Virus record (IMG/VR): IMGVR_UViG_3300037423_001547
DNA from: a virus
Strand: one strand, 5' to 3'
Length of the DNA stretch: 64,000 nt
Shown here: positions 1 to 64,000 of the stretch, piece by piece
How the letters are laid out: each line of letters opens with the position of its first letter
Numbering within the stretch: position 1 is the first letter of the stretch
Made by a program: the position numbers and the translations under genes
The notes under the pieces: generated by a model
Databases searched by the model: none
Told to the model about the DNA's origin: nothing
Seen by the model: the letters and a program-made list of their open reading frames with translations, nothing else

Positions 1-69
1 GGCGAGCGGGCCGCGGTGCCAGGGCACTTCGACGTGCCCGGTCAGGTCGGGCTGTACGGGGGCGGTCAT
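1..69 (-). CDS. 5' end of an unidentified early gene running off the left edge (partial)
   Basis: ATG at 69-67 overlaps the TGA stop of the upstream gene (ATGA at 66-69), the coupling pattern used throughout this operon. Only 23 codons are visible. Confidence 0.35.
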   Translation of the reverse strand, partial: MTAPVQPDLTGHVEVPWHRGPLA

Positions 70-596
70 TCGGCACCTCCGGCGGTGAGTTCGGGCAGGA
101 CGGCGGCGGTGAGACGGCCCTCGCGCCAGGCCTGCATGACCTGGGCGCGGCCGTCCTTCTTGAAGCGCACGGAGTGGGTGCGTGCCCGGGCCGGAGCGAT
201 CTCGACCCCGGGCACGTCGTGGATGACGCCGGTCTCCGGGTCGGCGTACTCGGCGGCGCCGGCCGCGGTCATCTCCTTCAGCAGCCGGTCGGTGAACGCG
301 GCGCGGACGGTGGTGATGAACTTCCGCTCGATCTCGCTGCCGTAGTTCGCGAGGACCCAGGCGGTGAACGCCTCCTCGTCGACCACCTTGGCGGCGGCCT
401 CACCGCTGGAGAGGCTGACGGTGGCGATGTCGGGGCCGTCGGGGAGGCTGACGGCGACCTGCTTGACGCCGGTCTCCTGCGCGGCGGTTTCGAGGGCGGC
501 GCGGGTGGCCTTGCGGGCGTCGTCGTAGGCGTCCTTGACGGTGTCGAGGAGCGTCTTCAGCGCGGCCTCGCGCGCTGCTGCTTCCTTGAGGTTCAT
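66..596 (-). CDS. Gp157-like early protein, partner of RecT in the recombination module
   Basis: 176-aa ORF with ATG 596 preceded by AAGGAG. It has an Ala/Glu-rich coiled-coil N-terminus and lies directly downstream of RecT. Family assignment is from memory only. Confidence 0.55.
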   Translation of the reverse strand: MNLKEAAAREAALKTLLDTVKDAYDDARKATRAALETAAQETGVKQVAVSLPDGPDIATVSLSSGEAAAKVVDEEAFTAWVLANYGSEIERKFITTVRAAFTDRLLKEMTAAGAAEYADPETGVIHDVPGVEIAPARARTHSVRFKKDGRAQVMQAWREGRLTAAVLPELTAGGAE

Positions 597-656
597 GTGC
601 TACTCCTTGGGGTGGGCCGCCCCGATAGCCGCGGGGCGGCCCGTGTTGTGCGGCGG

Positions 657-1721
657 TCAGGCGGCGGAGCCGGTGAGCAGCGCGGTCATCTGCCGCATCT
701 GCGCGGCGGGTGCCTGCGCGATCGGCAGGCCGAAGCTCTTCTCGAACTCCTCGTCGAGGTTGTCGAGGCCGACCGCCGCGGCGGCGGCGCGCAGCTCCCG
801 CTCGGCGATGTCCGCGTCGGTCTCGCCCTCGGCGACGACCTCGGCGTCCGTCACCCCGTCGTCGTTCTTCTCCTCGGGCTTCGGCAACGCCTTCCAGCGG
901 CGCGTGAGGTACTCGCGCAGCCCGTCCTGCTCACCCGTGTCCGGCGCCTTGATACGCGCGTCGGAGGGCACGGAATCCTTGGCCTCGCCAACGATCCCGT
1001 TGACCTCGTCACGGCTCTGCGCCCTGGACGCCCGCTCGGCGAGCGCCTGCGCCTCAGGGTGCGGCTCGAACTCACCGCCCGGGGCGGGCGCCGCCCACGG
1101 GTCCTGCTCGCCCGACTGAACGCGCCGCAGCTGCTGCACCTCCGCCTCCACCGGCTCGCCCTCAGCGTTGACCTGGGCGCCCAACTCCTCAGGCGTGTAG
1201 TGCAGACCGAACAACACGTCCTCACACGCGTCCCGCGCCACCTCCGTGATCGCCCGCGCCTTCAACATCGCGGCCGTGTACTTCTCCCACGTCGCGGGCT
1301 TCCCGTTCCTGTCCCGAGCGAAGGGCTTGCCGTCCTTGATCTGGAGCAGCCCAGCCTGCTCGGCACGCTGAAGGTTCCACGTGCACTCGTAGGTGAACTC
1401 GGGGTCGTCGGCCCGCACGATCTGCGCGGTGGCCCACGTCATGCCGTCCGACTTCACCCGCAGCTTGTGGCCGGCCTTCCGCACCAGCGCGCCGATAAGG
1501 CCGGACGAGGCGGAGGGCTTGCCCTCGATGACGTGAATGCCGGTGATGGCGGCGACGGGGGTGATGCCGAGGGTGCGGCCGTACTCGACGGCGTAGAGGA
1601 CGTTGGCGGGGCGGCCGACGAACTGGCGGGGCAGGAGGTCGGCGTCGGAGAGGAGTTGGGCGAATCGGACGGCGCTGTCGAGGCTGCCGGCCTGCTGGTG
1701 CTTGACGATTTCGGTGCTCAC
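657..1721 (-). CDS. recT: RecT-family single-strand annealing protein
   Basis: The core (LGITPVAAITGIHVIEGKPSASSGLIGALV ... TWEKYTAAMLKARAITEVAR) looks RecT-like, with an acidic C-terminal tail. GTG 1721 has GAAGGA upstream and a GTGA overlap with the preceding small ORF. ATG 1745 is an alternative start. The upstream part of track ORF 657..2156 is Arg/Pro-rich and overlaps the 1885..2400 gene. Confidence 0.8.
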   Translation of the reverse strand: MSTEIVKHQQAGSLDSAVRFAQLLSDADLLPRQFVGRPANVLYAVEYGRTLGITPVAAITGIHVIEGKPSASSGLIGALVRKAGHKLRVKSDGMTWATAQIVRADDPEFTYECTWNLQRAEQAGLLQIKDGKPFARDRNGKPATWEKYTAAMLKARAITEVARDACEDVLFGLHYTPEELGAQVNAEGEPVEAEVQQLRRVQSGEQDPWAAPAPGGEFEPHPEAQALAERASRAQSRDEVNGIVGEAKDSVPSDARIKAPDTGEQDGLREYLTRRWKALPKPEEKNDDGVTDAEVVAEGETDADIAERELRAAAAAVGLDNLDEEFEKSFGLPIAQAPAAQMRQMTALLTGSAA

Positions 1722-1888
1722 GGGCGTGTGTCCTTCGGGTCGCATGTGCACTTCTCGGGGTGGTCGCACGCCAGTTGCGCGAACCGGCGGTCGGCGTCCA
1801 GGTCGAGGGCGTGCCGGTCGGGGTCGTCGAGGGGTAGTGACTGGCGGAGCGCTTCGAGCGCGGCCACCTGCTCCGTGAGGGCGCTCAC
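1718..1888 (-). CDS. small hypothetical protein (56 aa)
   Basis: Read by hand: VSALTEQVAALEALRQSL...CDHPEKCTCDPKDTRP. GTGA overlaps at both ends tie it to the neighbouring genes. It is below the ORF-track size cutoff. Confidence 0.45.
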   Translation of the reverse strand: MSALTEQVAALEALRQSLPLDDPDRHALDLDADRRFAQLACDHPEKCTCDPKDTRP

Positions 1889-2400
1889 CGCTCACCGCCG
1901 TCGGTGACCTCGGTCCAACCGTCCTTGGCCCACGAGTCGGTGCCTTCGCAGATGTCGAGCCAGGAGGCGCCATCGCGGCTGAGGAACCCGAACGCGGCCA
2001 GACGGCCGTGGGGGTCGGTGGCGACGGCCGCGACCTTGAAGGTCCACGTCTCGTCCTCGAAAGGGGCACCGTCCCGCTGGTAGGTCCGGCCGGGCTCGAA
2101 GAACGTCGGCTTGACCCCGGCGGGCAGCATGGTGTTGTTCGGGCGGACCGCGCCACGGGAGATCTTCGACGCGATCACGTTGAGGAAATCCGCCCGTTCC
2201 GCGTCCGCCTTCTTGCCGGTGGCGCGGTACTCGCGGGCCTTCTTGCCCAGCCACCGCATGATCTCGGCGTCCCGCTCGGCGACGGCCTCGGCGCGATAGC
2301 GGTCGGCGAGAGCCATGGCCTCTCGGCAGCCTTCACACTTCATCTCGGTGGTGCAGTCCGATACCCCGAGACGGAACTCGATCTCATCGCGAGCGCTCAT
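1885..2400 (-). CDS. hypothetical early protein (171 aa)
   Basis: Balanced amino-acid composition, translationally coupled to both neighbours, with a CxxC pair near the N-terminus. Confidence 0.7.
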   Translation of the reverse strand: MSARDEIEFRLGVSDCTTEMKCEGCREAMALADRYRAEAVAERDAEIMRWLGKKAREYRATGKKADAERADFLNVIASKISRGAVRPNNTMLPAGVKPTFFEPGRTYQRDGAPFEDETWTFKVAAVATDPHGRLAAFGFLSRDGASWLDICEGTDSWAKDGWTEVTDGGER

Positions 2401-2777
2401 GCCGCACCCGCCTCACGCTGCGCAGGGACGGGACGCGGGGCGGCGATCGTGGCGAGCCGGTCCCGCATCCGGGCCACCTGAGCCCCGTAGATCGGCACGA
2501 GGCCGCCGTTCGCGAACTCGTCGACCAGCTTGTGCATCCGCTCGTCGAACTCGTGCCGGGCGTGCGAGTCCCGGCCCTGGTGCACCGCCGACCGCAGCAG
2601 GCCGGCCATGTCGGCGAGTTCGTCGACCAGGCCCTGCGGGTCCTCGTCGGCGGCGGTGATCAGCTCGGTGAACACGGCGGAGATGAGGAACGCGGTGAGA
2701 TCGAGTTCGGCGCCGGATTCGGTGGCGTTGACGCGGATCGGGAACGGGCCGTCCACGGGGGTGTCGTTGGTCGTCAT
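2397..2777 (-). CDS. hypothetical early protein (126 aa)
   Basis: ATGA overlaps at both ends and an acidic, non-repetitive composition. Confidence 0.65.
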   Translation of the reverse strand: MTTNDTPVDGPFPIRVNATESGAELDLTAFLISAVFTELITAADEDPQGLVDELADMAGLLRSAVHQGRDSHARHEFDERMHKLVDEFANGGLVPIYGAQVARMRDRLATIAAPRPVPAQREAGAA

Positions 2778-3034
2778 CGGTTCACCTCGGCGGTGGGAGC
2801 GGAGAGGAGCAGGAGCAGTCCGGCGGCGGTCACAGCCGCTGCACGGCGGGCCTCAACGGCGGTGTGGCGGGCACGGACGACCTCGACCAAGACCCGGTCA
2901 CGAACCGACTGCCAGTCCGGCAGCAGCAGGTAGTCGGCGTTCACCCAGCCCACGAACGGGATGGCGGCAGTGGCGCTCAGGCTGATGCCGAGCGACAGGA
3001 ACGCGACCAGCTCAGACAGCGAGTGAGCCATCAC
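2774..3034 (-). CDS. small membrane protein (86 aa)
   Basis: Two hydrophobic stretches (LVAFLSLGISLSATAAIPFVGWV and AAAVTAAGLLLLLSAP). Coupled by overlapping start and stop codons. Confidence 0.6.
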   Translation of the reverse strand: MMAHSLSELVAFLSLGISLSATAAIPFVGWVNADYLLLPDWQSVRDRVLVEVVRARHTAVEARRAAAVTAAGLLLLLSAPTAEVNR

Positions 3035-3384
3035 GGGCCCCCCATCTCGGGCAGGTCGTGGCCCAGCCGGTGGTCATGGTGGACGTAGGCGTAGAACTCG
3101 CCGTCCGGCACCTCACGCACCCGCGCCGGCGCCTCCAACTCGGCAAACACGGCCCGGTTCTCCCGCAGCGCCCCCGTCGCGACGGACAGCGCCTCCTCCA
3201 GATCAGCGACCCGAGCCTCCAGTCGCTTCAACTCCTGCGCCTGGAACGCACCCACCAGACGGCCCTCGCGGTCCACCGCCTCCAGACCACGCGCCAGCGA
3301 GTCCTCGAACACGTCCGCCTCAACCGGGCTGAACGCGGACTGAGCGGCCTTCAGCGCCTCCAGCGCGATCGGTGACAGGCTCAT
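3031..3384 (-). CDS. coiled-coil hypothetical protein (117 aa)
   Basis: Internal ATG 3384 forms an ATGA overlap with the upstream stop. The longer track ORF to 3492 would overlap the 3381..3638 gene. Confidence 0.6.
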   Translation of the reverse strand: MSLSPIALEALKAAQSAFSPVEADVFEDSLARGLEAVDREGRLVGAFQAQELKRLEARVADLEEALSVATGALRENRAVFAELEAPARVREVPDGEFYAYVHHDHRLGHDLPEMGGP

Positions 3385-3638
3385 GCCCTCACCACCGGCT
3401 TCAGCGGGCCGAACGCCGTCTCCACCAGACGCCACGTCCACGCGAACGACTCGCCCACGCCGGCGTCCTCCGGGTTGGACGGCTGCGGGCAAGCCAGCAG
3501 CACCTCACCCGACGGGGTGTGCCCGCTCGGCACCCACGTGTCGCCCTCGCGGTCCACGAACGCCTGCGGGGACTGGTGCAGCGGGAGAACCCTGCTGCGG
3601 GTCTGCGATGATGTGCTCAAGGTGATCCACTCCTTCAC
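3381..3638 (-). CDS. hypothetical protein (85 aa)
   Basis: ORF in the cro-led operon with plausible composition (FVDREGDTWVPSGHTPSGEVLLACPQ). Confidence 0.55.
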   Translation of the reverse strand: MKEWITLSTSSQTRSRVLPLHQSPQAFVDREGDTWVPSGHTPSGEVLLACPQPSNPEDAGVGESFAWTWRLVETAFGPLKPVVRA

Positions 3639-3713
3639 TGGGATCAGGTGGATTGCCGAGTCGTTGGGCTGCTCAGGCCGGCCAGTCGGAGCGGCCCTTC
3701 GGCGTAGATGGGG

Positions 3714-3899
3714 TCAGGCGGCGTCGGCCGCCGGCGCCGTTGTCGGCTGGGCCACCGGGATGGGGCCGCCGGGGTTGGTCATGATTCGGCGGAGTTCTTC
3801 GACGAGTTCGTCTGTGGGCTCCGGGGCCTGCGCTACGCGGGCGCGGATAGCGGCGACGACGTCGGGGCCGAGGATCGCGAGGCGCTCTTCGCGGGTCAC
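3714..3899 (-). CDS. hypothetical protein (61 aa)
   Basis: Start overlaps the stop of the Cro-like gene (3896-3899). Confidence 0.5.
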   Translation of the reverse strand: MTREERLAILGPDVVAAIRARVAQAPEPTDELVEELRRIMTNPGGPIPVAQPTTAPAADAA

Positions 3900-4126
3900 G
3901 CCATGGCCTTGGCGGTCTCGGTGACCTCATCCATCACGTCGCGGATGTCGAAGTCGTACGTTTCCGACAGGCGGATCGCCGTGATCAGGTCAGGTTGTGC
4001 GGCGCCTCGAAGGATTCGATAGACGGTGGTCGGGTTGATGCCGGTCCGCTTCTGGATGGCGTGGCCGCTCTTGTCGCCTGCTTCCTCTGCCTTTTCGCGG
4101 AGCTTGGTGACGTTCAGCTGGTACAT
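3896..4126 (-). CDS. Cro-like HTH DNA-binding protein (76 aa)
   Basis: From ATG 4126: MYQLNVTKLREKAEEAGDKSGHAIQKRTGINPTTVYRILRG, an XRE/Cro-type helix-turn-helix. It is divergent from the repressor-like gene. Confidence 0.75.
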   Translation of the reverse strand: MYQLNVTKLREKAEEAGDKSGHAIQKRTGINPTTVYRILRGAAQPDLITAIRLSETYDFDIRDVMDEVTETAKAMA

Positions 4127-4363
4127 GGGTGTGCGCCTCCTTCCGCAGGTAGCGGGGGGTTTCTGCCTCACGAGGAAGACTCTGACAGAAGAATGCCTGC
4201 CGCGCAAGGCAGGTGTCAGGCAAGGCAGGTGCGAATTTCCAGCCGAATGCTTGTTCGATCCCGGGTGTGACCAGTGTTAATGCAGGTCAGTGGCCGGATG
4301 GTGCACCTTCCTCGCGAGGCAGTCCCTAGCTACTGCCTACCTAGGCAGGTACTGTCTAGGGAC
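4127..4363. promoter_or_regulatory. divergent lysis-lysogeny switch region with repeated GGCAG-type operators
   Basis: CAAGGCAGGTG occurs at 4205-4215 and 4221-4231. Dyads: CCTGCC/GGCAGG (4196-4201/4208-4213), AGGCAGT/ACTGCCT (4317-4323/4332-4338), CTGCCTA/TAGGCAG (4334-4340/4343-4349). Confidence 0.6.
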
Positions 4364-4825
4364 ATGACGGATGCCCCCCAGGGCCGCGTACAGCAGTTCT
4401 TCGCGGTCGTCCTCCCCGCCCTCACAGAAGCCGGCTACACCGGCTACGGATCGCAGCAGCGCCTCGCCGACGCCACCGGCATGTCCCCCGGCACGGTGTC
4501 CCGGCTCGTCCGCGGCAAGACGATTCCGGACATCCAGTTTTTCCCGGCCCTCGCCGAGGCGATTGGCATGTCCCCACTCAAGCTGCTCGTTCTCGCGGGC
4601 GTCTTCCCCGAAGAGACGCTTGAGTCCCACCAGCCACTGTCCGAAACTAACCAGTCACAGGTAGGCTCCGAAGGAATCACTCCGGAGAAGGCTGCGGACC
4701 GGCTCGGCTTCCACGACGACGTCCGGCGCGCAATCTTCGTAGGATTCGTCGAATCCCTCAGAAAAACCGAACCCGAGGGCCCCGGCGAGACCAAGGACTC
4801 CGGAGACGCAGCAGCACAGATGTGA
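4364..4825 (+). CDS. cI-like XRE-family repressor
   Basis: From ATG 4364: QQRLADATGMSPGTVSRLVRGKTIPDIQFFPALAEAIG is a clear HTH_XRE motif. It lies next to the integrase and is divergent from the cro-like gene. Confidence 0.75.
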   Translation: MTDAPQGRVQQFFAVVLPALTEAGYTGYGSQQRLADATGMSPGTVSRLVRGKTIPDIQFFPALAEAIGMSPLKLLVLAGVFPEETLESHQPLSETNQSQVGSEGITPEKAADRLGFHDDVRRAIFVGFVESLRKTEPEGPGETKDSGDAAAQM

Positions 4826-4832
4826 TGCGGGG

Positions 4833-5393
4833 GTGCGGTGGATGAGTCTCACAGGCAGTACGCGGACCACAACGACGGCAGGCATAGCGCTCCTGGCCGC
4901 CGGCCTGGCTCTCTGCACCAGCGGAGCCATCCGCGACAGCCTCCCCCACGCCCTCGGCGGAACGTGCCTCACCACTGTCGCGCTCACACTGATCGCACTG
5001 ACCCTCATCCGGCAATGGGTCAGTGACACGCGGCACGAGCGGAAAGACTTGGCTGCCGCACGCCACGACGCCGAGGCGCAGCAGCGTAAGTTCTTCGCTC
5101 TTCAGGCGGCTAACGAAGGTGAGATGGCCCGTTTCAAACGGGACATGAACATGGAGAAGGCCCGCATCGTCGAGACGCTCAGGGTTGAGCGGGAGGCGAT
5201 GCGGGCCCAGTTCGAAGAGGAACGCCTGCAAGTCAGCCAGAACGCGTTCCGGATGGGCGTTGAGATGGAGCGGTCCGGGGCGCTGAGGGCCGTGAAGCCG
5301 GTCCAGCTCGACAATCTCATCCCGTTCCCGGAGCAGGCCTCCCGAGCGTCGGAGCATCAGCGGTCTCGGGAGCACGGAGTGGTCGGTCCCTGA
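4833..5393 (+). CDS. membrane-anchored coiled-coil protein, co-oriented with the repressor
   Basis: Two N-terminal hydrophobic segments (AGIALLAAGLALC, LTTVALTLIALTLI) followed by a charged coiled coil. ATG 4842 is an alternative start. The 3' end overlaps the integrase 3' end convergently. Confidence 0.55.
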   Translation: MRWMSLTGSTRTTTTAGIALLAAGLALCTSGAIRDSLPHALGGTCLTTVALTLIALTLIRQWVSDTRHERKDLAAARHDAEAQQRKFFALQAANEGEMARFKRDMNMEKARIVETLRVEREAMRAQFEEERLQVSQNAFRMGVEMERSGALRAVKPVQLDNLIPFPEQASRASEHQRSREHGVVGP

Positions 5394-6957
5394 ACCCTGG
5401 CTCTCCTGCAAACGCCAGCGTGACACGGCCGTCTTCAATTGTCCGGACAGTCGAACTACGCGCCTTCCACAGCCGCACAGTCACCACCTGCCTTATGACT
5501 TCACGCTTCTGCTCCAGCGACAGCGCCCGCACCGCTGGCCGCCCCTCCTCTTCCGGCGCACCGTTCCACACCACGTCCGGGTCCGGCGCGTTGATGAGCG
5601 CCAGGAGCACGGGGTCCACACCAGTGATCTCGCGCAGCTTCTTCCGTTCGGCTTCCAGCCTCGGCACGAGCCTCTGCTCCAGCGAGGCCAGCGAGGCCGC
5701 AGAGAGCCTGAACCGCCCCGTCTCCTCGTCGTACTCCTCGGCGGTGCGTCGGGCCTCGGCGAGCTGCTCCTCGAAGGCGTTGATGCGGCGCTGTGCGGCC
5801 GCCATCTCGTCCTCGACAGCACCATCGTCGGGGATCAGAGCGGAGATGGCTTTGGACTTGTCGCGGAACCAGTTGACCACTGCTTCTTCGACGTAGGCAT
5901 CGAGCCAGCGTTCCCGGATCGACGTGTCCTTCTTCTCACCGCACTCCAACTTCGGGCCTCTCCCGGCATTGGGGTTCCCCCTCAGCAGCGCGTGGTCGCC
6001 GCAGGGGCCGCACAGGGCAATCAGCGACAGGAGGTGTACGGGCTCAGAGCCGCGCTGCGTGCGCCGAGTTGGGTCCGTCAGCTTGGCCGTGACCCGGTTG
6101 AACATGGCCCGGCCTTCTGGGGTTTCGAGTCCACGGATCGGGGGCCATGTCGCCTTCTTCCAGTCCCCTCCGTTCTTCCGCTCTCCCAAGTACGCGCGGT
6201 TGAGGAGCATCAGCCGGACGTTACGTGTGGTCCACGGGCGGCCGTCCGTGCGGGCCGCTTCCGGTTCGCCGTTCAGCCAGCGGATGAGGGAGGCGACGGA
6301 GTCCCCGCGATCGATGTGCACGAGCGACTGGTACACGAACGGGCCGGTCGTCTTGTTCTCATACTGGCGGACGCACCTGAGCTGTCCGTTGACGACCTCG
6401 TAGTCGCGGCTGTAGCCGAACAGGAGCCTGCCGTGCGGGTCGCCGGCCGCGGCCGTGCGCTGGGCGGTGCGCACGTTGCGGTCCCGGATGTCGTCTGCCT
6501 CCCCTTCCGCATTGATGGCGTCCATGGCGGTTGCCCTGCGGTCGTCGCTGCGGCTGAGGTCGTAGACGGTGCCCTTGTAGCAGAGGAGGACGCCGGCGTG
6601 GAGGCAGGCGGCGCGGAGCCTGACGTAGGCCTCAAGGTCGCGGTAGTACCTGCTGGCTTCGTAGGCGACGACGATGCGGGTGATGCCGGGGCGGGTGGGG
6701 GTGGTTTCGATGGCTTCGAGGAGGTCTTCGAAGTCGTCGCGTGCGCGGGTGGCGTGGCGGGATGCTGAGAGGCCGAGGTCTTTGAACTCTTCGACGATGC
6801 GCCAGCCGTAGTTGTGGCAGATTGCCCGTCCTGCGATGAGCTGGTCTTCGACGCTGTCTCCGCGTTTGTTGGGGTCGCGGGAGGCGCGTCCGTAGAGCAG
6901 TGCTTCGAACTCGGTGTTGGGGAGTACGAGGTGCAGGTATGACGGGTCGTAGGGCAT
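5317..6957 (-). CDS. int: large serine recombinase (phage integrase)
   Basis: N-terminal resolvase catalytic domain with YGRASRD (catalytic Ser context). Also a recombinase domain, a Cys cluster (CGPCG...C) and a C-terminal coiled coil. 546 aa, typical of phiC31/R4-type integrases. Confidence 0.92.
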   Translation of the reverse strand: MPYDPSYLHLVLPNTEFEALLYGRASRDPNKRGDSVEDQLIAGRAICHNYGWRIVEEFKDLGLSASRHATRARDDFEDLLEAIETTPTRPGITRIVVAYEASRYYRDLEAYVRLRAACLHAGVLLCYKGTVYDLSRSDDRRATAMDAINAEGEADDIRDRNVRTAQRTAAAGDPHGRLLFGYSRDYEVVNGQLRCVRQYENKTTGPFVYQSLVHIDRGDSVASLIRWLNGEPEAARTDGRPWTTRNVRLMLLNRAYLGERKNGGDWKKATWPPIRGLETPEGRAMFNRVTAKLTDPTRRTQRGSEPVHLLSLIALCGPCGDHALLRGNPNAGRGPKLECGEKKDTSIRERWLDAYVEEAVVNWFRDKSKAISALIPDDGAVEDEMAAAQRRINAFEEQLAEARRTAEEYDEETGRFRLSAASLASLEQRLVPRLEAERKKLREITGVDPVLLALINAPDPDVVWNGAPEEEGRPAVRALSLEQKREVIRQVVTVRLWKARSSTVRTIEDGRVTLAFAGEPGFRDRPLRAPETADAPTLGRPAPGTG

Positions 6958-7043
6958 GCGGTGAAGGTACCGCCCTGTGGGGGATGTTAGCTACAGATTC
7001 GGGGGACAGTGTCGCTTAGGTTCACTGGTGCCGTTTCCTGGTT
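6958..7043. other. candidate attP region immediately upstream of int (core not defined)
   Basis: Position by analogy with other serine-integrase phages. Only weak dyads are seen around a TAGCTA centre at 6988-6993. Confidence 0.25.
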
Positions 7044-7044
7044 T

Positions 7045-7081
7045 GCCGGGTCCGCCGCGCGGGGGTGGTGGCGGACCCGGC
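7045..7081. terminator. GC-rich hairpin (12-bp arms)
   Basis: GCCGGGTCCGCC (7045-7056) pairs with GGCGGACCCGGC (7070-7081). It lies just downstream of the minus-strand gene ending at 7098. Confidence 0.6.
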
Positions 7082-7097
7082 GAACTGCATGGGGTGC

Positions 7098-7304
7098 TCA
7101 GTCGCCGTTGATTTCCTCGACGAGGTTCAGCATGTCGTCGAGTCGGCCGCGCAGCGTCTCGACGAGGAGGATGAGGCCGGCGGCGTCGAGTTGTGCGAGG
7201 TCTTCGGATCGGGCGTATTCGTAGTCTCTACGCGCGTAGTCGACGCGGGTGCGCTGGAGGTCGGTGAGGGGTCCCGGGGGGTGTGGGGACGGCTCATCGG
7301 TCAT
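7098..7304 (-). CDS. hypothetical protein (68 aa)
   Basis: From ATG 7304: MTDEPSPHPPGPLTDLQRTRVDYARRDYEYARSEDL... The upstream part of the track ORF runs into an AT-rich non-coding-looking stretch. Confidence 0.5.
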   Translation of the reverse strand: MTDEPSPHPPGPLTDLQRTRVDYARRDYEYARSEDLAQLDAAGLILLVETLRGRLDDMLNLVEEINGD

Positions 7305-7430
7305 GGTGTGCCACCTGTTTGACGTGCTCATCAGTGGTTGCTGTAACGGCCAATAGTTGACTGTTGAAGTCATATTTTTCAATGGGGCAAGGATCACGTC
7401 ACTCGAACGGGCGTTTTAATCATTCCGTGA

Positions 7431-7745
7431 TTGCGTTCTGGCCGGAAAGCGCACTCACGATGTACCAGAGATGGTACAGACATTGATCATCGCGGGCAGC
7501 AGCGTGTACCCGTGCCATCCGATCCGCTGCCCGACTGGGTACTCACCCGCCGCCGGGCCATCGGAGATGCCGTCCGCGCAGCCCGCACCGCCAAGAAGCT
7601 CAGCCAGGAGACCTTAGGCGAGCTGACGGGCCTCGACCGCAAAACCGTCAACCGGATCGAGCAAGGCACACACCCCACGACCATCGACCGCCTCCTCCTC
7701 ATCGCCGACGCGCTTGACACACCTCTCGCTGACCTCGTCAGGTGA
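7431..7745 (+). CDS. XRE-family HTH regulator
   Basis: KKLSQETLGELTGLDRKTVNRIEQGTHPTTIDRLLLIADAL is a canonical HTH_XRE motif. The start is uncertain: TTG 7431 per the track, or GTG 7512, which would leave the dyad outside the CDS. Confidence 0.65.
   Translation: MRSGRKAHSRCTRDGTDIDHRGQQRVPVPSDPLPDWVLTRRRAIGDAVRAARTAKKLSQETLGELTGLDRKTVNRIEQGTHPTTIDRLLLIADALDTPLADLVR
7461..7478. promoter_or_regulatory. operator-like dyad TGTACCA-N4-TGGTACA
   Basis: Perfect 7-bp inverted arms in the locally AT-richer 7305-7500 stretch, upstream of or overlapping the XRE gene 5' end. Confidence 0.45.
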
Positions 7746-7777
7746 CGGACCGCCTCTCGTTCTACGCGGGAGGGCGG

Positions 7778-7808
7778 GGCGTCCGTCGCGTCGGACGCGG
7801 ACTTTTTT
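7778..7808 (+). terminator. intrinsic terminator with T-tract
   Basis: GCGTCCG (7778-7784) pairs with CGGACGC (7791-7797), followed by TTTTTTT at 7802-7808, 30 nt after the XRE stop. Confidence 0.7.
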
Positions 7809-8000
7809 TGGCGGGCTCCCGTAGCACGCCTCACCAGCACGTCCGCTGACCCAGCCTGTCGGCCCGTACAGGGTGCGGACATAGACCGGCCCGCTGCAAG
7901 GGATCACGGCGGCGTGTCTACGTCATGTCGCAGGCTCGCCAACAGGAGGCCCCGCCCATCCGCCACGGGGGAGGCAGACGGACGGGGCCAGCCAGTGGTG

Positions 8001-8453
8001 CTACACGGCCGCCGGGACGGGCACGAGAGCACGAGCCTGCTCCATCAGTCCCGCGTCCTCAACCGCGAACCTGCCGGCCGTCACCCGCAGGTGCCCGTAG
8101 TAGGCGCTGTCGAGGTCGACCGTGCGGGTCATGTCCAGCGACCACGAGGCCTCGGGGACGTCGATCGTCCCGGCCTTACGGACAGTGCGGGAGCCCGAGC
8201 CGGTGCACGCGAGCCAGCATCCGGCGCGCTGCTCATGCTGGCCCTTCCACTCGCCGACGAACCCATGCCGGGCGGCCATCGCGAACAGATCACCCGGTTC
8301 GTGGACGTTACCTTCGACGGGGATGACGCCGAGGACGGCGGTGAGTCCGCCGTCGGTGGTGGTGTAGGCGAGGACGCAGCGGGAGCTGGTTTCCCAGTCG
8401 TGGAGGAACGGGAAGATCGTGACGCGGCCGTGTCCCTTGATGTCTCTCGCCAT
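8001..8453 (-). CDS. hypothetical protein (150 aa)
   Basis: ATG 8453 preceded by GAGAGGA. Globular-looking composition with no motif I recognise. Confidence 0.6.
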   Translation of the reverse strand: MARDIKGHGRVTIFPFLHDWETSSRCVLAYTTTDGGLTAVLGVIPVEGNVHEPGDLFAMAARHGFVGEWKGQHEQRAGCWLACTGSGSRTVRKAGTIDVPEASWSLDMTRTVDLDSAYYGHLRVTAGRFAVEDAGLMEQARALVPVPAAV

Positions 8454-8473
8454 CGCGTGGTCCTCTCTTCGGG

Positions 8474-8510
8474 GTGTCGGCCCCGCCACTGTACGGGCGG
8501 GGACCGACAC
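8474..8510 (-). terminator. hairpin after the GRDP-like gene
   Basis: GTGTCGGCCCCGCC (8474-8487) pairs with GGCGGGG-A-CCGACAC (8496-8510), directly downstream of the stop at 8518. Confidence 0.6.
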
Positions 8511-8517
8511 ACTTATC

Positions 8518-8994
8518 TCAGTTGGCGTGCCCGCAGTCCGGAGGGTTGCCCGGAACGCCGTCGTCTCCGCAGGTGTCCTCGCAGTCGACGCGGGTGTCCT
8601 GCCACAGTTCCGGCAGCACCACGTAGCCGGCGCGCTCGATCGCTTCCACGGTCAGTGGCAGCACCGTGGCGGCCGGAGGGTACGCAACCCCCTGGCTGTC
8701 GCACGGGTTGTGATGGACCTTCGGCCAGCCGTGTGAGTCGAAGAACTGGTCGTACTCGCGGGTGTACTCCAGGAAGGCGTGCCAGCCCATGTCGACGGCT
8801 GGGCTCATGTAGAGCGTCGGGCTTCCCGCTGGCTTCTGCGCGCAGGTGGCCAGGTAGGCGAAGATCTGGTCGGTGACCTGGACCGCCAGTTCCCGGGCTA
8901 TGCCGTTCTTGGTCATGACCCGTCGGATGAGCCGCTCGAAGAAGACGGGCTCTGCCAGAGATCGGCCGGTCACGCGTACTGCGGTTGCTGCCAT
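8518..8994 (-). CDS. glycine-rich-domain-protein-like (DUF1399-like) protein, function unknown
   Basis: ATG 8994 preceded by AAGGAGAG. SPAVDMGWHAFLEYTREYDQFFDSHGWPKVHHNP resembles the WHxH...Y signature of GRDP/DUF1399 proteins (from memory). The C-terminus is Cys/Asp-rich. Confidence 0.55.
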   Translation of the reverse strand: MAATAVRVTGRSLAEPVFFERLIRRVMTKNGIARELAVQVTDQIFAYLATCAQKPAGSPTLYMSPAVDMGWHAFLEYTREYDQFFDSHGWPKVHHNPCDSQGVAYPPAATVLPLTVEAIERAGYVVLPELWQDTRVDCEDTCGDDGVPGNPPDCGHAN

Positions 8995-9033
8995 GCTCTC
9001 TCCTTGCGTAGGTGGAGTAGTGCACGTGCGGTG

Positions 9034-9073
9034 GGGTCTGCCGCCGGGACGGGGTAGCACCGGCGGCAGACCC
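9034..9073 (-). terminator. strong hairpin (14-bp perfect stem)
   Basis: GGGTCTGCCGCCGG (9034-9047) pairs with CCGGCGGCAGACCC (9060-9073), downstream of the 9646-to-9147 gene pair. Confidence 0.7.
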
Positions 9074-9146
9074 GCGGCCTCCCACGAGGGGGTCGGCGAG
9101 GCCGCCCGGCACCGTCTTGCCGCGGTGCCGAGTCTGAGAGGGGCTG

Positions 9147-9308
9147 TCAGTGGCCGCGCGGCCGTGTCGGGTACCGCTGATGCGGCACAGCCTGGCAGCG
9201 CTCCTTGTGGACGTACACGGTGTGGCCTGGGCCAGTTGGCGCGATGTGGTCGACCCGCCGGTATTCCTCGTCGGGCAGGATCGGCTGGTCGCAGCGGGCG
9301 CACACCAT
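9147..9308 (-). CDS. small CxxC protein (53 aa)
   Basis: MVCARCDQPILPDEEYRRVDH...VHKERCQ. The ATG overlaps the upstream stop (ATGA at 9308). Below the ORF-track cutoff as a separate ORF. Confidence 0.45.
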   Translation of the reverse strand: MVCARCDQPILPDEEYRRVDHIAPTGPGHTVYVHKERCQAVPHQRYPTRPRGH

Positions 9309-9646
9309 CAGCGGCGTCCTTCCCGGATGAGGCGGCGCAGCCCGCGCCCGACCTGGCAGTGGTCGGCGTTGTCGACGCACTGTTCGCACAGGGGGCCGTG
9401 GTCGAGGAGCGCCCGGTACGCGGCCGTGCCGGTACAGGAGCGGCAGCCGCGAGGGAACCAGGAAACAGGCTCGCCGACCCGCTTGAACTTGCGTGGGCCG
9501 AGGTCGACCGCCGTGCTGGGGGTGAGGGCGATGCCGTCCCATACGCAGGTGTAGCCGCGTACCTGGTCCTGCGACAGGCTGTTTATCGGCGGCAGGTCCA
9601 GTAGGGCGAGCACCTCCGTCAGGGTGCTCGCGGTCTCGCTCGGCAT
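9308..9646 (-). CDS. Cys-rich hypothetical protein (112 aa)
   Basis: The C-terminal half carries CRSCTG...CEQCVDNADHC, which looks like a metal-binding arrangement. Confidence 0.6.
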   Translation of the reverse strand: MPSETASTLTEVLALLDLPPINSLSQDQVRGYTCVWDGIALTPSTAVDLGPRKFKRVGEPVSWFPRGCRSCTGTAAYRALLDHGPLCEQCVDNADHCQVGRGLRRLIREGRR

Positions 9647-9716
9647 GGGTCAGGCCTCCACGGTCACGGTGATCCGTCTCACACCACCGACCGTAGAAGC
9701 CGGGCAACGCCGCAAC

Positions 9717-9734
9717 GCTCACAAATCTGTGAGC
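9717..9734. promoter_or_regulatory. dyad GCTCACA-N4-TGTGAGC
   Basis: Perfect 7-bp arms between the regulator stop (9745) and the next gene start (9646). It could be an operator or a short terminator. Confidence 0.4.
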
Positions 9735-9744
9735 GCTGTGAGTG

Positions 9745-10929
9745 TTACAGGCCGACCCAGGCCGCCATGTGGTTCAGCGTGTCCGGCGTCCGACGGGCCA
9801 CATGTACCAGCCCGCGGATCGTCTCCCGCGCGCCAGGGTGGTAGCGGGTCTGCTCCGGCGCCGCGTGACGGGCATCGACCAGCGACTGCAACGCCGCCTC
9901 CGTGTGCCCAGTCTCCATCTCCGTGCGGGCCCGGTCGATGAAGAAGTGGGCGCGGCGGCTGGTGGCGAGCGACGGCGGCAGCTTGATCCTGCGGGCCTGC
10001 GTCAGTGCGGCGTCGTAGTGACGCATCTCCACGGCCGCCGACATCCGGTGCAACATCACATTGGTCGGGCCGAACGACAGCCAGTGAACGTCGGAGGCGT
10101 CCCCGATCCGCTGCGCGATCTGCCGTGCCTCGGAGATGTGGCTGACGACGGTGCTCGTCTGCCGGGCCCGTGCTGCGATGACGGACGCCCCGAGGTGCAG
10201 CTGTCCCATGACCGCGTGCGCTTCGCGGGTGGGTTCGGCCTGCGCAACGGTTGTGTGCCCGGACGCGATGAGTCGCTGGCCGATGGTGTACTCGCCCTCC
10301 CGGAAGTAGACGAGGGCGCGCATGTACTGGCGGACCGCCCCCAAGCACGGGTCCGAAGCACGCTCGGCAGCCCACGCCATCCGGTCCAGGGCGACCGCCG
10401 ACAGATCGTAGTAGCCGAGCTTCACGCTGATGTCGTGGGCGGTCCGGTACGTCGAAGCCAGCGCCTGCCACAGCTCGGTCGACGGCATTGCCCAAGCAGT
10501 GTGCGTGAGTTCGGCGATCGCGCCGGGCAGTGCGCGGGCGGCGTTGCGGAGGTGGGTGGCGCGCACCTGCTCGCACAGCCGGTCCGCCTCCGTGATGAGG
10601 ACGTCGGCCGGCCGGGCGCGCAGGTCCGGGTTGGCGCCGAGGTCGTACAGGTCGAGGGCCTCGCGGATCGGGCGGACCAGTTCGGCGAGCCGGTCGCGTT
10701 GGAGTTCGGTCACGTAGGGCTGTCCCGTGAGGGTGGTGACGTCGACCTTCAGGGCGTGTGCTACGGCTGCGACGAAGTCGGCTGTGGCGGGGCGGGCGCC
10801 GCACTCCACTTGGTTGAGGAGGCTGTACGAGTAGGGGATGCGGTCGGCGAGTGAGCGTTGGGTGAGCCTGGCCAGTTTGCGTTGTTCGCGGATCCGCGCG
10901 CCGGTGTGGTCGTCGTCCAGTGTGGGCAT
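9745..10929 (-). CDS. XRE-family regulator with long helical-repeat (TPR-like) C-terminal domain
   Basis: N-terminus GARIREQRKLARLTQRSLADRIPYSYSLLNQVECGARP is an HTH_31-type motif. About 300 further residues form an Ala/Leu/Arg-rich helical domain, an architecture common in Streptomyces. Confidence 0.85.
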   Translation of the reverse strand: MPTLDDDHTGARIREQRKLARLTQRSLADRIPYSYSLLNQVECGARPATADFVAAVAHALKVDVTTLTGQPYVTELQRDRLAELVRPIREALDLYDLGANPDLRARPADVLITEADRLCEQVRATHLRNAARALPGAIAELTHTAWAMPSTELWQALASTYRTAHDISVKLGYYDLSAVALDRMAWAAERASDPCLGAVRQYMRALVYFREGEYTIGQRLIASGHTTVAQAEPTREAHAVMGQLHLGASVIAARARQTSTVVSHISEARQIAQRIGDASDVHWLSFGPTNVMLHRMSAAVEMRHYDAALTQARRIKLPPSLATSRRAHFFIDRARTEMETGHTEAALQSLVDARHAAPEQTRYHPGARETIRGLVHVARRTPDTLNHMAAWVGL

Positions 10930-10993
10930 ACTGGTCTCCGTTCTAAGCAGCCACTTGGAACAGTACCCACGCAGGGCCGTGTGGGTGATGCTT

Positions 10994-11024
10994 CCGCCCC
11001 CGACTCCGCCCGGAGCGGGGGCGG
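10994..11024 (+). promoter_or_regulatory. GC-rich hairpin in the leader of the flavoprotein gene
   Basis: CCGCCCCCG/CGGGGGCGG plus inner CTCCG/CGGAG. It ends 22 nt before ATG 11047 and sits in a divergent intergenic region, so it is not a simple operon terminator. Confidence 0.4.
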
Positions 11025-11046
11025 TTGCATGTGATCAGATACCGGC

Positions 11047-11595
11047 ATGACCTCTCGTGTGCTGTACCTGTTCGGCTCGGCGGCTCCTCCGGTCTTCGAC
11101 ATCGCGGCCGTGATCCGGGATGCGCAAGCGCGTGGGTTCGACGTGTGCCTCGGCCTCACTCCCACCGCGAACCGGTGGCTCAGCGAGCAGCTCCCCGACC
11201 TGGAGGAGCTGACCGGGCGCCCAGTCCGGTCCGAGTACAAGCTGCCCGGCGAGCCCGACGTGTGGCCCAAGGCCGACGTCATCGCCGTCGCGCCGGCGAC
11301 CTTCAACACGGTCAACGCGTGGGCGCTCGGCATCACCCGGGACTTCGTTGTCGGTGTCGTCGCCGAGGGCATCGGCAAGGGGATCCCGATCGTGACCATG
11401 CCCTGTGTGAACGCGGCCTACGTGCAGCACCGGCAGTTCGAGCGGAGCGTCGGCGAGCTACGGGAGATGGGGGTGCAGGTGCTGTACGGGGAGGGCGGGT
11501 TCGTGCCGAACCTGCCGGGCCAGGGAAAGCCGAAGGAGTATCCGTGGCACCTGGTGCTCGACACGGCAGAGCGGATTGCGGCGTCAACCCCGTAG
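11047..11595 (+). CDS. HFCD-family flavoprotein (CoaC/EpiD-like cysteine-decarboxylase fold)
   Basis: VLYLFGSAAPP...GLTPTANRWL...VAPATFNTVNAWALGITRD...MPCVN matches the flavoprotein (PF02441-type) signature as I remember it. 182 aa. Confidence 0.75.
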   Translation: MTSRVLYLFGSAAPPVFDIAAVIRDAQARGFDVCLGLTPTANRWLSEQLPDLEELTGRPVRSEYKLPGEPDVWPKADVIAVAPATFNTVNAWALGITRDFVVGVVAEGIGKGIPIVTMPCVNAAYVQHRQFERSVGELREMGVQVLYGEGGFVPNLPGQGKPKEYPWHLVLDTAERIAASTP

Positions 11596-11604
11596 GCTTG
11601 GATC

Positions 11605-11787
11605 ATGTCCCCCGACCCTGCCGTCTCTGGCACCGTGCGGTCGTCTGTCGTCCTCAACGCGCAGATACGGGCCCTGTGGCAGCGTGGCGGCGGCCAGTTG
11701 GGGACAGCCGAGCTGCGGGCGGAGTACGAGCGGCTTGTCGTCGAATGGGCGGCAGCAGTACGGCGCGAGACGGCTGAGGCGGTGTGA
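11605..11787 (+). CDS. hypothetical protein (60 aa)
   Basis: Follows the flavoprotein gene after 9 nt. Helical composition with no Cys. Confidence 0.45.
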   Translation: MSPDPAVSGTVRSSVVLNAQIRALWQRGGGQLGTAELRAEYERLVVEWAAAVRRETAEAV

Positions 11788-11817
11788 CGAAGCCCCGCCT
11801 CCGCCGCGCGGGCGGAC

Positions 11818-12018
11818 TCACGGCTCCTCAGGCCACACAGACAGCTCCTCGCCGGTCTCCTCATCGACGAGGGCGACCCGGACGCCGGGCATGCTGCCGT
11901 ACTCGCCGACCCAGCCGATGAACTTCCGGCGGGCGACTTCCTCGCTACCCCACCAGCCGTGCTGCACTGGCCGGCCGTGCGTGGCGAGCAGGAGGTGGTA
12001 GCGGCCTGGGCTGGTCAT
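11818..12018 (-). CDS. hypothetical protein (66 aa), downstream partner of the LexA-DBD gene
   Basis: ATGA overlap with the upstream gene at 12015-12018. Trp/Gly-rich (HGWWGSEEVARRKFIGWVGEYG). Confidence 0.6.
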   Translation of the reverse strand: MTSPGRYHLLLATHGRPVQHGWWGSEEVARRKFIGWVGEYGSMPGVRVALVDEETGEELSVWPEEP

Positions 12019-12233
12019 GCGAGCCGGATCCCGCGGTAGCGGCCGGGCTCGCGGACGATCGCGCGCTTCGCTTCGAGTTCGACGAGCTGGTAGTGGACGG
12101 AGGCGCGGCTACGCAGGCCGACGGCGGCGCCGATCTCCCGGATGCTCGGTGCTTCGCCGTGGTCGGTGATGTGCTGGCGGATGGCGCGGAGGATGCGCTC
12201 CTGGGTGTCGGTGAGGTGGTCTACGCGGTGCAT
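12015..12233 (-). CDS. LexA N-terminal DNA-binding-domain-only protein (72 aa, no peptidase domain)
   Basis: LTDTQERILRAIRQHITDHGEAPSIREIGAAVGLRSRASVHYQLVELEAKRAIVREPGRYRGIRL matches the LexA winged-helix domain. The ORF stops where the hinge and S24 domain would begin. Confidence 0.75.
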   Translation of the reverse strand: MHRVDHLTDTQERILRAIRQHITDHGEAPSIREIGAAVGLRSRASVHYQLVELEAKRAIVREPGRYRGIRLA

Positions 12234-12241
12234 GCAACGAC

Positions 12242-12257
12242 TAGAGCACGTGTTCGA
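12242..12257 (-). promoter_or_regulatory. SOS-box-like operator
   Basis: The minus strand reads TCGAAC-ACGT-GCTCTA. The left half is perfect and the right half matches 4 of 6 positions of the actinobacterial TCGAAC-N4-GTTCGA box. It is 9 nt upstream of ATG 12233, with ATAAAAT just upstream. Confidence 0.45.
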
Positions 12258-12284
12258 ATTTTATGGCAAGGTGACGCACCAGGC

Positions 12285-12317
12285 AGGGCCCCGCACGCGC
12301 GCGGCGGACGGGGCCCT
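12285..12317 (-). terminator. hairpin ending the late operon
   Basis: AGGGCCCCG (12285-12293) pairs with CGGGGCCCT (12309-12317), abutting the stop of the last late gene. Confidence 0.6.
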
Positions 12318-12595
12318 CACCGGTTGCTGATCGTGAGGTGGATCGACCGCTCGTCGATCAGCCCCCCGACAGTGGTGATCTGGCAGACCAGCGTGTACGC
12401 GCTGTCGACCGTCCCACCCGACACCCGCTGAGTCACCACCGTGCCCGTCACAACAGGCGCCCCGACAGCAGTAAGCCCGGCAGGCACGGTGACCGTCGCA
12501 GAACTGATCGTGTCAGCGACCTCCGCGAGCCACGCCGACCAGTCCCAGGTGTAATCCAGCAGCGCGGAAGGATCCTTGACGTAACTGTCGGCCAC
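12317..12595 (-). CDS. hypothetical virion-associated protein (92 aa)
   Basis: Last gene of the late operon with a beta-rich Thr/Val composition. Confidence 0.6.
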   Translation of the reverse strand: MADSYVKDPSALLDYTWDWSAWLAEVADTISSATVTVPAGLTAVGAPVVTGTVVTQRVSGGTVDSAYTLVCQITTVGGLIDERSIHLTISNR

Positions 12596-12600
12596 GCGAC

Positions 12601-13665
12601 CTACCTCCGGATTATCAGGGTTCGCGGCTCGGCAGCCACGGCCAGGGTTCGGGATTCGGCGGCCACAGTCAGGCGCCGCCGCTCGGCGGGAATCATGAGG
12701 GTGCGCTCCGGGCTGGGCACGGTGGTGGACGGCACGGTGAGCGGGCGCGCCGTGTCGACCTCCAGTGCGGGCGTCAGAACCGCCGTCTTGACGCCTACGA
12801 GGGGTAGTGCCGTCTCCACGGATCCGGCGGCGGCCAGCGTCGCCGTGACAGTCGACGCGAGCGGCTGGGCGGCCTCGACGGATCCGGCTGCCCCGAGCGC
12901 ACCTGCCTTCACGCCGACGAGGGCCTGCGCGGTGTCCTGTTCGACAACCGGTACGAGAGTAGCGGTCTTGGTACCGACGAGCGCCTGCGCGCCGTCGGTC
13001 TCCGAGGCGATGCCGAGCGTGACTGTCTTGCTGGCGACCAGTTGCTGCGCTGCCTCGGTGGCGGATGCGACGCTGAGCGTTGTCGTCTTGCTGCCGGTCA
13101 GCGTCTGTGCGGTCTCGGTGGCGGACGCGATGCCGAGGGTCGCGCCGTTGACCACATCCGCGGCGGTGAAGTCATCGAAGCGAAGGGAGGACGTGGATTC
13201 AGCGCGGACGCCGACGCTGGTGCCGGTCGTGACAGCCGAGTCGGTGACGGAGATCCGCAGGGTCCCGTTGATGTACCCCTTGATCGCGGTCCCGACGACT
13301 TGAAGTTTCACGACGTCGCCCGCTACGGCGGCCGCGGCGTAACTGCCGATGCTGGTGAAGCTGCCGCCGACCACCGAGAAGAGGTTCCACGAGGTGCCGT
13401 CGTTACGGAGCAAGTAGCCCTGGGTGATGTTCGCGTTGCCTCTGGCCCATACGCCGTGGCTGACGGCTGCTGTGGCGGCGATGGTCATCTGGACTGAGTG
13501 GTCGGAAGTGGCCATCGCTCCGGCAGCGCGCAGGATGATCGTGCCGCCCGCCGAGCCGCTGCTGAGTTGGTTGGAGATGATCGACCAGTCGCCGGACACC
13601 TCAACCCACCCGGCCCCCAGGTCGGTGGAGTTGGCGCGGTTGAAGTCGTCGCTGAAGCTGGCCAC
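12601..13665 (-). CDS. lectin-fold-like protein with seven 20-aa tandem repeats (fibre or decoration candidate)
   Basis: The N-terminal ~170 aa look like a concanavalin/LamG-type beta sandwich (weak call). Residues 176-315 form 7 exact 20-residue repeats (TLGIASATETAQTLTGSKTT etc.). Confidence 0.7.
   Translation of the reverse strand: MASFSDDFNRANSTDLGAGWVEVSGDWSIISNQLSSGSAGGTIILRAAGAMATSDHSVQMTIAATAAVSHGVWARGNANITQGYLLRNDGTSWNLFSVVGGSFTSIGSYAAAAVAGDVVKLQVVGTAIKGYINGTLRISVTDSAVTTGTSVGVRAESTSSLRFDDFTAADVVNGATLGIASATETAQTLTGSKTTTLSVASATEAAQQLVASKTVTLGIASETDGAQALVGTKTATLVPVVEQDTAQALVGVKAGALGAAGSVEAAQPLASTVTATLAAAGSVETALPLVGVKTAVLTPALEVDTARPLTVPSTTVPSPERTLMIPAERRRLTVAAESRTLAVAAEPRTLIIRR
12721..13140 (-). 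repeat. 7 x 60-bp in-frame tandem repeat
   Basis: Period-20 peptide repeat with a conserved T-L-x5-(E/D)-x-A-Q-x-L-x-G-x-K-T pattern. Confidence 0.75.
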
Positions 13666-13692
13666 GGGTGCCTCCTGCTCGGGCCGCCGGCG

Positions 13693-14145
13693 TTACGCGG
13701 TGGAGCTGGCCCGGAAGAAGTCGTTGATCGTCAGCGAGAAGTTGTTTCCGTCCGGCGTCCAGGTCAGGTCGTGCTTGGTGAGTGGGATGAGGTCGGCGTC
13801 GGTGCCGCCCGTGGTGTCGGGGTCGTAGCAGATGACGAGGGCGCCGATCGGGTTGCCGGTTGGCGACGTCCACGTGACGTCCGCGGCGTCCAAGGCGATG
13901 CGGTCGTTGGTGTCGTCGACGGTGACCGTGACGCTCGCGAGGGTCTTGCGGCCGACGGTGGTCTGTTCGTTCGTGGTCCCGGCAACCAGCGAGGCGAAGT
14001 CGTCCTTGTCGCGCAGGACGGAATCTGCCTCCAGACCGCTGGACTCCAGGGCGATCAGGATGAGGGCGTCGTTCGCGGCGGGCAGTGAGGCGTAGTACGC
14101 CACCTTGCCCAAGGCGATGTTGAAGGTGATGGTGGCCATGCTCAC
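13693..14145 (-). CDS. hypothetical protein (150 aa)
   Basis: Well-balanced, beta-rich composition, located in the post-lysis block. Confidence 0.65.
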   Translation of the reverse strand: MSMATITFNIALGKVAYYASLPAANDALILIALESSGLEADSVLRDKDDFASLVAGTTNEQTTVGRKTLASVTVTVDDTNDRIALDAADVTWTSPTGNPIGALVICYDPDTTGGTDADLIPLTKHDLTWTPDGNNFSLTINDFFRASSTA

Positions 14146-14150
14146 TACTC

Positions 14151-14780
14151 CTATACGTACTGCCTGCGCTGGGGGTCCAGCGCCAAGGCCTGCGGACTCT
14201 TACCGTCGTCGGGATCGCTGGGCTGCGGAGCGCCGTCCTTCCGGCACACCAGCGCATCCGGATCCCACGACGGCACCTGCGGCGAGTAGCCGGTCGGGCA
14301 TGCGGGGCCCGCAGGGCCTCGCTCTCCCTGCGGCCCTTGCTCTCCCCTGGGACCAGCCGGTCCGGGCTCGCCTTGCGGGCCCTGCTGCCCGGCCGGCCCG
14401 ACGGGACCCGTTGGGCCGGTCGAACCGGCGGGTCCCGTCGTACCGTCGGTCCCGTTCTTCCCGTTCTTGCCGGGGGAGCCAGAGGGGCCGGGTTCGCCCT
14501 GTGGTCCGGTCGGTCCTTCAGGACCCGGTGGACCAGTGACGGTCTTACCTGGTTCGCCGCGAGATCCGGGCGGTCCCGCGACGGGCTTCTCACCGAGCTG
14601 CTCCACCTGCCGGGCGAGCGCGTCACGGGCGGCATTGGCCGTGTGCAGTTCATTGGTGAGGCCCTGCACGCTCAGCACGATCCACGCAAGCGCAGCCCCG
14701 AGCATCAGCGCCGCTGTTATAGCCAGCACATCGCCGCGGCGCCACCGCCGCTCTTCCGCCCTGACTTGCACCCGGCTCAC
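14151..14780 (-). CDS. membrane-anchored collagen-like repeat protein
   Basis: GTG 14780 lies 2 nt after the upstream stop. There is a TM segment ([21 protein letters not shown]), then about 100 residues of uninterrupted G-X-Y triplets ([11 protein letters not shown]...GERGPAGP) and a C-terminal globular part. Confidence 0.75.
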
Positions 14781-14782
14781 GA

Positions 14783-15073
14783 TCAACGCCCCTGTGTCAG
14801 CAGGATGATGACGGGGAGAAGGATCCCGACGAGCGGCACGATCACCGCGCCGATCAGCCACCTGCGGGTGGCGACCAACTTCTCGGTGTCCTTCTCTCTC
14901 AGGGTCTCCAGCGTTGCGACCCGTGCGGCGAGTGCTTCGTGCCGCAGGTCGTAGATCCGCTGGTCGACTTTCTCGTCCATGCGGCGGCCGAGCTGCTGGA
15001 TGTCGTCGCGGACGTCGGCGAACCTCTCGTCGAAGCGTCTGACGACTTCACCCAGCGTCGGCTCGTCCGGCAC
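14783..15073 (-). CDS. lysis-cassette membrane protein (C-terminal TM anchor)
   Basis: 96 aa with a charged coiled-coil N-terminus and a C-terminal TM ([21 protein letters not shown]). Directly follows the holin. Confidence 0.65.
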
Positions 15074-15085
15074 GTGCAGCTCCGA

Positions 15086-15352
15086 TCAGACCCGGGGAGC
15101 GGAAGAAGCGGAGTTGGTGAAGCCGATCCCGCGGGCCAGCAGCCCCTTCACGAGGGACACGACAGCGGCGACCCCGGCCGTGCCCACCGCCTGCCAGAAG
15201 CTGACGTTGAACATGTCCGCCGGGCCGGCGGCAAGGGCGACGCTGGCGACCGCGGCAAGGAAGGTCCAGATGACGCGTTCGGTGAGGTCGATGGCGTAGG
15301 TCTTGGCGGTCTTCACGATCGTGTTGACGTCGGGCAGGGATGGAGTGGACAT
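15086..15352 (-). CDS. holin
   Basis: 88 aa with two hydrophobic helices (IWTFLAAVASVALAAGP, AVGTAGVAAVVSLV). Immediately downstream of the endolysin. Confidence 0.65.
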   Translation of the reverse strand: MSTPSLPDVNTIVKTAKTYAIDLTERVIWTFLAAVASVALAAGPADMFNVSFWQAVGTAGVAAVVSLVKGLLARGIGFTNSASSAPRV

Positions 15353-15385
15353 GGGTTCTCTCTTCTGTGGGTTGGAGTGGGAGGG

Positions 15386-16330
15386 TTACTGGGCGAGGCG
15401 CGCGGCGAGTTTGGCCGCGACCTTCTCTGCGATCTGTTCGGCGAGTGCCGGGTTCGCGGCGACCGCTGCGGCGAGCGCCGTGATCTGCGCGTCCGACACG
15501 ACCGGCGTCGTCAGCGTGTCGACCTTCTTCGCGAGCTCGCGCAGGCGGGTGTTGGTGTCCTTGAGGTAGGACTGGGGCTGCCAGGTCGTGTTGGTGGCCG
15601 CGTCCGGCGCATCCGGCGGGGCGGCGACCTGGTCGGTCTTCCAGACGGCGTCGTAGATGTCGGCCTTGGTGATTCCGGCCATGGGGTCCTCTTCCTGGGT
15701 GGGTCCTGCACGGAGGGTGGAGGCCACGTCGGAGCGGACCGCAGGCATGGCCATGATCTTGCCCGGGGCGTAGCCGGGGTCCCACTTGTCGTCGGACCAT
15801 TCGCCGTGCGCGATGACCGAGCGTTCCGTCCAGCCGTGGAAATCGAGGACCGCCGCCGACAACCGGCGGGCCGCCGCATACTGCGCCGCGCTCATCTCAT
15901 GCGATCCGCTGTACTGGATCTCGACGCCGTAGAAGTGGGCGTTGCCGTCCACCCCGTCGCTGTTGCCGCGCGTCGGGTGCAACTGGCCCGTGTAGTCCTC
16001 GTTGATGACGTGCTGCAGCACCGCCGGGTCGCCGCCGCCAGCGTGGTTCGCTCGGCCCCAGCCGATCAGGTAGACGGTGCCGTCGGCGCCGATGGAGAAG
16101 TGGCAGAGCGGGCCCGGCAGGTCGGAGAGTCCGTTGTAGAGGGTGCCTGCGGCGTAGGCCTTGGCGTCTTTCACGTCGGCGCCGGTGTGGTGCCAGATGA
16201 AGCCGTTGACCGGCCCCCACGCGCCCTTGCTGTTGCGGTTGTGGGTGGCCCAGCCGGAGATCTCGACGTACCGGAGACCCCACTTCTTCAGCTGGGTGAC
16301 GGCCTCCGTGGCCGTCATCGGGGTCGCCAT
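15386..16330 (-). CDS. endolysin, N-acetylmuramoyl-L-alanine amidase (PGRP/amidase_2 type)
   Basis: From ATG 16330 (GGAG upstream): GFIWHHTGADV...GRANHAGGGD...FYGVEIQYSG are amidase_2-like motifs, with an Ala-rich C-terminal domain. The track extension to 16429 has no RBS and covers a regulatory motif. Confidence 0.88.
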   Translation of the reverse strand: MATPMTATEAVTQLKKWGLRYVEISGWATHNRNSKGAWGPVNGFIWHHTGADVKDAKAYAAGTLYNGLSDLPGPLCHFSIGADGTVYLIGWGRANHAGGGDPAVLQHVINEDYTGQLHPTRGNSDGVDGNAHFYGVEIQYSGSHEMSAAQYAAARRLSAAVLDFHGWTERSVIAHGEWSDDKWDPGYAPGKIMAMPAVRSDVASTLRAGPTQEEDPMAGITKADIYDAVWKTDQVAAPPDAPDAATNTTWQPQSYLKDTNTRLRELAKKVDTLTTPVVSDAQITALAAAVAANPALAEQIAEKVAAKLAARLAQ

Positions 16331-16331
16331 C

Positions 16332-16382
16332 TCAGGCTCCGTTCGCGCTGGCGTGGCGGGCGAGTGACGATTCCGCGGGCAT
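16332..16382 (-). CDS. 16-codon upstream ORF coupled to the endolysin start
   Basis: ATG 16382 preceded by GGGAGG. Encodes MPAESSLARHASANGA. The TGA (16334-16332) sits 1 nt before the lysin ATG. Confidence 0.3.
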   Translation of the reverse strand: MPAESSLARHASANGA

Positions 16383-16405
16383 GCTGGCCTCCCACAGGCT
16401 AGGTT

Positions 16406-16419
16406 CCTTTGAATCGTAG
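16406..16419 (-). promoter_or_regulatory. late-operon leader motif, copy 1 (upstream of the lysis genes)
   Basis: The minus strand reads CTACGATTCAAAGG, 23 nt upstream of the uORF ATG. A second GAATCGCAG copy lies at 16443-16451. Confidence 0.5.
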
Positions 16420-16572
16420 CCTGTAGCACCCCATTGACCTATGAATCGCAGGCTATAGTTCGTTCATCCCTGGCTCAGGGGATGGCGGCGGGAGCGTGTC
16501 CGTGCGGGTCGCGCTCTCGCCGCGCCAGGCACCGGCACCCCCACCCGCACAAACCCGCACGCAGGAGCAGCC

Positions 16573-17310
16573 ATGCATGACCCGCTCACCGTCGCGTTCG
16601 AGATCCGCCGCCCCTGGCCGGAGCGCTCCACCCTCCCCGCCGCAGGCGACAAGGCCGCGCGCTGGCGCATCCGCCTCCACCACGACTGTGGCACCTGGTG
16701 CGCCGACGACCCACCTCACAAGGGCGGCGCGTTCCCCTGGTGGAAGCCCTCCAGCTACAGCGCGTTCTGGCGCCTCGCAGGCCGGGACTACTACTTCCCG
16801 CCCGTGATCACCGTGTGGCACCGGGAGCCTGGTGGGCGTGACGGCCTGACGGTGTGCAGCAGACGTGTCCAGCGTCGCGACGGTACGTGGCGGCGCACGC
16901 GCGGCTGGCGTTGGCACATTCACCATTACAAGATCCAGTTGCGGCCCTTCCAGAAGTGGCGCCGACGCCTGCTCACCCGCTGCGCCTGGTGCGGTGGCCG
17001 CTCCGTGAAGGGCGACCAAGTCAACGTCTCCCACTCCTGGAACGGCTCGCGATCCCGCTGGTGGCAGGGCGAACGTGGCTTGTTCCACCGGGACTGCTCC
17101 CCGATCGAACGGGCCCACGCCACCTGCGTGTGCACGCGGCCCGTGCTGGACCACGACACCTACGGGAGGTGCGCCAGCTGCGGCCGGTTCCGGCCCTTCG
17201 GCCTCACCGACGCCAACCTCGCCCGCGCCCGCGACCTCCAGACCATCCCGAAGGGCAGCCGCCGCGCCGACGCCGAGGAGAAGCCCGTGGCGGACGGGGA
17301 CGAGTCGTGA
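16573..17310 (+). CDS. Trp/Arg/Cys/His-rich protein of unknown function, first gene of the plus-strand cassette
   Basis: 245 aa containing VWHREPGGRD, WRWHIHHYKIQ, CAWCGG and CASCG, which looks like a metal-binding arrangement. I recognise no family. Confidence 0.65.
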   Translation: MHDPLTVAFEIRRPWPERSTLPAAGDKAARWRIRLHHDCGTWCADDPPHKGGAFPWWKPSSYSAFWRLAGRDYYFPPVITVWHREPGGRDGLTVCSRRVQRRDGTWRRTRGWRWHIHHYKIQLRPFQKWRRRLLTRCAWCGGRSVKGDQVNVSHSWNGSRSRWWQGERGLFHRDCSPIERAHATCVCTRPVLDHDTYGRCASCGRFRPFGLTDANLARARDLQTIPKGSRRADAEEKPVADGDES

Positions 17311-17410
17311 GCTACCTGTGCGCCGCGTTGGCGTTCCTGTTCGCGTTCGTCGTCCTCGCCCCACACGCCGAAGTCCACGTAGAGCCCGTACCTGCCGCGT
17401 GGAGCGGCCG

Positions 17411-17569
17411 ATGAACACCGCCGTCACCATCACCGCGATCATCGCCGCCGTCGCCCTGCTGAACAGCGGCATCACCGCCCTACGCGACATCGCCAAAGCG
17501 AAACACCAGACCGTCACTAAGCACTGCAAGACCTGCACCTGCGACAACAGCAAGGAGTCAGAGGCATGA
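17411..17569 (+). CDS. small membrane protein (52 aa)
   Basis: ATG 17411 preceded by GGAG. Has a TM segment (VTITAIIAAVALL) and a Cys-rich tail (CKTCTC). Its stop overlaps the epimerase ATG (ATGA). Confidence 0.5.
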   Translation: MNTAVTITAIIAAVALLNSGITALRDIAKAKHQTVTKHCKTCTCDNSKESEA

Positions 17570-19242
17570 AGGTTCTGATCACGGGTGGCAGCGGCTTCAT
17601 CGCCTCATGGTGCCGCCGGGAACTCCTCGCGCGAGGCCACAGCGTGCTGGTCATGGACCACCAGGACCGCCGCCAGCACCTCGCAGACGGCGAGGAGTTC
17701 TTCCTCGGCGACGTCCGTGACGCAACCGCCGTCACCGAAGCCGCCGCCCACGTCGACGGGATCATCCACCTCGCCGCCGTCCTCGGCACCCAGGAGACCA
17801 TCAGCAACCCGCGGCCCAGCGCCGAGACGAACATCCTCGGCAGCCTGAACGTCTTCGAGGCCGCCGTGCAGTACAACCTCCCTGCGGTCTATGCAGGGGT
17901 GGGGAACGCGTGGATGCGGGACCACGGAACCGGCTCCTACACGATCAGCAAGACGGCGGCCGAGGACTTCGTCCGCATGTTCAACGCCTACCGCAGCGGC
18001 CGTATCACGATCGTCCGCCCCGTCAACGCCTACGGGCCGGGGCAGAGCATCGCCGCCCCCTACGGCTGCGTCGATCCGAGCACACCCGTACTGTGCGCCG
18101 ACCTCGTCTGGAGGCCGATCTCCAGCCTGCGGGAAGGTGACGAGATCGTCGGCATCGACGAGTACGCGCCAGCGAAGAAGCAGCGAAAGCTGCGTCGGTC
18201 CACCGTGACGGGCTCGTGGGCAACGCGAAAGCATGCCGTCCGTCTCCACTTCGACGACGGCCGGTCGGTCACCTGCTCGCTCGATCACCCCTGGCTCGCA
18301 TCCTCACCGTCGGGGCAGATCCGCCAGTGGATCGAGGCGCGGAAGCTCCGCACAGGGGACCGCGTCGTGTGGGCCACGGATCAGACCTGGGACGCTGGGG
18401 ACAGCCGTTCCCACGGCTACGTCTCTGGACTCCTCGACGGCGAGGGGCATGTAGGCGGCCACGGCCCGGTATTCACGCAGAACCCCGGCCCCGTGCTGGA
18501 CGAGTACCTCTACCTCCTCAAAGAGTTCGGGTTCGAGCCCCAGACCCGGACGAAGGAGAACGGCCGGATCGTCGTGGACACGTCGGTCTCGGGACTGACT
18601 TCACGACTTCGGCTGCTGGGCGAGTTCCGCCCCGTCCGTCTCCTTGCGAGGGCCTCGCAGCTCTGGGAAGACAAGGCGCCGAACGGCGGCCGGGCGACCA
18701 TCACGGCCATCGAAGAGCTGGGCGAGACGGACCTGTGGGACGTCGAGACCACGTCGCACACCTACATCGCCAACGGGTTCGCGTCACACAACTCCAGCAA
18801 GGTCCGCAAGATCATGCCCGCCCTGACGTGCCGTGCGCTGACCGGTGCGGACATCGAGGTGTACGGCGACGGCACCCAGATCTCCGACTGCGTGTACGTC
18901 GGCGACGTGGCGCGGACGTTCGTGACCGCGTTTGAGCACACCGCCGCGCACGGGCCGACGGAGAAGCCGGTGGAGGTCGGGCCGCTCACGTCGGTCACCG
19001 TCAACGACATCGCCCGCCTGGTCGCTGAGGAGGCCGCGCGGGTGACGGGGCGGGAGCCGGTCGGGTTGAAGCATCTGCCGATGCGGCCGGGTGAGGTCCC
19101 GAACGCTGTCGTCTCCTCCGACACCAGCACGCTGCAGCAGATCGGGATGACGGCCGCGGACTTCGTGCCGCTCGACGAGGGCATCCACCACACGGTCCGC
19201 TACTACGCCGAGCAGTGGCTCCCCGGCTACCTGGCCGCCTGA
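17566..19242 (+). CDS. NAD-dependent sugar epimerase/dehydratase (extended SDR) interrupted by an intein
   Basis: Rossmann motif TGGSGFIAS and catalytic SYTISK (YxxxK). The exteins (167 + 149 aa) sum to 316 aa, the normal length for GalE/RmlB-like enzymes. Confidence 0.88.
   Translation: MKVLITGGSGFIASWCRRELLARGHSVLVMDHQDRRQHLADGEEFFLGDVRDATAVTEAAAHVDGIIHLAAVLGTQETISNPRPSAETNILGSLNVFEAAVQYNLPAVYAGVGNAWMRDHGTGSYTISKTAAEDFVRMFNAYRSGRITIVRPVNAYGPGQSIAAPYGCVDPSTPVLCADLVWRPISSLREGDEIVGIDEYAPAKKQRKLRRSTVTGSWATRKHAVRLHFDDGRSVTCSLDHPWLASSPSGQIRQWIEARKLRTGDRVVWATDQTWDAGDSRSHGYVSGLLDGEGHVGGHGPVFTQNPGPVLDEYLYLLKEFGFEPQTRTKENGRIVVDTSVSGLTSRLRLLGEFRPVRLLARASQLWEDKAPNGGRATITAIEELGETDLWDVETTSHTYIANGFASHNSSKVRKIMPALTCRALTGADIEVYGDGTQISDCVYVGDVARTFVTAFEHTAAHGPTEKPVEVGPLTSVTVNDIARLVAEEAARVTGREPVGLKHLPMRPGEVPNAVVSSDTSTLQQIGMTAADFVPLDEGIHHTVRYYAEQWLPGYLAA
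18067..18792 (+). mobile_element. intein (242 aa) with a LAGLIDADG-like motif
   Basis: Starts with Cys (CVDPSTPVLCADL). Block B is VTCSLDHPW, followed by GYVSGLLDGEGHV. It ends TSHTYIANGFASHN and is followed by Ser (+1). Confidence 0.85.
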
Positions 19243-19257
19243 ACGAAGGAGGCGGCC

Positions 19258-19860
19258 GTGGCCCGCTTGCAGATCCTGCAACTTCCCGAAGGCGCTGGCG
19301 ACGACCGGCCGCCGTTCGTCCTCGTCATCGACCAGCACCAGCCGCAGCGCTACGCACTCGGCATCGGCGAGGACGAGCCCGAGATGGTCGACGAGTTCGC
19401 CGGCGTCGCCGAGCAGATCGGGGCCCGTGTCGTGTTGGTGTTCCAAGAGACCGTCGAGATCCCTGCGAATGAGACCGCCGTGCACGCGCAACCCCTGATG
19501 CGCGTCGCGGACTTCGCGGGGCTCGACGAGATCAAGCGGCTGACCGAAGAGCGTGACGAAGCCCGCCTGTGGGCCCGACACGGCTACGAGATCGGGCAAC
19601 GCCACTGCGGCTGGTCCGACCACGGCGTCGCACCCGACTGGCTCACCGAAGGTTGGCCGCCCCACTTCGACGACTGCGAGCACTTCAAGCGTGCGGCGGA
19701 CTACGACGAGGCGCTCACCCGCGTCCGCAACCTGCCCGAGGAGCCCAAGTTCATGGATGCCCTGCACTCCGACTCCGCTGGCTACCGGCACGGCTACCGA
19801 GTGGCCATCGGCGATGCCAAGCGCGCCACCCGAGCCCGAGCCGCAGAGGACGGAGGCTGA
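19258..19860 (+). CDS. hypothetical protein (200 aa)
   Basis: Balanced composition, GGAGG upstream, embedded between the epimerase and the glycosyltransferase. Confidence 0.65.
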   Translation: MARLQILQLPEGAGDDRPPFVLVIDQHQPQRYALGIGEDEPEMVDEFAGVAEQIGARVVLVFQETVEIPANETAVHAQPLMRVADFAGLDEIKRLTEERDEARLWARHGYEIGQRHCGWSDHGVAPDWLTEGWPPHFDDCEHFKRAADYDEALTRVRNLPEEPKFMDALHSDSAGYRHGYRVAIGDAKRATRARAAEDGG

Positions 19861-19861
19861 C

Positions 19862-20875
19862 GTGCGCTGCCACTTCTGGTCCGCTGACCAGGCGGGTTCC
19901 AGTCTGTACAGGGCTACCCTGCCCGGGATGAGCTTGCAGTGGCTCGGTCACAATGTGTCCGGCGGCATGCGACTCCCCCAGGACTGGCCTGCCCTCGACG
20001 CGGTCGTTGGCTGCCGGGTGGCCAAGCGGGAGCCGTCCCTGATGTGGCACAAGCTGAAGGACGAGGGGAAGCGGCTCGTCCTCGACCTCGACGACGACTA
20101 CTTCCACATCGACCCCAGCAACGCCCACGCCCGCCAGGTCTGGGACACCGACATGCTCGGCAGGCTCGTCGCCAACATGCAGATCGCAGACCTCGTCACC
20201 TGCTGCTCCGAACCCCTCGCCGACGTCCTCCGCAACTACGCCGAAAACGTGCGAGTGATTCCGAACGGGCTGCCGGCGCAGTACCTGGGCACGCCCCGCG
20301 ACTACGAGGCCGCGGATCGTCCGCTGTTCGTGGGCTGGGCTGGCACGTCGTCCACGGTGGCGGAGTTGCCAGAGACTGTTCGCGCCCTCAACCGGATCGC
20401 CCAGTACCCGCGGCCCGGCGGCGGGGTGCAGGTCCGCATCGTTGGGATCAGCCCGGAGCACGCGATGGGCCTGGGGCTGCGCGGCCGGCGGGTCGGTGCG
20501 TTGGGTTGGGTGGAGCGGTTCGAGCACTACCTGCACGCGGTGTCCGAGTTCGACGTGTGGTGTGCGCCGTACAGGGACACGGCGTTCAACCGGGCGAAGT
20601 TCGCTACGAAGTGGCTGGAGGCCTCGGTGCTGGGGATCCCGCTGATCGCCTCCGATATCGAGCCGTACCGGCGGGTGATCCGGCATGGGGAGAACGGGTT
20701 CCTCGTGAAGTACGAGCACGAGTGGGGACGCTGGCTTAAGCGGCTCGCCGACGACCCGGAGCTGCGCCAGCGGATCGGGATGACGGCGCGGGGTGAGGCG
20801 TCGGGCAGCATCATGCAGGCGTTGCATCACCAGTGGGAGGCGGCCGTCCGCATGCCTGCGGAGGTGACCGCATGA
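19862..20875 (+). CDS. GT-B fold glycosyltransferase (GT1/GT4-like)
   Basis: GTG 19862 with GGACGGAGG upstream. The C-terminal KWLEASVLGIPLIASDIEPYRRVIRHGENGFLV matches the E-x7-E sugar-donor region of GT4-type enzymes. Confidence 0.78.
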   Translation: MRCHFWSADQAGSSLYRATLPGMSLQWLGHNVSGGMRLPQDWPALDAVVGCRVAKREPSLMWHKLKDEGKRLVLDLDDDYFHIDPSNAHARQVWDTDMLGRLVANMQIADLVTCCSEPLADVLRNYAENVRVIPNGLPAQYLGTPRDYEAADRPLFVGWAGTSSTVAELPETVRALNRIAQYPRPGGGVQVRIVGISPEHAMGLGLRGRRVGALGWVERFEHYLHAVSEFDVWCAPYRDTAFNRAKFATKWLEASVLGIPLIASDIEPYRRVIRHGENGFLVKYEHEWGRWLKRLADDPELRQRIGMTARGEASGSIMQALHHQWEAAVRMPAEVTA

Positions 20876-21117
20876 TCGCCCGCCTGACCTGGATCCCTGA
20901 CAACGGCGAGAGCGAGACCCTCACCGTAGACATCGCAGCACCCTGGCTCGAAGAGTTCCGCTCCTTGATCGGCACGCCCGAGTGGGCAAGCAGCGAAGCC
21001 GTCATGTGGATCCCCTGCCGTACCCGCGATGACCAGCCCATGACGAAGCGTCTGTTCCGGCTCGCACGCATCATCGCACTCGAACCCGTCCCAGCTGCGG
21101 AGAGGTCGACGCCTTGA
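20872..21117 (+). CDS. hypothetical protein (81 aa)
   Basis: ATGA overlap with the glycosyltransferase stop. Confidence 0.5.
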   Translation: MIARLTWIPDNGESETLTVDIAAPWLEEFRSLIGTPEWASSEAVMWIPCRTRDDQPMTKRLFRLARIIALEPVPAAERSTP

Positions 21118-21299
21118 CCGGGCCAGATCATTACCGCGAAGGCGAGCACCTCCTCGGCCGCTGCCTGGAATGGGGCCACGGCGAGCAACGCCAAGCCCTG
21201 GCCGTCGAAGCCGTCGCCCACTTTCTTGCCGCGCTCGTCGCCGCCACAGCCACCCACCAGCACCCCGAATCCGTCCGATGGCAGGAGGCCACCGAATGA
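21114..21299 (+). CDS. hypothetical protein (61 aa)
   Basis: TTG start overlapping the upstream stop. Its own stop overlaps the next ATG. Weak call. Confidence 0.4.
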   Translation: MTGPDHYREGEHLLGRCLEWGHGEQRQALAVEAVAHFLAALVAATATHQHPESVRWQEATE

Positions 21300-22165
21300 T
21301 CGACGGCAAAAGAGTCATTGCGTGGACCCCCTACGGCCGGGTCCGGACGTACAGCATCCTCTTCCAGTACCTGCGGCGGGACTTCGAGGATGGCCTCCTC
21401 GACGAGGTCTGGCTGTACATGAACACCGACCCGACCGGCCAGGAAGACGACATTGCCTACGCCCACCAGCTCGCCGAGGAGCACTCGACCTGGGTCAAGC
21501 TCAAGCACCGGCCCGAAGGCGTCCACCTCGGCCACCTGCCCAAGCAGAGGTACACCGGCCTGGCCTACCGGGAAATGATCGACCCGGACACGGTCTACCT
21601 GCGGCTCGACGATGATGTCGTCTACCTGCACGAGGACGCGATCGAGAACCTCGTGCGCGCCCGCATCGAGATGCCGGCGCCGACCGCCGTGTTCCCGATC
21701 ATCGTCAACAACGCGATCTGCTCCCACTTCCTCCAGGTCTGCGGGAAGGTCCCCATGGAGTGGGGTGAGGTCAAGCCGTACTGCATGGACCCGACCGGCT
21801 GGGCCAACGGGCCCTTCGCCGTCAAGCTGCACGAGATGCTCCTCGACCACATCGACGCCGGCACCGTCGACCAGCTCTACCTGTACCAGGACTTCCCGCT
21901 CCAGCCAGGCACGCAGTTCTCCGTGTCCTGCTTCGCGAGCCTCGGCAGCATGTACGCCGGCCTCCCGCACGGGCCCGGCATCCTCGTGCCGGATGAAGAG
22001 GAGAGCTGGCACACCATCCACCGGCCGCTCGCCACCGGCGCCCCGAACATCCTCCGCGGCGACGCGATCGTCAGCCACTGGTCGTTCTTCCCGCAGCATC
22101 CGTTCCTCAACAACACCACGCTCCTGGACCGGTACCGGGAGATCGCAGACAAGGCGGTGGCCTGA
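21296..22165 (+). CDS. putative GT-A-like glycosyltransferase (DxD-type motif)
   Basis: From ATG 21296 (ATGA overlap), 289 aa. VYLRLDDDVVYLHEDAI resembles a DxD nucleotide-sugar/metal site after an N-terminal beta-alpha region. The family is not identified. Confidence 0.55.
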   Translation: MIDGKRVIAWTPYGRVRTYSILFQYLRRDFEDGLLDEVWLYMNTDPTGQEDDIAYAHQLAEEHSTWVKLKHRPEGVHLGHLPKQRYTGLAYREMIDPDTVYLRLDDDVVYLHEDAIENLVRARIEMPAPTAVFPIIVNNAICSHFLQVCGKVPMEWGEVKPYCMDPTGWANGPFAVKLHEMLLDHIDAGTVDQLYLYQDFPLQPGTQFSVSCFASLGSMYAGLPHGPGILVPDEEESWHTIHRPLATGAPNILRGDAIVSHWSFFPQHPFLNNTTLLDRYREIADKAVA

Positions 22166-22371
22166 TGGCCCAGATCAGCGTCGAGGACGCCCTCGAAGAG
22201 TTCCGGAAGCAGTACGGCAAGGCCGTCGACGAAAACGTCCTCCTCCGCGCGCAGAACACGGCCTTGGAGCGGCGGGTGACGGAGCTGGAGCAGCAACTCG
22301 AAGGCCGCCCCGCACCCGCCGGCCCGGATCTGGCCGCGCAGCCCCCGTTCCTGGAGGGCGAGCAGGGTTAG
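22165..22371 (+). CDS. small coiled-coil protein (68 aa)
   Basis: Its start overlaps the upstream stop. Its 3' end overlaps the convergent tail-fibre stop by 4 nt. Confidence 0.5.
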   Translation: MAQISVEDALEEFRKQYGKAVDENVLLRAQNTALERRVTELEQQLEGRPAPAGPDLAAQPPFLEGEQG

Positions 22372-23435
22372 GCGATTCGGCGGATGTACATGTAGGAGCT
22401 GGTCAGCACCGATACGGCGGCCGCGTTCGACACGGACTGCGACCACTGGTAGGTGATGTTGCCTGCGCTGCCGACGGTGACGATGGACTCCTCGATGATG
22501 GCGATCGACAGGGTGTCGGCCTGGTAGATGGTGGTGGTTGTGTAGCCGTGGCCGGAGAATCGGCCTTGGGTCTGCTGACGTGAGGTGAATCCGGCGGTGA
22601 CGTCGCAGGGGCCGTGTACGAGTTTCAGGCCGGTGGTGCTGGCGGGTACGGCCCAGGCGGATTTGAAGTCGGTGTTGGCGGTGTCCGCGGTCGTCGCGAA
22701 GATCACGAAGCGGACGAGGTAGATGCCTCCGGAGACGACGCTTGCTGTCAGGTGGGGGTCGTCTGCGACGGTGGCGTTGTTGGTGCGGGCGGTGTCGGAC
22801 GGTTTGAGAACGTATCGTTCCTGCCCGATTCCGGTGGCGGAGAGGTTCCCGCCGACGGCGAGGTTCCCGGTGATGTTGGCGCTGCTTGCCACGCTGAGGT
22901 TGATGCCGACGTTGAGGCTGTCGTCGGTGGCCAGTGTGTTGGCGGCGGATCGGTAGAGGTTGACGTCGGGGGCGGTGGACCCGCCTGGCCCCCAGTTGTG
23001 GGTGCCGTCGGTGTCGATCTCGAATCGGTCCTGGGTGTCTCCGGTGACGCGGCTGGAGATCAGGTCGGTGGTGGTGGCGGCGTTGACGACGGCGAGGCTG
23101 GCGCTGCTGCCGCTGGAGTTGATGTTGATCTGTTTGCCGGACGCCAGCCGCAGCGTGGAGTTGAAGCTTGCGCTGCCGTTGGGGATTTCCACCCAGGAGC
23201 CGGACGCCGGGCTGGTGCCGTTGGAGAAGTAGGTCCGGTAGCTGGTGTCGGTCTCGAAGATGCCCTTGCCCGAGTACGGAGACGAGGGCCGCGTCGACGA
23301 CGTGCACGATGCGAAGCCGACTGCGGCGTCGACCTTGTCCCAGTTCTGGCCGATGTCCTGGCTGTAGTTGACCAGTTCGGAGCCGTCGCTCTTGCTCTTG
23401 TACAGGCCGAGGCGTGTGGTGGACGGGTCAGGCAT
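22368..23435 (-). CDS. tail fibre / receptor-binding protein
   Basis: AAAGGAGA RBS. The N-terminus MPDPSTTRLGLYKSKSDGSELVNYSQDIGQNWDKVD is typical of actinophage minor tail proteins. The rest is a Ser/Thr/Asn/Gly-rich beta-type sequence. Confidence 0.78.
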   Translation of the reverse strand: MPDPSTTRLGLYKSKSDGSELVNYSQDIGQNWDKVDAAVGFASCTSSTRPSSPYSGKGIFETDTSYRTYFSNGTSPASGSWVEIPNGSASFNSTLRLASGKQININSSGSSASLAVVNAATTTDLISSRVTGDTQDRFEIDTDGTHNWGPGGSTAPDVNLYRSAANTLATDDSLNVGINLSVASSANITGNLAVGGNLSATGIGQERYVLKPSDTARTNNATVADDPHLTASVVSGGIYLVRFVIFATTADTANTDFKSAWAVPASTTGLKLVHGPCDVTAGFTSRQQTQGRFSGHGYTTTTIYQADTLSIAIIEESIVTVGSAGNITYQWSQSVSNAAAVSVLTSSYMYIRRIA

Positions 23436-23898
23436 GCCGGGTCTCCTTTGCGGCCTTGGCGTGGCGGGTGCGTTCAGCGAGGACGGATCGGCGCATGGCG
23501 GCGATCTCCTGGCCGGATGCGCGCGGCCATTGCCGGATCACGTCCAGGGGGTCCGCGGCGCGGGTCTTCTGTGGCGGAACCACGGCCTTGGCGACTTCCT
23601 GTTTGGCGCGTTCCAGCAGTGTCAGGTGGCTGTCACGGGCGACCTGCACGCTGTCAGCAGTGAACAGCGCCGGGACTTCTCCGGGTTCGCGGAGGCGGGC
23701 GGCGAACGGTTCGTGCAGGATCATGTCGAGGGCGGTTTCCGCGTCGACGTCGTACTCGGCCATCCGCCAGTCGACGGCATTCTTCGGGAATACGTGCAGG
23801 TGAGTGCTGCCGTCGGGGCGTTCCATGACGATCATCCAGCAGGGTGTTTCCCGATCTGGTCGGTATTCCTTCACATCGGTGATGGTGTAGGTGTCCAT
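23428..23898 (-). CDS. hypothetical tail-associated protein (156 aa)
   Basis: GAGGAG RBS, located between Tal and the fibre. Confidence 0.65.
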   Translation of the reverse strand: MDTYTITDVKEYRPDRETPCWMIVMERPDGSTHLHVFPKNAVDWRMAEYDVDAETALDMILHEPFAARLREPGEVPALFTADSVQVARDSHLTLLERAKQEVAKAVVPPQKTRAADPLDVIRQWPRASGQEIAAMRRSVLAERTRHAKAAKETRHA

Positions 23899-23907
23899 GG
23901 GGTCTCC

Positions 23908-26817
23908 TCAGATCCGGAAGCACCAGAAGTAGATGGACCAGAGCCCGGATCCGGCGGGGCTGATGGTGGCGGTGAACCCGGTGGCGTCGGATGCAGTGCA
24001 AGAGTTCGAATGGACCACATCGTCACGAATGGTGTAGATGGGCAGCATTTGGGATGCCTTGGTGGAACCGAAGGAGATGGAGATGGACGATGAGCCGCTG
24101 GTGGCGTCGATGGACCCGGTGAAAAGTCCCATGTTCGTGCCGCGGTCGGTGAAGTCGTCCCACTTGCCGGTGTGGTGGGTGATGCTGTCGTTGCCGAACC
24201 AGAGCACGTTTTCGTTGCCGGTTCCCTGCCCGAACCCGACAAAGGCTTGGTTCGCGTCAGCGTAGAATTCCCCGCCTTGACCGTATGAGACCTGCGCTTT
24301 GTTCGAGTCGGCGTAAAAGTTTCCCCCCTCGGTTCCGCCTCTGTTGAACCCGGCGTAGAGGGCTCCCGGCGCGGCCCATACGTAGCCGCCGCGTCGTTGC
24401 TCGCTGGGGAACGTGATGCTTTCGAGGGCGGCGGCGGAACTGGTCAGATAGACGCGGTTGGCGCACGTGACGCCTGCGTCGTCGAAGGGGCTGGAGTTGA
24501 CGCCGACGGAGACGTCCGTGCCTGCCGAGACGCCGTTGATGGACCCGTAGTCGGTGCCGGTGTTGGCGTAGAAGCGGATCTCGGGCAGGAGTGTGGCGGT
24601 TGGGTTGATCTCGATACGGCGGCCGCTGGTCCCGGATTTGAGCTGCCCGATGATGGACACCGACCCGTCAGCCGCCGCGATGTTCACCGTCTGCGTGCCT
24701 GAGCCGTTGTAGGCAAGCAGCCCTGCGCTGGAGAGTTCAACGCGCGCCCCGCTGTCGGCGGTCTTGATGCGCGAGCCGACGATCCAGTCCGCGCTGATCG
24801 TGCCAGCGGTGACCTTGGTGACGGTGAGATCAGAGATGTGGGCGTCGTCGATGAGGAGCGCGGTCGCCGTGGCCGCATCCGAGGGCCCGCTCTTGTTGCC
24901 CGCCTTGTCGACCGCGATCACCCGGACGTAGCGGGCCGATGTCTCCTCCACCTGCACCGTGAAGACGACCGGGATCTGCGCCTGCATCATGCCCGCGTTT
25001 GCGACGGCCTTGCCGAGCAGCGTCGAGGTGGACGGCGTGAACGTCGGCTCGTAGCTCACGTGGACTTCGAGGTGGTCGAGGTCCGCCTCCAGGTTGTACG
25101 TACCGCCACTGGACTTGCCAAGGGTGTGCGTGATCTGCACAGCGATCCGTGAGCCGGCCACCGACGGGGCCGCCGGCGTGGACGGCGGAATGTTGTCCGA
25201 GGTTGCCACGAACGTCGTGGTAGCCGACCAGGCGCCAGTGTTGCCGGTGGAGTCGACGCCACGGATCTGCACGTCGTAGCCGACACCAGGGCTGAGGTCG
25301 AGGAGTTCGGCGGTGGTGTGGTCCCAGGCCACCGTCATGTACTGCCACTGGGTGGACGGTGCGGCAAACGGCTGCTTCCAGACCTGCATGTCCTGCCAGC
25401 GGATCTGGCTGACCTGGGACCAGGTGGCCGGGTAGATCATGTCGGTGTCGATGGCCCAGCGGATGTCGTAGTGGTCGCCGTCCAGGACGGTGGAGCCGTC
25501 GACGTTGTTCGGGGCGTTCCAGGACAGGATCGTGCGGGCGCGGGTGAAACCGCGGTTGTCGAGGTAGGCGGCGCCGGTGAATGGGGTGATGAATACCGGT
25601 ACGCCTGGCGTCGAGGTGTCGCTGTTGGGGCGGGAGCCGACGGGTTCGGTGCTGGTGTTGGTGAGCTGGCGGGAGAAGTCGCCGACGGTCACCGTGGACG
25701 TGGCGTCGGTTTCCCATTCGACGTACTGGGTGAGATCAGTCCAGGTGCCGTTCGCGTCGCGGTAGGCGACCGTGTACTGCTCGGTGATCGCCCACTGGGT
25801 TTCGGCGACTTGCAGTTTGATCGGGTTGATTCGTACGCCCCGGAACGTGATCTCCGTGCTCGTGTCGACGAGCCCACTGTCCGGGTCGTACACCCACACT
25901 CGGTCACCGACGACGAAGCTGCCGTGGACGTCGTAGTCGGCCGTGCTGAGGGTGAGGGCGTTGCGGGTCGACGTGAACTGGGACAGGGCCAGTTGCGCCC
26001 GTGTGGCCGCGTTTGCGGTCGCCGTGTCCGACTCGGACACCAGCCGTGTCAGCTTCAGCGCGTTGCCGTGGATGTCCTTGTACGGAGTCGCCGGGCTGAT
26101 GTTCGCCGACCCGGTGGCGATGCTGGAGCCCTCGCCCTCCGCGAGGAGCACCACCCGCGTGCTGTAGTCCTCCACATCCCGGGTGACGTCCACGCTGCCG
26201 GGCAGCGCACGGAGGAACATGTCCTCCCCGGTCTCCTTGGTGGTGATCACACAGGTGGGGTTGGTGACGAACAGGCTGCTGTCCGGGCCCGCGTCCAACG
26301 TCCCGTTGCCGTTGACCCGCCAGGACACCGGCACCGAAGTGGTGGACATGGTGTCGCACACGTAGGTGATCGCCTCACGGGGCGACTCGTACTGATGCCG
26401 GCCGGTGTACTGCCCGGACACGCTGTAGATGGTGCCTGCGGTGACCGCGCCGCTGGCTGGCAGGAGCATGTTGATGGCGGTGGCGAAGGATGCGGACGCG
26501 GGCTCAACCGCGTTCTCGTAGACGTCGCCCTTGCCGTCCTCGTCCCCCAGCCAGAACGCCATGCCGACCCCGCCGATGGACAGATCGTCTTGGGGAGCCG
26601 CGGTGCGGCCGTCGTCGCCGATGGTGCGGGTGCGGAGGACACCGACGTAGCGGGCGGCAGTCAGCAGGTTGTCGCCGTACTGGGCCGGGTCCAACCGGCC
26701 GGGGATGATCGCGACATGCCCGAAGTAATCGAGGCGGTCGAGGACGTCGCGGGGCGTCCCAGGGAGGAGCTTGACCTCCCACGAGCCGAGGGCTTTGAGA
26801 ACCTCCTGGACAGCCAC
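23908..26817 (-). CDS. tail-associated lysin/tip protein (Tal-like minor tail protein) with FN3-like repeats
   Basis: 969 aa directly after Dit, GTG start with GGAGG upstream. The N-terminal part is like prophage tail endopeptidase family proteins, and the middle is FN3-like (WSATTTFVATSD, PSTPAAPSV). Confidence 0.82.
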   Translation of the reverse strand: MAVQEVLKALGSWEVKLLPGTPRDVLDRLDYFGHVAIIPGRLDPAQYGDNLLTAARYVGVLRTRTIGDDGRTAAPQDDLSIGGVGMAFWLGDEDGKGDVYENAVEPASASFATAINMLLPASGAVTAGTIYSVSGQYTGRHQYESPREAITYVCDTMSTTSVPVSWRVNGNGTLDAGPDSSLFVTNPTCVITTKETGEDMFLRALPGSVDVTRDVEDYSTRVVLLAEGEGSSIATGSANISPATPYKDIHGNALKLTRLVSESDTATANAATRAQLALSQFTSTRNALTLSTADYDVHGSFVVGDRVWVYDPDSGLVDTSTEITFRGVRINPIKLQVAETQWAITEQYTVAYRDANGTWTDLTQYVEWETDATSTVTVGDFSRQLTNTSTEPVGSRPNSDTSTPGVPVFITPFTGAAYLDNRGFTRARTILSWNAPNNVDGSTVLDGDHYDIRWAIDTDMIYPATWSQVSQIRWQDMQVWKQPFAAPSTQWQYMTVAWDHTTAELLDLSPGVGYDVQIRGVDSTGNTGAWSATTTFVATSDNIPPSTPAAPSVAGSRIAVQITHTLGKSSGGTYNLEADLDHLEVHVSYEPTFTPSTSTLLGKAVANAGMMQAQIPVVFTVQVEETSARYVRVIAVDKAGNKSGPSDAATATALLIDDAHISDLTVTKVTAGTISADWIVGSRIKTADSGARVELSSAGLLAYNGSGTQTVNIAAADGSVSIIGQLKSGTSGRRIEINPTATLLPEIRFYANTGTDYGSINGVSAGTDVSVGVNSSPFDDAGVTCANRVYLTSSAAALESITFPSEQRRGGYVWAAPGALYAGFNRGGTEGGNFYADSNKAQVSYGQGGEFYADANQAFVGFGQGTGNENVLWFGNDSITHHTGKWDDFTDRGTNMGLFTGSIDATSGSSSISISFGSTKASQMLPIYTIRDDVVHSNSCTASDATGFTATISPAGSGLWSIYFWCFRI

Positions 26818-26820
26818 CCG

Positions 26821-28029
26821 CTACCTCCGAACCCCATAGACGCTCTCCGGCATGCATGCCACGTACTGGTTCCGCAGATCCGTCGCCGCGTCCCCTGAGA
26901 CCGCGCTGCCGCCGCCGGCTACGACTCCGATCCAGAAGTCCATGCTCGTCGTACTCGCCTTGGTGACGCCGCCGTTCGTGTGTGCGGTGAAGGTGCGGGC
27001 GGAGCCGACGGCGAACCGGTTGCCGTCGGAGTCGTTCGCCGTGGCGGTGACGTATCCGGATGCCGCGAAGCTGGTGTTGGTCTCCAGCGTGGACCGGTAG
27101 GCGGCCAACGTGGCGGAGGTGCCGGTCTGGAGGTAGCCCTCAACGAACCGGGAGCCGCGGCGGAGGGTGAGGTCGAGGGTGGTGCGCCCGGGGTTCTGGC
27201 TCTTGATGAGCCTCACGACGGCCATCTCGGGGTCGTTGCGGATGAGGGTGGCTGCGTCCCAGGTGGTGATGCTGCTGGCGGATCCGGCGACGGAGACGTT
27301 CCACAGCTTCGAGTGGTAGGCGCCGCCGGTGTAGGCCTGTACGTCGAGGGTGGCCGAGGCGCTGGGTGTGACGTTGACGAGGCCGTTCGACAGGGCCCAA
27401 CCAGCGGCCGAGAGCGGCACGTCGACGCCGTACACCTCCTGCGACGCCGTGGTGGTGACCTTCACGCGGCCCGTCAGGTAGCTGGTCGGGGCGCAGCCCC
27501 AGCGTGGGCTGATGTTGGCGGGGACGCTGCGGTAGACGGTGATCGTGCCGTCCGCGCTGGCGCGGGTCATCGTGGTCGGGTTGGTGGTGCCGGTGTAGTA
27601 GCCGTAGTGGCCGATCGGCGGGGCGTGCCAGCGCTCGCCGGTCAGGGAGAAGTCGTTCAACCGGACGGCGCCGGTGAGGCGGGACTGGAGGTCGGTCTCC
27701 GAGTCGGAGCCGACCCGGTCCAGGCTGACTTTCCAGTCGGCGGTCACCATGTCCGTGCGGTACTCGGTGTACGTGCTGCTCGCGGCCTTGACCGTGTAGT
27801 AGCCGTTCCGCTCCGGCTTGTCCGTCCACGTGACGGGGATGCACTGGCCCGGGATCAGCGCGTTGATCCCGTCGTGTCGGGCCACCACCTGCGCGCGGGT
27901 GAGCGGCGGATACGACTCCTGCCCTTCGATGTCGAGGCTACGGTCGTCGCCGCCAGACTCTCCGACGGCGAACGTCTCCCGCAATGGGATCCGCCCGAGC
28001 TGGACGTCGCCCCAGTTGTACAAGGCCAT
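26821..28029 (-). CDS. distal tail protein (Dit)
   Basis: ATG 28029 forms an ATGA overlap with the tape-measure stop. Size and position are canonical. The track extension to 28320 is Arg-rich and lies inside the tape-measure gene. Confidence 0.75.
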   Translation of the reverse strand: MALYNWGDVQLGRIPLRETFAVGESGGDDRSLDIEGQESYPPLTRAQVVARHDGINALIPGQCIPVTWTDKPERNGYYTVKAASSTYTEYRTDMVTADWKVSLDRVGSDSETDLQSRLTGAVRLNDFSLTGERWHAPPIGHYGYYTGTTNPTTMTRASADGTITVYRSVPANISPRWGCAPTSYLTGRVKVTTTASQEVYGVDVPLSAAGWALSNGLVNVTPSASATLDVQAYTGGAYHSKLWNVSVAGSASSITTWDAATLIRNDPEMAVVRLIKSQNPGRTTLDLTLRRGSRFVEGYLQTGTSATLAAYRSTLETNTSFAASGYVTATANDSDGNRFAVGSARTFTAHTNGGVTKASTTSMDFWIGVVAGGGSAVSGDAATDLRNQYVACMPESVYGVRR

Positions 28030-31000
28030 CAGCGCGCCCTCTCCCGGTCGTAGGTCCGCAGCGCTTCCTTGATCTCGACGACCAGCTCCTGCGCGGCCTG
28101 CCTGCGCGCGGACCGGCTGGAGAAGTCGAAGCTGCCCGAGACGGTGATGTTCTCGATCGTGACGCTGCCGCCACCCCGACCGGAGACGAGCTGCTCGAAC
28201 ATCGCCGTCTGCCGGGCGTCCAGCACGCGCTCCGGGCGTCCGGTCCGGTTGATGGCCATCGTGGCGCCGGGCTGCAGCAGGCCACCGCTGTCGTACTTGG
28301 CGGCCGGCGCGAAGCCCCACCGGCTGGTGAACAGGCTGTCGCGGTAGGAGCGGGCGCGCGGGCCGACGATGACGCCGGCGCCGCCCCGGGACTCGACGTT
28401 GACGCCTGCGATGGTGCCTGCGGTGTGGCCGACACCGGAGTTGGTGATCCCGACCATGAAGGGGCTGTTGAGGTTGCGGACCCAGCCGGACGGGCCGTTG
28501 TTCCCGACGAACGCGCCGGTCGCCCAGCGGCGGTGCGGGCGCTCGCCACGGATCACAGACTCAATCGCCGACATGAACCCGGAGCAGTCCCAGCTGGGGT
28601 TCCCGTTTCCGGCCCACTGATAGGGCAGGCCAGCCTGGGTCTTCGCCCACGCCAGCGCCCGCTGTACGGCTGGCCCGCCCACGGCCTTCTTGTCCTCGTT
28701 GCCCAGGAAAGACAGCATCCCGTCGAGGGCCTTGTTGGAGAGGCCCTTCAGGAGGGAGCCGACGCCGCCGCCGGGGATCCGGCCGATGAGCGGGCGGACG
28801 ATGGCGGCGATGGCTTTCTGCGCGGCCGACTTGAGTCCACCGATCACCAGGTCTTTCGCCCAGTCGACTGCGCCGCCGATGGCTCCTCCGATGCCGGAGG
28901 TGATGCTGCCGACGATGCCGCCGGAGGCGTAGTGCTGGGTGCCGCCTTGGTACCGGCGGCGTTCCTCTTGCCTGCTGGGGTTGCCGCCGGTTTTGGTGGG
29001 GTGGTCCTGGCCGAGCATGGCGTCGATGCCGCGGTGTCCGCCGAGCTGGGCGACCTGCTGCTTGGAGAGGATGCGCTCGCCGGGGGTGAGCATGGCGGGG
29101 ACGGTGTCGGTGTTGCCGGTGCCGGGGACGACGCCGCCCTTGTTGAAGCCGAGGCTGATGGTGGGCAGCGTCAGCTTGGAGTTGATTTTTCCGGCGATGG
29201 TGTTCCACATCTTCCGGATGCCTGAGTTGTACACATGTGACACCACCCATTTCACGGGGGCCGCGAACTTGGACTGGATGCCCGCGAACAGGGTTCCGGT
29301 GCCGTCACGGATCGCGCGGACACCGTTGAGGAAGGCGTTCTTGAAGTCGCTGAGCTTGCCTCGCAGGGTGGAGAAGACGCTGGTGACCTTGGACACGGCG
29401 CTGTTCCACAGCCCGTTCCAGGTGTTCGTGACCGAAGTCCTCAGCCCGGACACCCAGTTCACTACCGACGTCTTCGCGCCGGTGAGGGCCTTCCACAGTC
29501 CGGACCAGAAGCTGTCCCACTTCGATCGGGCGCTGTTCCACAGGTTGTTCCAGGTGTCGACGACCCACTTGCGCAGGTTGTTGAAGATCTCCTTCGACTT
29601 CGTCCAGAGCTTGGTGAACCAGTCGATGATCGCGTGCACCAGATCCGGGATGATCGAGTGCCCGACGAGAACGTCATACAGCCACGTGAACTTGTCGACG
29701 ATCCACTTGACGCCGTCCGTGATCGCCTTGGTGAACGTGGTGATCCACCCGATGACCGTCGTAATCGCCGGGACCAGCGTGGTGATCGCGCTCGTGAGTA
29801 CGGTCGTCAGCATGGTCGCGAGCTGGAGGATCAGCGGCATCAAAGGTGTGAGCACCTGCAACGCCAGGTCCAACAGCGCGATCGTGAGCTGCGACAGCGG
29901 CGGAATCAACGGCAACACCGCAAGCATCAGCTGCGGGAACAAAGGAGCCAACTGCCCGAGGAACTGGCCGAACTGCTGCACGATCGGCACCAGCGCCCCG
30001 ACGACCGGCAACAAGCCCTGCGTCAACGCGCCGATCAGCGGCACCAACTGGGCGCCGAACGCCGAGATCATCGGCCCCAGCGCCTCGACGATAGCCCCGA
30101 TCAGCTCACCGAGCGGCGGCAGCAGCGGCATGACCGCCTGCACCAGCCCGACGATGATGTCCCCGACATCCGACACGATCGGCAGCAGCGCGTCCACGAT
30201 CGGCATCAACGCCTTGCCCAGCGCAGCGGCGAGGTCGGCGAGGACGGGCCCGAACTTTTCCGCCAACTCGGTCACGACTGGCGCCAGCGCGGCGAGCAGC
30301 GGCAGCAGCGCCTCGATCACCGCACCCAGGGTTCCCGCGAACAGCTTCGCGATCGAGTTGACCGCCGTAAAGATCGACGTGAGGGCCTTCTGCACCTCCG
30401 GCATCGCTGTGATCTTCCGCAGCTCCGCGAACACGGCCCCCAACGAACCGAGCGCGTCACCACCACCTGCGGATGCCGCCTTGAAGATGTTCTTGACCGT
30501 GCCGAAGATGTCACCGAGGAGCTGCCCGAACTGCTTCGCGATGTCGACACCGTTGTTGATGGCGTCCTCAAGAGCACCCGACTTGAACGCGTCCGACAAC
30601 TTCTTCGAGATGCGGTCCGCCGCAGTGCCGGCCGCCGTCGTCAGCCGCTCGAACGCTGGCGACGCGGCGATGCTGATCTGCGTGAGCGCGGTGACGATCT
30701 GCCCGGGGATCCGGGTCAGCTGGCTCGTGGCGTCGTTGAGGCCCTGGAACATCTTCCGCAGTTGGCCGGTCTTCGCCAGCTCGATCACAGCGTTCGCGGC
30801 GTTCGTCGCCATCGCGTTGAGATTGCTGGCCATGCCGACCAGCCCAGCCCGCAGCGAGGGGATCACCGCCGTGGACAGCTCGGTGAACTTCTGCCCCAAC
30901 CCTTGGAAGAGGGCGTTCTGAACGTCCAGCTTCAGGCCCCGCCACGCATCCCGCTGCGCGAGCACAGAGTTGACGAAGGCCTGCGCGTTCGGCGCCAGGT

Positions 31001-32471
31001 TGGCGATCGCTGTACCCAGCTTGTCGGTGGCTGAGGCGCCGGCCTCCTGCGCGGCCGCGAGCGCCTCCGCGGCTTCCTTCGCTGCCTCCTGGGCGTCGGC
31101 GATCTGCCGGGCCCCGTCCTTGGCGGCCTGCGCTGCCGCGGCCTGGGCGTCCGCGACGTCCCGCTGGGCTTTCGCGATCCGCTGCGCCCCGTCTACCTGG
31201 GCGCGGGCGGCGTCGATCTGGGCGTCCTTCAGCTCCTGGGTCTTGTCCTTGATCTCCTGGTTGGCGTCACGCTCCTTCTCTTTGGCGTCCTTGACCTTCT
31301 TGCTGCCTTCGACCCCGGCCTCGTTCGCTGCGGTGGTCTGCTCCTGAAGGCGCTGCGTCTCGGTCTGCTGCTCGTTGAGTGCCTGCAGGGCTTTGTCGTA
31401 GGCCAGCTGCGCCTTGTCGATTTCCTCCTGCGTTGCCTTCGAGCCCTTGGCTTTGACCGCGGCCAGCTCCTGCTCGGCGTCCTGCAGGTCCAGCACCTTC
31501 TGCCGCTGGTCCAACTGGGCGTCGGCGAGCCGGTCGTTCAAGTCCTGGAGATCTTCGGCGGCCTGCTTGCGAGCATCGTTGAGGTCTTCCTGTGCCCGCT
31601 TCGCTGCCCGCTGCGCATCCGCGAGGTCCCGCTCCGCCTGCTCCACCTGTTCGGCCGCCCGCCGGCTGGCGTCGGCCACGTCCTGGACGGTGTTCTTCAG
31701 GTTCTGCTGCGCGTCCTCGATGTCCCGGGCTGCCCTCACGCGGGCCTCGGCAGCGTTGACCTCGGCGTCCTTCACAGCCCGCTGTGCCTTCGCAAGGGAC
31801 CGCTGCGCCGACTCCACCCGCCGCGTCGCGTTCTCCGCGGTGGCCGCGCTCTTCGTGGCCGGCGCGAACGCGGCCTTGAAAGCGTCCCCGATCCCGGACG
31901 TGCCGATCTTGATGGCGGCGAACGCGGCACCCAGCGACAGCACCGCCGGCGCGGCCAGCGCTGCGGCCGGACCCATCTGGATGATGGCCTGTCCGAGCGA
32001 AGCCAGCGTGGGGAGTGCGCCAGTGGCTAGGACTTTCAGGTTGGTCAGGGCAGAGGTGAGGCTGCCGATTCCGGCCGAGCTGCCTCCCGCTCCTCCCACG
32101 CTCCCGGTGAGGCGCGAGAGCGCGGACCGGTCGAGGTCGACGCGGACGTTGATGCGGCGGTCGCGGGTGAGGGTGTCGAGATCGGCGCGGGCGCGGCCGG
32201 TGTCGGCGTCTGCGGTGATCCGTGTGGTGCGGGCACGGGTGAGGAGTGCCAGGTCGTCGGCTGCCGCACGGGTGTCGACGTCGGCGGTGATCCGGGCGGT
32301 GCGGTCCCGCATCAAGGCGTCGAGGCGAGCGAGGGCGGACCGGTCGTCGAGTTCGACGCCCACCTTGACGATGTACCGGCGGGACTGGAGCCGCTGCATG
32401 GACCGGTTGAACGAGGTCTCATCGGCCGTGACCTCGACGAAACCCTCAGCGATCCGAAACGCGCCGGCCAT
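28029..32471 (-). CDS. tape measure protein with NlpC/P60-like domain
   Basis: 1480 aa with Ala/Leu-rich coiled-coil and hydrophobic segments. GLPYQWAGNGNPSWDCSGFMSAIESV is an NlpC/P60 catalytic-Cys motif. Follows the G/G-T chaperones. Confidence 0.93.
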   Translation of the reverse strand: MAGAFRIAEGFVEVTADETSFNRSMQRLQSRRYIVKVGVELDDRSALARLDALMRDRTARITADVDTRAAADDLALLTRARTTRITADADTGRARADLDTLTRDRRINVRVDLDRSALSRLTGSVGGAGGSSAGIGSLTSALTNLKVLATGALPTLASLGQAIIQMGPAAALAAPAVLSLGAAFAAIKIGTSGIGDAFKAAFAPATKSAATAENATRRVESAQRSLAKAQRAVKDAEVNAAEARVRAARDIEDAQQNLKNTVQDVADASRRAAEQVEQAERDLADAQRAAKRAQEDLNDARKQAAEDLQDLNDRLADAQLDQRQKVLDLQDAEQELAAVKAKGSKATQEEIDKAQLAYDKALQALNEQQTETQRLQEQTTAANEAGVEGSKKVKDAKEKERDANQEIKDKTQELKDAQIDAARAQVDGAQRIAKAQRDVADAQAAAAQAAKDGARQIADAQEAAKEAAEALAAAQEAGASATDKLGTAIANLAPNAQAFVNSVLAQRDAWRGLKLDVQNALFQGLGQKFTELSTAVIPSLRAGLVGMASNLNAMATNAANAVIELAKTGQLRKMFQGLNDATSQLTRIPGQIVTALTQISIAASPAFERLTTAAGTAADRISKKLSDAFKSGALEDAINNGVDIAKQFGQLLGDIFGTVKNIFKAASAGGGDALGSLGAVFAELRKITAMPEVQKALTSIFTAVNSIAKLFAGTLGAVIEALLPLLAALAPVVTELAEKFGPVLADLAAALGKALMPIVDALLPIVSDVGDIIVGLVQAVMPLLPPLGELIGAIVEALGPMISAFGAQLVPLIGALTQGLLPVVGALVPIVQQFGQFLGQLAPLFPQLMLAVLPLIPPLSQLTIALLDLALQVLTPLMPLILQLATMLTTVLTSAITTLVPAITTVIGWITTFTKAITDGVKWIVDKFTWLYDVLVGHSIIPDLVHAIIDWFTKLWTKSKEIFNNLRKWVVDTWNNLWNSARSKWDSFWSGLWKALTGAKTSVVNWVSGLRTSVTNTWNGLWNSAVSKVTSVFSTLRGKLSDFKNAFLNGVRAIRDGTGTLFAGIQSKFAAPVKWVVSHVYNSGIRKMWNTIAGKINSKLTLPTISLGFNKGGVVPGTGNTDTVPAMLTPGERILSKQQVAQLGGHRGIDAMLGQDHPTKTGGNPSRQEERRRYQGGTQHYASGGIVGSITSGIGGAIGGAVDWAKDLVIGGLKSAAQKAIAAIVRPLIGRIPGGGVGSLLKGLSNKALDGMLSFLGNEDKKAVGGPAVQRALAWAKTQAGLPYQWAGNGNPSWDCSGFMSAIESVIRGERPHRRWATGAFVGNNGPSGWVRNLNSPFMVGITNSGVGHTAGTIAGVNVESRGGAGVIVGPRARSYRDSLFTSRWGFAPAAKYDSGGLLQPGATMAINRTGRPERVLDARQTAMFEQLVSGRGGGSVTIENITVSGSFDFSSRSARRQAAQELVVEIKEALRTYDRERAR

Positions 32472-33271
32472 CTACCCTCCCTGTGCCACGCTCACGAGTC
32501 CCGGGAATTGCGCCCGGAACTGGGTCAGCGAGACTTCCGTCTTCTCGCTGCTGCCGCGTCCCTGAGGCGCGGCGGTTGTGCTCGTGCGGGTTTGGGTGGT
32601 GTTAGTCGGCTGCCGGTCCTCGCGTTCGGCTTCGACGCGGGCGGCCATCACGCCTTGGTAGGCGGTCAGCCGGTGCGCCAGTGCAAAGTAGCGTCGGGCG
32701 CTGATGTCGACTTGCTCAAGGTCGATGCGGTAGATGGCCAGGAAGTCGGCGTCCAAGTCGTCTTCGTGGTCGAGGACCCAGCCGATCTCATCGATCCGGT
32801 CCAGTACCGGTCGGGAAAAGTCTCGGCGGCGAAACCCCTCATCCAGGAGCCGCGCCCATGCAGGTCCTACGCTTTTCCCTCCTTCTTCTCTCCCCGGCCG
32901 AGGGCCAGGTCGATGACGATCTGGATGATCCGTTCGAGCTGTTCGCCCTTCAGCCCCCGGGACTTCTCCAGCGCCTTGTACGCCTCCGTACCAAGGACCC
33001 GGGTCAAGAGGGCCGGGGCGGCGAGCTCCTGGCCGATCTCGGCTGCGATCCGCAGGTATTCGAGGCCGACACCGACGGGGATCTCCTTGGGGATCGTGTA
33101 CTCGGTGTCGCCGATGTAGAAGAGCGGGACACGTTCCTCGACGACGTCCTCGTCGGCCTCGATGTGGATCGGTTCGAAGTCCAGGGCCGCCGCGGGGCCG
33201 GTCGGCTTGCTTGCCGGGCGCTTCCGGGCGGCCGTGGTCTGGCGGGTACGGGCGGGGGTGGTGGATGCCAT
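32472..33271 (-). CDS. tail assembly chaperone G-T fusion made by a -1 programmed frameshift
   Basis: The -1 frame is open from the slip site through to the stop at 32472-32474, which abuts the tape-measure ATG. I translated this by hand across 32757-32897. Confidence 0.65.
32867..33271 (-). CDS. tail assembly chaperone (G-like)
   Basis: 134 aa between the tail tube and the tape measure. It ends in a slippery GGGAAAA heptamer. Confidence 0.75.
   Translation of the reverse strand: MASTTPARTRQTTAARKRPASKPTGPAAALDFEPIHIEADEDVVEERVPLFYIGDTEYTIPKEIPVGVGLEYLRIAAEIGQELAAPALLTRVLGTEAYKALEKSRGLKGEQLERIIQIVIDLALGRGEKKEGKA
32873..32879 (-). other. slippery heptamer G_GGA_AAA
   Basis: Plus-strand TTTTCCC. 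In the zero frame it reads gaG GGA AAA gcg TAG. After slippage it reads GGG AAA AGC GTA GGA. Confidence 0.65.
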
Positions 33272-33309
33272 GGGTGGTGCTCCTCGCTACGGGCAGGGAC
33301 AGGCGCCGG

Positions 33310-33870
33310 TCAGCTGGTCTGGTCGACGATGTGGAACGGCGTGATACTGGCGCTGACGTAGTGGCCGGCGAATTTGATCGGGATGAGCGTCTGCTTGTCC
33401 TTGGTGTAGGCCAGCTCGCTGCTGTCGGTGTTCAGCATGCGCCGGCCGATCACGCGGCGCCGGAACTGGGACGGGGCGTAGCCGTCCATGATGATCGCGA
33501 AGTATGTCGGCTGGGTGGCTGAGCTGCTGACGTTCGGGTCGTAGCTCTTCCAGCCGGAGCCGCTGGCTGCGGTGCCGCCGTTGAGGCTGAGCGACAGGTT
33601 CTCCAACGTGGGCTCGGCCAGGGAGGTCTCGATCGTGAAGTCGGCCTTGGTCAGTCGGGAGCCGACGCGGAGGGTGATCTGGTCGACTTCCAGCTCCGAG
33701 TAGGTCTGGTCGACGGACAGCTTGACGCCGTCCTGGGTCCCGCCCAGGTCGGTCCAGCTGGACGCGGCCGGGGTGGTGTTGACCTGGGTGTCGGTCGGCT
33801 CAACGGCACCGAAAGCGCCCTGGTAGAGGGTCGCGGGCCCCTGGATGAGGTTGGTGGTGGTGACGGCCAT
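33310..33870 (-). CDS. major tail (tube) protein
   Basis: 186 aa with an AAGGAGAG RBS, in the canonical position upstream of the chaperones. Beta-rich with a LIQGPATLY start. Confidence 0.78.
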   Translation of the reverse strand: MAVTTTNLIQGPATLYQGAFGAVEPTDTQVNTTPAASSWTDLGGTQDGVKLSVDQTYSELEVDQITLRVGSRLTKADFTIETSLAEPTLENLSLSLNGGTAASGSGWKSYDPNVSSSATQPTYFAIIMDGYAPSQFRRRVIGRRMLNTDSSELAYTKDKQTLIPIKFAGHYVSASITPFHIVDQTS

Positions 33871-33871
33871 G

Positions 33872-34051
33872 TCAGCTCTCCTTGTTTCCGGCCGACGTCT
33901 TCTTGGTGGTGACCGGCGGCGCGGAGGCGGCCGGGGCTTCGGTGGTGTGGGCGTCTTCGACGAGGAGGCCCTGCGCCTTCAGGTCGGCGTACTCGACGTC
34001 CCCGACCTCGATCGGCTGATCGGGGCGCATGGTGGTCCGGACGATGGGCAT
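33872..34051 (-). CDS. hypothetical protein (59 aa)
   Basis: ATGA overlap at 34051. MPIVRTTMRPDQPIEVGDVEYADLKAQGLLVED... Confidence 0.45.
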   Translation of the reverse strand: MPIVRTTMRPDQPIEVGDVEYADLKAQGLLVEDAHTTEAPAASAPPVTTKKTSAGNKES

Positions 34052-34278
34052 CAGGGGTAGTCCTCCCGACGAAGTGGGAACCGGTGGTGGGCGAACTGCG
34101 GCAGGAGCGGCAGCGCGATGGTCTGCTCGGGCGGGATACTCCGCGGGCACTCGACGATCCGGATGTCCCCGGTCAGGAGGAACTCCAGCTCCCCACGGGA
34201 GTTGTGGACGATGACCCGTCCGTTCCAGGTGAGGAGGTCGCCGCCGAGCCCGGCGTCCTGGATGGCGTAGCGGCTCAC
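34051..34278 (-). CDS. hypothetical protein (75 aa)
   Basis: GTGA overlap at 34275-34278 with the upstream stop. Confidence 0.5.
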   Translation of the reverse strand: MSRYAIQDAGLGGDLLTWNGRVIVHNSRGELEFLLTGDIRIVECPRSIPPEQTIALPLLPQFAHHRFPLRREDYP

Positions 34279-34724
34279 GACGGCACCTCCGTCCACGCGA
34301 TGACGAGGCCGGGGATGCTGTACCGGGCATACGAGGAGGCGTCGTCGTGGATACGGCGGTGCTCGCCTGTGGTGTACGCGGACAGCACCCGCGCCTGCGG
34401 GTAGCCGGTCGGCAGCGTGAGCGTCTGAGGGATCGCTGGGTGGTCGTAGCAGGCGGCCTGGATCGCCTCAGCCAACGCGGCGGCCTTGTTCCATGGCGGC
34501 TTCTGCGACTGCGGGTTGTTGGCCCAGCAGTCCACGCCGACCGCGGGCTCGCGCAACGGCACGTACAGGTTCGGGGTGCCGCCGGCCACGACGAGCGTGC
34601 AGAACCCGGACGCCGCCCACGAGGTGTTGTCCTTCGGGAGGGTGGTGGCGACGCGGTCGCCGACGACGGTCTTCAGCCAGGCGGTGGCCACGAGTTCCGG
34701 GGTCGGGCGCAGGCGGAGGCTCAT
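34275..34724 (-). CDS. tail terminator / tail completion protein
   Basis: 149 aa, called from position in the connector block only, with ATGA coupling. Confidence 0.55.
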   Translation of the reverse strand: MSLRLRPTPELVATAWLKTVVGDRVATTLPKDNTSWAASGFCTLVVAGGTPNLYVPLREPAVGVDCWANNPQSQKPPWNKAAALAEAIQAACYDHPAIPQTLTLPTGYPQARVLSAYTTGEHRRIHDDASSYARYSIPGLVIAWTEVPS

Positions 34725-35092
34725 GGCGTCCTCCGTTGGAACAGGGCCGGCCGGAGGTACGGCATGGGCTGTGTGCCGGGGTGGTTGACGCGGGCCACGG
34801 GGTGGTCCGCGCCGGGCCAGTACAGGGCCTTCTTGTTGCGGGGCAGGATCACGTGCGGGCTGGTGCCCATTTCCACGTCGGTGGCGTAGTTGCAGTCGAG
34901 GGAGCCGACCCTGAGCACTTTGTCGTGGACTTCGCGGCGGAGGCTGTCGTGGAGGCGGCCGGTGCGCTTGTGCACGTAGTTCCGGGCGTCGCCGAGGATG
35001 GCGTCGCCGATGGTGTCCTGGAGCCAGTCGTTGATCGCCTGGTCGACGTGTGCGCGCGCTGAAGGGTCGATCCGCACACCGGATCGCGCCAT
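34721..35092 (-). CDS. HK97 gp10-like head-tail adaptor
   Basis: ATG 35092 with a GGAGAGGAGG RBS. DAILGDARNYVHKRTGRLHDSL and GTSPHVILP resemble the gp10 family. Confidence 0.65.
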   Translation of the reverse strand: MARSGVRIDPSARAHVDQAINDWLQDTIGDAILGDARNYVHKRTGRLHDSLRREVHDKVLRVGSLDCNYATDVEMGTSPHVILPRNKKALYWPGADHPVARVNHPGTQPMPYLRPALFQRRTP

Positions 35093-35195
35093 GGCCGCCT
35101 CCTCTCCGAAGGTGGTCTCGTGCCGGCCGCCCGGTCTCCCCGAGCTGTGTGGCCCTGTTCGGTTGTTGATCGCGTTGCGGACAGCCGCAAAGCGA

Positions 35196-35525
35196 TCAAG
35201 TCGTGCGCCGCAGATCCAGCCGGCGGTCGACCCTGATGGCCGGGTTATCCATCCCAGACACCGCGTCGACGATGTACTTCGCGCCCGTGCACTCATCGAG
35301 CACCCGGTCCTGATCCGTCACGTCCGTATCCGCCGGCACCCGGGCGACGGCGTAGCGGACGATGCGAGGCGTCGGATCGTCCCTGGTCGTCACCCGCCGG
35401 GACTGCTCGGTCAGCGACGCGGGAATGCCCGTGTAGACCGCGGTGTCGGTGTCCTGCTCGTCGCCATAGGCGTCGGTGGTGGTGCCGCGGAGGACGCTGA
35501 TCCGGGTGGTCGCGACTGCCTGCAT
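35196..35525 (-). CDS. head closure / head-tail joining protein
   Basis: ATG 35525 in an ATGA overlap. 109 aa, called from position in the connector block. Confidence 0.55.
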   Translation of the reverse strand: MQAVATTRISVLRGTTTDAYGDEQDTDTAVYTGIPASLTEQSRRVTTRDDPTPRIVRYAVARVPADTDVTDQDRVLDECTGAKYIVDAVSGMDNPAIRVDRRLDLRRTT

Positions 35526-35971
35526 CACGCACCTCCGTGGTACGGGGCCCAGACGAGCGAGTCGTCCATGCTGTCCGACAGCGCGTCCCCGACCAGCGGG
35601 CCAGCGCCCTCGACCGCGGACCGGATGTGCACGGTCCTCGACCGCATCCACGACACTCGCTTCAGTGCGCGGGCGGCCATGGGTGCGAGGACCAGGCCGT
35701 CGCCCTGCAGCGTGGTGGAGACCTGGTCCTGCTGGATCTGCGTGGCATCCAGCCGCGTCTCCAGCCCGAACTGCCCCGCGATCCATGCTGCTTGGTAGGC
35801 GACGGCCTGGCCCAGCCAGTGAAGGTCCCGTGTACGCATCCGGTCCTGGTCGGTGTAGATGCGGTTGCTGAAGACCTCGATTGCAGCCTGCGCCTGAACA
35901 AGCTGCTGACCCGTCACCGACACCCCAGTGGTGTCGAGGACGTCCTGCACAGTCGCCCAGGCGTTGACCAC
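35525..35971 (-). CDS. head-tail connector (gp6-like)
   Basis: 148 aa. N-terminal WATVQDVLDTTGVSVTGQQLVQAQAAIEVF is typical of phage gp6-like connector proteins. Confidence 0.62.
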   Translation of the reverse strand: MVNAWATVQDVLDTTGVSVTGQQLVQAQAAIEVFSNRIYTDQDRMRTRDLHWLGQAVAYQAAWIAGQFGLETRLDATQIQQDQVSTTLQGDGLVLAPMAARALKRVSWMRSRTVHIRSAVEGAGPLVGDALSDSMDDSLVWAPYHGGA

Positions 35972-35972
35972 G

Positions 35973-36350
35973 TCAGCCCTCGCCCTCGATCACATCGCGC
36001 GGGGTGGTGGTGTCCTCCGGGTGGTGATCGACAGAGGCCGGGGCCGTCTCCACCGAGTACGTCAGCACCAGAGACAGACCGTCCGCATGCTGTTCGGCGC
36101 CATCGAAGGCCACGCCACCGTGAGGGTGCAGGCCGCGCTGGATCGCCTCGTTGACGACGCCGGCGCGGTTGGCCTCGTGCTGGTAGTCCTCGTCGTTCCA
36201 CCGTGCGGCAAGCACGACGAACTGCTTGACGAACCGCATGCCTTGCGCGCCGTCGGCGGTCCGCTCGTCGACCTCGACTTCGGGCTCACCGGCCTTCGCC
36301 GGATGCTGTCGGGCCCGCGCGCTGGCGGTGGTCTTCTTCGCTGCTGCCAC
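35973..36350 (-). CDS. hypothetical head-associated protein (125 aa)
   Basis: GTG start with a GGGAGG RBS, directly downstream of the capsid gene terminator. Confidence 0.6.
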   Translation of the reverse strand: MAAAKKTTASARARQHPAKAGEPEVEVDERTADGAQGMRFVKQFVVLAARWNDEDYQHEANRAGVVNEAIQRGLHPHGGVAFDGAEQHADGLSLVLTYSVETAPASVDHHPEDTTTPRDVIEGEG

Positions 36351-36370
36351 GGCTCGCCTCCCTGCCTGCT

Positions 36371-36403
36371 GCTGTACCGCCCGGAGCCGTCGGGCGGTAC
36401 AGC
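36371..36403 (-). terminator. 13-bp-stem hairpin just after the major capsid gene
   Basis: GCTGTACCGCCCG (36371-36383) pairs with CGGGCGGTACAGC (36391-36403). The capsid stop is at 36417. Confidence 0.7.
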
Positions 36404-36416
36404 GTCGTGAGGTGGG

Positions 36417-37331
36417 TCAGCCGACGAGGATGGACGCGCCGTTGGGGTGGCCGTAGGCGAAGCCGCGGCGGGCGCGCATCTTCAGGATCGACTCGTCCGT
36501 CAACGCGCTGAGGCCGTCGCGTCCGTCGATGAACACCGACTCCGGGCCTGAGCGGATACCGAGGAGCATCAGCTCCGGGTTGACGAACGCCATGATCGAC
36601 CGGCCGGTCGGCGCCGAGGTGGCGGTCGCGGCGAGCTTCGCACCCAGCGACCAGCGGATCGGCACGCTGAAGATGGTGTCGGGGGTTCCGGCCGTGCCCT
36701 GGATGAAGATCGGGCGGGACTGGCCGTCGAGGACACCGCGGAGGCTCTTACGGAACGACGGGTGCGCGATGGCGACCATGCTGCCGGGGTCGAAGTAGTC
36801 GCCGGACTCGACGTTGCCGATCGCGGTGGAGAACTCCGCGTAGGTCGGTGCGCCCGAGCTGGCGGCGGTGGTGATGTTCGCGCCACCGGTGTAGGAGAGG
36901 GTCGCGTCGGTGGTGTTCAGCAACTGATACAGCGACGTGAACGGGACCGTCGTACCGTTGCTGGCCGCGCTGACGGCGAGGCTCGCGTTGTCGATCATCT
37001 TGGCGTAGGACTTGCCCCAGCCCATCATCTTCGACTCGATGACGTTCGCCACCGAGTCATCGATGTCCTCCTCGGCGATACGGACGGCCTTGCCGAACTT
37101 CACCGCGGACAGGAGGACTTCGTCGTTGAGGGAGGTGTCCTCGCCGTAGGTGCCGCCCTTCGCGACGACCGCGACGTCCATGCCCGCGGTGCGGGGAACG
37201 TGCTTGGTGTCGGAGCCCATGGGGATACGGGCGGCGAGGGATTCGACGGCGGAGATCTGGGTGATGGACTGGACGACCTTGGACGTCTCCCACTCTTCGG
37301 GAATCCACGGTTCCATGGTGTTGCGGGCCAC
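36417..37331 (-). CDS. major capsid protein (HK97 fold)
   Basis: 304 aa, GTG start with an AGGAGGG RBS. Follows the scaffold. The sequence is typical of HK97-family capsids lacking a delta domain. Confidence 0.86.
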   Translation of the reverse strand: MARNTMEPWIPEEWETSKVVQSITQISAVESLAARIPMGSDTKHVPRTAGMDVAVVAKGGTYGEDTSLNDEVLLSAVKFGKAVRIAEEDIDDSVANVIESKMMGWGKSYAKMIDNASLAVSAASNGTTVPFTSLYQLLNTTDATLSYTGGANITTAASSGAPTYAEFSTAIGNVESGDYFDPGSMVAIAHPSFRKSLRGVLDGQSRPIFIQGTAGTPDTIFSVPIRWSLGAKLAATATSAPTGRSIMAFVNPELMLLGIRSGPESVFIDGRDGLSALTDESILKMRARRGFAYGHPNGASILVG

Positions 37332-37351
37332 GGTTGCCCTCCTGTGGGCGT

Positions 37352-37390
37352 CGTGATGGGGAAGCGTTTGTCGGCTCGGGCCCCATCACG
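37352..37390 (-). promoter_or_regulatory. hairpin in the 137-nt scaffold-capsid spacer
   Basis: CGTGATGGGG (37352-37361) pairs with CCCCATCACG (37381-37390). An AT-richer stretch at 37430-37468 is adjacent. Confidence 0.45.
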
Positions 37391-37468
37391 GGCGCCTACA
37401 AGCAAAGGGCGGTGGTTGGCTCCGATCACCGGAGTTATTTCACCTGATGATGAATATACCTCTGTACG

Positions 37469-38191
37469 TCAAGCCTTACCCAAGATCCGGGCCGCGTGCT
37501 GTTCCGCCGTCGACTTCGGCTTGTCCGGGGCCGCCGGGCGAGGCGCACCCGTCGGCCGCGCCTTCGGCTTCGGCCGTTCCTGCGGCAGCAGCTCCGGGTA
37601 GTCCGACTTCACCCGGTCCACCTCCGCCTCGACACCGAGGAGGTCGCCGTCGTCGTCGACGCTGATGGCATCCCAGTCGATCAGCTTCATCAGCCGGTCC
37701 GGGCTCGTGAACCCCGCTTCGGCCAGCGCCGCGCGGACACCGGACTTCTTCATCGGCTCCCGGAACCGGCGCTCCCCCTCCTCACGGGCCTCGCGTAGCG
37801 CCTTCTCGTGCTCGGTCTCGTCGCCGCGGGCCTTCTCCTCCAACTCCTTGTTGCGGAGCCGGTGCCGCTTCGCGTCGTCGTTGGCCTTCTTCAAAGCGGC
37901 CTGCGTCCGCGCCCACTCGTCCTTCGACGGCGGCTTGAAGTCGTCCCCGGTGTCGTCGGTCTTCTTGGCCGGAGGCTTCGGCTTCGGCGTCTCGTCGGGC
38001 TCCGGCTCGTAGTCCGGGCCAGGCTCGGTCTCCGGCTCCTCCTCGTCGGAGACCTCGACGTCCGGCTCGTCGTCGGTTTCGGCGCCGCCGGCGATGACGT
38101 GGATCGGGCGGCCGTCTGCGCGGTAGCCGAGGATCGTGCCCGGGGGCAGGCTGATGCCTTCAGCCTGCTCAGTGTTGGGGTGGATGCCCAT
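37469..38191 (-). CDS. scaffolding protein
   Basis: 240 aa, highly charged (Glu/Asp/Lys/Pro) and coiled-coil. Lies between the MuF-like and capsid genes. Confidence 0.75.
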   Translation of the reverse strand: MGIHPNTEQAEGISLPPGTILGYRADGRPIHVIAGGAETDDEPDVEVSDEEEPETEPGPDYEPEPDETPKPKPPAKKTDDTGDDFKPPSKDEWARTQAALKKANDDAKRHRLRNKELEEKARGDETEHEKALREAREEGERRFREPMKKSGVRAALAEAGFTSPDRLMKLIDWDAISVDDDGDLLGVEAEVDRVKSDYPELLPQERPKPKARPTGAPRPAAPDKPKSTAEQHAARILGKA

Positions 38192-38241
38192 GGTGTTCTC
38201 CCATCACGGGGTTGGCGACGCCCATCGTCGGGCGCCGGGGT

Positions 38242-39258
38242 TCATGCGGCGGCCGGGAAGCGGCCGGTCCTGATCGCGGTGCGGGCGCGGGCCTCGACCG
38301 CGGGCAGCAGATCGTCGACGGTGCGCAACAACTCGCGGGCGGCGCGCAGCCGTACCGCACGGGACTCGGACGGGCGGGCGGTGCCGTAAGCGAGGGAACG
38401 GTGTGCCTCCCGCTGCAGTGCCAGCGGGAACGGCACGCCCTCGGTGGTCCACGCGTCGTCCCAGGGGACTGCTCTGCACCTGCAGTGCGCGTGCAAGGGC
38501 GGCCCGTCCACGCCCGGACGGTGCGCACCACGCTGCCGGGGATCCCAGGACAAGCCGCCCGGGAACGGCTCGTCCTTCTTGACGACGCGGCCGGTGTACG
38601 CGCTGCAACGAACGCAGGCATCCGCTTCCGATACCCACACCCTGAGCGGAGCCGCCGCCCGCACCACCGCGTCCAGGCCCTCGTGCACGGCGGTGTTGAT
38701 GACCCACGCGATATGCGCACGCACCGCAGGCAGCGCGGCGCGGGCTGCGCCGAGCCCGGCCAGCATGTGCGACCAGCGCGACACCCGGTCCGGATGCAGC
38801 AAGAACAGTGCACGGTCGCGGCGCTCGGTCACCATCTCCCGGATCCGGCGCGCCTCGTCCCGCAGCGAACGGCTGACGGACGGGACACGCGGTTCCCGGC
38901 GCCGTCGGCCCGACGCGGCTCGAACGAACTCGGTGCCCTGCCGCACCCCCATCGCGAGCGCCGGGCCGAGCCCGTCGGCGAGTGCGGCGGGGGCCCGGTC
39001 GGCGATGCCGGCGAGGAGTCGCTGGACGGCTGCCTTCGCGGTGGCAAGGATCCGGCGCAGCGCGTCAGCCGAGGCAGCCGCATGGTGGGGTCCGCCGAAC
39101 GCGCGGGTCCACGCATCGAGGATGCGACGGATCAGCTCCTCGAACGCCCGGTCGGCGCCGCGGAGCGCACGGGCGGCGATCCCGTTCTCCAGGTCAACGA
39201 CCTCGCCCGTGTGCTCGTCCTGCACCAGGTTCATGAGGCGGTCGCTGGAGTACGGCAT
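38242..39258 (-). CDS. head morphogenesis protein (MuF / SPP1 gp7 family)
   Basis: 338 aa with CVRCSAYTGRVV...PPLHAHCRCRAVPW, the conserved MuF-like C-terminal motif. ATGA overlap with the portal stop. Confidence 0.8.
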   Translation of the reverse strand: MPYSSDRLMNLVQDEHTGEVVDLENGIAARALRGADRAFEELIRRILDAWTRAFGGPHHAAASADALRRILATAKAAVQRLLAGIADRAPAALADGLGPALAMGVRQGTEFVRAASGRRRREPRVPSVSRSLRDEARRIREMVTERRDRALFLLHPDRVSRWSHMLAGLGAARAALPAVRAHIAWVINTAVHEGLDAVVRAAAPLRVWVSEADACVRCSAYTGRVVKKDEPFPGGLSWDPRQRGAHRPGVDGPPLHAHCRCRAVPWDDAWTTEGVPFPLALQREAHRSLAYGTARPSESRAVRLRAARELLRTVDDLLPAVEARARTAIRTGRFPAAA

Positions 39259-40784
39259 CAGCCCTCCTCCTGCACCTGCGCGAGGGCTTCGAGGTCGTCG
39301 ATCGCCCCAGACAGCAGTGCGGTGACCTGCTCGCCGGTGATGACCCCGAGCGCGGCCGCAGACCCCAGCTTCTGAGCGGAGTCGGCCAGGGAGGCGAGGA
39401 CATCGACACGGCGCTGCAACTCGGCATCATCGGTACCCGCGAGCCACGCGTCGACCTGCTCGGCCCGGTAGCCGGCCTCCATGAGGGCCTGCTTACGCGG
39501 CACACCAGCATCGATCTTCGCCTTGACGGTCTGCCAGCCTTCGACGCTCGACACGGACCGGGCCGGCACCCAGTCGACGGTTACGACCGGGTTCTCGACG
39601 CCGAGGCGGCGCAGCGCGAACACGAACGCCTCATGCAAGGATGCGCCGTAGCTGGTCTGCCGGTTCTCCACCTTCGAGATGAACGGGCCGTCCTCCTCGC
39701 GGTAGGACTCGCCCGAGCGCTGGCTGGAGGACTGGGGGTCGAACATGCGCAGCGGGGTGTCGGTGATCTGTGCCATCGCCCGAACGTTGAAGTTGATCGG
39801 GTCGAGGAACACGTCAGGTTGGGCGGCGTCGAACTGCCCGACCTGCTTGAAGCCGCGTAGCAGCAGCATCTCGCCCGGCCCGGCTTTCAGGCTGCTGTCG
39901 TCACCGGAGTCGGAGGGGCCGGTGCCGTTCTCGTTGAGGGGCCAATCGTCGTCGTCGAAGTCGCCGGGTTCCAGATCGCTGGTGTCGGTGTTGGCGGTCT
40001 CGGTGAGCGCGTACCGCTGCGGGAAACCCTGGTAGTCGACGGTACCCATGTGGGTGGCCTGGAGCTTGGTGATGGCGTTCTGCGGGCCGTAGGCGCCGTA
40101 ATGCTCAGGACATCCGTAAGGGCGATCGTTCCTGAAGTGGAAGACGGGCTGCTCGCCCCAGTCATGGTCGATGACCCACGACTCAGGGTCGTCCGGGTCT
40201 GCGGGCCAATGGTTCCAGTCGGCCGGCTTGTCGCCTCGGGAGTTCTCTCCGGTGGTCCAGCGTTCGGTGCGGTCGTCGTACAGCAGCTCGGCCCGCTGGT
40301 ATCTGCCCTCACACCATCGCTTGATCGTGAAGTCTTTGCGGCGCGGGTTGTCCTCGGCGTAGATGACGCGGACGGTCTGCGGGGAGTTGTAGAACATCTC
40401 GACCCGCAGCACGTTGCCCTGCTCGTCCTCGACAGGCAGGACCATCAGGTAGGCGTCGCCGTACTCGCCGGCCCGGCGGAACAGGTCGGGGAGTTCGAGG
40501 TTGAGCTGGTTGTCCTTCCAGATTTTGGAGATGAGGGTGTTCGTGGCTGGGTCGGGGCTGGTGATCGAGGCGACCTTGAGCCGGTTGGTGACCGCGTTGA
40601 CGGGGGTTTTGGCGAAGTTGAGGTCGAAGTCGATGTGGTGGGCGCGGAGGGCGCGGCGGATCCGGGTCGACGTGAAGACTTCGGGGACTTTGCCGTCGTA
40701 GTAGATCTGGGCCTGGTCGTAGCCGGGGCGGGCTTCCTTCAGCTCTTCGATTCCGAGCATGAGGTCGGCGCGTGACTCGTCCAC
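39258..40784 (-). CDS. portal protein
   Basis: About 508 aa in an SPP1 gp6-like position and size. GTG 40784 has GGTGGGAGG upstream. The track start, GTG 40847, would bury the conserved leader motif inside the CDS. Confidence 0.9.
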   Translation of the reverse strand: MDESRADLMLGIEELKEARPGYDQAQIYYDGKVPEVFTSTRIRRALRAHHIDFDLNFAKTPVNAVTNRLKVASITSPDPATNTLISKIWKDNQLNLELPDLFRRAGEYGDAYLMVLPVEDEQGNVLRVEMFYNSPQTVRVIYAEDNPRRKDFTIKRWCEGRYQRAELLYDDRTERWTTGENSRGDKPADWNHWPADPDDPESWVIDHDWGEQPVFHFRNDRPYGCPEHYGAYGPQNAITKLQATHMGTVDYQGFPQRYALTETANTDTSDLEPGDFDDDDWPLNENGTGPSDSGDDSSLKAGPGEMLLLRGFKQVGQFDAAQPDVFLDPINFNVRAMAQITDTPLRMFDPQSSSQRSGESYREEDGPFISKVENRQTSYGASLHEAFVFALRRLGVENPVVTVDWVPARSVSSVEGWQTVKAKIDAGVPRKQALMEAGYRAEQVDAWLAGTDDAELQRRVDVLASLADSAQKLGSAAALGVITGEQVTALLSGAIDDLEALAQVQEEG

Positions 40785-40806
40785 CAGTGCGACCTCCCAC
40801 CCTTGA

Positions 40807-40821
40807 CCTTTGAATCGAAGG
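40807..40821 (-). promoter_or_regulatory. late-operon leader motif, copy 2 (upstream of portal)
   Basis: The minus strand reads CCTTCGATTCAAAGG, 22 nt upstream of GTG 40784. An inverted GAATCGAAG copy lies at 40746-40754. Confidence 0.5.
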
Positions 40822-40886
40822 ATAGACGGTCGATCGAGTCGCGTCACACCTCACCACAGGTAGCCCCTACCTTCGAAAGCGAGGCG

Positions 40887-42494
40887 CTACGCATACGTGG
40901 CGGCCCGAGCCGACGGCGCCGCCTTCTTCACCGGCGGCATGAATCGCCGGACGGCCGACCCCACCGCATCGACCATGTCGTCGTTCGGGCCCTTGGGGAA
41001 CGTGCACATCTGCTGCTCCAACTCCGGCAGCCTGCGCGCGTGAAACACCCGGCCACGCTGATACAGCCCGAGCAACCCCTCAGCCCGCGTGAACTTCGGC
41101 TCGCTCTGGTGAACCGTCTTCACCCTCACCGGCAAGCTGTGGAGGATCGCCTGCCACGCGTCGCCGCCCTGGTTGACCTCGATCAGGACCAGTCCGATCC
41201 GCGGGAACTCATCCAGCAACGCCAGCACCCGCTCCCTCAGCTCCGGGCCCGGGCGGACCTTAAGCGCCATCGCCGCGTGCACGGTGCACCGCTTATGCTG
41301 CGCCGACCACGACACCACGGCCAGCCCGGTGAAGTCGGACGCCCTCTTGGCGGTGGTGGCCGGGTCGATGCTGAGCATCATGTGGGTAATCGGGTCGGCG
41401 CCGGTGACCGGGTCGACGCGGTCTTCGATGTTCAGGGCGCCGTTGAGGCGTTCCAGTGCGGTCGGCGGTGTCGGGTAGCGGAAGTCGTCCGGTGTCCACA
41501 GTGCGCCGTCCGCGGCCAGCGGATCGTTCGCCATGTTCTTCGCATAAGACCTGGTGTGCCGTATCTCGGTCAGGTACCCGATGGGCCACTTCGCCGGCCA
41601 CATGGACCGCTCCGTGCCGTCGGGGCGTTCCACGATCGGCAGGCTGTGGTGCGCGCGGATCCCCTCGTCCTGGATCCACTGGGCGACGTTGACACCCTTC
41701 GCGGCCCGGACCAGCTGGTGGATGATGCTGCCCGGCATGGTGACGGTCCCGCAGATCGCGACGCGGGCGTAGATGTTCAGCGGCAGGATTGCGTCCAGCA
41801 GGGTGGTGAGTCGCTTCGAGGCGAGGGCGGCGGAGTAGCTGCTCTCGTCGGGCTCCACATCGTCGCAGAGAAGCAGGTCAGGTCGCTTCTCCTCCACCTT
41901 CATACCGAGGGCACTCGAATCGATGCCGTGAGCTGCGAAGATGAACCCGCTCTTGGCGATGTACATGCTGTGCGTGTCCGCGATGTTCTGCCCGGACGGC
42001 CGTTTCGCCGCGGTGCATAGGTCTGGGAAGTCACGGCGCAGCAAGGCGTTACCGTCCAGCTCCCGCTTGAACGTGCTGAGATGCCGTTCCGCCTGGGTGG
42101 CGGCCGATGCGAATGCTGCTGCGAACTTCACGTGCCCGTGCGCGGCAGCCCACATCGGCAGGATCAGGAACCACCACGTCGTCTTGCCGGTGTTGCGGGG
42201 CGCGATCCAGGCGTCGCGCTCCTCGGCCGGCCCGGTGGGCGGTCGTACCCAGCGGCGGCCGGCCCTGCACCAGTCGAGGTGGGCGTCACCGAAGGTGATC
42301 CGACCTTCCTCGTCTTTGAGATGGTGCCTGAGGTAAACGAGGGCGAACAGCAGGGGATCGAGCCGGGTGAGGGTGCGCCGGCCTTCGGGGTCGGCGAGGA
42401 GCCGCGCGTCGAACTGGGCGAGGTAGGCGTCCAGGTTGAAGGTCTCTGCGTCGAGGCCTTCGAGGTAGCCGACCGTGCGGGTTGCGGTCGTCAC
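40887..42494 (-). CDS. terL: terminase large subunit
   Basis: Walker A-like IAPRNTGKTTW, an ATPase domain and a C-terminal nuclease domain. The start is uncertain: GTG 42494 follows the upstream stop at 42499, and the track ORF extends to 42596. Confidence 0.92.
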   Translation of the reverse strand: MTTATRTVGYLEGLDAETFNLDAYLAQFDARLLADPEGRRTLTRLDPLLFALVYLRHHLKDEEGRITFGDAHLDWCRAGRRWVRPPTGPAEERDAWIAPRNTGKTTWWFLILPMWAAAHGHVKFAAAFASAATQAERHLSTFKRELDGNALLRRDFPDLCTAAKRPSGQNIADTHSMYIAKSGFIFAAHGIDSSALGMKVEEKRPDLLLCDDVEPDESSYSAALASKRLTTLLDAILPLNIYARVAICGTVTMPGSIIHQLVRAAKGVNVAQWIQDEGIRAHHSLPIVERPDGTERSMWPAKWPIGYLTEIRHTRSYAKNMANDPLAADGALWTPDDFRYPTPPTALERLNGALNIEDRVDPVTGADPITHMMLSIDPATTAKRASDFTGLAVVSWSAQHKRCTVHAAMALKVRPGPELRERVLALLDEFPRIGLVLIEVNQGGDAWQAILHSLPVRVKTVHQSEPKFTRAEGLLGLYQRGRVFHARRLPELEQQMCTFPKGPNDDMVDAVGSAVRRFMPPVKKAAPSARAATYA

Positions 42495-42498
42495 CGGG

Positions 42499-42738
42499 TC
42501 AGCCCTCGTCGTCGCGGCTGCTGACGTAGCCGCCGTTCTCGATCTCCAAGGCGGCCGTGAGCATGCCGAGCGTGGTGATCCAGTCGAGGGATTCACTGGC
42601 CGCCTTGACGAGGCTGACGACCCCGTCAGCCTTTACGATCTTCAGGATGACGTGGGCGTCGGTCGGCATGTCACCCTCGTCCAGGTCGACGGTGACGCCG
42701 AGCGCGTCGAGGAGCTGCCCGATCTTCTGGTCAGGCAT
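42499..42738 (-). CDS. hypothetical protein (79 aa) between terS and terL
   Basis: GGAGG RBS and acidic composition. Its start overlaps the terS stop region. Confidence 0.55.
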   Translation of the reverse strand: MPDQKIGQLLDALGVTVDLDEGDMPTDAHVILKIVKADGVVSLVKAASESLDWITTLGMLTAALEIENGGYVSSRDDEG

Positions 42739-43279
42739 TGGCGCCTCCGTCGAGGATCTGCTGCTCTTCCAACTGGGTGCGGGCCTTGGCCTCGCGGAGC
42801 ATCTCCTGCAGCTCCACGTCCTGCTGCGTGACCTGGTGGACGGTGGCGTCGACCTTGACGGGCTGATTGAGGCCCATCATGATCCGGAAGCTGTCGAGGG
42901 TCTGCCGGGCTTCGCGGAGCGCGGCAAGCACTGGCGCGTGGTCGCGGAGGGGCTTGCCGTCCTCGTCGCAGATGACCTTGCCGTGGGAGACCATCACATG
43001 GTCCGCTTCGGCGATCTCGATGGCCTTGGCGTAGGCGTACTCCAGGCGGCTGGCGTGGACTCGGATGGCCTCTTGGCCGGCGTCTTGGACGACGGCTTGG
43101 ACGGCGCGTTGGACGCTGCGCATGGCGGTCCATTTACTGACGCCGAGCTGTTCGCCGATCTCCCTGTAGTTGAGGCCCTGGCTGAAGAGGCGCGCTGCTT
43201 GGGCGTCTTGTTCTGCGGTCTCGATGGTGCGGGTGTACTTGCCTTTGCCGTTGCGGGCGTCCTGGTTGGGGTTGGCCAT
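42731..43279 (-). CDS. terS: terminase small subunit (HTH-containing)
   Basis: 182 aa with QGLNYREIGEQLGVSKWTAMRSVQRA, a sigma-70 region-4-like HTH. GAGGAGG RBS. First gene of the packaging block. Confidence 0.7.
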   Translation of the reverse strand: MANPNQDARNGKGKYTRTIETAEQDAQAARLFSQGLNYREIGEQLGVSKWTAMRSVQRAVQAVVQDAGQEAIRVHASRLEYAYAKAIEIAEADHVMVSHGKVICDEDGKPLRDHAPVLAALREARQTLDSFRIMMGLNQPVKVDATVHQVTQQDVELQEMLREAKARTQLEEQQILDGGANA

Positions 43280-43303
43280 GGTGGGTGCCTCCTCAAGCCT
43301 GTA

Positions 43304-43318
43304 CCTTTGAATCGTAGG
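43304..43318 (-). promoter_or_regulatory. late-operon leader motif, copy 3 (upstream of terS)
   Basis: The minus strand reads CCTACGATTCAAAGG, 24 nt upstream of ATG 43279. An inverted GAATCGAAG copy lies at 43336-43344. Confidence 0.5.
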
Positions 43319-43362
43319 TCAGAGTGCCATCTCATCTTCGATTCCAGCGTGAGGCGGGTTTG

Positions 43363-43569
43363 ATGGCCAGCAAGCGGAGCAGCAAGAAGAAGACGCCGAA
43401 GCTCGGCACCGGCAAGCGGTTCGCCGCGGTCGAAGCCAGCGCCGCGAAGTCCGGCGCCCGCAACCCGGCGGCCGTCGCCGCGGCGATGGGGCGGAAGAAG
43501 TTCGGGGCGAAGAAGATGGCCGCACTCGCGGCGGCCGGCCGACGGCGCGCCGCGCGCAAGGGGCGCTGA
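43363..43569 (+). CDS. small highly basic protein (68 aa)
   Basis: MASKRSSKKKTPKLGTGKRFAAVEASAAKSGARNPAAVAAAMGRKKFGAKKMAALAAAGRRRAARKGR. GAGG upstream. Confidence 0.5.
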   Translation: MASKRSSKKKTPKLGTGKRFAAVEASAAKSGARNPAAVAAAMGRKKFGAKKMAALAAAGRRRAARKGR

Positions 43570-43572
43570 GCC

Positions 43573-43770
43573 TTGGTCTCTTCGAAGGGCGGTCGCGCCG
43601 GCTTCGTGTACCGCGCGCGCTTCGCCGTGTACCGCGCTCTGCGGCGGCAGGGTGCGTCGAAGTCGAAGGCGGCGAGGATCTCGAACGCGGGTCGGACCCA
43701 CGCTCAGCGTTCGGCCATGAGTCGCAAGGCGGCCCGCACGCGGCAGGCACGCGGGCGCAAGCGTCACTGA
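43573..43770 (+). CDS. small highly basic protein (65 aa)
   Basis: TTG start. Arg/Lys/Ala-rich (YRALRRQGASKSKAARISNAGRTHAQRS). Confidence 0.4.
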   Translation: MVSSKGGRAGFVYRARFAVYRALRRQGASKSKAARISNAGRTHAQRSAMSRKAARTRQARGRKRH

Positions 43771-43788
43771 GGGCAGTGGCGGGTGGCA

Positions 43789-43824
43789 GAGGCCCCGGAG
43801 GCTGTGGCGGCGCTCCGGGGCCTC
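43789..43824. terminator. bidirectional terminator hairpin (12-bp stem)
   Basis: GAGGCCCCGGAG (43789-43800) pairs with CTCCGGGGCCTC (43813-43824), between convergent genes. Confidence 0.75.
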
Positions 43825-43831
43825 GCCATGT

Positions 43832-44458
43832 TCAGGGGCAGTGCTCGCCGTACTTGACCGCGTTCAGCGTGACCGGCTGCCCGTTCAGCTTCGTCCCGGC
43901 GGCCGGTTCCTGGGAGCAGACCTGCCAGTTGGACTCGATGAGGACCAGCCGCCCGGCCTTGGTCGCGTCGTTGACGGTGATCGACGTGCTGGAGTCAAGG
44001 GCGCCCCGTGCGGCCTTGACGCTCTTGCCGTGGAAGTCGGGCATCGTCCCGCCAGCAGCCGATGGCGGAGCCTGGTCGTGGGCCGGGCAGGTCTCGTCGA
44101 GCTTGACCGCGCCGAAGTCCAGCTCGGTGTTCGTCGCGGCCTGGCTGCCGGCCTTGATGTTCTGGGAGCAGACCTTCCAGTCGCGGTCGAGGATTTGCAT
44201 GCGGGCGCGGCCGGATGAGTCGTGGCTCTTGAGGCTGTAGAAGCCGACCTCTTGGGCCTTGTCTTGGGCGGATTGGAGACCCATGCCGACGAAGTTGGGC
44301 ACGGTCTCCTTGGTGCCGGTCTTGCTGTCGCTGCTGGTGGTTGCCGTCGCGGTGGCGGTGCTGCCGCTGCTGCCCGTCGTCGTGGCGGGATCGCAGGCGG
44401 TGGCCGCGCCGAGGATGGCGATGACGGCGGTGGTGCAGGCGAGTGTTCTGCGGTGCAT
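43832..44458 (-). CDS. secreted lipoprotein with two PASTA-like repeats
   Basis: From ATG 44458: signal peptide plus lipobox (AVIAILGAATAC). Two repeats start VPNFVGMGLQSAQDKAQEVGF and MPDFHGKSVKAARGALD, each ending V-C-SQ-x-x-AG. Confidence 0.72.
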   Translation of the reverse strand: MHRRTLACTTAVIAILGAATACDPATTTGSSGSTATATATTSSDSKTGTKETVPNFVGMGLQSAQDKAQEVGFYSLKSHDSSGRARMQILDRDWKVCSQNIKAGSQAATNTELDFGAVKLDETCPAHDQAPPSAAGGTMPDFHGKSVKAARGALDSSTSITVNDATKAGRLVLIESNWQVCSQEPAAGTKLNGQPVTLNAVKYGEHCP

Positions 44459-44562
44459 GGTGGTCCCCCCTGGGTGTGCGGGTGTCGGGGGTGAGGGTAC
44501 GGCGGGTGTCGGGTGTGTGGGGGTTATGTGATGGTGCTGTGACCGGATCGGGTGGTGCGCGA

Positions 44563-44793
44563 TCAGGAGTAGTTCCGCGGCGGGAGTGGCTCGGCCTGCG
44601 ACTCGTCGATGATCCAAACGCAGCTGATGTAGTTCGGGTTGATCAGCACGTCCTGATCCCGGTCCGCCACATGCACCGCAATCGGTTTCCCGGAGTCGTG
44701 GTGTTGAGTGACAGTGCCTTCGATCGTGACACCGCTCGACAGGACAAACTCGTAGCGGCCGCCCTTCTTCACCTTGCGGTCCATCAAATCCAT
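44563..44793 (-). CDS. hypothetical protein (76 aa)
   Basis: ATG 44793 with an AGGAG RBS. Beta-rich small protein. Confidence 0.5.
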   Translation of the reverse strand: MDLMDRKVKKGGRYEFVLSSGVTIEGTVTQHHDSGKPIAVHVADRDQDVLINPNYISCVWIIDESQAEPLPPRNYS

Positions 44794-44956
44794 GAGGGTG
44801 CTCCTGTCACAGGATGTTGGGCTGGACGTCGCCACTGGGCATGGCTGCTCCTTGTGCGGGTTAGTGTTGCGGTGGAGGAGAGCGACAGGCTTTGGGCCTG
44901 TGCTGCGTGGAGCCCCCGCCGGGTTGTTGGAGGCGGGGGCTTCGGCCATGCAGGGG

Positions 44957-45196
44957 TCAGGCGCCCTGGCGGGTCTGCTTGGCGTGCCGCCGGGACTCGG
45001 TGAGGGGGCACAGGTAGACGCAGGTGCTCTCCCGGCATAGGGGGCAGATATCCGTGTGGAGCGCCGTGTCGATGTTCTGAGCGACCGTGAGGAGCCGGGC
45101 CCGGTCCTCGGGGCCCTCCAGGTGCTCGGCTGCCAGGCGCAGCGCGGCGGCGACCATCGCGTCGACGGGTACGCGGGTTCCGGTCATGTCTCGCAT
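44957..45196 (-). CDS. hypothetical protein (76-79 aa)
   Basis: ATG 45196 (GGGAG upstream) or ATG 45187 (ATGA overlap with the upstream stop). Has a CPLCRESTCVYLCP cluster. Confidence 0.5.
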   Translation of the reverse strand: MRDMTGTRVPVDAMVAAALRLAAEHLEGPEDRARLLTVAQNIDTALHTDICPLCRESTCVYLCPLTESRRHAKQTRQGA

Positions 45197-45426
45197 GGGT
45201 GGCTCCCGAGGTGGTTGGGCTGGATGTCGAAGGTAAGCGTGACGGGGGTTGCTCCGTCGGAGAGTCCGGCTTCGTCGAGTACGGCGGACCGGATCCGCAG
45301 GTACAGGTCGTAGCGGGTCTCGTCTGGCTCCCAGTTGCAGGTGCCGGAGCGGGAGCCGATGCCGTCGAGGGTGATCAGCCAGTGGTGGGTGCCCTGTTCG
45401 TGGAGGGGGTCGATTCTGTTGGGCAT
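45184..45426 (-). CDS. hypothetical protein (80 aa)
   Basis: Strong AAAGGAGG RBS. Confidence 0.6.
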   Translation of the reverse strand: MPNRIDPLHEQGTHHWLITLDGIGSRSGTCNWEPDETRYDLYLRIRSAVLDEAGLSDGATPVTLTFDIQPNHLGSHPCET

Positions 45427-45445
45427 CAGCCCCTCCTTTGATCGT

Positions 45446-45817
45446 TCAGGTGGTGCTGGCGTGAACTCGGGGGTGCCAGCGCACTGTCAGGATCACTGAT
45501 GGGGCGAGTGCTTGCCAAGCGTGGCGAACGCCGGGGCCGAAGTACACGAACTGGCCCTGTTCGTGGAGGGTGACGTGGTTGGGGGTTTGGTCGGGGAAGT
45601 CGAGGCGGAATCGGCCGTCGATGAGGACGGCGATGCTGGCGGTTTCGGCGGCTGCTGAGAGTTCGTGGCGGTGGTCGCCGATGGGGTGCCGGCTCCATTT
45701 GAGTTCGAGGTCGTTGGTTTTGAGGGGGCCGTGGGTGTCGTCGAGGAATGCGCCGACGAACCAGCCGCGGGTTTCGGGGAAGTTTTCGGCGTTGCCGATG
45801 TGGATGGTGCCGGTCAT
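45446..45817 (-). CDS. cupin-like small protein (weak call)
   Basis: From ATG 45817, 123 aa. Beta-rich with a GDHRHE...H pattern reminiscent of cupins. Confidence 0.45.
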   Translation of the reverse strand: MTGTIHIGNAENFPETRGWFVGAFLDDTHGPLKTNDLELKWSRHPIGDHRHELSAAAETASIAVLIDGRFRLDFPDQTPNHVTLHEQGQFVYFGPGVRHAWQALAPSVILTVRWHPRVHASTT

Positions 45818-45902
45818 GGGGTTCGTCCTGTCGTGTCGGGCGGTCAGACGGCGGGTGGTCAGCGGACGCGGCGGTCGGGGCCTTCGGGGTTGTGGTGGCC
45901 TG

Positions 45903-46163
45903 CTACTGCTTGCGGTAGTAGCCGTCGAGGAACTCGCGCGTGCCACGGATCGACCGTGCGAGGTCCTCGTCGAACTCGTCGGCGCGTTCAGCCAGGTCGT
46001 CGAGCATGGTGAGGGTGCCGTCGATGCCGTACTCCAGGCTGGAGATGCGCTGCTGGTAGCTGCGGTAGAGGCGTTCGTCGGCCTCGGCTTTGGCTTCGGC
46101 GGCGTCGCGGGCGGTGAACTCGTCGTCCACTTCGGTGTCTGTGTGCTGCGAGTTGATGGTCAT
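45903..46163 (-). CDS. hypothetical acidic protein (86 aa)
   Basis: AGGAG RBS and helical composition. Confidence 0.55.
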   Translation of the reverse strand: MTINSQHTDTEVDDEFTARDAAEAKAEADERLYRSYQQRISSLEYGIDGTLTMLDDLAERADEFDEDLARSIRGTREFLDGYYRKQ

Positions 46164-46190
46164 GGTGGGTACTCCTGTCAGGTCGGGCGG

Positions 46191-46460
46191 TCAGGCGAGC
46201 TGTGTTGCGGTGATCAGCGGGTGCGGCTCCAAGGAGACCCAGTCGCAGCCACCGTGGGCGTGGACCGCGCCGCTCTCCTCGTCCTGCCACGCGCTGTCCA
46301 GGTCGAACGGGATGCGGCGCGCGGCTTCAGCGAACGGGCCCTTAGCGGCGTCCTTGCTGGCGTACACGCCGAGGACTTCGCCGCCCTCGTGGTCCTCGCC
46401 CGTGGAGAGAACCCAGACGATCGGTTCGGACGGCTGCTGGCAGTGGGCGAGTTCGGACAC
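46191..46460 (-). CDS. hypothetical protein (89 aa)
   Basis: GTG 46460 with AAGGA upstream. The longer track ORF is Arg/Pro/His-rich upstream of that point. Confidence 0.5.
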   Translation of the reverse strand: MSELAHCQQPSEPIVWVLSTGEDHEGGEVLGVYASKDAAKGPFAEAARRIPFDLDSAWQDEESGAVHAHGGCDWVSLEPHPLITATQLA

Positions 46461-46480
46461 GGCTGGGGTCCTTTCGTGGC

Positions 46481-46508
46481 GGTGGGTTGAGCGTATGGCG
46501 GGGGTCAG
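46481..46508 (-). repeat. 25-28-nt early-gene leader repeat, copy 1
   Basis: GGTGGGTTGAGCGTATGGCGGGGGTCAG, 21 nt upstream of GTG 46460. Confidence 0.5.
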
Positions 46509-46681
46509 AGGGCGCGGACGCCCCACTTGCATTCGGTGCAACGCCAGATGGGGCCGAGGCTGAGCCGGCACCCGTGATAGTCGGTGTAGTCCTCGACGCG
46601 GACGAACGTGATGGAGCCGCATTCGGGGCACAGGTCGGGCTCGTCGTCGTACTCGACCGGCTGGGGGCTGGTGGCGGTCAT
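46505..46681 (-). CDS. zinc-ribbon protein (58 aa)
   Basis: ATG 46681 with a GAGAGGAA RBS. CPECG...CTEC gives two CxxC pairs. Confidence 0.55.
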   Translation of the reverse strand: MTATSPQPVEYDDEPDLCPECGSITFVRVEDYTDYHGCRLSLGPIWRCTECKWGVRAL

Positions 46682-46694
46682 GGCGGTTCCTCTC

Positions 46695-46719
46695 GGTGGG
46701 TTGAGCGTATGGGGGTCAA
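46695..46719 (-). repeat. early-gene leader repeat, copy 2
   Basis: GGTGGGTTGAGCGTATGGGGGTCAA, 14 nt upstream of ATG 46681. Confidence 0.5.
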
Positions 46720-46874
46720 ACGGCGACACGGGCGGCGCGCTTCCACTGCTGCCGCTCGGAGCGCTTCACACGCCGGCGGGCGGTCTTGCGGTCACGGCCG
46801 GGGGCCTGACCGCAGCAGTGGCAGTCGCGGCCGCCGGGTCCGTCAGGGGCGTGGCGGCCGATCATGCGGGGCAT
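46716..46874 (-). CDS. small basic Cys-containing protein (52 aa)
   Basis: Read by hand: MPRMIGRHAPDGPGGRDCHCCGQAPGRDRKTARRRVKRSERQQWKRAARVAV. AAGGAG RBS. Below the track cutoff. Confidence 0.45.
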   Translation of the reverse strand: MPRMIGRHAPDGPGGRDCHCCGQAPGRDRKTARRRVKRSERQQWKRAARVAV

Positions 46875-46886
46875 CGGGTTCTCCTT

Positions 46887-47231
46887 TCAGGCGGCGGGCC
46901 GGTAGGGGCCCCAGTCGCCGCGCAGCATCGGGTTGTACGGGCGGTCCTCCAGCTCCAACGGCAGGTCGGACCAGACCAGCATGGTGATGCCGAGGTCGAC
47001 GGCGGCGGCCACACGGTGGTGACCGTCGACCAGCCACGGCCGGCCGTTGAAGGTGCGGACCATGACGGGGAGGGCGATGCCGTCCCGGCGGATCTCCTCC
47101 AGCAGGCCGGCGTAGTGCTCGGAGGTTTGCTTGTGGTTGAGGACGTCGCGGACGTACAGGGCGTCGGGGGTCTCGTCGTCGTCGACGGTGAGCATGTCCA
47201 GGACGGTTGCGGTGGGGATGATGCCAAGCAC
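46887..47231 (-). CDS. ParB-like nuclease domain protein
   Basis: 114 aa, GTG start with an AAGGAG RBS. WLVDGHHRVAAAV is the DGxHR motif of the ParB/Srx fold. Confidence 0.72.
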   Translation of the reverse strand: MLGIIPTATVLDMLTVDDDETPDALYVRDVLNHKQTSEHYAGLLEEIRRDGIALPVMVRTFNGRPWLVDGHHRVAAAVDLGITMLVWSDLPLELEDRPYNPMLRGDWGPYRPAA

Positions 47232-47255
47232 GTCGGGGCTCCTTACGCGGCGCGG

Positions 47256-47432
47256 TCAGGTGTTGTTTCGGCGGTCGAGTTCGTCGCTGATGCGGTCGGC
47301 GTAGTCGGCGTGGAACTCGACCACGGAGGGGCTGCACATGTCGTAGCGGGGGTCGATCAACCGCAGGCAAGCGGCGCGTTCGTCGTGGAGTCCGTTGGTG
47401 GTCATGGTGGCGAGGTGTTCGGAACGGGTCAT
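47256..47432 (-). CDS. hypothetical protein (58 aa)
   Basis: Read by hand: MTRSEHLATMTTNGLHDERAACLRLIDPRYDMCSPSVVEFHADYADRISDELDRRNNT. Fills an otherwise empty gap. Confidence 0.4.
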   Translation of the reverse strand: MTRSEHLATMTTNGLHDERAACLRLIDPRYDMCSPSVVEFHADYADRISDELDRRNNT

Positions 47433-47441
47433 GGCGGGTTC

Positions 47442-47798
47442 CTAGGCGGCGAGGCTGAGGATGTGGGCGGCGATGCGGTGCTTGCAGGGGTGGAGGCCCT
47501 TGATGCCGGCCGGGCATGAGCAGGCGGTGCGGTGGGCCTTGTAGGTGCGCGTGCCGTCGGAGGAGGGGGCGAGGTAGATGCCGGCGCGGAGGGGGATGAG
47601 GGCGCCCTGCTCGATGAGTTCTTCGGCCTTGGCGACCTGGTGGGGCTTGTACTGGGCGACGACCTCGGCCTTGGCTGCCTCGCGGACCTTGCGGTGGCAG
47701 GTGGGGCCGTAGCCGAGAGCGGTCGACTTGGCGGACCGGAGCCCCCTGCCGCAGCGGAGGCAGTTGGTGTGCTGGTGGGTGGTGGCTGCGGCGTTCAT
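47442..47798 (-). CDS. SWIM zinc-finger protein
   Basis: ATG 47798 with a GAGGGGA RBS. Has CSCPAGIKGLHPCKH (CxCxnCxH) and an N-terminal CLRCG...C...H pair. Confidence 0.7.
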   Translation of the reverse strand: MNAAATTHQHTNCLRCGRGLRSAKSTALGYGPTCHRKVREAAKAEVVAQYKPHQVAKAEELIEQGALIPLRAGIYLAPSSDGTRTYKAHRTACSCPAGIKGLHPCKHRIAAHILSLAA

Positions 47799-47829
47799 GT
47801 CGTTCCCCTCACTTCGTCGTGCTGATATA

Positions 47830-47860
47830 GACAAGGTAGTTCCGTAGCCCTAACCTTGTC
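47830..47860. promoter_or_regulatory. operator-like dyad GACAAGGT-N15-ACCTTGTC
   Basis: 8-bp perfect arms in the divergent spacer between the SWIM gene and the plus-strand HTH gene. A further TAGAC-TTT-GTCTA dyad lies around 47899-47911. Confidence 0.5.
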
Positions 47861-47932
47861 AATATGAATGCAGCGAAGTTCCTGGAGGGTGTGGCGCTAG
47901 ACTTTGTCTACGCCACATCGACAGGGGGAACC

Positions 47933-48175
47933 ATGGCCGACCCGAACGCCGACTACTGGACCGTCGCCGACATCGCCGAACACTGGGGGGTCACCGCGCA
48001 GACGATCCGCACCTACCGCTCACGCAAGCGCGGTGAACTGCCCGAGCCCGACAACGTCTTCGGCCGCTCCCCGGTCTGGCGGCCGGCCACCATCATCAAC
48101 TTCCAGCGGCCCGGCCAAGGCGCACGGACCGACCTGCCGGAGCGCCCGGTGAGCAGCGAGGAGAAGACCGGATGA
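47933..48175 (+). CDS. excisionase/MerR-like HTH protein (80 aa)
   Basis: From ATG 47933 (GGGGGAA upstream): YWTVADIAEHWGVTAQTIRTYRSRKRGELPEPD...PVWRPATI is HTH_17/Xis-like. Confidence 0.68.
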   Translation: MADPNADYWTVADIAEHWGVTAQTIRTYRSRKRGELPEPDNVFGRSPVWRPATIINFQRPGQGARTDLPERPVSSEEKTG

Positions 48176-48423
48176 ACAGTGTTGGCATCCAGCTCGTCGG
48201 CGGCCCGGCCGACGGCAGGCTCCTCGTGATCCCCGGCGATCCGGCGAACCCGCCCCGCGTCTATGACGGGCTGATCTATGAGATGGGCAAGCGCAGGCTG
48301 ATCTATCGGCGCGCGGACGGCCGGGGTGTCCTGGGAAGGCGGACGCCGGGCGCCGAGGGACTGCCGTGGCGCTACCAGTACGACGGCGACCGCCCGGTGC
48401 GCCCGGACGAGGAGCCCACATGA
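48172..48423 (+). CDS. hypothetical protein (83 aa)
   Basis: ATGA overlaps at both ends. Confidence 0.55.
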   Translation: MNSVGIQLVGGPADGRLLVIPGDPANPPRVYDGLIYEMGKRRLIYRRADGRGVLGRRTPGAEGLPWRYQYDGDRPVRPDEEPT

Positions 48424-48821
48424 CCGCCCTCGCCGTCCGTGCCCTGCCGCACTGTCCGAACCCGCGCCGTATCCCCGCATCGGACCGCTGGACCGGTGAC
48501 TACATCGCCGAAGTCTGCGACTGCCCGCGCGACCACCCCCACCACTGGCGCGTCCACTGGGTCCACCAGGACGGCCGCCCCATGCACTGCCCGTGCGGGC
48601 TGAGGCAGCGCGTGAACGCCCCGCCGGACGACTACCTGATCACCATGAACGACGGCTACGTCTGCGCCGCGTGCGTGCCACGCGTGCCATCCACGGTCCG
48701 ATTGCAGGGAACACCGCTGGTAGCTGATCTGCCCTGCTGCTACTGCCCGGGAACAGCTCGGGCAGGCAGCGGATACGGGATCGACGGGCCGTACCACCCC
48801 GAGCTGGAGCCCACCGCATGA
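48420..48821 (+). CDS. Cys/His-rich hypothetical protein (133 aa)
   Basis: From ATG 48420. Multiple Cys/His clusters (CDCPRDHPHH, CPCG, CAAC, CCYCPG). Confidence 0.55.
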   Translation: MTALAVRALPHCPNPRRIPASDRWTGDYIAEVCDCPRDHPHHWRVHWVHQDGRPMHCPCGLRQRVNAPPDDYLITMNDGYVCAACVPRVPSTVRLQGTPLVADLPCCYCPGTARAGSGYGIDGPYHPELEPTA

Positions 48822-48825
48822 CGAC

Positions 48826-48850
48826 GGCCCCGCCCAACCCGGGCGGGGCC
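48826..48850. terminator. bidirectional terminator hairpin
   Basis: GGCCCCGCCC (48826-48835) pairs with GGGCGGGGCC (48841-48850), between convergent genes. Confidence 0.7.
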
Positions 48851-48870
48851 GCTGCATGTCGAGGCGGACG

Positions 48871-49287
48871 CTAGCTGCCGAGACTCTCCACCATCTTCAG
48901 CTTGTCGAACCGACCATCCTTGCCCGTCCAACCCAACCCATCAAGCGCCTTCGCCATCAGCAGCACGGTGTAGTCATCCTCCGAAAGCGACTCGCACGCC
49001 CCCGGCCGGCCCTTCCCGCCCTCCTTGGTCTTCTTGCCGAGCGTGTCGAACGCGTCGTTGGCCACGCCCTCGTACCCGGACCGGACCATGCCGGCGAGCG
49101 TCTTGTCGAAGGCATCGACCCGCTTCTTCGCCTCGCCGACGGTCGGCTTGTCTGCGGTATCGCCTCCGGTCCGCTCGGTGAGCGCGGCGGCGCAGTCCGT
49201 GGCTTTCTCGTCGCCGGACTTCGAGCAGCCGGCCGCCCCTACGGCGAGCAGGGCGGCGGCGAGCAGGGCGGTGGTGGTGTAGCGCAT
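48871..49287 (-). CDS. secreted lipoprotein (138 aa)
   Basis: From ATG 49287: MRYTTTALLAAALLAVGAAGCSKSG is a signal peptide with a lipobox. The long track extension upstream has no coding character. Confidence 0.72.
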   Translation of the reverse strand: MRYTTTALLAAALLAVGAAGCSKSGDEKATDCAAALTERTGGDTADKPTVGEAKKRVDAFDKTLAGMVRSGYEGVANDAFDTLGKKTKEGGKGRPGACESLSEDDYTVLLMAKALDGLGWTGKDGRFDKLKMVESLGS

Positions 49288-49381
49288 GGTCCCCCCATTG
49301 GCGCGTGAGATCTGTCGCCGCATCATCCGCCCGTGTGAACGCGGCGTGGAGGCGGTGTCACCGGACTGTGACCGAATGGGC

Positions 49382-49418
49382 GAGAGCCCCACCGGACGGG
49401 GAGGCCAGTGGGGCTCTC
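49382..49418. promoter_or_regulatory. 11-bp-stem hairpin in the 361-nt non-coding spacer
   Basis: GAGAGCCCCAC (49382-49392) pairs with GTGGGGCTCTC (49408-49418). Confidence 0.45.
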
Positions 49419-49602
49419 TCAGGGGGTAGCCGTGGCGCTCGAAACCCGACCACGAACCCAGTGTCCCAACACTGTCAAACGGTGTCCGCGGGATCCGGTT
49501 GCGCGTCCCTGGCTTCCGGGGCGGCGGAACAGGGCGGCCGATCCTCCCGGAACCGTGAACACGGGGGTTGACCTGCATGGATGCGTGTTCACCGCGCAGG
49601 GC

Positions 49603-49635
49603 GGGGTGTTCAACGGCGGCCGCGCTGAACACCCC
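49603..49635 (-). terminator. hairpin after the FtsK-like gene
   Basis: GGGGTGTTCA (49603-49612) pairs with TGAACACCCC (49626-49635), 14 nt downstream of the stop at 49649. Confidence 0.6.
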
Positions 49636-49648
49636 GTGAGCGGGCCTC

Positions 49649-51541
49649 TCAGAGGCTCTTGATGATGGCGTTGACCTTCCCGAGGGACACCCCGGTCGCC
49701 TCCGCCGTAGCGCGCTGCGTCGCCCCCGGGTTGGCCGTGAGGAACGCCCGCACCTTGTCTTCGGGGGACGCGCCGAACGCTGGCGTGGCCGTGTCCACGG
49801 CGGCGGCCGGCAGCTCCCGGACCGCGTTGTCGTCCATGGTCCAGGTGCGGATCAGGACGGGACCGTAGCCCTTGAGGAAGCCGTGGCCGCGGAATGCTCG
49901 GTCGTCGGGGATCGACTGGGGTTCGTAGTAGGCGCAGTCGTCCAGTGCGACCTGGGCGTGGGTGCCGTTCGCGACGCGCAGGGAGAAGCGTTGCAGCATG
50001 TTCGGGGCGATCATCTTGTGAATGCCGGGCGCATCACCGCTGGTCACGCCGTACTGGGTCTGCCACCACAGCACCACGCCACGGGACCGGCCGAGCGATG
50101 ACAGCTCGATCAGCTTCTGCAGAAGGTCGTCCTTCCCCTTCTTCAACCCCGCGATCACCGCGAGGATGACCTGACCCTCGTCGATGTTCACGGTGAGCTG
50201 CCGGCCGTCCCATACGGACAGGCCGCGGGCTCGCATCTCGCTCTTTCGGCTGGTCATCACGTCGTGCGCGTACTCGATCGCGTCGACGACCTCGGGCGTG
50301 TCGGTGGCGCAGCGGCAGATCCCGTCCCACACGTTGGCCTCCTCGCCCTTGCCGTCGATCAGGATCAGCTCGCCACGCAGGTGCGCGTGCGCCATCAACG
50401 GGCGTGTCGACCACGACTTGCCAGTACCGGACGCGCCGGTGATCAGGAGCCGCTCGTCGAACCTGATGAGGACTTCCTCACCGGTCTCCGTGTCCGTGCC
50501 GAGGGACACCATCAGGCCTTCCGGCGGCGGCATGACGTCCGCTGTCCACGCTGTCCGGACACCGGTCGCGGCATGGCTGGACACGAACTTGACCAGCAGT
50601 TCGTTCGTGACACGGCCCTCGGAGACGATGAACCGGCCGTCGGCACGCATCGCGGTCTGGATCTTGTCCCAGCCTGTCCGGGCTTCCTTCCTGGACAGCT
50701 TGGACAGGCCGACGGTGGCCTTCCACCCGGACAAGGTCGACGTGACCTCGCAGGTCAGCACCTGCTCGCTGAACACCTGCCAGAACGCTTCACGGAGCGC
50801 ACGTTCCTCACCCGTCGATCCGCCAAGGTAAGGGGCCTGTTCCTGCTGCATGAGGGTCTGCAGCCGGGCCAGGTCGAGGGCGGTCTTCACCTGGGACTGT
50901 GCTGCGATGGCGTCACCGCGGAACGTCTCGGTACGCGTCCGGGCCTGCTTGAGCCGGATGTCTTCCCGCTTCTCTTCGAGGTCAAGGCGGTGCCCGGCAT
51001 TGTTGCGCTCATACATCAGCTTGAAGCCGAGCGCGGCCGCCGTCCCGCCGAGCCACGCGAAGAAGTCGACCCAGCCGCTTCCGGTGGCTGCGGTGGTCCA
51101 GGTGATCCCACCGACCGCGAGGCCGAGGACGACGGAGTTGAAGCCCTGCGGCCACGATCGGTTCATGCCGGCGATCCCGGCGATGGTGCCGATGACGGTG
51201 GCCGTACCGCCGCAGAGGGACGGCCAAAGAGGGCCGTAGGCGTGGACGGCGATGTTCGCGCAGCCGGTGACCAGGGTTGGTACGGCGACAGTCCAGTAGC
51301 TGGTCTTCGCAGTGTCGGACTTCGCCCAGTCGGGGACCTTGCCGGCGTGTTGGGCGGGCTCGGGTGCGGCGTCCTTGACGACCCGTTGAGCGGCCACCAG
51401 CGCAGCCGTGAGGGCTTGGATGTCGAGTTCCCCCACGCGGGGTGCGGCAGGCGCTCCAGCGGCCTCCAGGGGGCTGGCGTGCCCGTCCACGAAGTCATCC
51501 CACGCCGGATCAGGGGCACCCGGGAACGGGTCGACAGCCAT
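49649..51541 (-). CDS. FtsK/SpoIIIE-family DNA translocase (TraB-like)
   Basis: 630 aa. N-terminal TM segments, Walker A ITGASGTGKSWS, a Walker B-like LTVNIDEGQ, and a C-terminal winged-helix tail. GAGGAG RBS. Confidence 0.88.
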   Translation of the reverse strand: MAVDPFPGAPDPAWDDFVDGHASPLEAAGAPAAPRVGELDIQALTAALVAAQRVVKDAAPEPAQHAGKVPDWAKSDTAKTSYWTVAVPTLVTGCANIAVHAYGPLWPSLCGGTATVIGTIAGIAGMNRSWPQGFNSVVLGLAVGGITWTTAATGSGWVDFFAWLGGTAAALGFKLMYERNNAGHRLDLEEKREDIRLKQARTRTETFRGDAIAAQSQVKTALDLARLQTLMQQEQAPYLGGSTGEERALREAFWQVFSEQVLTCEVTSTLSGWKATVGLSKLSRKEARTGWDKIQTAMRADGRFIVSEGRVTNELLVKFVSSHAATGVRTAWTADVMPPPEGLMVSLGTDTETGEEVLIRFDERLLITGASGTGKSWSTRPLMAHAHLRGELILIDGKGEEANVWDGICRCATDTPEVVDAIEYAHDVMTSRKSEMRARGLSVWDGRQLTVNIDEGQVILAVIAGLKKGKDDLLQKLIELSSLGRSRGVVLWWQTQYGVTSGDAPGIHKMIAPNMLQRFSLRVANGTHAQVALDDCAYYEPQSIPDDRAFRGHGFLKGYGPVLIRTWTMDDNAVRELPAAAVDTATPAFGASPEDKVRAFLTANPGATQRATAEATGVSLGKVNAIIKSL

Positions 51542-51612
51542 TGCAGTGTGCTCCTCAGATGGCGGGTGCGGGCGGGCCCGAGACGCGGTAGTCCCGGGCC
51601 GGCAGGGGTGGG

Positions 51613-52557
51613 TTAGCTGTACGGGTTGCCGATCCGCTTGGCGGTGCGGCGGATACTGTCGGCGTTCATGTCCGGGCGGAGCCGTGTGGCTGTCCGGACC
51701 AGGTCGTCGTGACGGACACCGTTGTCCGAGAGTGCCCGGACGAGGGCGGCCGGCCCGGACGCCTTGTCGGCAAGCGCCCGGAGAGCGTCCGAGTATGTGT
51801 CCGTGCCGGTCAGGACGTTGTTCGCGTCTGCTGTCCGGATGCTGCCGGATACCTCATCCGGACTGTCTGGGGACGTGTCCGGGCGGTCTCCGGACAGCAT
51901 GTCCAGGGTGTCCGCCCCGACCTCCGCGACGGTGTCCGAAGGGGCCGGCCGGGCCGCGCTGACGGTGATGCCGAGAGGGGATCGGCGGGACAGCTCGTCC
52001 CGCTTCCGGATCCGCTCCAACCCGACCTGGAAGGTGACGTCGTCCCGCTCCAGGGCGACCTTCCCCTGAGCGCGGATCAGGGCGACCTCCTCGGCAGCCT
52101 CCCGCTCGATCTCCGCCGCGCGCCGCCGGGAGATGTATTCGCTGTCCCGGATGACGGCGTTGATCTCCGCCTCCTGCTCTGCGGTGAGTGCGGTCGGATC
52201 CCGGCGGAGCCTGATGTCACCAACCCATGCGATCTTCGCGACGATCGGGGGGAGGGCGCCGGCGAACGCGGCGGCTGGGGTGATGTGCCAGCCGTGCCAG
52301 GCGAGGAGGGTGCAGGCGACGCCGAGGGTGATCCACTCGACGACCTCGATGATGCGGCCGCCGATGCCCTTGTAGGACAGGTATTGGACTACGCCCCACA
52401 GGCCGTCGACGGAGACGGCGGCGAGGAGTCCCCACGCGCCGGACTGCACCAGGTCGGTGATGGACCATCCGGTCCAGCCGAGGGATACGAGGGTGAACAG
52501 GATGGCGACGGGCGTGAGGGCGGTCGTGCGGGGCGCGGGTGCGTCGGCGGTCTTCAC
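51613..52557 (-). CDS. DUF2637-like polytopic membrane protein with charged C-terminal domain
   Basis: GTG start with a GGAGA RBS. Four N-terminal TM helices are followed by a Glu/Arg/Ala coiled region. This architecture often accompanies FtsK-like Tra genes on actinomycete mobile elements (from memory). Confidence 0.6.
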   Translation of the reverse strand: MKTADAPAPRTTALTPVAILFTLVSLGWTGWSITDLVQSGAWGLLAAVSVDGLWGVVQYLSYKGIGGRIIEVVEWITLGVACTLLAWHGWHITPAAAFAGALPPIVAKIAWVGDIRLRRDPTALTAEQEAEINAVIRDSEYISRRRAAEIEREAAEEVALIRAQGKVALERDDVTFQVGLERIRKRDELSRRSPLGITVSAARPAPSDTVAEVGADTLDMLSGDRPDTSPDSPDEVSGSIRTADANNVLTGTDTYSDALRALADKASGPAALVRALSDNGVRHDDLVRTATRLRPDMNADSIRRTAKRIGNPYS

Positions 52558-52578
52558 GGTCGTCTCCGGGTGGGTGGG

Positions 52579-52818
52579 TCAGTGGATGTGGGGTCGGTGG
52601 GTGAGGGCGTTATGGGCGATCAGGGCGAGGCCGACAACGAGGGCGGTGGCGCCGAGGTGCTGGACGGCGGCCGTGGCGACGCCTTCGACGATGGCGAGGA
52701 GCAGGCCGGTGACGAGTTGGGCGAGGTGGCGGGTGCCGTCGGGGTGCATGGCGGCGAGGATGATCAGGCTGGCGTAGAGCAGGTTGCGGATGAGGTGGTC
52801 GGGGCGGCGGCGTCGCAT
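52579..52818 (-). CDS. small membrane protein (79 aa)
   Basis: ATG 52818 with an AGGAGG RBS and two or three hydrophobic helices. Confidence 0.6.
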   Translation of the reverse strand: MRRRRPDHLIRNLLYASLIILAAMHPDGTRHLAQLVTGLLLAIVEGVATAAVQHLGATALVVGLALIAHNALTHRPHIH

Positions 52819-52897
52819 CGGAGCCTCCTGAGCGGGTCGGGTGGGTGGCTGGCGGTTCTCCTTGGCACCCCCGCGGGTCGGGTGCCGCGGGCAGCCG

Positions 52898-52987
52898 TCA
52901 GTCGTCGGGGTTGTCGGCTTGGCGGCAGCCTTCGCTGCAGTAGGGGTGTCCGCCGGGGGCGCCACAGTTGATGCATTCGTTGTCCAC
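52898..52987 (-). CDS. 29-aa Cys-rich mini-protein
   Basis: Read by hand: VDNECINCGAPGGHPYCSEGCRQADNPDD. GAGGAG lies 9 nt upstream of the GTG. Confidence 0.3.
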   Translation of the reverse strand: MDNECINCGAPGGHPYCSEGCRQADNPDD

Positions 52988-53072
52988 GGGCTACTTCTCC
53001 TCAGGGTTTGGGCCGGGCTGGCGGGACGGGAGGGGACCGGTCTGGCCGCCAGCCCGGCGGCATGGGGTGGGG

Positions 53073-53240
53073 TTAGCGGGTGCGGGCTTCTTGCGCGGCG
53101 AGGGTTTGCCGGACGTCGGCGGCGGCCGCGTAGTCGGCGGCGCACGCCTGGACGGTGGCCGGCTCGGCGAGGATCCGGTTCGGTTGCGGCGCGAGGGACA
53201 CGGGGGTGGGCTCACCTTGGGTTTGGCCGTTACGCTGCAT
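53073..53240 (-). CDS. hypothetical protein (55 aa)
   Basis: Read by hand: MQRNGQTQGEPTPVSLAPQPNRILAEP... AGGAGAG upstream. Confidence 0.35.
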   Translation of the reverse strand: MQRNGQTQGEPTPVSLAPQPNRILAEPATVQACAADYAAAADVRQTLAAQEARTR

Positions 53241-53340
53241 GCGGTCATCTCTCCTGGTAGGCAGGCGGATGGCTGGCCCGACGGGAGGTGCAACTCCCGC
53301 CGGGCCGTTCTGTTGGTGCCGGAATCAAAGTACCGACCTT

Positions 53341-53356
53341 GTTGCCACGTGGCAAC
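53341..53356. promoter_or_regulatory. perfect 16-bp palindrome GTTGCCACGTGGCAAC
   Basis: 50 nt upstream of the plus-strand HTH gene, in a divergent spacer. Confidence 0.55.
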
Positions 53357-53405
53357 TAGGTCAGACAGGATGGTGTCCATGGGCGAGGCCGAAGGAGGGC
53401 CGGAC

Positions 53406-53645
53406 ATGGTGTCGTTCCGCGAACTCGCGCGAAGACTGGTAGCCGATGGGATCGTTGAGACGATCTCGCATCAGCGGTTGTCGAAGATCTCGCGCGACGA
53501 TCCGGACTTCCCGCCCGTGGTGAAGGTCGGCAGTTCGAATGCTGTCGACTATCGGCTTGCCGTGCCGTACTTCCGAAGCCGGGTGACGCGGCCCGGGTGG
53601 CGGACGGACGTGAAGGGCAAGCCGCCGAGAGCAGAGTCGGAGTAG
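53406..53645 (+). CDS. HTH DNA-binding protein (79 aa)
   Basis: ATG 53406 with an AAGGAGG RBS. MVSFRELARRLVADGIVETISHQRLSKISRDDPDFPP is MerR/Xis-like. Confidence 0.6.
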   Translation: MVSFRELARRLVADGIVETISHQRLSKISRDDPDFPPVVKVGSSNAVDYRLAVPYFRSRVTRPGWRTDVKGKPPRAESE

Positions 53646-53664
53646 CCGCGCCCGGACAGACGAG

Positions 53665-53687
53665 AGCCCCGGTCGTCGGCCGGGGCT
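53665..53687. terminator. bidirectional hairpin between convergent genes
   Basis: AGCCCCGG (53665-53672) pairs with CCGGGGCT (53680-53687). Confidence 0.6.
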
Positions 53688-53783
53688 TCGTCGTGCCCGA
53701 GGTGCTGTCCACCGGGCGGGTAGCGGCCGCCCGGCGCGAGCCAGAGTGTGGCGCCGGCGGTTGGGTTCAGGGTAGGCGGGCTG

Positions 53784-54134
53784 TCAAACGGGGCGGTAGA
53801 ACGGAGATGCCTCGCACTCACCCATCGTGCAGACCACCCTCTCGTCGCCCGGAGTGTCTGGGGAGGCGCCGCGGCGGAGGCTCCAGCATCCGCACTCGGG
53901 GCAGGGCTCTTGCGGGCCGGGCTTGGTCGTAGCAAGCCATTCGGCGAACGGCTGGGGCATGGGCCAGCGCTCGCGAGCGGGTTGCGGCCCGTTGGCCATC
54001 CACTCGTTGACGCTGCTGACGATCTGGTCGTCGCTGAGCTGGTCGTTCCAAGGGGTGTGCGGAACGGTGATGGTGTAGCGGGTGCCGTCGTCGTCTTCGC
54101 GGCTGACGATGCGGTGGTCGTCGTGTTCGGTCAT
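53784..54134 (-). CDS. hypothetical protein with C-terminal zinc-ribbon-like motif (116 aa)
   Basis: ATG 54134 with GAGGGAAA upstream. CPECGC...C...C near the C-terminus. Confidence 0.55.
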   Translation of the reverse strand: MTEHDDHRIVSREDDDGTRYTITVPHTPWNDQLSDDQIVSSVNEWMANGPQPARERWPMPQPFAEWLATTKPGPQEPCPECGCWSLRRGASPDTPGDERVVCTMGECEASPFYRPV

Positions 54135-54333
54135 GGCTGGTTTCCCTCTGGTGGCGTGAGGGTTCATGGTGCGCTCGGGTTGGGGGAGGTTCAAGGGTGC
54201 ATACATCTACCGCTTGCCGTCGTGTGGGCGTAGCGTCTGCTTCCCCGCGAAGGGGCGCCCTTCGAGGCACCATGGCCCGCTGGCTGGCGGGGTACCAGCC
54301 GGCGGGCCGCGCCATGCCCGGGTGCCACGACCG

Positions 54334-54465
54334 TCAAGCCGGGTGCGTGCTGCCTTGGTTCATCGGCCAGCGGCGGCCGCAGCGGACGCATTCGTACTGG
54401 CCGCCCTTGATGACCTTGACGGCTCCGGGGCGGCCTTTGCTGCTGCATGGGGCGACGCTGGTCAC
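54334..54465 (-). CDS. 43-aa hypothetical mini-protein
   Basis: GTGA overlap with the nuclease stop. VTSVAPCSSKGRPGAVKVIKGGQYECVRCGRRW... Confidence 0.3.
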   Translation of the reverse strand: MTSVAPCSSKGRPGAVKVIKGGQYECVRCGRRWPMNQGSTHPA

Positions 54466-54827
54466 GGCTGCGGTTCCTTCACATGCTCGGCTGCGCGGGG
54501 CCAGGGGACCGCGTGCCCGGTGGCGAGTAGCTCGGTGTTGAGGCAGGCCCCGTCGGGTGCGGTGATGGTGCCGAGGAGCCGTCCGTATGCGTCGTTGCGG
54601 TCCTTCTGCGTGCGGACGGTGAGTATGCCGTCGGGGCAGTGCTGCCCGAACCAGTCGATGACCCAGGCGAGGGCGGCGCTTCCCTCCACCGTGGAGAGTT
54701 CGGGGGCGTTGAGGCCGGCGGCGCGGATGCGGATGCCGTGCTGCCAGACGTGCATTCCGAGATCCACGTCGAGGATCAGGGTGTCTGCGTCGACCAGGCG
54801 GACGAGGCGGGCGGTGTACTCATACAC
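54462..54827 (-). CDS. staphylococcal-nuclease-like (thermonuclease family) protein
   Basis: GTG start with an AAGGAG RBS. VRLVDADT, IRIRAAGLNAPEL and DRNDAYGRLLG match SNase active-site regions. Confidence 0.8.
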   Translation of the reverse strand: MYEYTARLVRLVDADTLILDVDLGMHVWQHGIRIRAAGLNAPELSTVEGSAALAWVIDWFGQHCPDGILTVRTQKDRNDAYGRLLGTITAPDGACLNTELLATGHAVPWPRAAEHVKEPQP

Positions 54828-55038
54828 GGGGCTGCTCCTTGCGTCGGGCGGCGCGCTGCATGGCGCGCCGGGTTGCGCGGTTCGCGGCGGGCGGGGCGGG
54901 GAGTTCGCGCCAGCCGAAGGGGCTTTCGTCGTCGTCCAGGTCGACGACTTGCTCGCCGAGGCTGACGAGGTGGGTGTTCCAGGTGGCCGGGACGGTTCCG
55001 GCGCGTTCTCCGCGGGGTGTGCTGGATGGCCCGGTCAT
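54820..55038 (-). CDS. hypothetical protein (72 aa)
   Basis: Overlapping start and stop codons link it to both neighbours. Confidence 0.5.
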   Translation of the reverse strand: MTGPSSTPRGERAGTVPATWNTHLVSLGEQVVDLDDDESPFGWRELPAPPAANRATRRAMQRAARRKEQPRV

Positions 55039-55427
55039 GCGTGCTGCTCCTGGTGCTCCTCGGTGACGTGCCGGTCGCGGGCGCGTTCGGCGGACTGCTG
55101 GCTGGTGTGGTCGAGGGAGAGCCAGCCGTCGCAGGTGTCGGCGCCCCAGCAGCGGAACACCCAGGCGGGGTCGCCTCGGTCGGTGCGGTAGGGCTGGACG
55201 ACGAGGCCGGTGGTGACGGCGGGCTGGGGCTGCTCCTGTGCGGCTGCTTGGCGTCGGGTGTCACGCAGGCCGGCGACCAACTCTTCGATGCGGTCGACGG
55301 GGATGCGGACGGGGATGGTGGCGAACTCGCCGCGGGCCCAGATCGTGACGACGGGCTCGTTGCCCCAGTGGGTTTCGGGGGTGGTTTCGATCTCGTGGCC
55401 GTCGGGGTCGGTGTAGTGGAAGGTCAC
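55035..55427 (-). CDS. hypothetical protein (130 aa)
   Basis: GTG start with an AGGAG RBS and balanced composition. Confidence 0.62.
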   Translation of the reverse strand: MTFHYTDPDGHEIETTPETHWGNEPVVTIWARGEFATIPVRIPVDRIEELVAGLRDTRRQAAAQEQPQPAVTTGLVVQPYRTDRGDPAWVFRCWGADTCDGWLSLDHTSQQSAERARDRHVTEEHQEQHA

Positions 55428-55540
55428 GGTGTGGCTCCTGAGGGGCTGTGCGCCTCAGTGGGGCGCGTTGAGGGTGCGGGGTGATGTCGGGGGCTTACGC
55501 GAGCTGTGAGGCCGTCAGGCGCCCGTACAGCCGCCTCCGT

Positions 55541-55566
55541 GGGGCCGCGCTGCTCCACGCGGCCCC
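55541..55566 (-). terminator. hairpin inside the early region
   Basis: GGGGCCGCG (55541-55549) pairs with CGCGGCCCC (55558-55566), 8 nt after the stop at 55574. Confidence 0.6.
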
Positions 55567-55573
55567 GGCAGGC

Positions 55574-55813
55574 TCAGCTCTGGCGGGCCTCGGTCTGGAA
55601 CTCGATGACGATCTCTTCGTCCCGGACGTGGAACCGGAGCGCGTCGTCGGCGATCGTCTGTCCCTCCGTCAGCCCGTGTGCCTCCCGGTAGGCGCGGCAG
55701 GCGGCTGCGCAGGCGGCGTTGATGTCGCCGATGCAGGCACCCCAGGGTTCGGCCGCGGGGATGATCCAGCGGTGCACGGTGCTGGTGACGGTCTCGGTGG
55801 TGTAGGTGGCCAC
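55574..55813 (-). CDS. hypothetical protein (79 aa)
   Basis: GTG 55813 with a GGAGG RBS, 2 nt after the upstream stop. Confidence 0.55.
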   Translation of the reverse strand: MATYTTETVTSTVHRWIIPAAEPWGACIGDINAACAAACRAYREAHGLTEGQTIADDALRFHVRDEEIVIEFQTEARQS

Positions 55814-55815
55814 GG

Positions 55816-56889
55816 TCAGGCCTCCGTGTCGGGCTGGCCGGACCGCGCCACGGCGGCGGGGTCCTCCACGGTGTACGTCGTGGTCGCACGGACGAGGCGG
55901 CGCTGAACGGGCGTGCCGTCCTTCCACTTCGGTCCGATGGCGCTGGCGTGGGCCAGGTGCTTCACGGCGCGGTCGCGGTCGGGGTATCGGGTGCCTGGCA
56001 CCCACTCGTCGGCGACTGGGTCATACAGCTCGGCAGCCCACCTGTGTTCAGCCGGGTGCGCCTCCGTGCCGTCCTGTGTCGGGTCCTGCCGCGCCTCGCG
56101 GGCTGACTCCGGAAGCGGCTGCACAACGACCGTCGTGGTCTGCCGGGCCACCCGGTACTCGAAGTGCGGCATCTCACCTCGATACGCGGCCAACTGACGA
56201 TTCGCTTCGTCGAGGTCTTCCAACGTGAGAATGGGCGATTCCCACCCGCCGTCCTCGGCGCGGCATTCGAGGAAGTACAGGACCGTCTCACGGCGAACAG
56301 CATCCGGCTCGGAGCCCTCCGAGTCCTCGGCGGTCAGAGGACGCAGCTCGTCGGGGTCCTGCGGCTGCGGCTGCTCCCCGGGCTCGGGCTGTTCCTCTGG
56401 CTGCCAGACCGGATGCTCGGCCCGCTTGCTGATCGTCAGCATCTCCAGCAGCCGCTCCGCCATGAAGCGGGCCACGGTCGACGTGAGTTCGATGGGGTAG
56501 GGCGTCGAGTTGTCCAGGGCGTGGGCGAGTTCGTCGACGGTGACGGCGGTCTGCTGGTCGGGCGCGGGCAGCTCGGCCCGGCTCGCGTCGTAGGCGGCGA
56601 GCAGCTCCTCCGGCGTTCCGTAGCCGAGGCCCTGGCAGTACGAGAAGTCCAGCGCATGCAGCAGTTGGGCGCGGACGTCGTCGGTGGCGGGCGCCGGGCC
56701 GGCAGGAGCGGCGGCAACGGTCAGCCTCGGCAGCAGCCAGCGGGCAGCCTTCCGGTAGTCGTCCTGACCGCGCCCGTGCTGAGCGACGGACAACTGCTGC
56801 CAGGTCGGGTGGTCGCCGTCGTGGACGTGGACGTCGGCGGCGCACAGCATGCGCGCCCACACTTCGATGGCGGCGGTCGGGTCGGTCAT
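55816..56889 (-). CDS. hypothetical protein (357 aa)
   Basis: Long ORF with balanced composition and an acidic Pro/Glu linker. No motif recognised. Confidence 0.7.
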   Translation of the reverse strand: MTDPTAAIEVWARMLCAADVHVHDGDHPTWQQLSVAQHGRGQDDYRKAARWLLPRLTVAAAPAGPAPATDDVRAQLLHALDFSYCQGLGYGTPEELLAAYDASRAELPAPDQQTAVTVDELAHALDNSTPYPIELTSTVARFMAERLLEMLTISKRAEHPVWQPEEQPEPGEQPQPQDPDELRPLTAEDSEGSEPDAVRRETVLYFLECRAEDGGWESPILTLEDLDEANRQLAAYRGEMPHFEYRVARQTTTVVVQPLPESAREARQDPTQDGTEAHPAEHRWAAELYDPVADEWVPGTRYPDRDRAVKHLAHASAIGPKWKDGTPVQRRLVRATTTYTVEDPAAVARSGQPDTEA

Positions 56890-57209
56890 CGCTGGTCACT
56901 TCCGTCGGCGAAGAGGATCGGGGTGGCAGGGCAGGCGTCGTCACCGCGCGCCTGCCGGACGGCCTCACGCCCGGCCTCGATGCCTCGCAGGTTGGTCGCT
57001 CGCGGCTCCGGGTAGGCCGGGTTCGGCGCAGCGGTGTCGGCATCGGTGTGGATCGGGTGATCGGCCGGGTAGGCGCACACGCACAGGTTGCTGCGGTAGG
57101 CCTGCGTGTAGGCGTGGGGGTGGGCTCGGGATTCCTCGGCCATGCCGCACTCGCAGTTGCCTGCGTTGCTGTGGCGAGAGCGCTGGTACGGGTGCAAGGT
57201 CACGGTCAC
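56886..57209 (-). CDS. His/Cys-rich hypothetical protein (107 aa)
   Basis: Its stop overlaps the start of the downstream gene (56886-56889). Has CECG and CVC clusters. Confidence 0.55.
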   Translation of the reverse strand: MTVTLHPYQRSRHSNAGNCECGMAEESRAHPHAYTQAYRSNLCVCAYPADHPIHTDADTAAPNPAYPEPRATNLRGIEAGREAVRQARGDDACPATPILFADGSDQR

Positions 57210-57231
57210 TCCTGGTGGCTGGTGCGGGCGG

Positions 57232-57561
57232 TCAGGCGGCAGCGTTGACTGAGTTCACGGCGCATCCGTGGTGTGGCTCGGTGCACCAGTGGCGTCCGGC
57301 CCAGGTGATTCCGCCGGGCTGCAGTGCTCCGAGGGCGATGGCGCCGGCGAGAGCGGTGAGCGCTGCGGCTCGCTCCCGCCGGTCTTCGAAGTTGCCGGGT
57401 GCGGTGAGCCGGTCGGCTCCGGCCGCGAGTTCGTCGGCGTAGTGGACGGCGAGACGCTGCCGGGCCCGGTCGGTCAGGTCGGCGAGCTGGACGAGGTGCA
57501 GGGGGATCAGGCCCTCGATGGCGGTGAGCAGCATCGGCGGGATCCCGGTGCTGGCGGTCAT
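57232..57561 (-). CDS. hypothetical protein (109 aa)
   Basis: ATG 57561 in an ATGA overlap. The longer track ORF upstream is Arg/Pro/His-rich. Confidence 0.58.
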   Translation of the reverse strand: MTASTGIPPMLLTAIEGLIPLHLVQLADLTDRARQRLAVHYADELAAGADRLTAPGNFEDRRERAAALTALAGAIALGALQPGGITWAGRHWCTEPHHGCAVNSVNAAA

Positions 57562-57824
57562 CGGCCGTCTCCGATCTCGTCGAGGGCGGTGCGGATGGCG
57601 TGCTGCTGCTCGCGGTCGGGGTAGCCGAGGCCGGAGAGTTGAGCGGCGGCGATCAGGTCGGCGTGGGTGGGGGTGTCGGGGTCGGTGTGGCCGTGGTCGG
57701 CGAGGATGCGGGCTGCGTCGGCCGGGGTGGCGGTCACGTCGGTCCTTTCGGTCGTGGTGTGGGAGGCTGGGGCCGGCCCGGGCGTGGTAACGACACGCCC
57801 GGGCTCTTGCGTGGGTGCGGTCAT
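57558..57824 (-). CDS. hypothetical protein (88 aa)
   Basis: ATG 57824 in an ATGA overlap. Confidence 0.52.
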   Translation of the reverse strand: MTAPTQEPGRVVTTPGPAPASHTTTERTDVTATPADAARILADHGHTDPDTPTHADLIAAAQLSGLGYPDREQQHAIRTALDEIGDGR

Positions 57825-58105
57825 GCGGCACGCTTGGCGGCCGAAGCTCGACGCGGGCTCCCGCCGGACCGGCCAGTGCGCTTGTCGTAGTCCCGCATGT
57901 AGGGCCGCATGTAGGCCGAGTTCGCGGCCCTCGACTCCTCGCAGGCGGGCAGGTTCCCTGTGCGCTGGTGCCACTGGTAGCCGCGCCGATCTCCCGTGCA
58001 GCAGCTGAGCGTTGCGTGCTCCGGCTCGGGCTCCGGCTCGGGCCGGGCGGTCGGCTTCATCGGGATGGCTCGGAGTTCGGCGAGCGCCCGCTGGATCGGG
58101 TCCAT
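57821..58105 (-). CDS. hypothetical protein with CCTGDRRGYQWHQRTGNLPACEESRAANSAY motif (94 aa)
   Basis: ATG 58105 with GAGGA upstream. The Cys-containing motif resembles one I recall from other actinophage proteins, but I cannot name the family. Confidence 0.5.
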   Translation of the reverse strand: MDPIQRALAELRAIPMKPTARPEPEPEPEHATLSCCTGDRRGYQWHQRTGNLPACEESRAANSAYMRPYMRDYDKRTGRSGGSPRRASAAKRAA

Positions 58106-58106
58106 G

Positions 58107-58292
58107 TCAGTCCTCGCATTCGTGGTCGTGGCCTGCTCCGGCACATTGGCCGCAGTCGAGGCAGGTGTCGCAGTGGGTGCAGTGGCCGCAGGGGCGTCGG
58201 GTGGGCGGGGTGCAGGTGCAGGTGGTGAGGGTGGGTGCGGGGTCGGGCCAGATGGGGAGTTCGATCTGACCGGGGCAGAGAGTGCGGGTCAC
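58107..58292 (-). CDS. Cys-rich small protein (61 aa, 10 Cys)
   Basis: GTG start with a GGAGAG RBS. TCTCTPPTRRPCGHCTHCDTCLDCGQCAGAGHDHECED. Confidence 0.55.
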   Translation of the reverse strand: MTRTLCPGQIELPIWPDPAPTLTTCTCTPPTRRPCGHCTHCDTCLDCGQCAGAGHDHECED

Positions 58293-58326
58293 CTGGTCTC
58301 TCCGTTCGGTGTGTGGTGGCTGCTGG

Positions 58327-58689
58327 TCACGGCCGGGCGGCGGCAGACACGGCGGCGGGGTCCTCGATTGCGCGGCGGACGGCGACGATCCACTCGGGCG
58401 TGGGCAGTTCGAACAGGCGGGCCGCCATGTCCTGCTCGTCGCACAGGGCGGTGACGGCGGTCAGCTGGGCGCGGAGGCGGCGGATCTCGGCGGCCATGGC
58501 GGTTACGTCCTCCGGCGCGTGGACGATGAACTCGCCGTCGGCGGTGTGCCAGTAGCTGGCGAGGTGGTCGCCTTCCGCGTTGTGGATGTCGTTGAAGTCC
58601 TCAGACAGCCGCCACGGCCCCTTGCTGGCGGCGCTGGCGCGGGCTTGGATCGCGTCGAGGTTGAGGGGCTGGCTGGTGGTCATGGGCAT
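58327..58689 (-). CDS. hypothetical protein (120 aa)
   Basis: ATG 58689 with GGAG upstream. The long track ORF to 59385 is an alternative-frame shadow over the methyltransferase gene. Confidence 0.6.
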   Translation of the reverse strand: MPMTTSQPLNLDAIQARASAASKGPWRLSEDFNDIHNAEGDHLASYWHTADGEFIVHAPEDVTAMAAEIRRLRAQLTAVTALCDEQDMAARLFELPTPEWIVAVRRAIEDPAAVSAAARP

Positions 58690-58721
58690 CTCCAGGGGTG
58701 TGTGACGGGACGGGCGGGCGG

Positions 58722-59531
58722 TCAGGCGGAGGCGAACAGGTCGGCGGCATACGGCTCGGACAGCCGGCGGGCAGCGGCCTCGGCGTGCGGCTCGTGACCC
58801 TCGACGGCTATCGCCCGGAGGCCGAGCTGGCGGGCGGCGAGCAGGGTGCTGCAGGAGCCGCCGAACGGATCCACCACCAGACCGGCGGGAGGGCAGGCGT
58901 AACGGATCAGCGGCAGCAGCAGCGGGACGGGCTTCTCGGTGGGGTGGATGCCGCCGTTGCGGTGCATCGACCGGACCTTGATGACGGAGGTCATCAACCG
59001 GGTGCCGTTGTCGGTCCAGCTGCCGGTGGCGTACTCGCCTCGGTGCCCGATCTCCTTCGGCCCCTGCTTGACGACTCGGCCGCGTTCGATGACGCCGGTG
59101 GTGATGCGCTGCGGCTGCCGGTACACGTCCCGCCACGCGCCCTGGTAGAAGAACCCGGCCTGCTCGTGGACGCGGCGGAAGCGGTCGTTGTTCGGGCCGG
59201 ACGCGTTGTGCTTCTCCCAGATGACGTCGACGTCGTCGGGGTCGTCTTTGCCGATGGTGTCGTGGGAGAGGTGCCAGCCGGCGGCGCGGAACTGGTCGGC
59301 AAACCGCATGAACGTTCGCAGGCCGCCGAAGCACCACATCGACGGGGCCACGGGCGCGACAGCGTCGAGCCAGCCGTCGGGCCAACGATCCCAGCCGTGG
59401 GAGGTCTCTTCGTAGGGCGGGTCGGCAACGATCAGTTCTGCCTGCAGGCCGAGTTCGGGCAGGATGTCCCGGCAGTCGCCGAGGTAGAGGGTGAGGCCGC
59501 TGTCGGGGTCCTCCCAGTACGGGGTGGGCAT
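58722..59531 (-). CDS. DNA methyltransferase (N6-adenine/N4-cytosine, beta class)
   Basis: The N-terminal LIVADPPYEE (DPPY, motif IV) precedes the C-terminal VVDPFGGSCSTLLAARQLG (motif I). That order defines beta-class amino-methyltransferases. Confidence 0.9.
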   Translation of the reverse strand: MPTPYWEDPDSGLTLYLGDCRDILPELGLQAELIVADPPYEETSHGWDRWPDGWLDAVAPVAPSMWCFGGLRTFMRFADQFRAAGWHLSHDTIGKDDPDDVDVIWEKHNASGPNNDRFRRVHEQAGFFYQGAWRDVYRQPQRITTGVIERGRVVKQGPKEIGHRGEYATGSWTDNGTRLMTSVIKVRSMHRNGGIHPTEKPVPLLLPLIRYACPPAGLVVDPFGGSCSTLLAARQLGLRAIAVEGHEPHAEAAARRLSEPYAADLFASA

Positions 59532-59574
59532 CGTGTCCTCCGGGTGTGGTGGGTGGTGGTGACGGGGGCGGGGA

Positions 59575-59724
59575 TCAGGCGCGGCGCTGCTGCCAGTGGC
59601 TGGGGTCGTTGCCCGTGCCGCAGCAGGTGGGGCAGTTCCCGGTGTCGGGGTCGCAGTCGTGGCAGCCGTTGCCGTTGCAGTCGGGGTGGGCTCCGTCGCC
59701 GTGGCAGGTGCGGCAGTCGTTCAT
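59575..59724 (-). CDS. 49-aa DnaJ-type CxxCxGxG zinc-finger mini-protein
   Basis: Read by hand: MNDCRTCHGDGAHPDCNGNGCHDCDPDTGNCPTCCGTGNDPSHWQQRRA. AGGAG RBS. Confidence 0.5.
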   Translation of the reverse strand: MNDCRTCHGDGAHPDCNGNGCHDCDPDTGNCPTCCGTGNDPSHWQQRRA

Positions 59725-59787
59725 GGAGTGCTCCTGGTTTTGTACGGACTGGTCAGTTGGGTGCGGCGGTCATTTGGTGCACCGGGG

Positions 59788-59943
59788 TCAGGCGGCGGGC
59801 TCGTAGGCGGTGCGGAGCCGGTTGGTGATCCAGGCGTGGCCGCAGTGGGGGCAGCGGTAGGCGGAGCGGATCTGGGTGTCGTCTCGGCGTTCGGCGCGGG
59901 GGCGTATGCCGCAGCGGCAGCAGTTGGGGCAGGTGTCGGTCAC
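59788..59943 (-). CDS. 51-aa zinc-ribbon mini-protein
   Basis: Read by hand: VTDTCPNCCRCGIRP...YRCPHCGHAWITNRL. GGAGA RBS. Confidence 0.5.
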   Translation of the reverse strand: MTDTCPNCCRCGIRPRAERRDDTQIRSAYRCPHCGHAWITNRLRTAYEPAA

Positions 59944-59956
59944 GGTTGGTCTCCGT

Positions 59957-60325
59957 TCAAGCGGAGGGTTCGGCGAGGGGGAGCTGGCCGCTGGCTTCGA
60001 TGGCGGCGCGTCGGGTGGCGGCTGCCGTCTGTGCGTGGTGGTCGCGGTCGTAGTGGAGGTGGCAGCCCTGGCACATGGCGCGGAGGTTGTCGTCGTGGCA
60101 GTTCTCGGGGGTGTGGTCGAGGTGGGCGACGGTGAGCACCACCTTCGAGCCGGTGCCGTACGCCTGACCGCCGTTGACGTTGGGGCAGCGGCCGACGTGT
60201 GTGCCGCGTCCGCATTCGCCGTGGCATTCGCAGCGGCCGGCGGCGCGTTCGGTGCGGATGCGGAGGCTGATGGTTTTCCAGTCGGCGGGGTACCGGTGGC
60301 GGTTTTCGGGCCGGATGGGGCTCAT
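59957..60325 (-). CDS. HNH endonuclease
   Basis: CECHGECG...VAHLDHTPENCHDDNLRAMCQGCHLHYD gives an H-N-H arrangement with flanking Cys pairs. Confidence 0.88.
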   Translation of the reverse strand: MSPIRPENRHRYPADWKTISLRIRTERAAGRCECHGECGRGTHVGRCPNVNGGQAYGTGSKVVLTVAHLDHTPENCHDDNLRAMCQGCHLHYDRDHHAQTAAATRRAAIEASGQLPLAEPSA

Positions 60326-60338
60326 GGCTGGTGTCCTG

Positions 60339-62168
60339 TCAGGCGGCGTCGTGGGGTGCGTCGGGGTGGCCGTGGTTGGGCCTGTCGGGGTGGCTGCCGG
60401 TTTCGGGGTCGCAGCCGAGGTGGGTGTCGTAGCCGCGGTCGAGTCGGTAGCCGGTGAGGGGTTCGGTGCAGACGGTGCAGCAGCGTTCTGAGTGCTGCGC
60501 TGTTCCCGGTGTTCCCTCCCCGTTCCCCCTCTTCGAGGGGGGAACGTGGGGAACGGGGGGCGTTCCCGGTGTTTCCCCGAGCGTTCCCGGAAACGTCTGA
60601 CCTGCGGTTTCTTCTGTTCCCGGTGTGTTCCGGGAAACGTTTCCGGGAAACGTGGGTTGGGGAACGTCGGGGAAACGTTGCTGGGAAACGTCGATACCGG
60701 GCTTTTCGGACCGCGCCTTGCGGTGCTTCACAGCCTCCGCGATCTTTTCGTTGCGGGCGGAGATCTGAAGTTCTGCCAGCTTTGCGCGGACCTGCCGGTT
60801 GCCCGCGTCGTCGGGGACTCCTGCACGGTCCAGGGCGGCGATGATGTGCTCGACGGTGCCGGGGACGGCCGCCATGCCGGCGTCCTGGCCGGGCTCGGTG
60901 TCGTAGGTCATTAGGACGTGCCGGGTGCCGCCCAACGCCCAGTTGTCGCCGTCACGCTGGGACTGGCGCAGCAGGGTGAAGGAGTCGGGGCCGATGCCGG
61001 TGCGGGTGTGGGTGCGCTTCAGTACGAGGGTGCCGCCGCCCTGGTAGGTCAGCTCCCATACGTGGTCGACGTCCTGCGTCTTTGCTGAGGAGCCCCGGCC
61101 GCCGCGCTCTTTGTCCTTGCCGAAGTGGTCCAGGCGCACGCTCGCGATCCGGTCCCGCTTCAATGGCAGCAGGGTGTGCCGGTACAGCGACAGCCACGTA
61201 TCGGCGTCGTTCTCGGGTCCGCCGATGAATCGGGACACGGTGTCGATGACGACGAGTTCGGCTCCGGTGGCCTTCACCAGGGCCATGAGGTCGGCGCCGC
61301 CGCCGGCTGTGTCGAGGGGGCGGACGGGTGGGAAGGATGCGTACCTCAGTTCGCCCATGCGGAGCGGGCCTGCGCCGAAGGACAGGAACCGTTCCTGTAC
61401 CTGTTCCTGTCCGTTTTCGGCGTCGAGGTACAGCACCTTCACGGGGTCCTGTGCGGTGTCGCCGAGGAACGGCTGGCCGGTGGCCATCCGCCACATCCAC
61501 TCTTGCGTGAAGAGGGACTTGCCGGCCTTGCCGTCGCCGACGAGGGTGATCTGCTGGCCGGGGCCCATGAGTTTGCCGGGCAGGAGCTGGATGGCGCCGA
61601 AGTCGGTCGCGAAGAACGTGCCCCAGTTCAGGAGAGAGGCGACGAGGTGGGCGGGTCCGCGACCGGTGTTCTCGCGGAGCTGTTCGCCCTGTTGGAACTC
61701 GGCGACTATGGCGGCGAGTTCGTCACCGCTGACGCCGCGGTCGATGGCGGCTTTCAGCGCGGTGGAGTGGGCGTCGTAGCGGCGTTGCCGCGCGGTTTCG
61801 GCGATGCGTTCGGCGAACGCGGCGGCCATCATCGACGGGATGGTCTCGTTGCCGAGCCGGTAGATGAGGTTGCCGCCCTCGACGCGGTGGAGCTGCCCCT
61901 GCTTTTCGATCTCAGCGCGCACGAGGGCCGGGTGGCATTCCTGGCCGGTGGCGTACAGGCCGGCGGCGATGTCCCAGATGAGCTGGTGCGCGGGCCGGTA
62001 CAAGTCGTCGCGGCTGATGAGGAGGGAGCATTCCTCGTAGGCGAGGCGGGAGTGCATGACGACGCCGACGACGTACTGTTCGGCCTCGATGTCGTGGGGA
62101 GGCGGGTTTCGGTTGAGGCCGTCCTGGTCCGCCGTGTCGCGCGGGCTCATGTGGCGGACGTTCTCCAC
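60339..62168 (-). CDS. replicative helicase-like protein (DnaB N-terminal domain plus RecA-like/RepA-type ATPase)
   Basis: GTG 62168 with a GAGGAG RBS. PPHDIEAEQYVVGVVM is a DnaB N-domain signature. Walker A is TLVGDGKAGKS. The Pro/Gly/Thr-rich tail is encoded by the repeat array. The track start at 62411 adds an Arg/Pro-rich stretch with no RBS. Confidence 0.85.
   Translation of the reverse strand: MENVRHMSPRDTADQDGLNRNPPPHDIEAEQYVVGVVMHSRLAYEECSLLISRDDLYRPAHQLIWDIAAGLYATGQECHPALVRAEIEKQGQLHRVEGGNLIYRLGNETIPSMMAAAFAERIAETARQRRYDAHSTALKAAIDRGVSGDELAAIVAEFQQGEQLRENTGRGPAHLVASLLNWGTFFATDFGAIQLLPGKLMGPGQQITLVGDGKAGKSLFTQEWMWRMATGQPFLGDTAQDPVKVLYLDAENGQEQVQERFLSFGAGPLRMGELRYASFPPVRPLDTAGGGADLMALVKATGAELVVIDTVSRFIGGPENDADTWLSLYRHTLLPLKRDRIASVRLDHFGKDKERGGRGSSAKTQDVDHVWELTYQGGGTLVLKRTHTRTGIGPDSFTLLRQSQRDGDNWALGGTRHVLMTYDTEPGQDAGMAAVPGTVEHIIAALDRAGVPDDAGNRQVRAKLAELQISARNEKIAEAVKHRKARSEKPGIDVSQQRFPDVPQPTFPGNVSRNTPGTEETAGQTFPGTLGETPGTPPVPHVPPSKRGNGEGTPGTAQHSERCCTVCTEPLTGYRLDRGYDTHLGCDPETGSHPDRPNHGHPDAPHDAA
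60500..60695. repeat. dense GTTCCC/GGGAAC and GTTTCC/GGAAAC half-site array (iteron-like, candidate origin)
   Basis: About 16 half-sites in about 190 bp. TGTTCCCGGTG occurs at 60501 and 60615, and CGTTCCCGGTG at 60561. A perfect 15-bp palindrome CGTTTCCGGGAAACG lies at 60638-60652. Confidence 0.6.
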
Positions 62169-62179
62169 GGGCGGTCTCC

Positions 62180-62485
62180 TCAGAAGAGCGTTGTCGTCGG
62201 GCACTGGTGCGATATGAGGTGCTGGTGCGGGCAGTCCGGCGGGTGTCGGGTGCCGGTCCAGCGCAGGCGTAGGGGCCGGAAGCGTTGGCGAGGCAGGCAC
62301 CAGACGAGGTCGTGTGGTGTGCTTGCTGCGGCGGCCGGCCCGTAGGGGCGGGGCTCGTCGGCGGGTGGGAGGTCGACGCTGGCTTTGATGGCGGCGACGT
62401 GGCCGACCCACTGGGTGAGGACGGGCGCGGAGCAGGCCGGGCAGCGGCTGGTGCTGCTGCCCTTTCCGCTCGCGCGCCCGCTCAT
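62180..62485 (-). CDS. hypothetical protein with N-terminal CxxC (101 aa)
   Basis: ATG 62485 in an ATGA overlap with the DUF2303 stop. The longer track ORF is a shadow frame. Confidence 0.55.
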   Translation of the reverse strand: MSGRASGKGSSTSRCPACSAPVLTQWVGHVAAIKASVDLPPADEPRPYGPAAAASTPHDLVWCLPRQRFRPLRLRWTGTRHPPDCPHQHLISHQCPTTTLF

Positions 62486-63312
62486 CAGGCGGAGGTCCCG
62501 TTCATGACCGCGGTGTCGATCTGTTCGCTGATGGCCTTGACCACGTCCGCGAACGCGGTCTTGCGGATCTCGTCGGGACGTTCCAGCTTGTAGCCGAGTT
62601 GGAGCCCGTTCTGCCCGATGCGGTGGCGGAGGCGGGCGGTGAGCTTGTAGCCCTCGCTGCCGTCGAACGGGACCAGGCCGATGATGAACGTCTCGGGGAC
62701 GGTGAGCTGTCCCTTCTGTCCGGCCTTGGACTGGACGGTCTCGACGTACTGGAACTGCCGCTGCCCTGAGGAGAGTCGGCTGGCGGACTGGAAGTCGACC
62801 TTGACGGCGGCCTGGAAGGACTGAGCGATCTCCAGCATGTCCGCGGAGTTCGGCTCCAGCAGTTCGGGGAGGTGGTCCTCCAGGAACTCGGCGAACTCCT
62901 CCTGTTTCATCAGCTGGCCGTCCTGCTGGGTCCACTGCTGCCAGGCGGTGGTCGGGCGCAGCGCGAGGTGGAGGCGGTGGTCACCCCAGCGGGCGGCGTC
63001 CGCGGCGTTGGCGTTGAGGACGGCGGTGACGGTGAGGCGCTCGCTGTCGGCGTACACCTCGGAGGCGTCGTCGTGGTGCTTGGTCCAGTAGGCGAGGAAG
63101 GACTCGGCGTCGCGGACGGTGGTGGTGCCGGTCTTCCGGGACGGCTGGTCCTTGTACTCCTCGCCGGTGAGGTCGATCTTCTGGACGCCGGCCGGGGTGC
63201 GGAAGGCGTAGACCTTGCCGATCTCCAGCTGGGCGGGCTCGGCCGCGAGGAGCGCGGTGTCGACGATGACCTGCGCTTCGCCGGGCGTGGCGGTGAGGTT
63301 GCTGTAGCTCAC
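62485..63312 (-). CDS. DUF2303 (YfdQ-like) prophage protein
   Basis: 275 aa, GTG start with an AAGGAAG RBS. The overall sequence resembles the YfdQ/DUF2303 family as I remember it. Confidence 0.65.
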   Translation of the reverse strand: MSYSNLTATPGEAQVIVDTALLAAEPAQLEIGKVYAFRTPAGVQKIDLTGEEYKDQPSRKTGTTTVRDAESFLAYWTKHHDDASEVYADSERLTVTAVLNANAADAARWGDHRLHLALRPTTAWQQWTQQDGQLMKQEEFAEFLEDHLPELLEPNSADMLEIAQSFQAAVKVDFQSASRLSSGQRQFQYVETVQSKAGQKGQLTVPETFIIGLVPFDGSEGYKLTARLRHRIGQNGLQLGYKLERPDEIRKTAFADVVKAISEQIDTAVMNGTSA

Positions 63313-63315
63313 GGA

Positions 63316-63711
63316 TCAGGCTTCCTTGTAGTCGGTGGTGGTGTCGGCCATGCGGAACTCGGTGGTGCCGTCGGCGTTGCGGTAAACGCCGGGGGTCATC
63401 TGGCGGGGGTCCTCGCGGACGGGCTGGCCGTCGTCGTTGAGGAAGTAGAGGCTCTTGACCGGGGTGGGCTTGGGGGCCTTGACGGCGGACTCGACGCCGA
63501 TGGGCAGCGGCGCGGACTCGACGCCGTTGGCGGGGGGTTCGACGACGATGGTGATCGTCATTTGGCCCTTCTTTCCGTGGGCGCGGACGGCGTCGAGGAG
63601 GGTGTGGAACTCGGCGGAGAGTTCTTCCTCGGTGCGGCCGTTGAGGTGGCTGGCGAGGAATGCGGCGACGGGGGCCTGCATGATTTCGCCGGTGTCGGGC
63701 TGGATGGTCAT
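63316..63711 (-). CDS. hypothetical protein (131 aa), first gene of the rightward-located early operon
   Basis: ATG 63711, balanced composition, preceded by a divergent regulatory spacer. Confidence 0.65.
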   Translation of the reverse strand: MTIQPDTGEIMQAPVAAFLASHLNGRTEEELSAEFHTLLDAVRAHGKKGQMTITIVVEPPANGVESAPLPIGVESAVKAPKPTPVKSLYFLNDDGQPVREDPRQMTPGVYRNADGTTEFRMADTTTDYKEA

Positions 63712-63808
63712 ACGGTGGTGCCTTTCTGAGTGGTGTATCCGAGTGAATGTGCTGGTCAGGGCGTGATGCAGTGCCGTGCGCTACGGGCTTCTGACGCACA
63801 TCCATGAT

Positions 63809-63829
63809 GCCACATTGATGTGGCCACAT
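63809..63829. promoter_or_regulatory. overlapping palindromes GCCACAT-TG-ATGTGGC and ATGTGGCCACAT
   Basis: Perfect 12-bp palindrome at 63818-63829. A related TGTGGCCAC occurs again at about 63866-63874. Both lie in the divergent spacer 63712-63896. Confidence 0.5.
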
Positions 63830-63896
63830 GCGAGTATCGGAAACGGTTGGGAGGCTGGACTTCCGTGTGGCCACCCTGATGTGCGAACATGTCGAC

Positions 63897-64000
63897 ATGC
63901 CCGCCACCGAGGAGACCGTCGCTGCCCTGCGGAAGGCAGTGCGCGCCAAGACCGCAGCTGAGAAGCGCGCTGATGACGCGCGCGCCGCGCTGGCCGTTGC
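63897..64000 (+). CDS. 5' end of a plus-strand gene running off the right edge (partial)
   Basis: ATG 63897. MPATEETVAALRKAVRAKTAAEKRADDARAALAV... Confidence 0.4.
   Translation, partial: MPATEETVAALRKAVRAKTAAEKRADDARAALAV

Follow-up and report, generated by a model that had tools for sequence, protein, structure and literature searches.

Known glycosylation and leader systems

According to Freeman et al. (2023), as related in PMC12363180, PMC11256854 and PMC13313380, mycobacteriophages use glycosyltransferases (GTs) of their own to glycosylate capsid and tail-tube proteins, and the virion glycosylation genes include Che8 gp108-110, Corndog gp38 and those of Myrna (Freeman et al., 2023, in PMC12363180 and PMC11256854). 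The cassette described here, part of a 64,000-nucleotide stretch of phage DNA (the window), likewise encodes soluble actinobacteriophage GTs without export machinery, and the same outcome, glycans on virion proteins, is proposed. Moreover, Che8 gp108 and a distant relative of g8 both link a GT-A domain to a TylF-type methyltransferase. Unlike Che8, the cassette also encodes an SDR epimerase and a GT-B, and it lies inverted between fibre and lysis genes with a structured leader. Sequence similarity of g5 and g8 to Che8 gp108-110 was not detectable, and this lack of similarity to proven enzymes counts against virion glycosylation.

In Streptomyces phage KimJongPhill, terS is immediately preceded by genes for a g5-homologous GT-B (gp6, 34% identity), an SDR and a methyltransferase. 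The GT-B proteins of KimJongPhill and Zuko, encoded upstream of terS, are 33–34% identical to g5 over 92% of its length and likewise have an SDR-family sugar enzyme as partner, but this SDR is of a different subfamily (about 20% identity), a g8-type GT-A is absent, and the genes, known from annotation alone, are co-oriented with packaging genes.

The seroconversion cassettes of temperate phages include GtrABC (P22/SfV-type) and prophage TarP of Staphylococcus aureus, which glycosylates wall teichoic acid. As in these, sugar-modifying genes of a temperate phage stand here beside a receptor-binding protein gene as a separate transcription unit; unlike them, the cassette has a late-type promoter and lacks genes for a flippase, a bactoprenol GT or a polytopic GT, and all sightings of its GT-A family were viral. 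Long operons can also be under the control of cis-acting leader RNAs, examples being HK022 put and the EAR element of Bacillus eps operons.

Layout and conservation of the cassette

The source is a Streptomyces-type temperate phage encoding a serine integrase and a repressor-like regulator. Ten plus-strand ORFs at 16573-22371, one more (g1b) than an earlier reading of the sequence alone had listed, were confirmed, with the tail-fibre gene on one side and the lysis genes on the other (Table 1); all have coding-type GC3 (0.76–0.94). They are translationally coupled, their junctions, read directly, being GTGA, ATGA (four times), TTGA, a 1-nt overlap, a 1-nt gap and a 15-nt gap that holds the RBS GAAGGAGG. 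The tight coupling, the 4-nt overlap of g9 with the fibre gene (TTAG) and the absence of a terminator-like site at the cassette end were borne out by this junction reading and a terminator scan. The tail-fibre-like gene is 30–83% identical across loci (tblastn), frequently in its N-terminal part only. On the other side, a 16-codon ORF (16332-16382) precedes the endolysin gene, and its start corresponds to the endolysin start position of relatives.

Table 1. Positions of the cassette genes, control elements and neighbouring genes in the window.
Feature	Position	Strand	Description
collagen-like protein	14151-14861		membrane-anchored; after holins, lysis unit
endolysin	15386-16330	-	first long gene of divergent lysis unit
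O1	16406-16420		palindromic operator CCTTTGAATCGTAGC, faces lysis genes
O2	16438-16452		palindromic operator CCTATGAATCGCAGG, faces cassette
-10-like hexamer	16454-16459	+	TATAGT, directly after O2; putative
5' leader RNA	16461-16572	+	~110 nt, conserved, structured; heads cassette
leader hairpin 1	16465-16484	+	
leader hairpin 2	16485-16523	+	loop GUGCGGGU at 16502-16509
leader repeats	16543-16550, 16553-16560	+	ACCCGCAC; degenerate copy 16531-16538
leader SD	16563-16567	+	AGGAG
g1	16573-17310	+	245 aa, Trp/Cys/His-rich; accessory
g1b	17307-17414	+	35 aa, hydrophobic peptide, GTGA overlap with g1
g2	17411-17569	+	52 aa, single-TM peptide
g3	17566-19242	+	558 aa, extended-SDR nucleotide-sugar epimerase/dehydratase-family enzyme; core
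intein in g3	18067-18792	+	242 aa, class-1, LAGLIDADG homing-endonuclease domain
g4	19258-19860	+	200 aa, unknown protein; accessory
g5	19862-20875	+	GT4-like GT-B glycosyltransferase; core
g6	20872-21117	+	81 aa, unknown protein; accessory
g7	21114-21299	+	61 aa, phrog_16141; accessory
g8	21296-22165	+	DxD GT-A-fold glycosyltransferase; core
g9	22165-22371	+	68 aa, coiled-coil/Pro-rich, convergent on fibre gene
tail-fibre-like gene	22368-23435	-	N-terminus conserved, C-terminus variable; abuts cassette
palindrome at terL/portal junction	40807-40821		22 nt before GTG with GGGAGG SD
palindrome at terS	43304-43318		26 nt 5' of terS start; late promoter of packaging/head genes

Among 64 informative relatives, 38 carried this cassette (class A), 14 another in the same slot (class B, with genes for a 2OG oxygenase, a methyltransferase, a GT2 and a distant GT-B) and 12 none. 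The synteny search found g3, g5 and g8 together and convergent on the fibre gene in 31/31 fully covered class A loci, the denominator of all per-gene counts given here, and likewise in 19 genome loci. As judged from gene content, the core module is the epimerase, the GT-B and the GT-A only. A conserved module of ten genes was not found, and the epimerase, two GTs and four unknown proteins once taken together are not supported as one module, since the unknowns vary in presence and position. In all members of the lineage the cassette points the opposite way from the late genes; simple co-expression would predict otherwise, and this speaks against virion glycosylation.

The remaining genes (g1, g1b, g2, g4, g6, g7 and g9) are mosaic, variable hitch-hikers outside the enzymatic core. 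They were present in 4 (g1), 8 (g1b, by tblastn), 7 (g2), 8 (g4, in variable position), 1 (g6, whose position is taken by a DUF6221 gene in the relative L006), 11 (g7) and 21 (g9) of the 31 loci, and g9 was also present in class B. No match to g1 was found in Pfam, PHROG, NCBIfam or PDB, and its AF2 model (pLDDT 62.9) had no fold match. Its more than 700 actinobacterial homologues lie elsewhere in early regions, adjoining RusA, sigma, Lsr2 or WhiB genes. The N-terminal 78 aa of g4 are 55% identical to phage VWB gp31. Homologues of g1 and g4 were also present in phage regions without glycosylation genes.

A late-type promoter and a structured leader RNA

The 15-bp palindrome CCTWYGAWTCRWAGG occurs four times in the 64-kb window (0.03 expected), one copy each preceding terS and portal and the other two facing the lysis genes and the cassette. 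The 31-kb minus-strand block, supposed to be one late operon, is not a single operon and has at least three internal copies of this promoter-associated element. O2 has the same motif and geometry as the terS site, both here and in four relatives (L191, L192, L193 and L196) with an identically placed terS copy, and an equivalent of the terL/portal copy was found in L191. The -10-like hexamer after O2 has the consensus TACAGT in alignments of relatives, and TACAGG takes its place at terS. The spacing of O1 and O2 is always 32 bp, in class A and class B alike, and the first lysis gene of relatives begins 57–58 nt left of O2.

Because its promoter shares the palindrome with the terS, portal and lysis promoters, the cassette is placed in the late regulon, within which, on this pattern of sites, it is a separate transcription unit. 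The sequence-only reading was right about a unit of its own, but not about independence from the late operon, in view of the common palindrome and geometry. Against late virion glycosylation, the palindrome could alternatively be where a repressor binds and play no activating or promoter role, and O2 might belong to the lysis promoter alone.

Covariation shows that the cassette mRNA opens with a leader of ~110 nt that holds two hairpins. Over 53 distinct sequences, 92.6% of cells were paired (41–51% in slid controls) and 150–156 cells were double changes (against 12–45), while 0/500 shuffles matched the observed value. The leader was assigned to the plus strand because G-U pairs are many, and no Rfam match was found. 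The hairpin-2 loop can, by complementarity, pair with the repeats abutting the Shine-Dalgarno sequence, and one such loop/repeat pair changes from G-C to U-A in six sequences. As in HK022 put and EAR, two conserved hairpins come straight after the promoter and head a long operon without internal terminators, which in the case of EAR is also glycan-related. Unlike in those elements, the predicted loop/repeat pairing beside the SD suggests translational control.

The core enzymes

Profile and structure searches upheld the epimerase, GT-B and GT-A assignments, and no TM segments were found in g3, g5 or g8. g3 matched Pfam Epimerase (PF01370, 121 bits), phrog_540, LAGLIDADG_3 (24.8 bits) and, weakly, Intein_splicing. 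The intein covers aa 168-409 (junction signature C1...HN/S+1), and the extein left after its removal is 83% identical to the intein-less allele of L007; the intein occurs in only two of 31 relatives (L034 and L064). The best PDB match of the spliced extein was a UDP-glucose 4-epimerase (4zrm, E 6e-25). The YxxxK motif is kept, and Ala-Gly-Val stands at the catalytic Ser/Thr position; an SDR lacking this canonical residue counts against virion glycosylation.

g5 matched Glyco_trans_1_4 (PF13692) and Glycos_transf_1 (PF00534), both over the cut-off, and phrog_7162 (E 4e-41). It is a GT4-like GT-B, as proposed, but not one with a canonical E-x7-E: the first Glu is missing at the GT4 position and the E-x7-E strings sit elsewhere.

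For g8 no Pfam model matched, and none covers its family. Its AF2 model (pLDDT 85.9, pTM 0.89) matched GT-A enzymes, with as top Foldseek matches in PDB the LH3 GT domain, ppGalNAc-T and ColGalT1 (E about 2e-7), and in BFVD a Pithovirus GT-MTase fusion (TM 0.77). D105-D106-D107 (DDD) is invariant. The family comprises 1380 clusters at 50% identity, includes fusions to GT2, GT4 and sugar-MTase-type domains, and had a viral context everywhere seen (19/19 genome loci, 80 IMG/VR loci and giant-virus MAGs). It is a large, virus-associated and undescribed family.

The collagen glycosyltransferases LH3 and ColGalT1 among the top matches bring in another lytic-cycle function, in which the cassette would glycosylate the collagen-like protein of the lysis unit or another non-virion phage protein, or would modify host envelope precursors late, aiding lysis or stopping progeny from re-adsorbing to debris. 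However, matches of this kind (TM about 0.5) are common to GT-A folds in general. The late-type promoter is common to, and divergent from, the lysis unit, and the collagen-like TM protein is conserved in that unit in many relatives, although collagen-like matches also occur in the distant cassette-less relatives L071, L076 and L080. In class B, a P4H-type 2OG-Fe(II) oxygenase (PF13640) alongside GTs recalls the hydroxylation and then glycosylation of collagen-like proteins, but class A has no hydroxylase. The head-operon contexts of other lineages point instead to virion proteins, and this function is considered improbable.

The trio in other phage lineages

In other phage lineages the same trio is co-directional and inside head or packaging operons, always on the same strand as its neighbours: between prohead protease and MCP (L023/L107), downstream of MCP (L109), just upstream of TerL and portal (L113) or upstream of a protease/MCP-like gene (L154). 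Together with the viral contexts of the GT-A family and the missing flippase, bactoprenol GT and polytopic GT, these placements weaken the analogy with seroconversion cassettes.

The epimerase-g8 pair of the low-GC phages L116, L128 and L110 lies in a replication/nucleotide-metabolism region, an observation against virion glycosylation. Glycosylation of phage DNA (hypermodified bases), protecting it against restriction, was weighed in this connection. In L116 the pair is accompanied by GT25-like and GT32-like genes and neighbours DNA polymerase, UvsX-like recombinase, dNMP kinase and 5'-nucleotidase genes; but the Che8 virion-glycosylation genes also stand among non-structural genes, so such a context is not diagnostic. 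A TET-associated glycosyltransferase was among the distant g8 fold matches (rank 47) and g1 homologues of Arthrobacter phages adjoin RusA, whereas a scan of the window ORFs found no TET/JBP or dNMP hydroxymethylase, only an N6/N4 methylase. The operator implies late timing, and the giant-virus and head-operon contexts do not fit, which makes DNA glycosylation very unlikely.

Proposed function

Two functions had been offered for the cassette, virion glycosylation and lysogenic conversion. In the latter, the prophage-expressed cassette would glycosylate a wall glycopolymer or surface glycoprotein precursor at the cytoplasmic face, altering the receptor and excluding related phages. The phage is temperate, and the cassette runs opposite to the late genes from its own promoter and adjoins the receptor-binding fibre gene, but that promoter carries the late-gene palindrome. 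Small membrane peptides are encoded (g1b and g2), whereas GtrA/GtrB/GtrC-like or other polytopic proteins were not found. Enzymes of the TarM/TarS/TarP type are soluble and belong to GT-B or GT-A, which agrees with conversion; yet none of the g8 homologues in the genome and IMG/VR contexts examined lay in a cell-wall locus of a cellular organism. Alternative cassettes in one slot resemble serotype-like diversification; against conversion stand the location of the trio in other phages, inside head or packaging operons, and an epimerase-g8 pair 44–53% identical in phages of hosts with 41–47% GC and necessarily different envelopes. Each of the 19 genome copies adjoins tail genes (long tblastn matches), and therefore shows no sign of domestication. 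Conversion of the host surface is thus improbable, and decoration of the particle is favoured over it.

The best reading of the cassette is late-expressed virion glycosylation, to which a probability of about one half is given. It is favoured because the core trio is conserved and convergent on the fibre gene, shares the late-gene palindrome, lies in a morphogenesis context in other lineages and lacks membrane/export machinery, because the g8 family is viral wherever its context was seen, and because mycobacteriophages set a precedent for virion glycosylation by their own GTs. Among solved structures, g8 matches protein O-glycosyltransferases best, which is weak evidence in the same direction. 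On the other side, the capsid and tail-tube proteins of this phage have no obvious Ser/Thr-rich C-terminal extensions.

Most likely, phage structural proteins receive a short glycan from this cytoplasmic module, either ahead of assembly or while it proceeds. The cassette's own promoter, with its late palindrome, would give late transcription running head-on into the fibre gene, and the leader may tune translation of the first gene or allow processive transcription over 5.8 kb. g3 would first have to splice out its intein and, to judge from its family, would make an epimer or other derivative of a host UDP/NDP-sugar. The soluble g5 and then the DxD enzyme g8 would pass sugars in turn to a cytoplasmic acceptor, which from the gene context would be a virion protein, the obvious candidates being the fibre next to the cassette and further tail proteins rich in Ser/Thr. 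Some relatives have another cassette in its place or none, so particle formation does not depend on it, a point against virion glycosylation.

Genome Setting and Relatives

With a GC content of 68%, the window represents a Streptomyces-type temperate phage genome or prophage of siphovirus type. In addition to a serine integrase and a repressor-like regulator it encodes RecT and a DnaB-like helicase, and the terS, terL, portal, capsid, tape-measure and tail genes lie on the minus strand. No close phage relative of the 25-kb structural region was detected by Megablast against 50,697 phage records, and in tblastn the 969-aa tail protein matched Streptomyces phages at no more than ~31% identity, covering ~31% of its length. 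There was no cultured relative from which annotation could be borrowed. Relatives were found in abundance among prophages and IMG/VR contigs (65–85 kb). Two further genes were observed: a small ORF where the late region ends, a candidate regulator, resembles by eye the LexA N-terminal winged-helix DNA-binding domain (…SIREIGAAVGLRSRASVHYQLVELEAKRAI…), and shortly upstream of the region with the terS promoter lies a gene for a phage protein that has a pair of C-terminal PASTA domains (PF03793).

Coordinates of the features discussed (window positions)
Feature	Position	Strand	Remarks
Serine integrase	5317-6957		
Repressor-like regulator	9745-10929		
LexA-like ORF, candidate regulator	12015-12233	-	72 aa
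Virion-structural/tail-like repeat protein	12601-13665	-	phrog_2804, phrog_4978; encoded after the lysis genes
Collagen-like protein	14151-14861	-	236 aa; N-terminal TM segment, coiled coil, ~35 Gly-X-Y repeats (Pfam Collagen); right after two holin-like genes, overlaps the upstream ORF; kept in many relatives
Endolysin	15386-16330		
16-codon ORF	16332-16382	-	MPAESSLARHASANGA; stops 2 nt ahead of the endolysin ATG
Palindrome O1, facing the lysis genes	16406-16420		
Palindrome O2, facing the cassette	16438-16452		Directly followed by TATAGT (consensus TACAGT)
Leader	16461-16572	+	~110 nt, between O2 and the first start codon
Leader hairpin 1	16465-16484	+	
Leader hairpin 2	16485-16523	+	
Cassette (g1, g1b, g2-g9)	16573-22371	+	Ten ORFs
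g1b	17307-17414	+	35 aa, hydrophobic
Intein of g3	18067-18792	+	Residues 168-409; class-1
Palindrome copy, portal	40807-40821		terL/portal junction, 22 nt before a GTG with GGGAGG SD
Palindrome copy, terS	43304-43318		26 nt upstream of the terS start codon, then TACAGG and SD
PASTA protein	43832-44617	-	261 aa

A Three-Enzyme Core within Mosaic Accessory Genes

Direct reading of the junctions, together with a coding-type GC3 of 0.76–0.94, bore out the sequence-only reading of ten coupled plus-strand genes between the tail-fibre and lysis genes, although the list given with that count lacked the tenth, g1b. The junctions are GTGA, four ATGA and TTGA, besides one overlap and one gap of 1 nt each and a single gap of 15 nt that holds a ribosome-binding site (GAAGGAGG). 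As had also been proposed, the cassette ends by overlapping the convergent fibre gene (by TTAG), and no terminator-like site was found at this end. Only g1b and g2 (52 aa) are clearly hydrophobic.

Two sets of loci were searched by tblastn with the window proteins, 19 genome loci retrieved through g8 and 79 IMG/VR loci; the latter were picked through the neighbouring tail gene and thus form a sample independent of the cassette. The combination of epimerase, GT-B and g8 (class A) was found in 38 of the 64 informative loci, another cassette occupied the same slot in 14 (class B), and 12 were cassette-less, with a tail protein ≤57% identical in every case. The class A and class B loci intermingle over the entire range of tail-protein identity, which argues that the cassettes are exchanged between close relatives. 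The class B cassette (e.g., L038 14298-22046 and L046 14505-20291) includes a P4H-type 2OG-Fe(II) oxygenase (PF13640), a SAM methyltransferase, a GT2, DUF6221 and a distant GT-B (31–37% identity).

Gene presence was counted for the 31 fully covered class A loci. The genes g3, g5 and g8 were present in all of them, convergent on the fibre gene every time, while g9 was found in 21, a second SDR paralogue in 15, g7 in 11, g1b and g4 in 8 each, g2 in 7, g1 in 4 and g6 in a single locus. Since gene presence is so variable and both g1 and g4 have homologues elsewhere, the plus-strand unit is a three-enzyme core within mosaic accessory genes, and not the single module of epimerase, two glycosyltransferases and unassigned proteins that had been suggested. 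More than 700 actinobacterial homologues of g1 were found; the surroundings looked at were early-type phage regions, in which genes for RusA, an ECF sigma factor, Lsr2- or WhiB-like proteins and DUF6221 adjoin the homologue and sugar enzymes are absent. Homology and structure searches had been proposed for the products starting at 16573 (g1) and 19258 (g4). For g1 they gave neither a match in Pfam, PHROG, NCBIfam or PDB sequence searches nor a usable fold (AF2 pLDDT 62.9, with meaningless Foldseek matches). For g4 an N-terminal similarity to VWB gp31 was obtained, but it was the sole match found.

The Core Enzymes

The assignment of g3 to the NAD-dependent epimerases was upheld at the family level by PF01370 (121.3 bits, cut-off 20.9) and phrog_540. 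The spliced extein of 316 aa matches the UDP-glucose 4-epimerase 4zrm over residues 1-306 (E 6e-25), with an intact Rossmann GxxGxxG region (GGSGFIAS, residues 7-14) and an intact catalytic YxxxK (YTISK, aligned to the Y and K of 4zrm). The catalytic Ser/Thr of the triad has no counterpart, AGV (extein residues ~109-113) standing in place of the SST of 4zrm, likewise in the intein-less allele of the related locus L007, and ~13 residues are deleted ahead of YxxxK. This replacement makes activity and specificity uncertain and, with no NCBIfam equivalog at or above cut-off, ‘epimerase’ is a family-level call. The chemistry of the g3 clade may depart from that of a plain 4-epimerase.

The intein that had been read within g3 was corroborated by its splice junctions (CVDPST...FASHN|S), with Cys1, a C-terminal His-Asn, Ser at +1 and an in-frame insertion in a conserved site. 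Its removal in silico left a contiguous extein, 83% identical to the L007 allele. A LAGLIDADG_3 domain scored 24.8 bits (cut-off 22.5), while the splicing-domain profiles stayed below cut-off (Intein_splicing 20.6 bits, cut-off 35.8; intein_Nterm 20.2, cut-off 24.5). Just two of the 31 relatives (L034 and L064) carry this intein. LAGLIDADG inteins were also observed in a g8-family glycosyltransferase (P0278, 605 aa) and, in a related prophage, in the tape-measure gene (L006, 16734-20867); in this gene pool they seem to be common.

An epimerase ~75% identical to g3 at the nucleotide level is found in Streptomyces phage Satis (genes 157-158; L187 4887-6688), among phages of ~186-200 kb. Together with the gene for an unrelated protein of 283 aa, it makes up an inverted islet of two genes, and beside this islet are encoded a 2111-aa protein and another that gave a weak collagen-repeat match. 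Inverted placement by large neighbouring genes occurs outside the cassette lineage too. Satis gene 158 was considered as a g8 homologue and rejected (hhalign probability 0.3).

Profile matches indicate that g5 is a GT4-like GT-B (PF13692, 44.5 bits, cut-off 27; PF00534, 38.9, cut-off 26.4; phrog_7162, E 4e-41), as read previously. The E-x7-E region ascribed to it did not hold at the canonical site (EGFG...E), where the second Glu is kept (WLEASVLGIP) but Ala stands eight positions upstream; all E-x7-E strings of g5 fall elsewhere.

For g8, read as a DxD-type GT-A-like protein, no Pfam or NCBIfam match was obtained and phrog_4447 was marginal (E 0.004). The reading was substantiated by an AlphaFold (AF2) model on 41 homologues (pLDDT 85.9, pTM 0.89), which shows a single Rossmann-like alpha/beta/alpha GT-A domain with 137 PDB matches at E≤1e-3, and by D105-D106-D107, invariant in the 41 close and 9 distant homologues. 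The best PDB matches were the LH3 GT domain, ppGalNAc-T1/T2 and ColGalT1 (E ~2e-7, TM ~0.5), and the best viral-model match was a Pithovirus protein in which the same domain is fused to a TylF-type methyltransferase (TM 0.77). A profile search gathered 1380 representative clusters at 50% identity, whose long members are fused to GT2, GT4 or methyltransferase domains, one with its own intein. Judged by its model, g8 is a member of an undescribed GT-A-fold family. No TM segment was predicted in g3, g5 or g8.

A Late-Gene Palindrome and a Structured Leader

BLASTN with the complete intergenic sequence showed that the 242-bp divergent region between the endolysin and the cassette is kept at 68–88% nucleotide identity in >40 loci, class A and class B alike; its control elements were derived from comparative alignment. 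The region contains two copies of the 15-bp palindrome CCTWYGAWTCRWAGG, O1 and O2, exactly 32 bp apart. At ≤1 mismatch the 64-kb window holds four copies, versus 0.03 expected. They stand 20-30 nt upstream of the gene that opens a late unit (lysis, portal, terS) or, for the cassette, ahead of the leader. In relatives, the terS copy was observed at the same distance in four and the portal copy in L191, and the first lysis gene starts 57-58 nt left of O2, ~26 nt past O1. No copy was found in the early or immunity regions of the window. An exact 17-mer of the repeat had no match in related loci because the motif is degenerate, and a scan of 14.5-24 kb gave no sigma-70 consensus promoters.

This placement means that the packaging/head unit, the unit from portal onward, the lysis unit and the cassette share one cis element in one geometry. 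The proposal that the cassette is expressed independently of the late operon is therefore supported only as regards a separate unit. On this evidence that unit would belong to the late regulon; the palindrome may be an activator or repressor site, or itself a phage-specific promoter.

The leader stands before whichever gene comes first, and class B loci have the same operators and leader as class A. Extensive compensatory change was observed in both hairpins among 53 distinct sequences (column pairs such as CG:23/UA:22, AU:28/GC:24 and UA:21/CG:13). Pairing was retained in 92.6% of cells, against 41–51% with the partners slid; double-change cells numbered 150–156, against 12–45 in the slid controls; and the observed values were reached by 0 of 500 shuffles. 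Frequent G-U pairs, which are A-C on the other strand, show that it is the plus-strand RNA that folds. Hairpin 2 has an invariant loop (GUGCGGGU) complementary to two to three downstream ACCCGCAC repeats, the last of which abuts the SD, and in six sequences a loop UUGCGGGUU accompanies a repeat AACCCGCAA, a G-C to U-A switch. The support is the covariation, the folding energy (z = -0.45) being uninformative in GC-rich sequence. No Rfam 15 match was obtained at E≤1 for 16200-16700, and an exact-pattern scan located the leader in 37 IMG/VR contigs, many of them from the cassette lineage.

Beside this region, the 16-codon ORF begins at exactly the position at which the C1-peptidase-type endolysin of relatives begins (e.g., MPARPSLGRKVEHDPRSL, L136), a gene that the endolysin of the window does not resemble. 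The ORF looks like a vestige of endolysin gene replacement.

Late Glycosylation of Virion Proteins as a Proposed Explanation

In other phage lineages the core trio is co-directional and lies inside morphogenesis operons. The order in L023/L107 is portal, MuF, protease, [GT-B, u312, epimerase, g8, u307], MCP; the trio lies downstream of MCP in L109, immediately upstream of TerL and portal in L113 and upstream of a protease/MCP-like gene in L154. In KimJongPhill, SDR, MTase and GT-B precede terS. The g8 family was seen in viral contexts only, giant-virus MAGs included, and Pfam and the hydrophobicity of the ORFs revealed no export or membrane machinery in the cassette. Every statement on function that goes further than fold, motif, synteny and covariation is inferred. 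The core trio would act late in infection on a cytoplasmic, virus-specific acceptor. The late-type promoter, the trio in morphogenesis operons and the viral-only g8 without export make late virion-protein glycosylation the best explanation, with a probability of about 0.5.

The same three observations render lysogenic conversion unlikely, although it would fit the temperate lifestyle, the inversion of the cassette, its position beside the fibre gene and the alternation of cassettes. Gtr-type seroconversion differs further in relying on a GtrA flippase, a GtrB bactoprenol GT and a polytopic serotype-specific GT, none of which was matched in Pfam. Its expression from the prophage, apart from the late genes, would also be at odds with the shared palindrome. 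Another target of the lytic phase is also improbable. It is favoured by the promoter region common to the lysis unit, the TM-anchored collagen-like protein after the holins, the collagen-GT fold matches of g8 and the P4H-like oxygenase of class B, but those fold matches are generic and class A is without a hydroxylase.

Several observations run counter to virion glycosylation itself. The cassette is inverted in the entire lineage and can be dispensed with or replaced, and no Ser/Thr-rich C-terminal tails were found on the capsid and tail-tube proteins. In low-GC phages an epimerase-g8 pair (49–53% and 44–46% identical) lies amid replication and nucleotide-metabolism genes, although the virion-glycosylation genes of Che8 are likewise outside its structural region. 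Moreover, g5 and g8 lack sequence homology to the proven transferases Che8 gp108-110; a link to these was rejected, with no BLASTP match below E = 1. Glycosylation of phage DNA, an idea prompted by the context of locus L116, is very improbable, as no dNMP hydroxymethylase or TET/JBP was present among the 20 larger non-cassette ORFs scanned in the window.

Virion glycosylation is established in actinobacteriophages (Che8, Corndog and Myrna) and is how the field reads such genes by default (PMC12363180, PMC11256854, PMC13313380).

The tail-like protein encoded after the lysis genes carries Ser/Thr/Ala-rich tandem repeats of ~17 aa in its C-terminal half (…TLGIASATETAQTL…) and is a conceivable glycosylation substrate.

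A wider view, in our opinion rather doubtful, is that the fibre/lysis slot is a swappable ‘glycan-coat’ locus, in which class A and class B cassettes would lend different surface chemistry to virions that are otherwise alike, the late regulator would switch the cassettes on through the palindrome and the leader RNA would gate whatever is inserted. The leader might then be a put/EAR-like processive-antitermination element that allows head-on transcription against the late genes or, alternatively, a translational switch.

Significance for Streptomyces Phages

Phage glycosylation cassettes are of a known kind. New here are the enzyme trio, with its undescribed GT-A family, the fixed but inverted slot alternating with a second cassette, the late regulon membership defined by a palindrome, and a covariation-supported leader RNA absent from Rfam. 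To our knowledge, phage-encoded protein glycosylation has so far been demonstrated for a few mycobacteriophages only. If the preferred explanation is true, it extends to a large uncultured lineage of temperate phages of Streptomyces and other actinomycetes, and the module brings in a set of unrelated enzymes, among them one of a GT-A family of ~1400 clusters, spread over phages and giant viruses, for which there is neither a Pfam model nor a studied member. The four-site palindrome, which defines the late regulon of the lineage, and the leader RNA provide handles on regulation. That two unrelated cassettes alternate at a single site suggests that virion or surface chemistry is under selection, which bears on phage host range and on the engineering of Streptomyces phages.

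Follow-up and report, generated by a model that had tools for sequence, protein, structure and literature searches.

Organisation of the epimerase locus

The window (the whole 64,000-nucleotide stretch of viral DNA analysed here) is a temperate Streptomyces siphophage (prophage). The gene under study sits among genes for terminase, portal, scaffold, capsid, tape measure, minor tail, amidase, integrase and repressor, in agreement with the first-pass annotation, which had described it as phage-borne. The window carries no long direct repeats and is therefore not a concatemer, and a search for att sites by way of such repeats found none. The gene belongs to a (+)-strand glycosylation cassette located between the lysis and tail genes, in which a sigma-70 promoter scan returned no candidate and terminator-like sites occurred only at background level. 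The features of the locus are as follows:

15386-16429, (-) strand: amidase gene, divergent from the 245-aa cassette gene
16573..17310, (+) strand: first (+)-strand cassette gene, 245 aa, without a family match
17566..19242, (+) strand: precursor gene, extended-SDR (NAD-dependent epimerase/dehydratase family) protein with an intein, 558 aa (ORF; PF01370 in two stretches)
17566..18066, (+) strand: N-extein, aa 1-167, with Rossmann GxxGxxG, Y125/K129, the NAYGPGQ motif and the C-terminal end ...APYG
18067..18792, (+) strand: class-1 intein, 242 aa, Cys1 ... His-Asn (homologue gap, NF038136, AF2, Foldseek)
18067..18069, (+) strand: Cys1 codon TGC, predicted first splicing nucleophile (kept in 163/163 family inteins)
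18277..18288, (+) strand: block B SLDH, S71-x-x-H74, a TxxH motif with Ser replacing Thr (30-sequence family alignment, translation)
18382..18681, (+) strand: single LAGLIDADG endonuclease domain, intein aa ~106-205 (PF14528, AF2, profile alignment, dN/dS)
18412-18450, (+) strand: LAGLIDADG-like motif HGYVSGLLDGEGH, with E126 as the presumed catalytic acid
18730..18792, (+) strand: blocks F/G DLWDVETTSHTYIANGFASHN, with penultimate His and terminal Asn (H241 and N242 invariant)
18793..18795, (+) strand: +1 Ser codon TCC, predicted second splicing nucleophile (Ser in intein-bearing alleles)
18793..19242, (+) strand: C-extein, aa 410-558 plus stop, SSKVRKIMPAL..., substrate-binding SDR half
19258..19860, (+) strand: 200-aa ORF with no assigned function, between epimerase and glycosyltransferase
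19928..20875, (+) strand: GT-B glycosyltransferase, Glycos_transf_1 / Glyco_trans_1_4, the epimerase's cassette partner (Pfam; phrog_7162, E = 8e-40)

The same glycosyltransferase neighbours the epimerase in L007, L009, L011, L016 and L017, while the slot at 19258..19860 varies among related phages and holds a Tad3-family gene in L011.

The host protein is an extended-SDR enzyme under purifying selection

The 558-aa ORF was found at 17566..19242 on the (+) strand as first described, and its assignment to the extended-SDR epimerases/dehydratases was borne out by Pfam PF01370 (121 bits against a cut-off of 20.9), whose match is split in two by the insert. The Rossmann motif TGGSGFIAS and the SYTISK motif are both present, and in a 14-sequence alignment G7 and G10 (GxxGxxG), as well as Y125 and K129 (YxxxK), are invariant. 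The best solved relative is the UDP-glucose 4-epimerase of T. maritima (4zrm, E = 6e-25); neither the GalE equivalog model TIGR01179 (68 bits, cut-off 262.3) nor the RmlB equivalog model TIGR01181 (83 bits, cut-off 365.1) reached its threshold. In a pairwise phmmer alignment, the Thr of the 4zrm SST motif, which we take to be the catalytic Ser/Thr of the S/T-Y-K triad, aligns to an invariant valine, V112, beside a 13-residue deletion. The spliced protein is thus best called a putative epimerase, in which the canonical catalytic Ser/Thr appears, by this pairwise alignment, to be replaced by V112.

The presence of an intein had been taken to imply that the enzyme is needed. The exteins do evolve under purifying selection (dN/dS 0.15-0.29), which agrees with this view; taken alone, however, it is a weak inference, and in the pairwise alignment a Val takes the position of the canonical catalytic Ser/Thr. 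Most likely, the enzyme supplies a nucleotide sugar to the adjacent glycosyltransferase, which would modify the virion or the host surface.

The insert is exactly absent from close homologues and carries the hallmarks of an intein

Residues 168-409 of the ORF correspond to nt 18067-18792, in agreement to the base with the boundaries initially proposed, and their removal leaves a protein of 316 aa. This is indeed a normal length, as the 113 close homologues from which the insert is exactly missing measure 315-322 aa; in the alignment with such intein-free homologues, the gap fell exactly between APYG and (T/S)SKVRK. In GenBank, several of the phage homologues bear the erroneous label 'UDP-glucose dehydrogenase'. 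Conversely, an insert occupies the same site, with its frame intact, in at least 10 diverged alleles, all of which retain Cys1, the block-B SxxH, the terminal His-Asn and Ser+1. The +1 residue is Ser in all intein-bearing alleles examined and Thr in 108 of the 113 intein-free homologues; L009 and L016 are of this Thr type, while Frankenweenie gp170 has Pro at +1. The motifs on which the insert was originally recognised are all in place, i.e., CVDPSTPVL, VTCSLDHPW, the LAGLIDADG-like motif and the terminal motif followed by Ser (in the translation of the window, nt 18730-18795 end the insert as ...TSHTYIANGFASHN, then Ser).

Profile searches placed the insert among inteins, albeit not through the generic models. 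Pfam Intein_splicing PF14890 (23.8 bits, cut-off 35.8), TIGR01445 (22.2 bits, cut-off 24.5) and TIGR01443 (12.5 bits, cut-off 15.6) all gave significant E-values but scores below their thresholds, whereas NCBIfam NF038136 (intein-containing Rv2578c radical SAM) aligned along the entire insert (E = 3.7e-18). When a profile built from the insert family was searched against the six-frame translation of the whole window, the ORF was its sole match, at E = 5e-96; there is no second intein in the window. Together, the NF038136 and family-profile matches offset the shortfall of the generic models, and it is probably because the curated models stay below their cut-offs that JGI and NCBI label these proteins plain epimerases. 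NF038136 is the best curated match; its positions 76-334 span the 242-aa insert, and the two are of the same compact size class. Its host protein and insertion site differ from those in the window. The relationship is confined to the intein part, as the window protein reaches only 68 bits where the family requires 700.

The insert is a member of a very large family of compact inteins (~240-280 aa) made of a HINT domain and one LAGLIDADG domain; an exhaustive profile search found at least 951 representative clusters in which this architecture is kept. Cys1 is present in every SDR allele examined and in 163/163 family inteins, the terminal HN in 162 of the 163, and a Ser, Cys or Thr at +1 in all 163. 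In a 30-sequence family alignment H74, H241 and N242 never vary and S71 is kept in at least 90% of members. Among the SDR alleles, two of which were found by a further search of IMG/VR, the junction residues are kept down to 48% intein identity. When supplied with this 30-sequence alignment, AF2 modelled a HINT fold plus one LAGLIDADG domain (pLDDT 95.4, pTM 0.90); with only the 7 SDR inteins aligned, pLDDT was 58 and the endonuclease region was left unresolved. Foldseek matched the model with probability 1.0 to the TliVMA, PhoVMA, PI-SceI, GyrA and DnaB inteins, and with target-normalised TM-scores of 0.72-0.82 to the Npu/Ssp DnaB, gp41-1 and RecA mini-inteins. The family-profile, NF038136 and Foldseek matches lie far outside chance expectation.

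Taken together, the exact gap, the junction residues, the HINT fold and the family profile agree with the original identification of the insert as an intein. With a probability of roughly 0.7, we interpret the 726-nt insert as a genuine class-1 intein, probably splicing, and as a presumably homing-capable member of the one-LAGLIDADG-domain family.

A complete single endonuclease domain and signs of recent mobility

The endonuclease part of the insert scored above the threshold of PF14528 (26.3 bits, cut-off 22.5, E = 9e-6), and both the alignment and the AF2 model contain one LAGLIDADG motif and one domain in cis, as had been noted from the sequence. Within the motif (G121-L-L-D124-G-E126-G), E126 is shared by all of 30 diverged family members and D124 by at least 90%; Q138, G141 and R191 are likewise invariant across them. 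The predicted secondary structure (H114-126, E127-130, E133-138, H142-153, E158-162, E170-174, H177-187) follows the order of a complete alpha-beta-beta-alpha-beta-beta-alpha core, and profile matches were obtained to PI-PfuI (second LAGLIDADG domain), I-AniI and I-HjeMI (E = 6e-5 to 4e-3). Two estimates of dN/dS for the endonuclease region, 0.055 and 0.13, are equal to or lower than that of the splicing domain and show the endonuclease to be under purifying selection.

Comparison of alleles provided evidence of movement. The inteins of P0005 and P0006 are 98.8% identical at the nucleotide level, while their exteins are only 64.7% identical, with a step-like boundary between the two; such near-identical inteins in ~65% identical exteins indicate recent homing. 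P0003 and P0004 differ in the same direction (intein 83%, extein 70%), as do the window allele and P0002 (intein 90%, extein 82% nt). By sequence comparison, the intein has passed horizontally from one diverged allele to another and across two unrelated types of phage. In principle, the spread of near-identical inteins could also result from general recombination between phages or from the action of a nuclease in trans.

The suspicion that the endonuclease may be degenerate finds no support in these data, which show a complete, confidently modelled domain with low dN/dS, invariant E126, Q138 and R191 and a sharp signature of recent transfer. A related reading would be that the intein splices but that its one-domain endonuclease is inactive in the window copy, so that the element persists vertically in prophages, by ordinary phage-phage recombination or with the help of a nuclease in trans. 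The single motif would fit such a reading, as would the rather modest intein-extein contrast between the window and P0002 and the free-standing HNH_3 endonuclease gene that adjoins the intein-bearing gene in L014. So would a homing site without a pseudo-palindrome above background, as a homodimer might prefer one, although the test itself was uninformative (7-8/11 positions, where the null averaged 6.6 and peaked at 8-9). We nevertheless consider an inactive endonuclease unlikely, given that dN/dS in this region does not exceed that of the splicing domain, that E126, Q138, G141 and R191 are invariant in the 30 diverged members, that the architecture is maintained throughout the representative clusters and that the P0005/P0006 boundary is step-like.

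Distribution among Streptomyces phages

Seventeen metagenome contigs encode the identical protein (P0001), and the alleles nearest to that of the window in their exteins (91-92% aa) have no intein. The same intein also occurs in uncultured ~200-kb jumbo-phage contigs, whose isolated relative, the Streptomyces phage Frankenweenie, encodes a homologue (gp170) without exactly these 726 nt; the exteins are 85% identical in nucleotides, and the flanks are syntenic at ~80% nt. The Frankenweenie gap is placed within 1 nt of the intein coordinates because a base is shared at the junction.

The allele was not found in GenBank phage records; its known occurrences are confined to prophages and phages from metagenomes. 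No match to the gene emerged when 50,697 phage records were searched by megablast, and tblastn against phage records returned only intein-free homologues or unrelated intein hosts, none covering at least 80% of the query. Likewise, when the species-representative genomes of GTDB were scanned for two intein peptide patterns, only distant inteins in other genes were recovered. The closest relatives of the intein are hosted by PolA, Pol III alpha, TerL, UDG, helicase and RecA proteins. In the search for a donor, the nearest non-SDR relatives, ~46% identical, proved to lie in poorly annotated ~680-aa proteins with weak terminase-like matches. As the junctions of these relatives are unlike APYG/SSK, the donor of the intein cannot be named.

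A 2025 PhagesDB survey catalogued 784 actinophage inteins in 19 host proteins, none of them an SDR or epimerase (Gosselin et al. 2025, bioRxiv 10.1101/2025.01.02.630785). This, together with the nearest relatives residing in PolA, TerL, RecA and the like, bears out the earlier remark that such a host gene is out of the ordinary for a phage intein; neither that survey nor the GenBank phage records contain this allele. Searches of open-access literature found nothing relevant on inteins in epimerase/dehydratase genes or on one-motif LAGLIDADG inteins, and absence there is not proof. The window thus presents a new host gene for a known, ordinary type of intein.

Comparison with known inteins and LAGLIDADG endonucleases

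In its Cys1 ... HN / Ser+1 arrangement and in-frame endonuclease, the window intein resembles the class-1 LAGLIDADG inteins of actinobacteriophages (PMC5050341; 10.1101/2025.01.02.630785), with which it also shares actinobacterial phage hosts, a sporadic distribution and near-identical inteins in diverged exteins. It differs from the surveyed actinophage inteins in its host, an SDR sugar-nucleotide enzyme of an accessory glycosylation cassette, and aligns at 26-33% identity with inteins found in the terminases and portals of Mycobacterium, Gordonia and Ralstonia phages. BAKA gp6 and Bethlehem gp10, TerL inteins of mycobacteriophages that have been used for cleavage assays, differ from it in possessing blocks C, D, E and H with two motifs (PMC5050341).

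PI-SceI, PI-PfuI and TliVMA/PhoVMA (1vde, 1dq3, 7qsu, 7qst) likewise have a HINT fold whose blocks B and F are separated by a LAGLIDADG domain. These are, however, monomers of 360-454 aa with two LAGLIDADG domains, whereas the window intein has one domain in 242 aa, and the target-normalised TM-score of the model to such two-domain structures is only 0.27-0.36. In having one LAGLIDADG motif per chain and an alpha-beta-beta-alpha-beta-beta-alpha core, the endonuclease domain resembles the homodimeric enzymes of the I-CreI type (PMC3943268), yet those enzymes are free-standing and intron-encoded and recognise pseudo-palindromic targets, while the window domain lies in an intein whose target has no pseudo-palindrome above background. 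Homodimerisation is the sole known route to a double-strand break for a single-motif LAGLIDADG domain (PMC3943268), and with one domain per chain, we infer a homodimer as the simplest model. As for the host, the inteins of archaeal UDP-glucose/GDP-mannose dehydrogenases (COG1004; Novikova et al. 2016, PMC4760082) also interrupt an NAD-dependent nucleotide-sugar enzyme, albeit one with a UDP-GlcDH fold rather than an extended-SDR fold, and one that belongs to another domain of life and is cellular rather than phage-borne.

A model for splicing and homing

Based on these features, the gene would be translated as a 558-aa precursor, in which Cys168 (Cys1) would perform the N-S acyl shift and the thioester would be handed to Ser410 (+1). 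Cyclisation of Asn409, aided by His408 and the block-B His, would then release the intein, and an O-N shift would ligate ...APYG to SSKVRK..., yielding the 316-aa extended-SDR enzyme. The freed intein may then serve as a homing endonuclease that attacks intein-free alleles of Streptomyces phages residing in or infecting the same cell, its presumed target being ...GCC CCC TAC GGC / ACS AGC AAG GTN CGC AAG..., where the slash marks the insertion point. Recombinational repair would copy the intein along with the Thr-to-Ser change at +1.

The intein is inserted nine residues past the conserved NxYGP motif, in the loop ahead of the substrate-binding half, so that the precursor should be inactive before splicing. 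This location would also suit a model in which the intein serves as a conditional switch (e.g., through splicing that responds to redox state or temperature) controlling the glycosylation enzyme in lysogens or in the course of infection, a role compatible with mobility. Conditional splicing has been described for other inteins, and extra cysteines are found near Cys1, namely Cys10 in four alleles and Cys70, invariant in the seven SDR inteins. That said, most alleles of the same gene function without an intein and Cys10 is not kept in P0005-P0007, making such a switch distinctly improbable. The least probable readings, a constitutive, non-splicing Hint-like domain or a dead, disrupted pseudogene, draw on the sub-threshold splicing-domain models and on public annotation pipelines having flagged no intein, and were rejected in view of splice-junction residues that are all kept across alleles at 48-91% identity, the exact absence of the insert from close homologues, reading frames intact in at least 10 alleles, dN/dS far below 1 in exteins and intein, and a HINT fold modelled at pLDDT 95.

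Implications for phage inteins

Phage inteins catalogued so far lie almost only in replication, repair, packaging and nucleotide-metabolism proteins and in a few structural proteins. An apparently mobile intein in a sugar-nucleotide enzyme of an accessory cassette widens this range of target genes, and the element is common to ~60-kb temperate and ~200-kb jumbo Streptomyces phages. The filled and empty alleles form a natural set for studies of homing in prophages versus lytic phages. Standard pipelines missed this intein because the curated models score it below their cut-offs, and similar ones are probably under-counted. A compact, confidently modelled 242-aa intein with Ser+1 and a single LAGLIDADG domain may also be of interest for intein and meganuclease engineering.

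Beyond the genuine, probably splicing and homing-capable intein that we favour, we raise, tentatively and with more doubt than confidence, the broader idea that compact one-LAGLIDADG-domain inteins, a large and evidently mobile family, cut as obligate homodimers, or nick, in a mode not described for intein endonucleases. If so, the jump into a Rossmann-fold sugar enzyme of an accessory cassette would mean that even dispensable 'moron' genes can keep homing cycles going, provided that enough co-resident prophage alleles carry the same conserved target, and the replacement of Thr by Ser at +1 that goes with it would belong to the footprint of invasion.

An intein in an epimerase-family gene

The precursor is a 558-aa ORF (17566-19242, +) of the SDR epimerase/dehydratase family, in which the motifs quoted by the first-pass annotation were all found where it had placed them, and the insert that it had delimited occupies exactly aa 168-409 (nt 18067-18792). 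In Pfam, PF01370 (NAD-dependent epimerase/dehydratase) matched the ORF at 121 bits in two stretches flanking the insert, with LAGLIDADG_3 (above cut-off) and Intein_splicing (E = 4.5e-5, below cut-off) between them, and NF038136, built by NCBIfam for radical SAM proteins that contain an intein, covered the entire 242-aa insert (E = 3.7e-18). A large protein search yielded the identical full-length protein, which was read on 17 metagenome contigs, six more homologues of ~555-570 aa (55-87% identical) and >110 homologues of 315-322 aa, with exteins (the host-protein parts on either side of the insert) up to 93% identical. As proposed, alignment with these intein-free homologues left a gap of exactly 242 residues, joining ...APYG to (T/S)SKVRK....

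The residue following the insert (+1) is Thr in 108/113 intein-free proteins (three have Pro, one Ile and one, P0095, Ser) and Ser in all intein-bearing alleles examined (window codon 18793-18795). Where DNA was at hand, the codons were TCC or TCT in intein-bearing alleles versus ACG or ACC in intein-free ones, and intein presence and +1 residue went together across loci (L007, L012-L015, L018 and L019 versus L009, L011, L016 and L017). The Ser of P0095 may have been left behind when an intein was lost, or may mark a pre-adapted site.

In seven full-length inserts, although they are pairwise only 48-91% identical, Cys1, the S-x-x-H of block B, blocks F and G and the C-terminal His-Asn are all conserved. 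The profile of this insert family was run with HMMER exhaustively against 1.84 billion representative proteins; 4219 of them matched at E <= 1e-3, and 951 did so at E <= 1e-30. The best 150 of the 4219 matched nearly all end to end, over 237-282 residues. Among 163 family segments, Cys1 and a +1 S/C/T were present in 100% and the HN in 162/163. The AlphaFold model of the intein, built from a 30-sequence family alignment, reached a pLDDT of 95.4 and a pTM of 0.90, and Foldseek matched it with probability 1.0 to solved inteins (TliVMA, PhoVMA, PI-SceI and Mxe GyrA, as well as the Ssp and Npu DnaB inteins, the Mtu RecA intein and gp41-1). Judged by the NF038136 match, the conserved junction residues, the predicted structure and the Foldseek matches, the insert can be considered established as an intein, short of an experiment. 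Generic curated splicing models scored under their thresholds for the window protein, which probably accounts for their annotation as plain epimerases at JGI and NCBI.

An unusual host gene

The annotation had also called the host gene unusual, and this was borne out. A 2025 survey of 784 PhagesDB inteins lists 19 host proteins, with no SDR and no sugar-modifying enzyme among them (bioRxiv 10.1101/2025.01.02.630785), and a cross-domain survey of 2016 includes an archaeal UDP-glucose dehydrogenase among intein hosts and no epimerase (PMC4760082). The intein-bearing allele was absent from GenBank phage records, the NCBIfam "intein-containing" exception models cover other families and gave no match for an epimerase, and peptide patterns run against the GTDB species representatives brought up no close copy of the intein. 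Therefore, as far as could be checked, an SDR epimerase-family gene is a new intein host. The intein itself belongs, as a regular member, to a large kind of element that is already known; its nearest relatives reside in PolA, Pol III alpha, terminase, UDG, helicase, RecA and Mgm101-like proteins.

The best match of the joined exteins was the T. maritima UDP-glucose 4-epimerase (4zrm, E = 6e-25), and they fell far under every NCBIfam equivalog cut-off. The intein site is a loop aligned to YGPRQD-PYG/EAGV of 4zrm (slash, insertion point), nine residues past the conserved NxYGP motif, and an extein dN/dS of 0.15-0.29 denotes purifying selection. In the pairwise alignment to 4zrm, V112 falls on the canonical Ser/Thr position of the SDR catalytic triad; V112-G113-N114 is invariant in a 14-sequence alignment (precursor aa 108-129, window 17887-17952), and a 13-residue deletion relative to 4zrm lies beside V112, before Y125. 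By alignment, this SDR may have a non-canonical active site. Intein-free phage homologues (OQ921725, MT310898, MH744418 and OR553905) are labelled "UDP-glucose dehydrogenase" in GenBank; Pfam and PDB matches to epimerase/dehydratase SDRs, not COG1004, suggest that this label is a misnomer.

The phage and its gene cassette

The window phage is a temperate siphophage, whose terminase shares <50% identity with its counterpart in every isolated phage.

Principal genes of the window phage
657-2156 (-), RecT-like protein
5317-6957 (-), integrase (phrog_95)
9745-10929 (-), repressor-like regulator
15386-16429 (-), amidase
19928-20875 (+), GT-B glycosyltransferase, same cassette as the epimerase
23908-26817 (-), minor tail protein
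28029-32471 (-), tape measure protein
36417-37331 (-), capsid protein
37469-38191 (-), scaffold protein
39258-40847 (-), portal protein
40887-42596 (-), large terminase
49649-51541 (-), FtsK-like protein
60339-62411 (-), DnaB-like protein

Phage genes, RecT-like and DnaB-like ones among them, extend to both window ends (1-2156 and 60339-64000), and the 64-kb window holds no long direct repeats; therefore, either the element continues beyond the window or part of it is missing from the 55-kb JGI contig. A flavoprotein-family (PF02441) gene (11047-11595, +) sits in the prophage immunity region beside the repressor-like gene.

The epimerase cassette (16573-22165, +) is flanked by lysis and tail genes running the opposite way. 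The same arrangement was found with the intein in a Streptomyces sp. NPDC050416 prophage, without it in an S. bobili prophage, and in several metagenomic phage contigs; further intein-bearing alleles lie on two IMG/VR viral contigs. The slot between epimerase and glycosyltransferase is variable: in the window it holds a 200-aa ORF that matches no family (19258-19860), and elsewhere a Tad3-family (PF25185) gene in the S. bobili prophage (L011, 10971-11357), and nothing or a 101-aa ORF in other relatives. The cassette is shorter in the window phage and in the prophage of NPDC050416; in related intein-free phages it is longer, with a second, RmlD-like SDR and a GT2 glycosyltransferase (L009 10346-11958, L011 14023-15644, L017 13232-14853). 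As for the GT-B start, the mechanical ORF (19553-20875, starting with GTG; 440 aa) overlaps the 200-aa ORF upstream and has glycosyltransferase-family matches in its last ~315 aa only; the JGI call (contig L001, 12363-13310, 315 aa) corresponds to 19928-20875, and the Logan call (L002) gives a 337-aa product.

Apparent mobility of the intein

Nucleotide identity of intein and exteins in allele pairs
P0005 / P0006: intein 98.8%, extein 64.7%
P0003 / P0004: intein 83%, extein 70%
Window / P0002: intein 90%, extein 82%

For P0005/P0006, the identity step falls inside one 60-nt window at each junction. The nearest extein relatives of the window allele (91-92% aa) are without the intein. The 202-kb contig encoding P0003 is syntenic to the Streptomyces jumbo phage Frankenweenie (~80% nt identity), whose gp170, with exteins 85% identical in nucleotides and Pro at +1, is without 726 nt, a gap that coincides with the intein to within 1 nt. 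The same intein therefore sits at one and the same position in two types of phage that are unrelated, and close relatives have this site empty, which is the picture expected of homing. On the contig with P0005 (L014), a free-standing HNH_3 endonuclease gene (1200-1748) overlaps the intein-bearing epimerase gene (1745-3421) at the latter's start. Two different homing-type elements are neighbours there, with a clamp-loader-like AAA gene upstream of them.

A one-domain endonuclease

The first-pass interpretation was supported overall, save its remark that the endonuclease may be degenerate. As it had remarked, there is only one LAGLIDADG motif (HGYVSGLLDGEGH, 18412-18450), but the domain is confidently modelled by AlphaFold as complete (alpha-beta-beta-alpha-beta-beta-alpha), aligns with PI-PfuI (its second LAGLIDADG domain) and with I-AniI, and keeps E126, Q138, G141 and R191 (intein numbering) invariant in 30 diverged family members. 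Moreover, the endonuclease-region dN/dS is 0.13 for window/P0002 and 0.055 for P0003/P0004, in both pairs no higher than that of the splicing domain. An endonuclease in decay does not show such a pattern.

The domain (window 18382-18681) and proteins P0121-P0269 outline a very large family of compact 237-282-aa inteins with one LAGLIDADG domain each, comprising at least 951 representative clusters at E <= 1e-30. The most interesting question raised by these findings is the way in which inteins of so abundant a family would cut DNA with one LAGLIDADG domain. The known solution for cleavage by single-domain LAGLIDADG proteins is a homodimer (PMC3943268); no palindrome was detectable in the target site, and in the searchable literature no account of intein endonucleases with a single motif was found.
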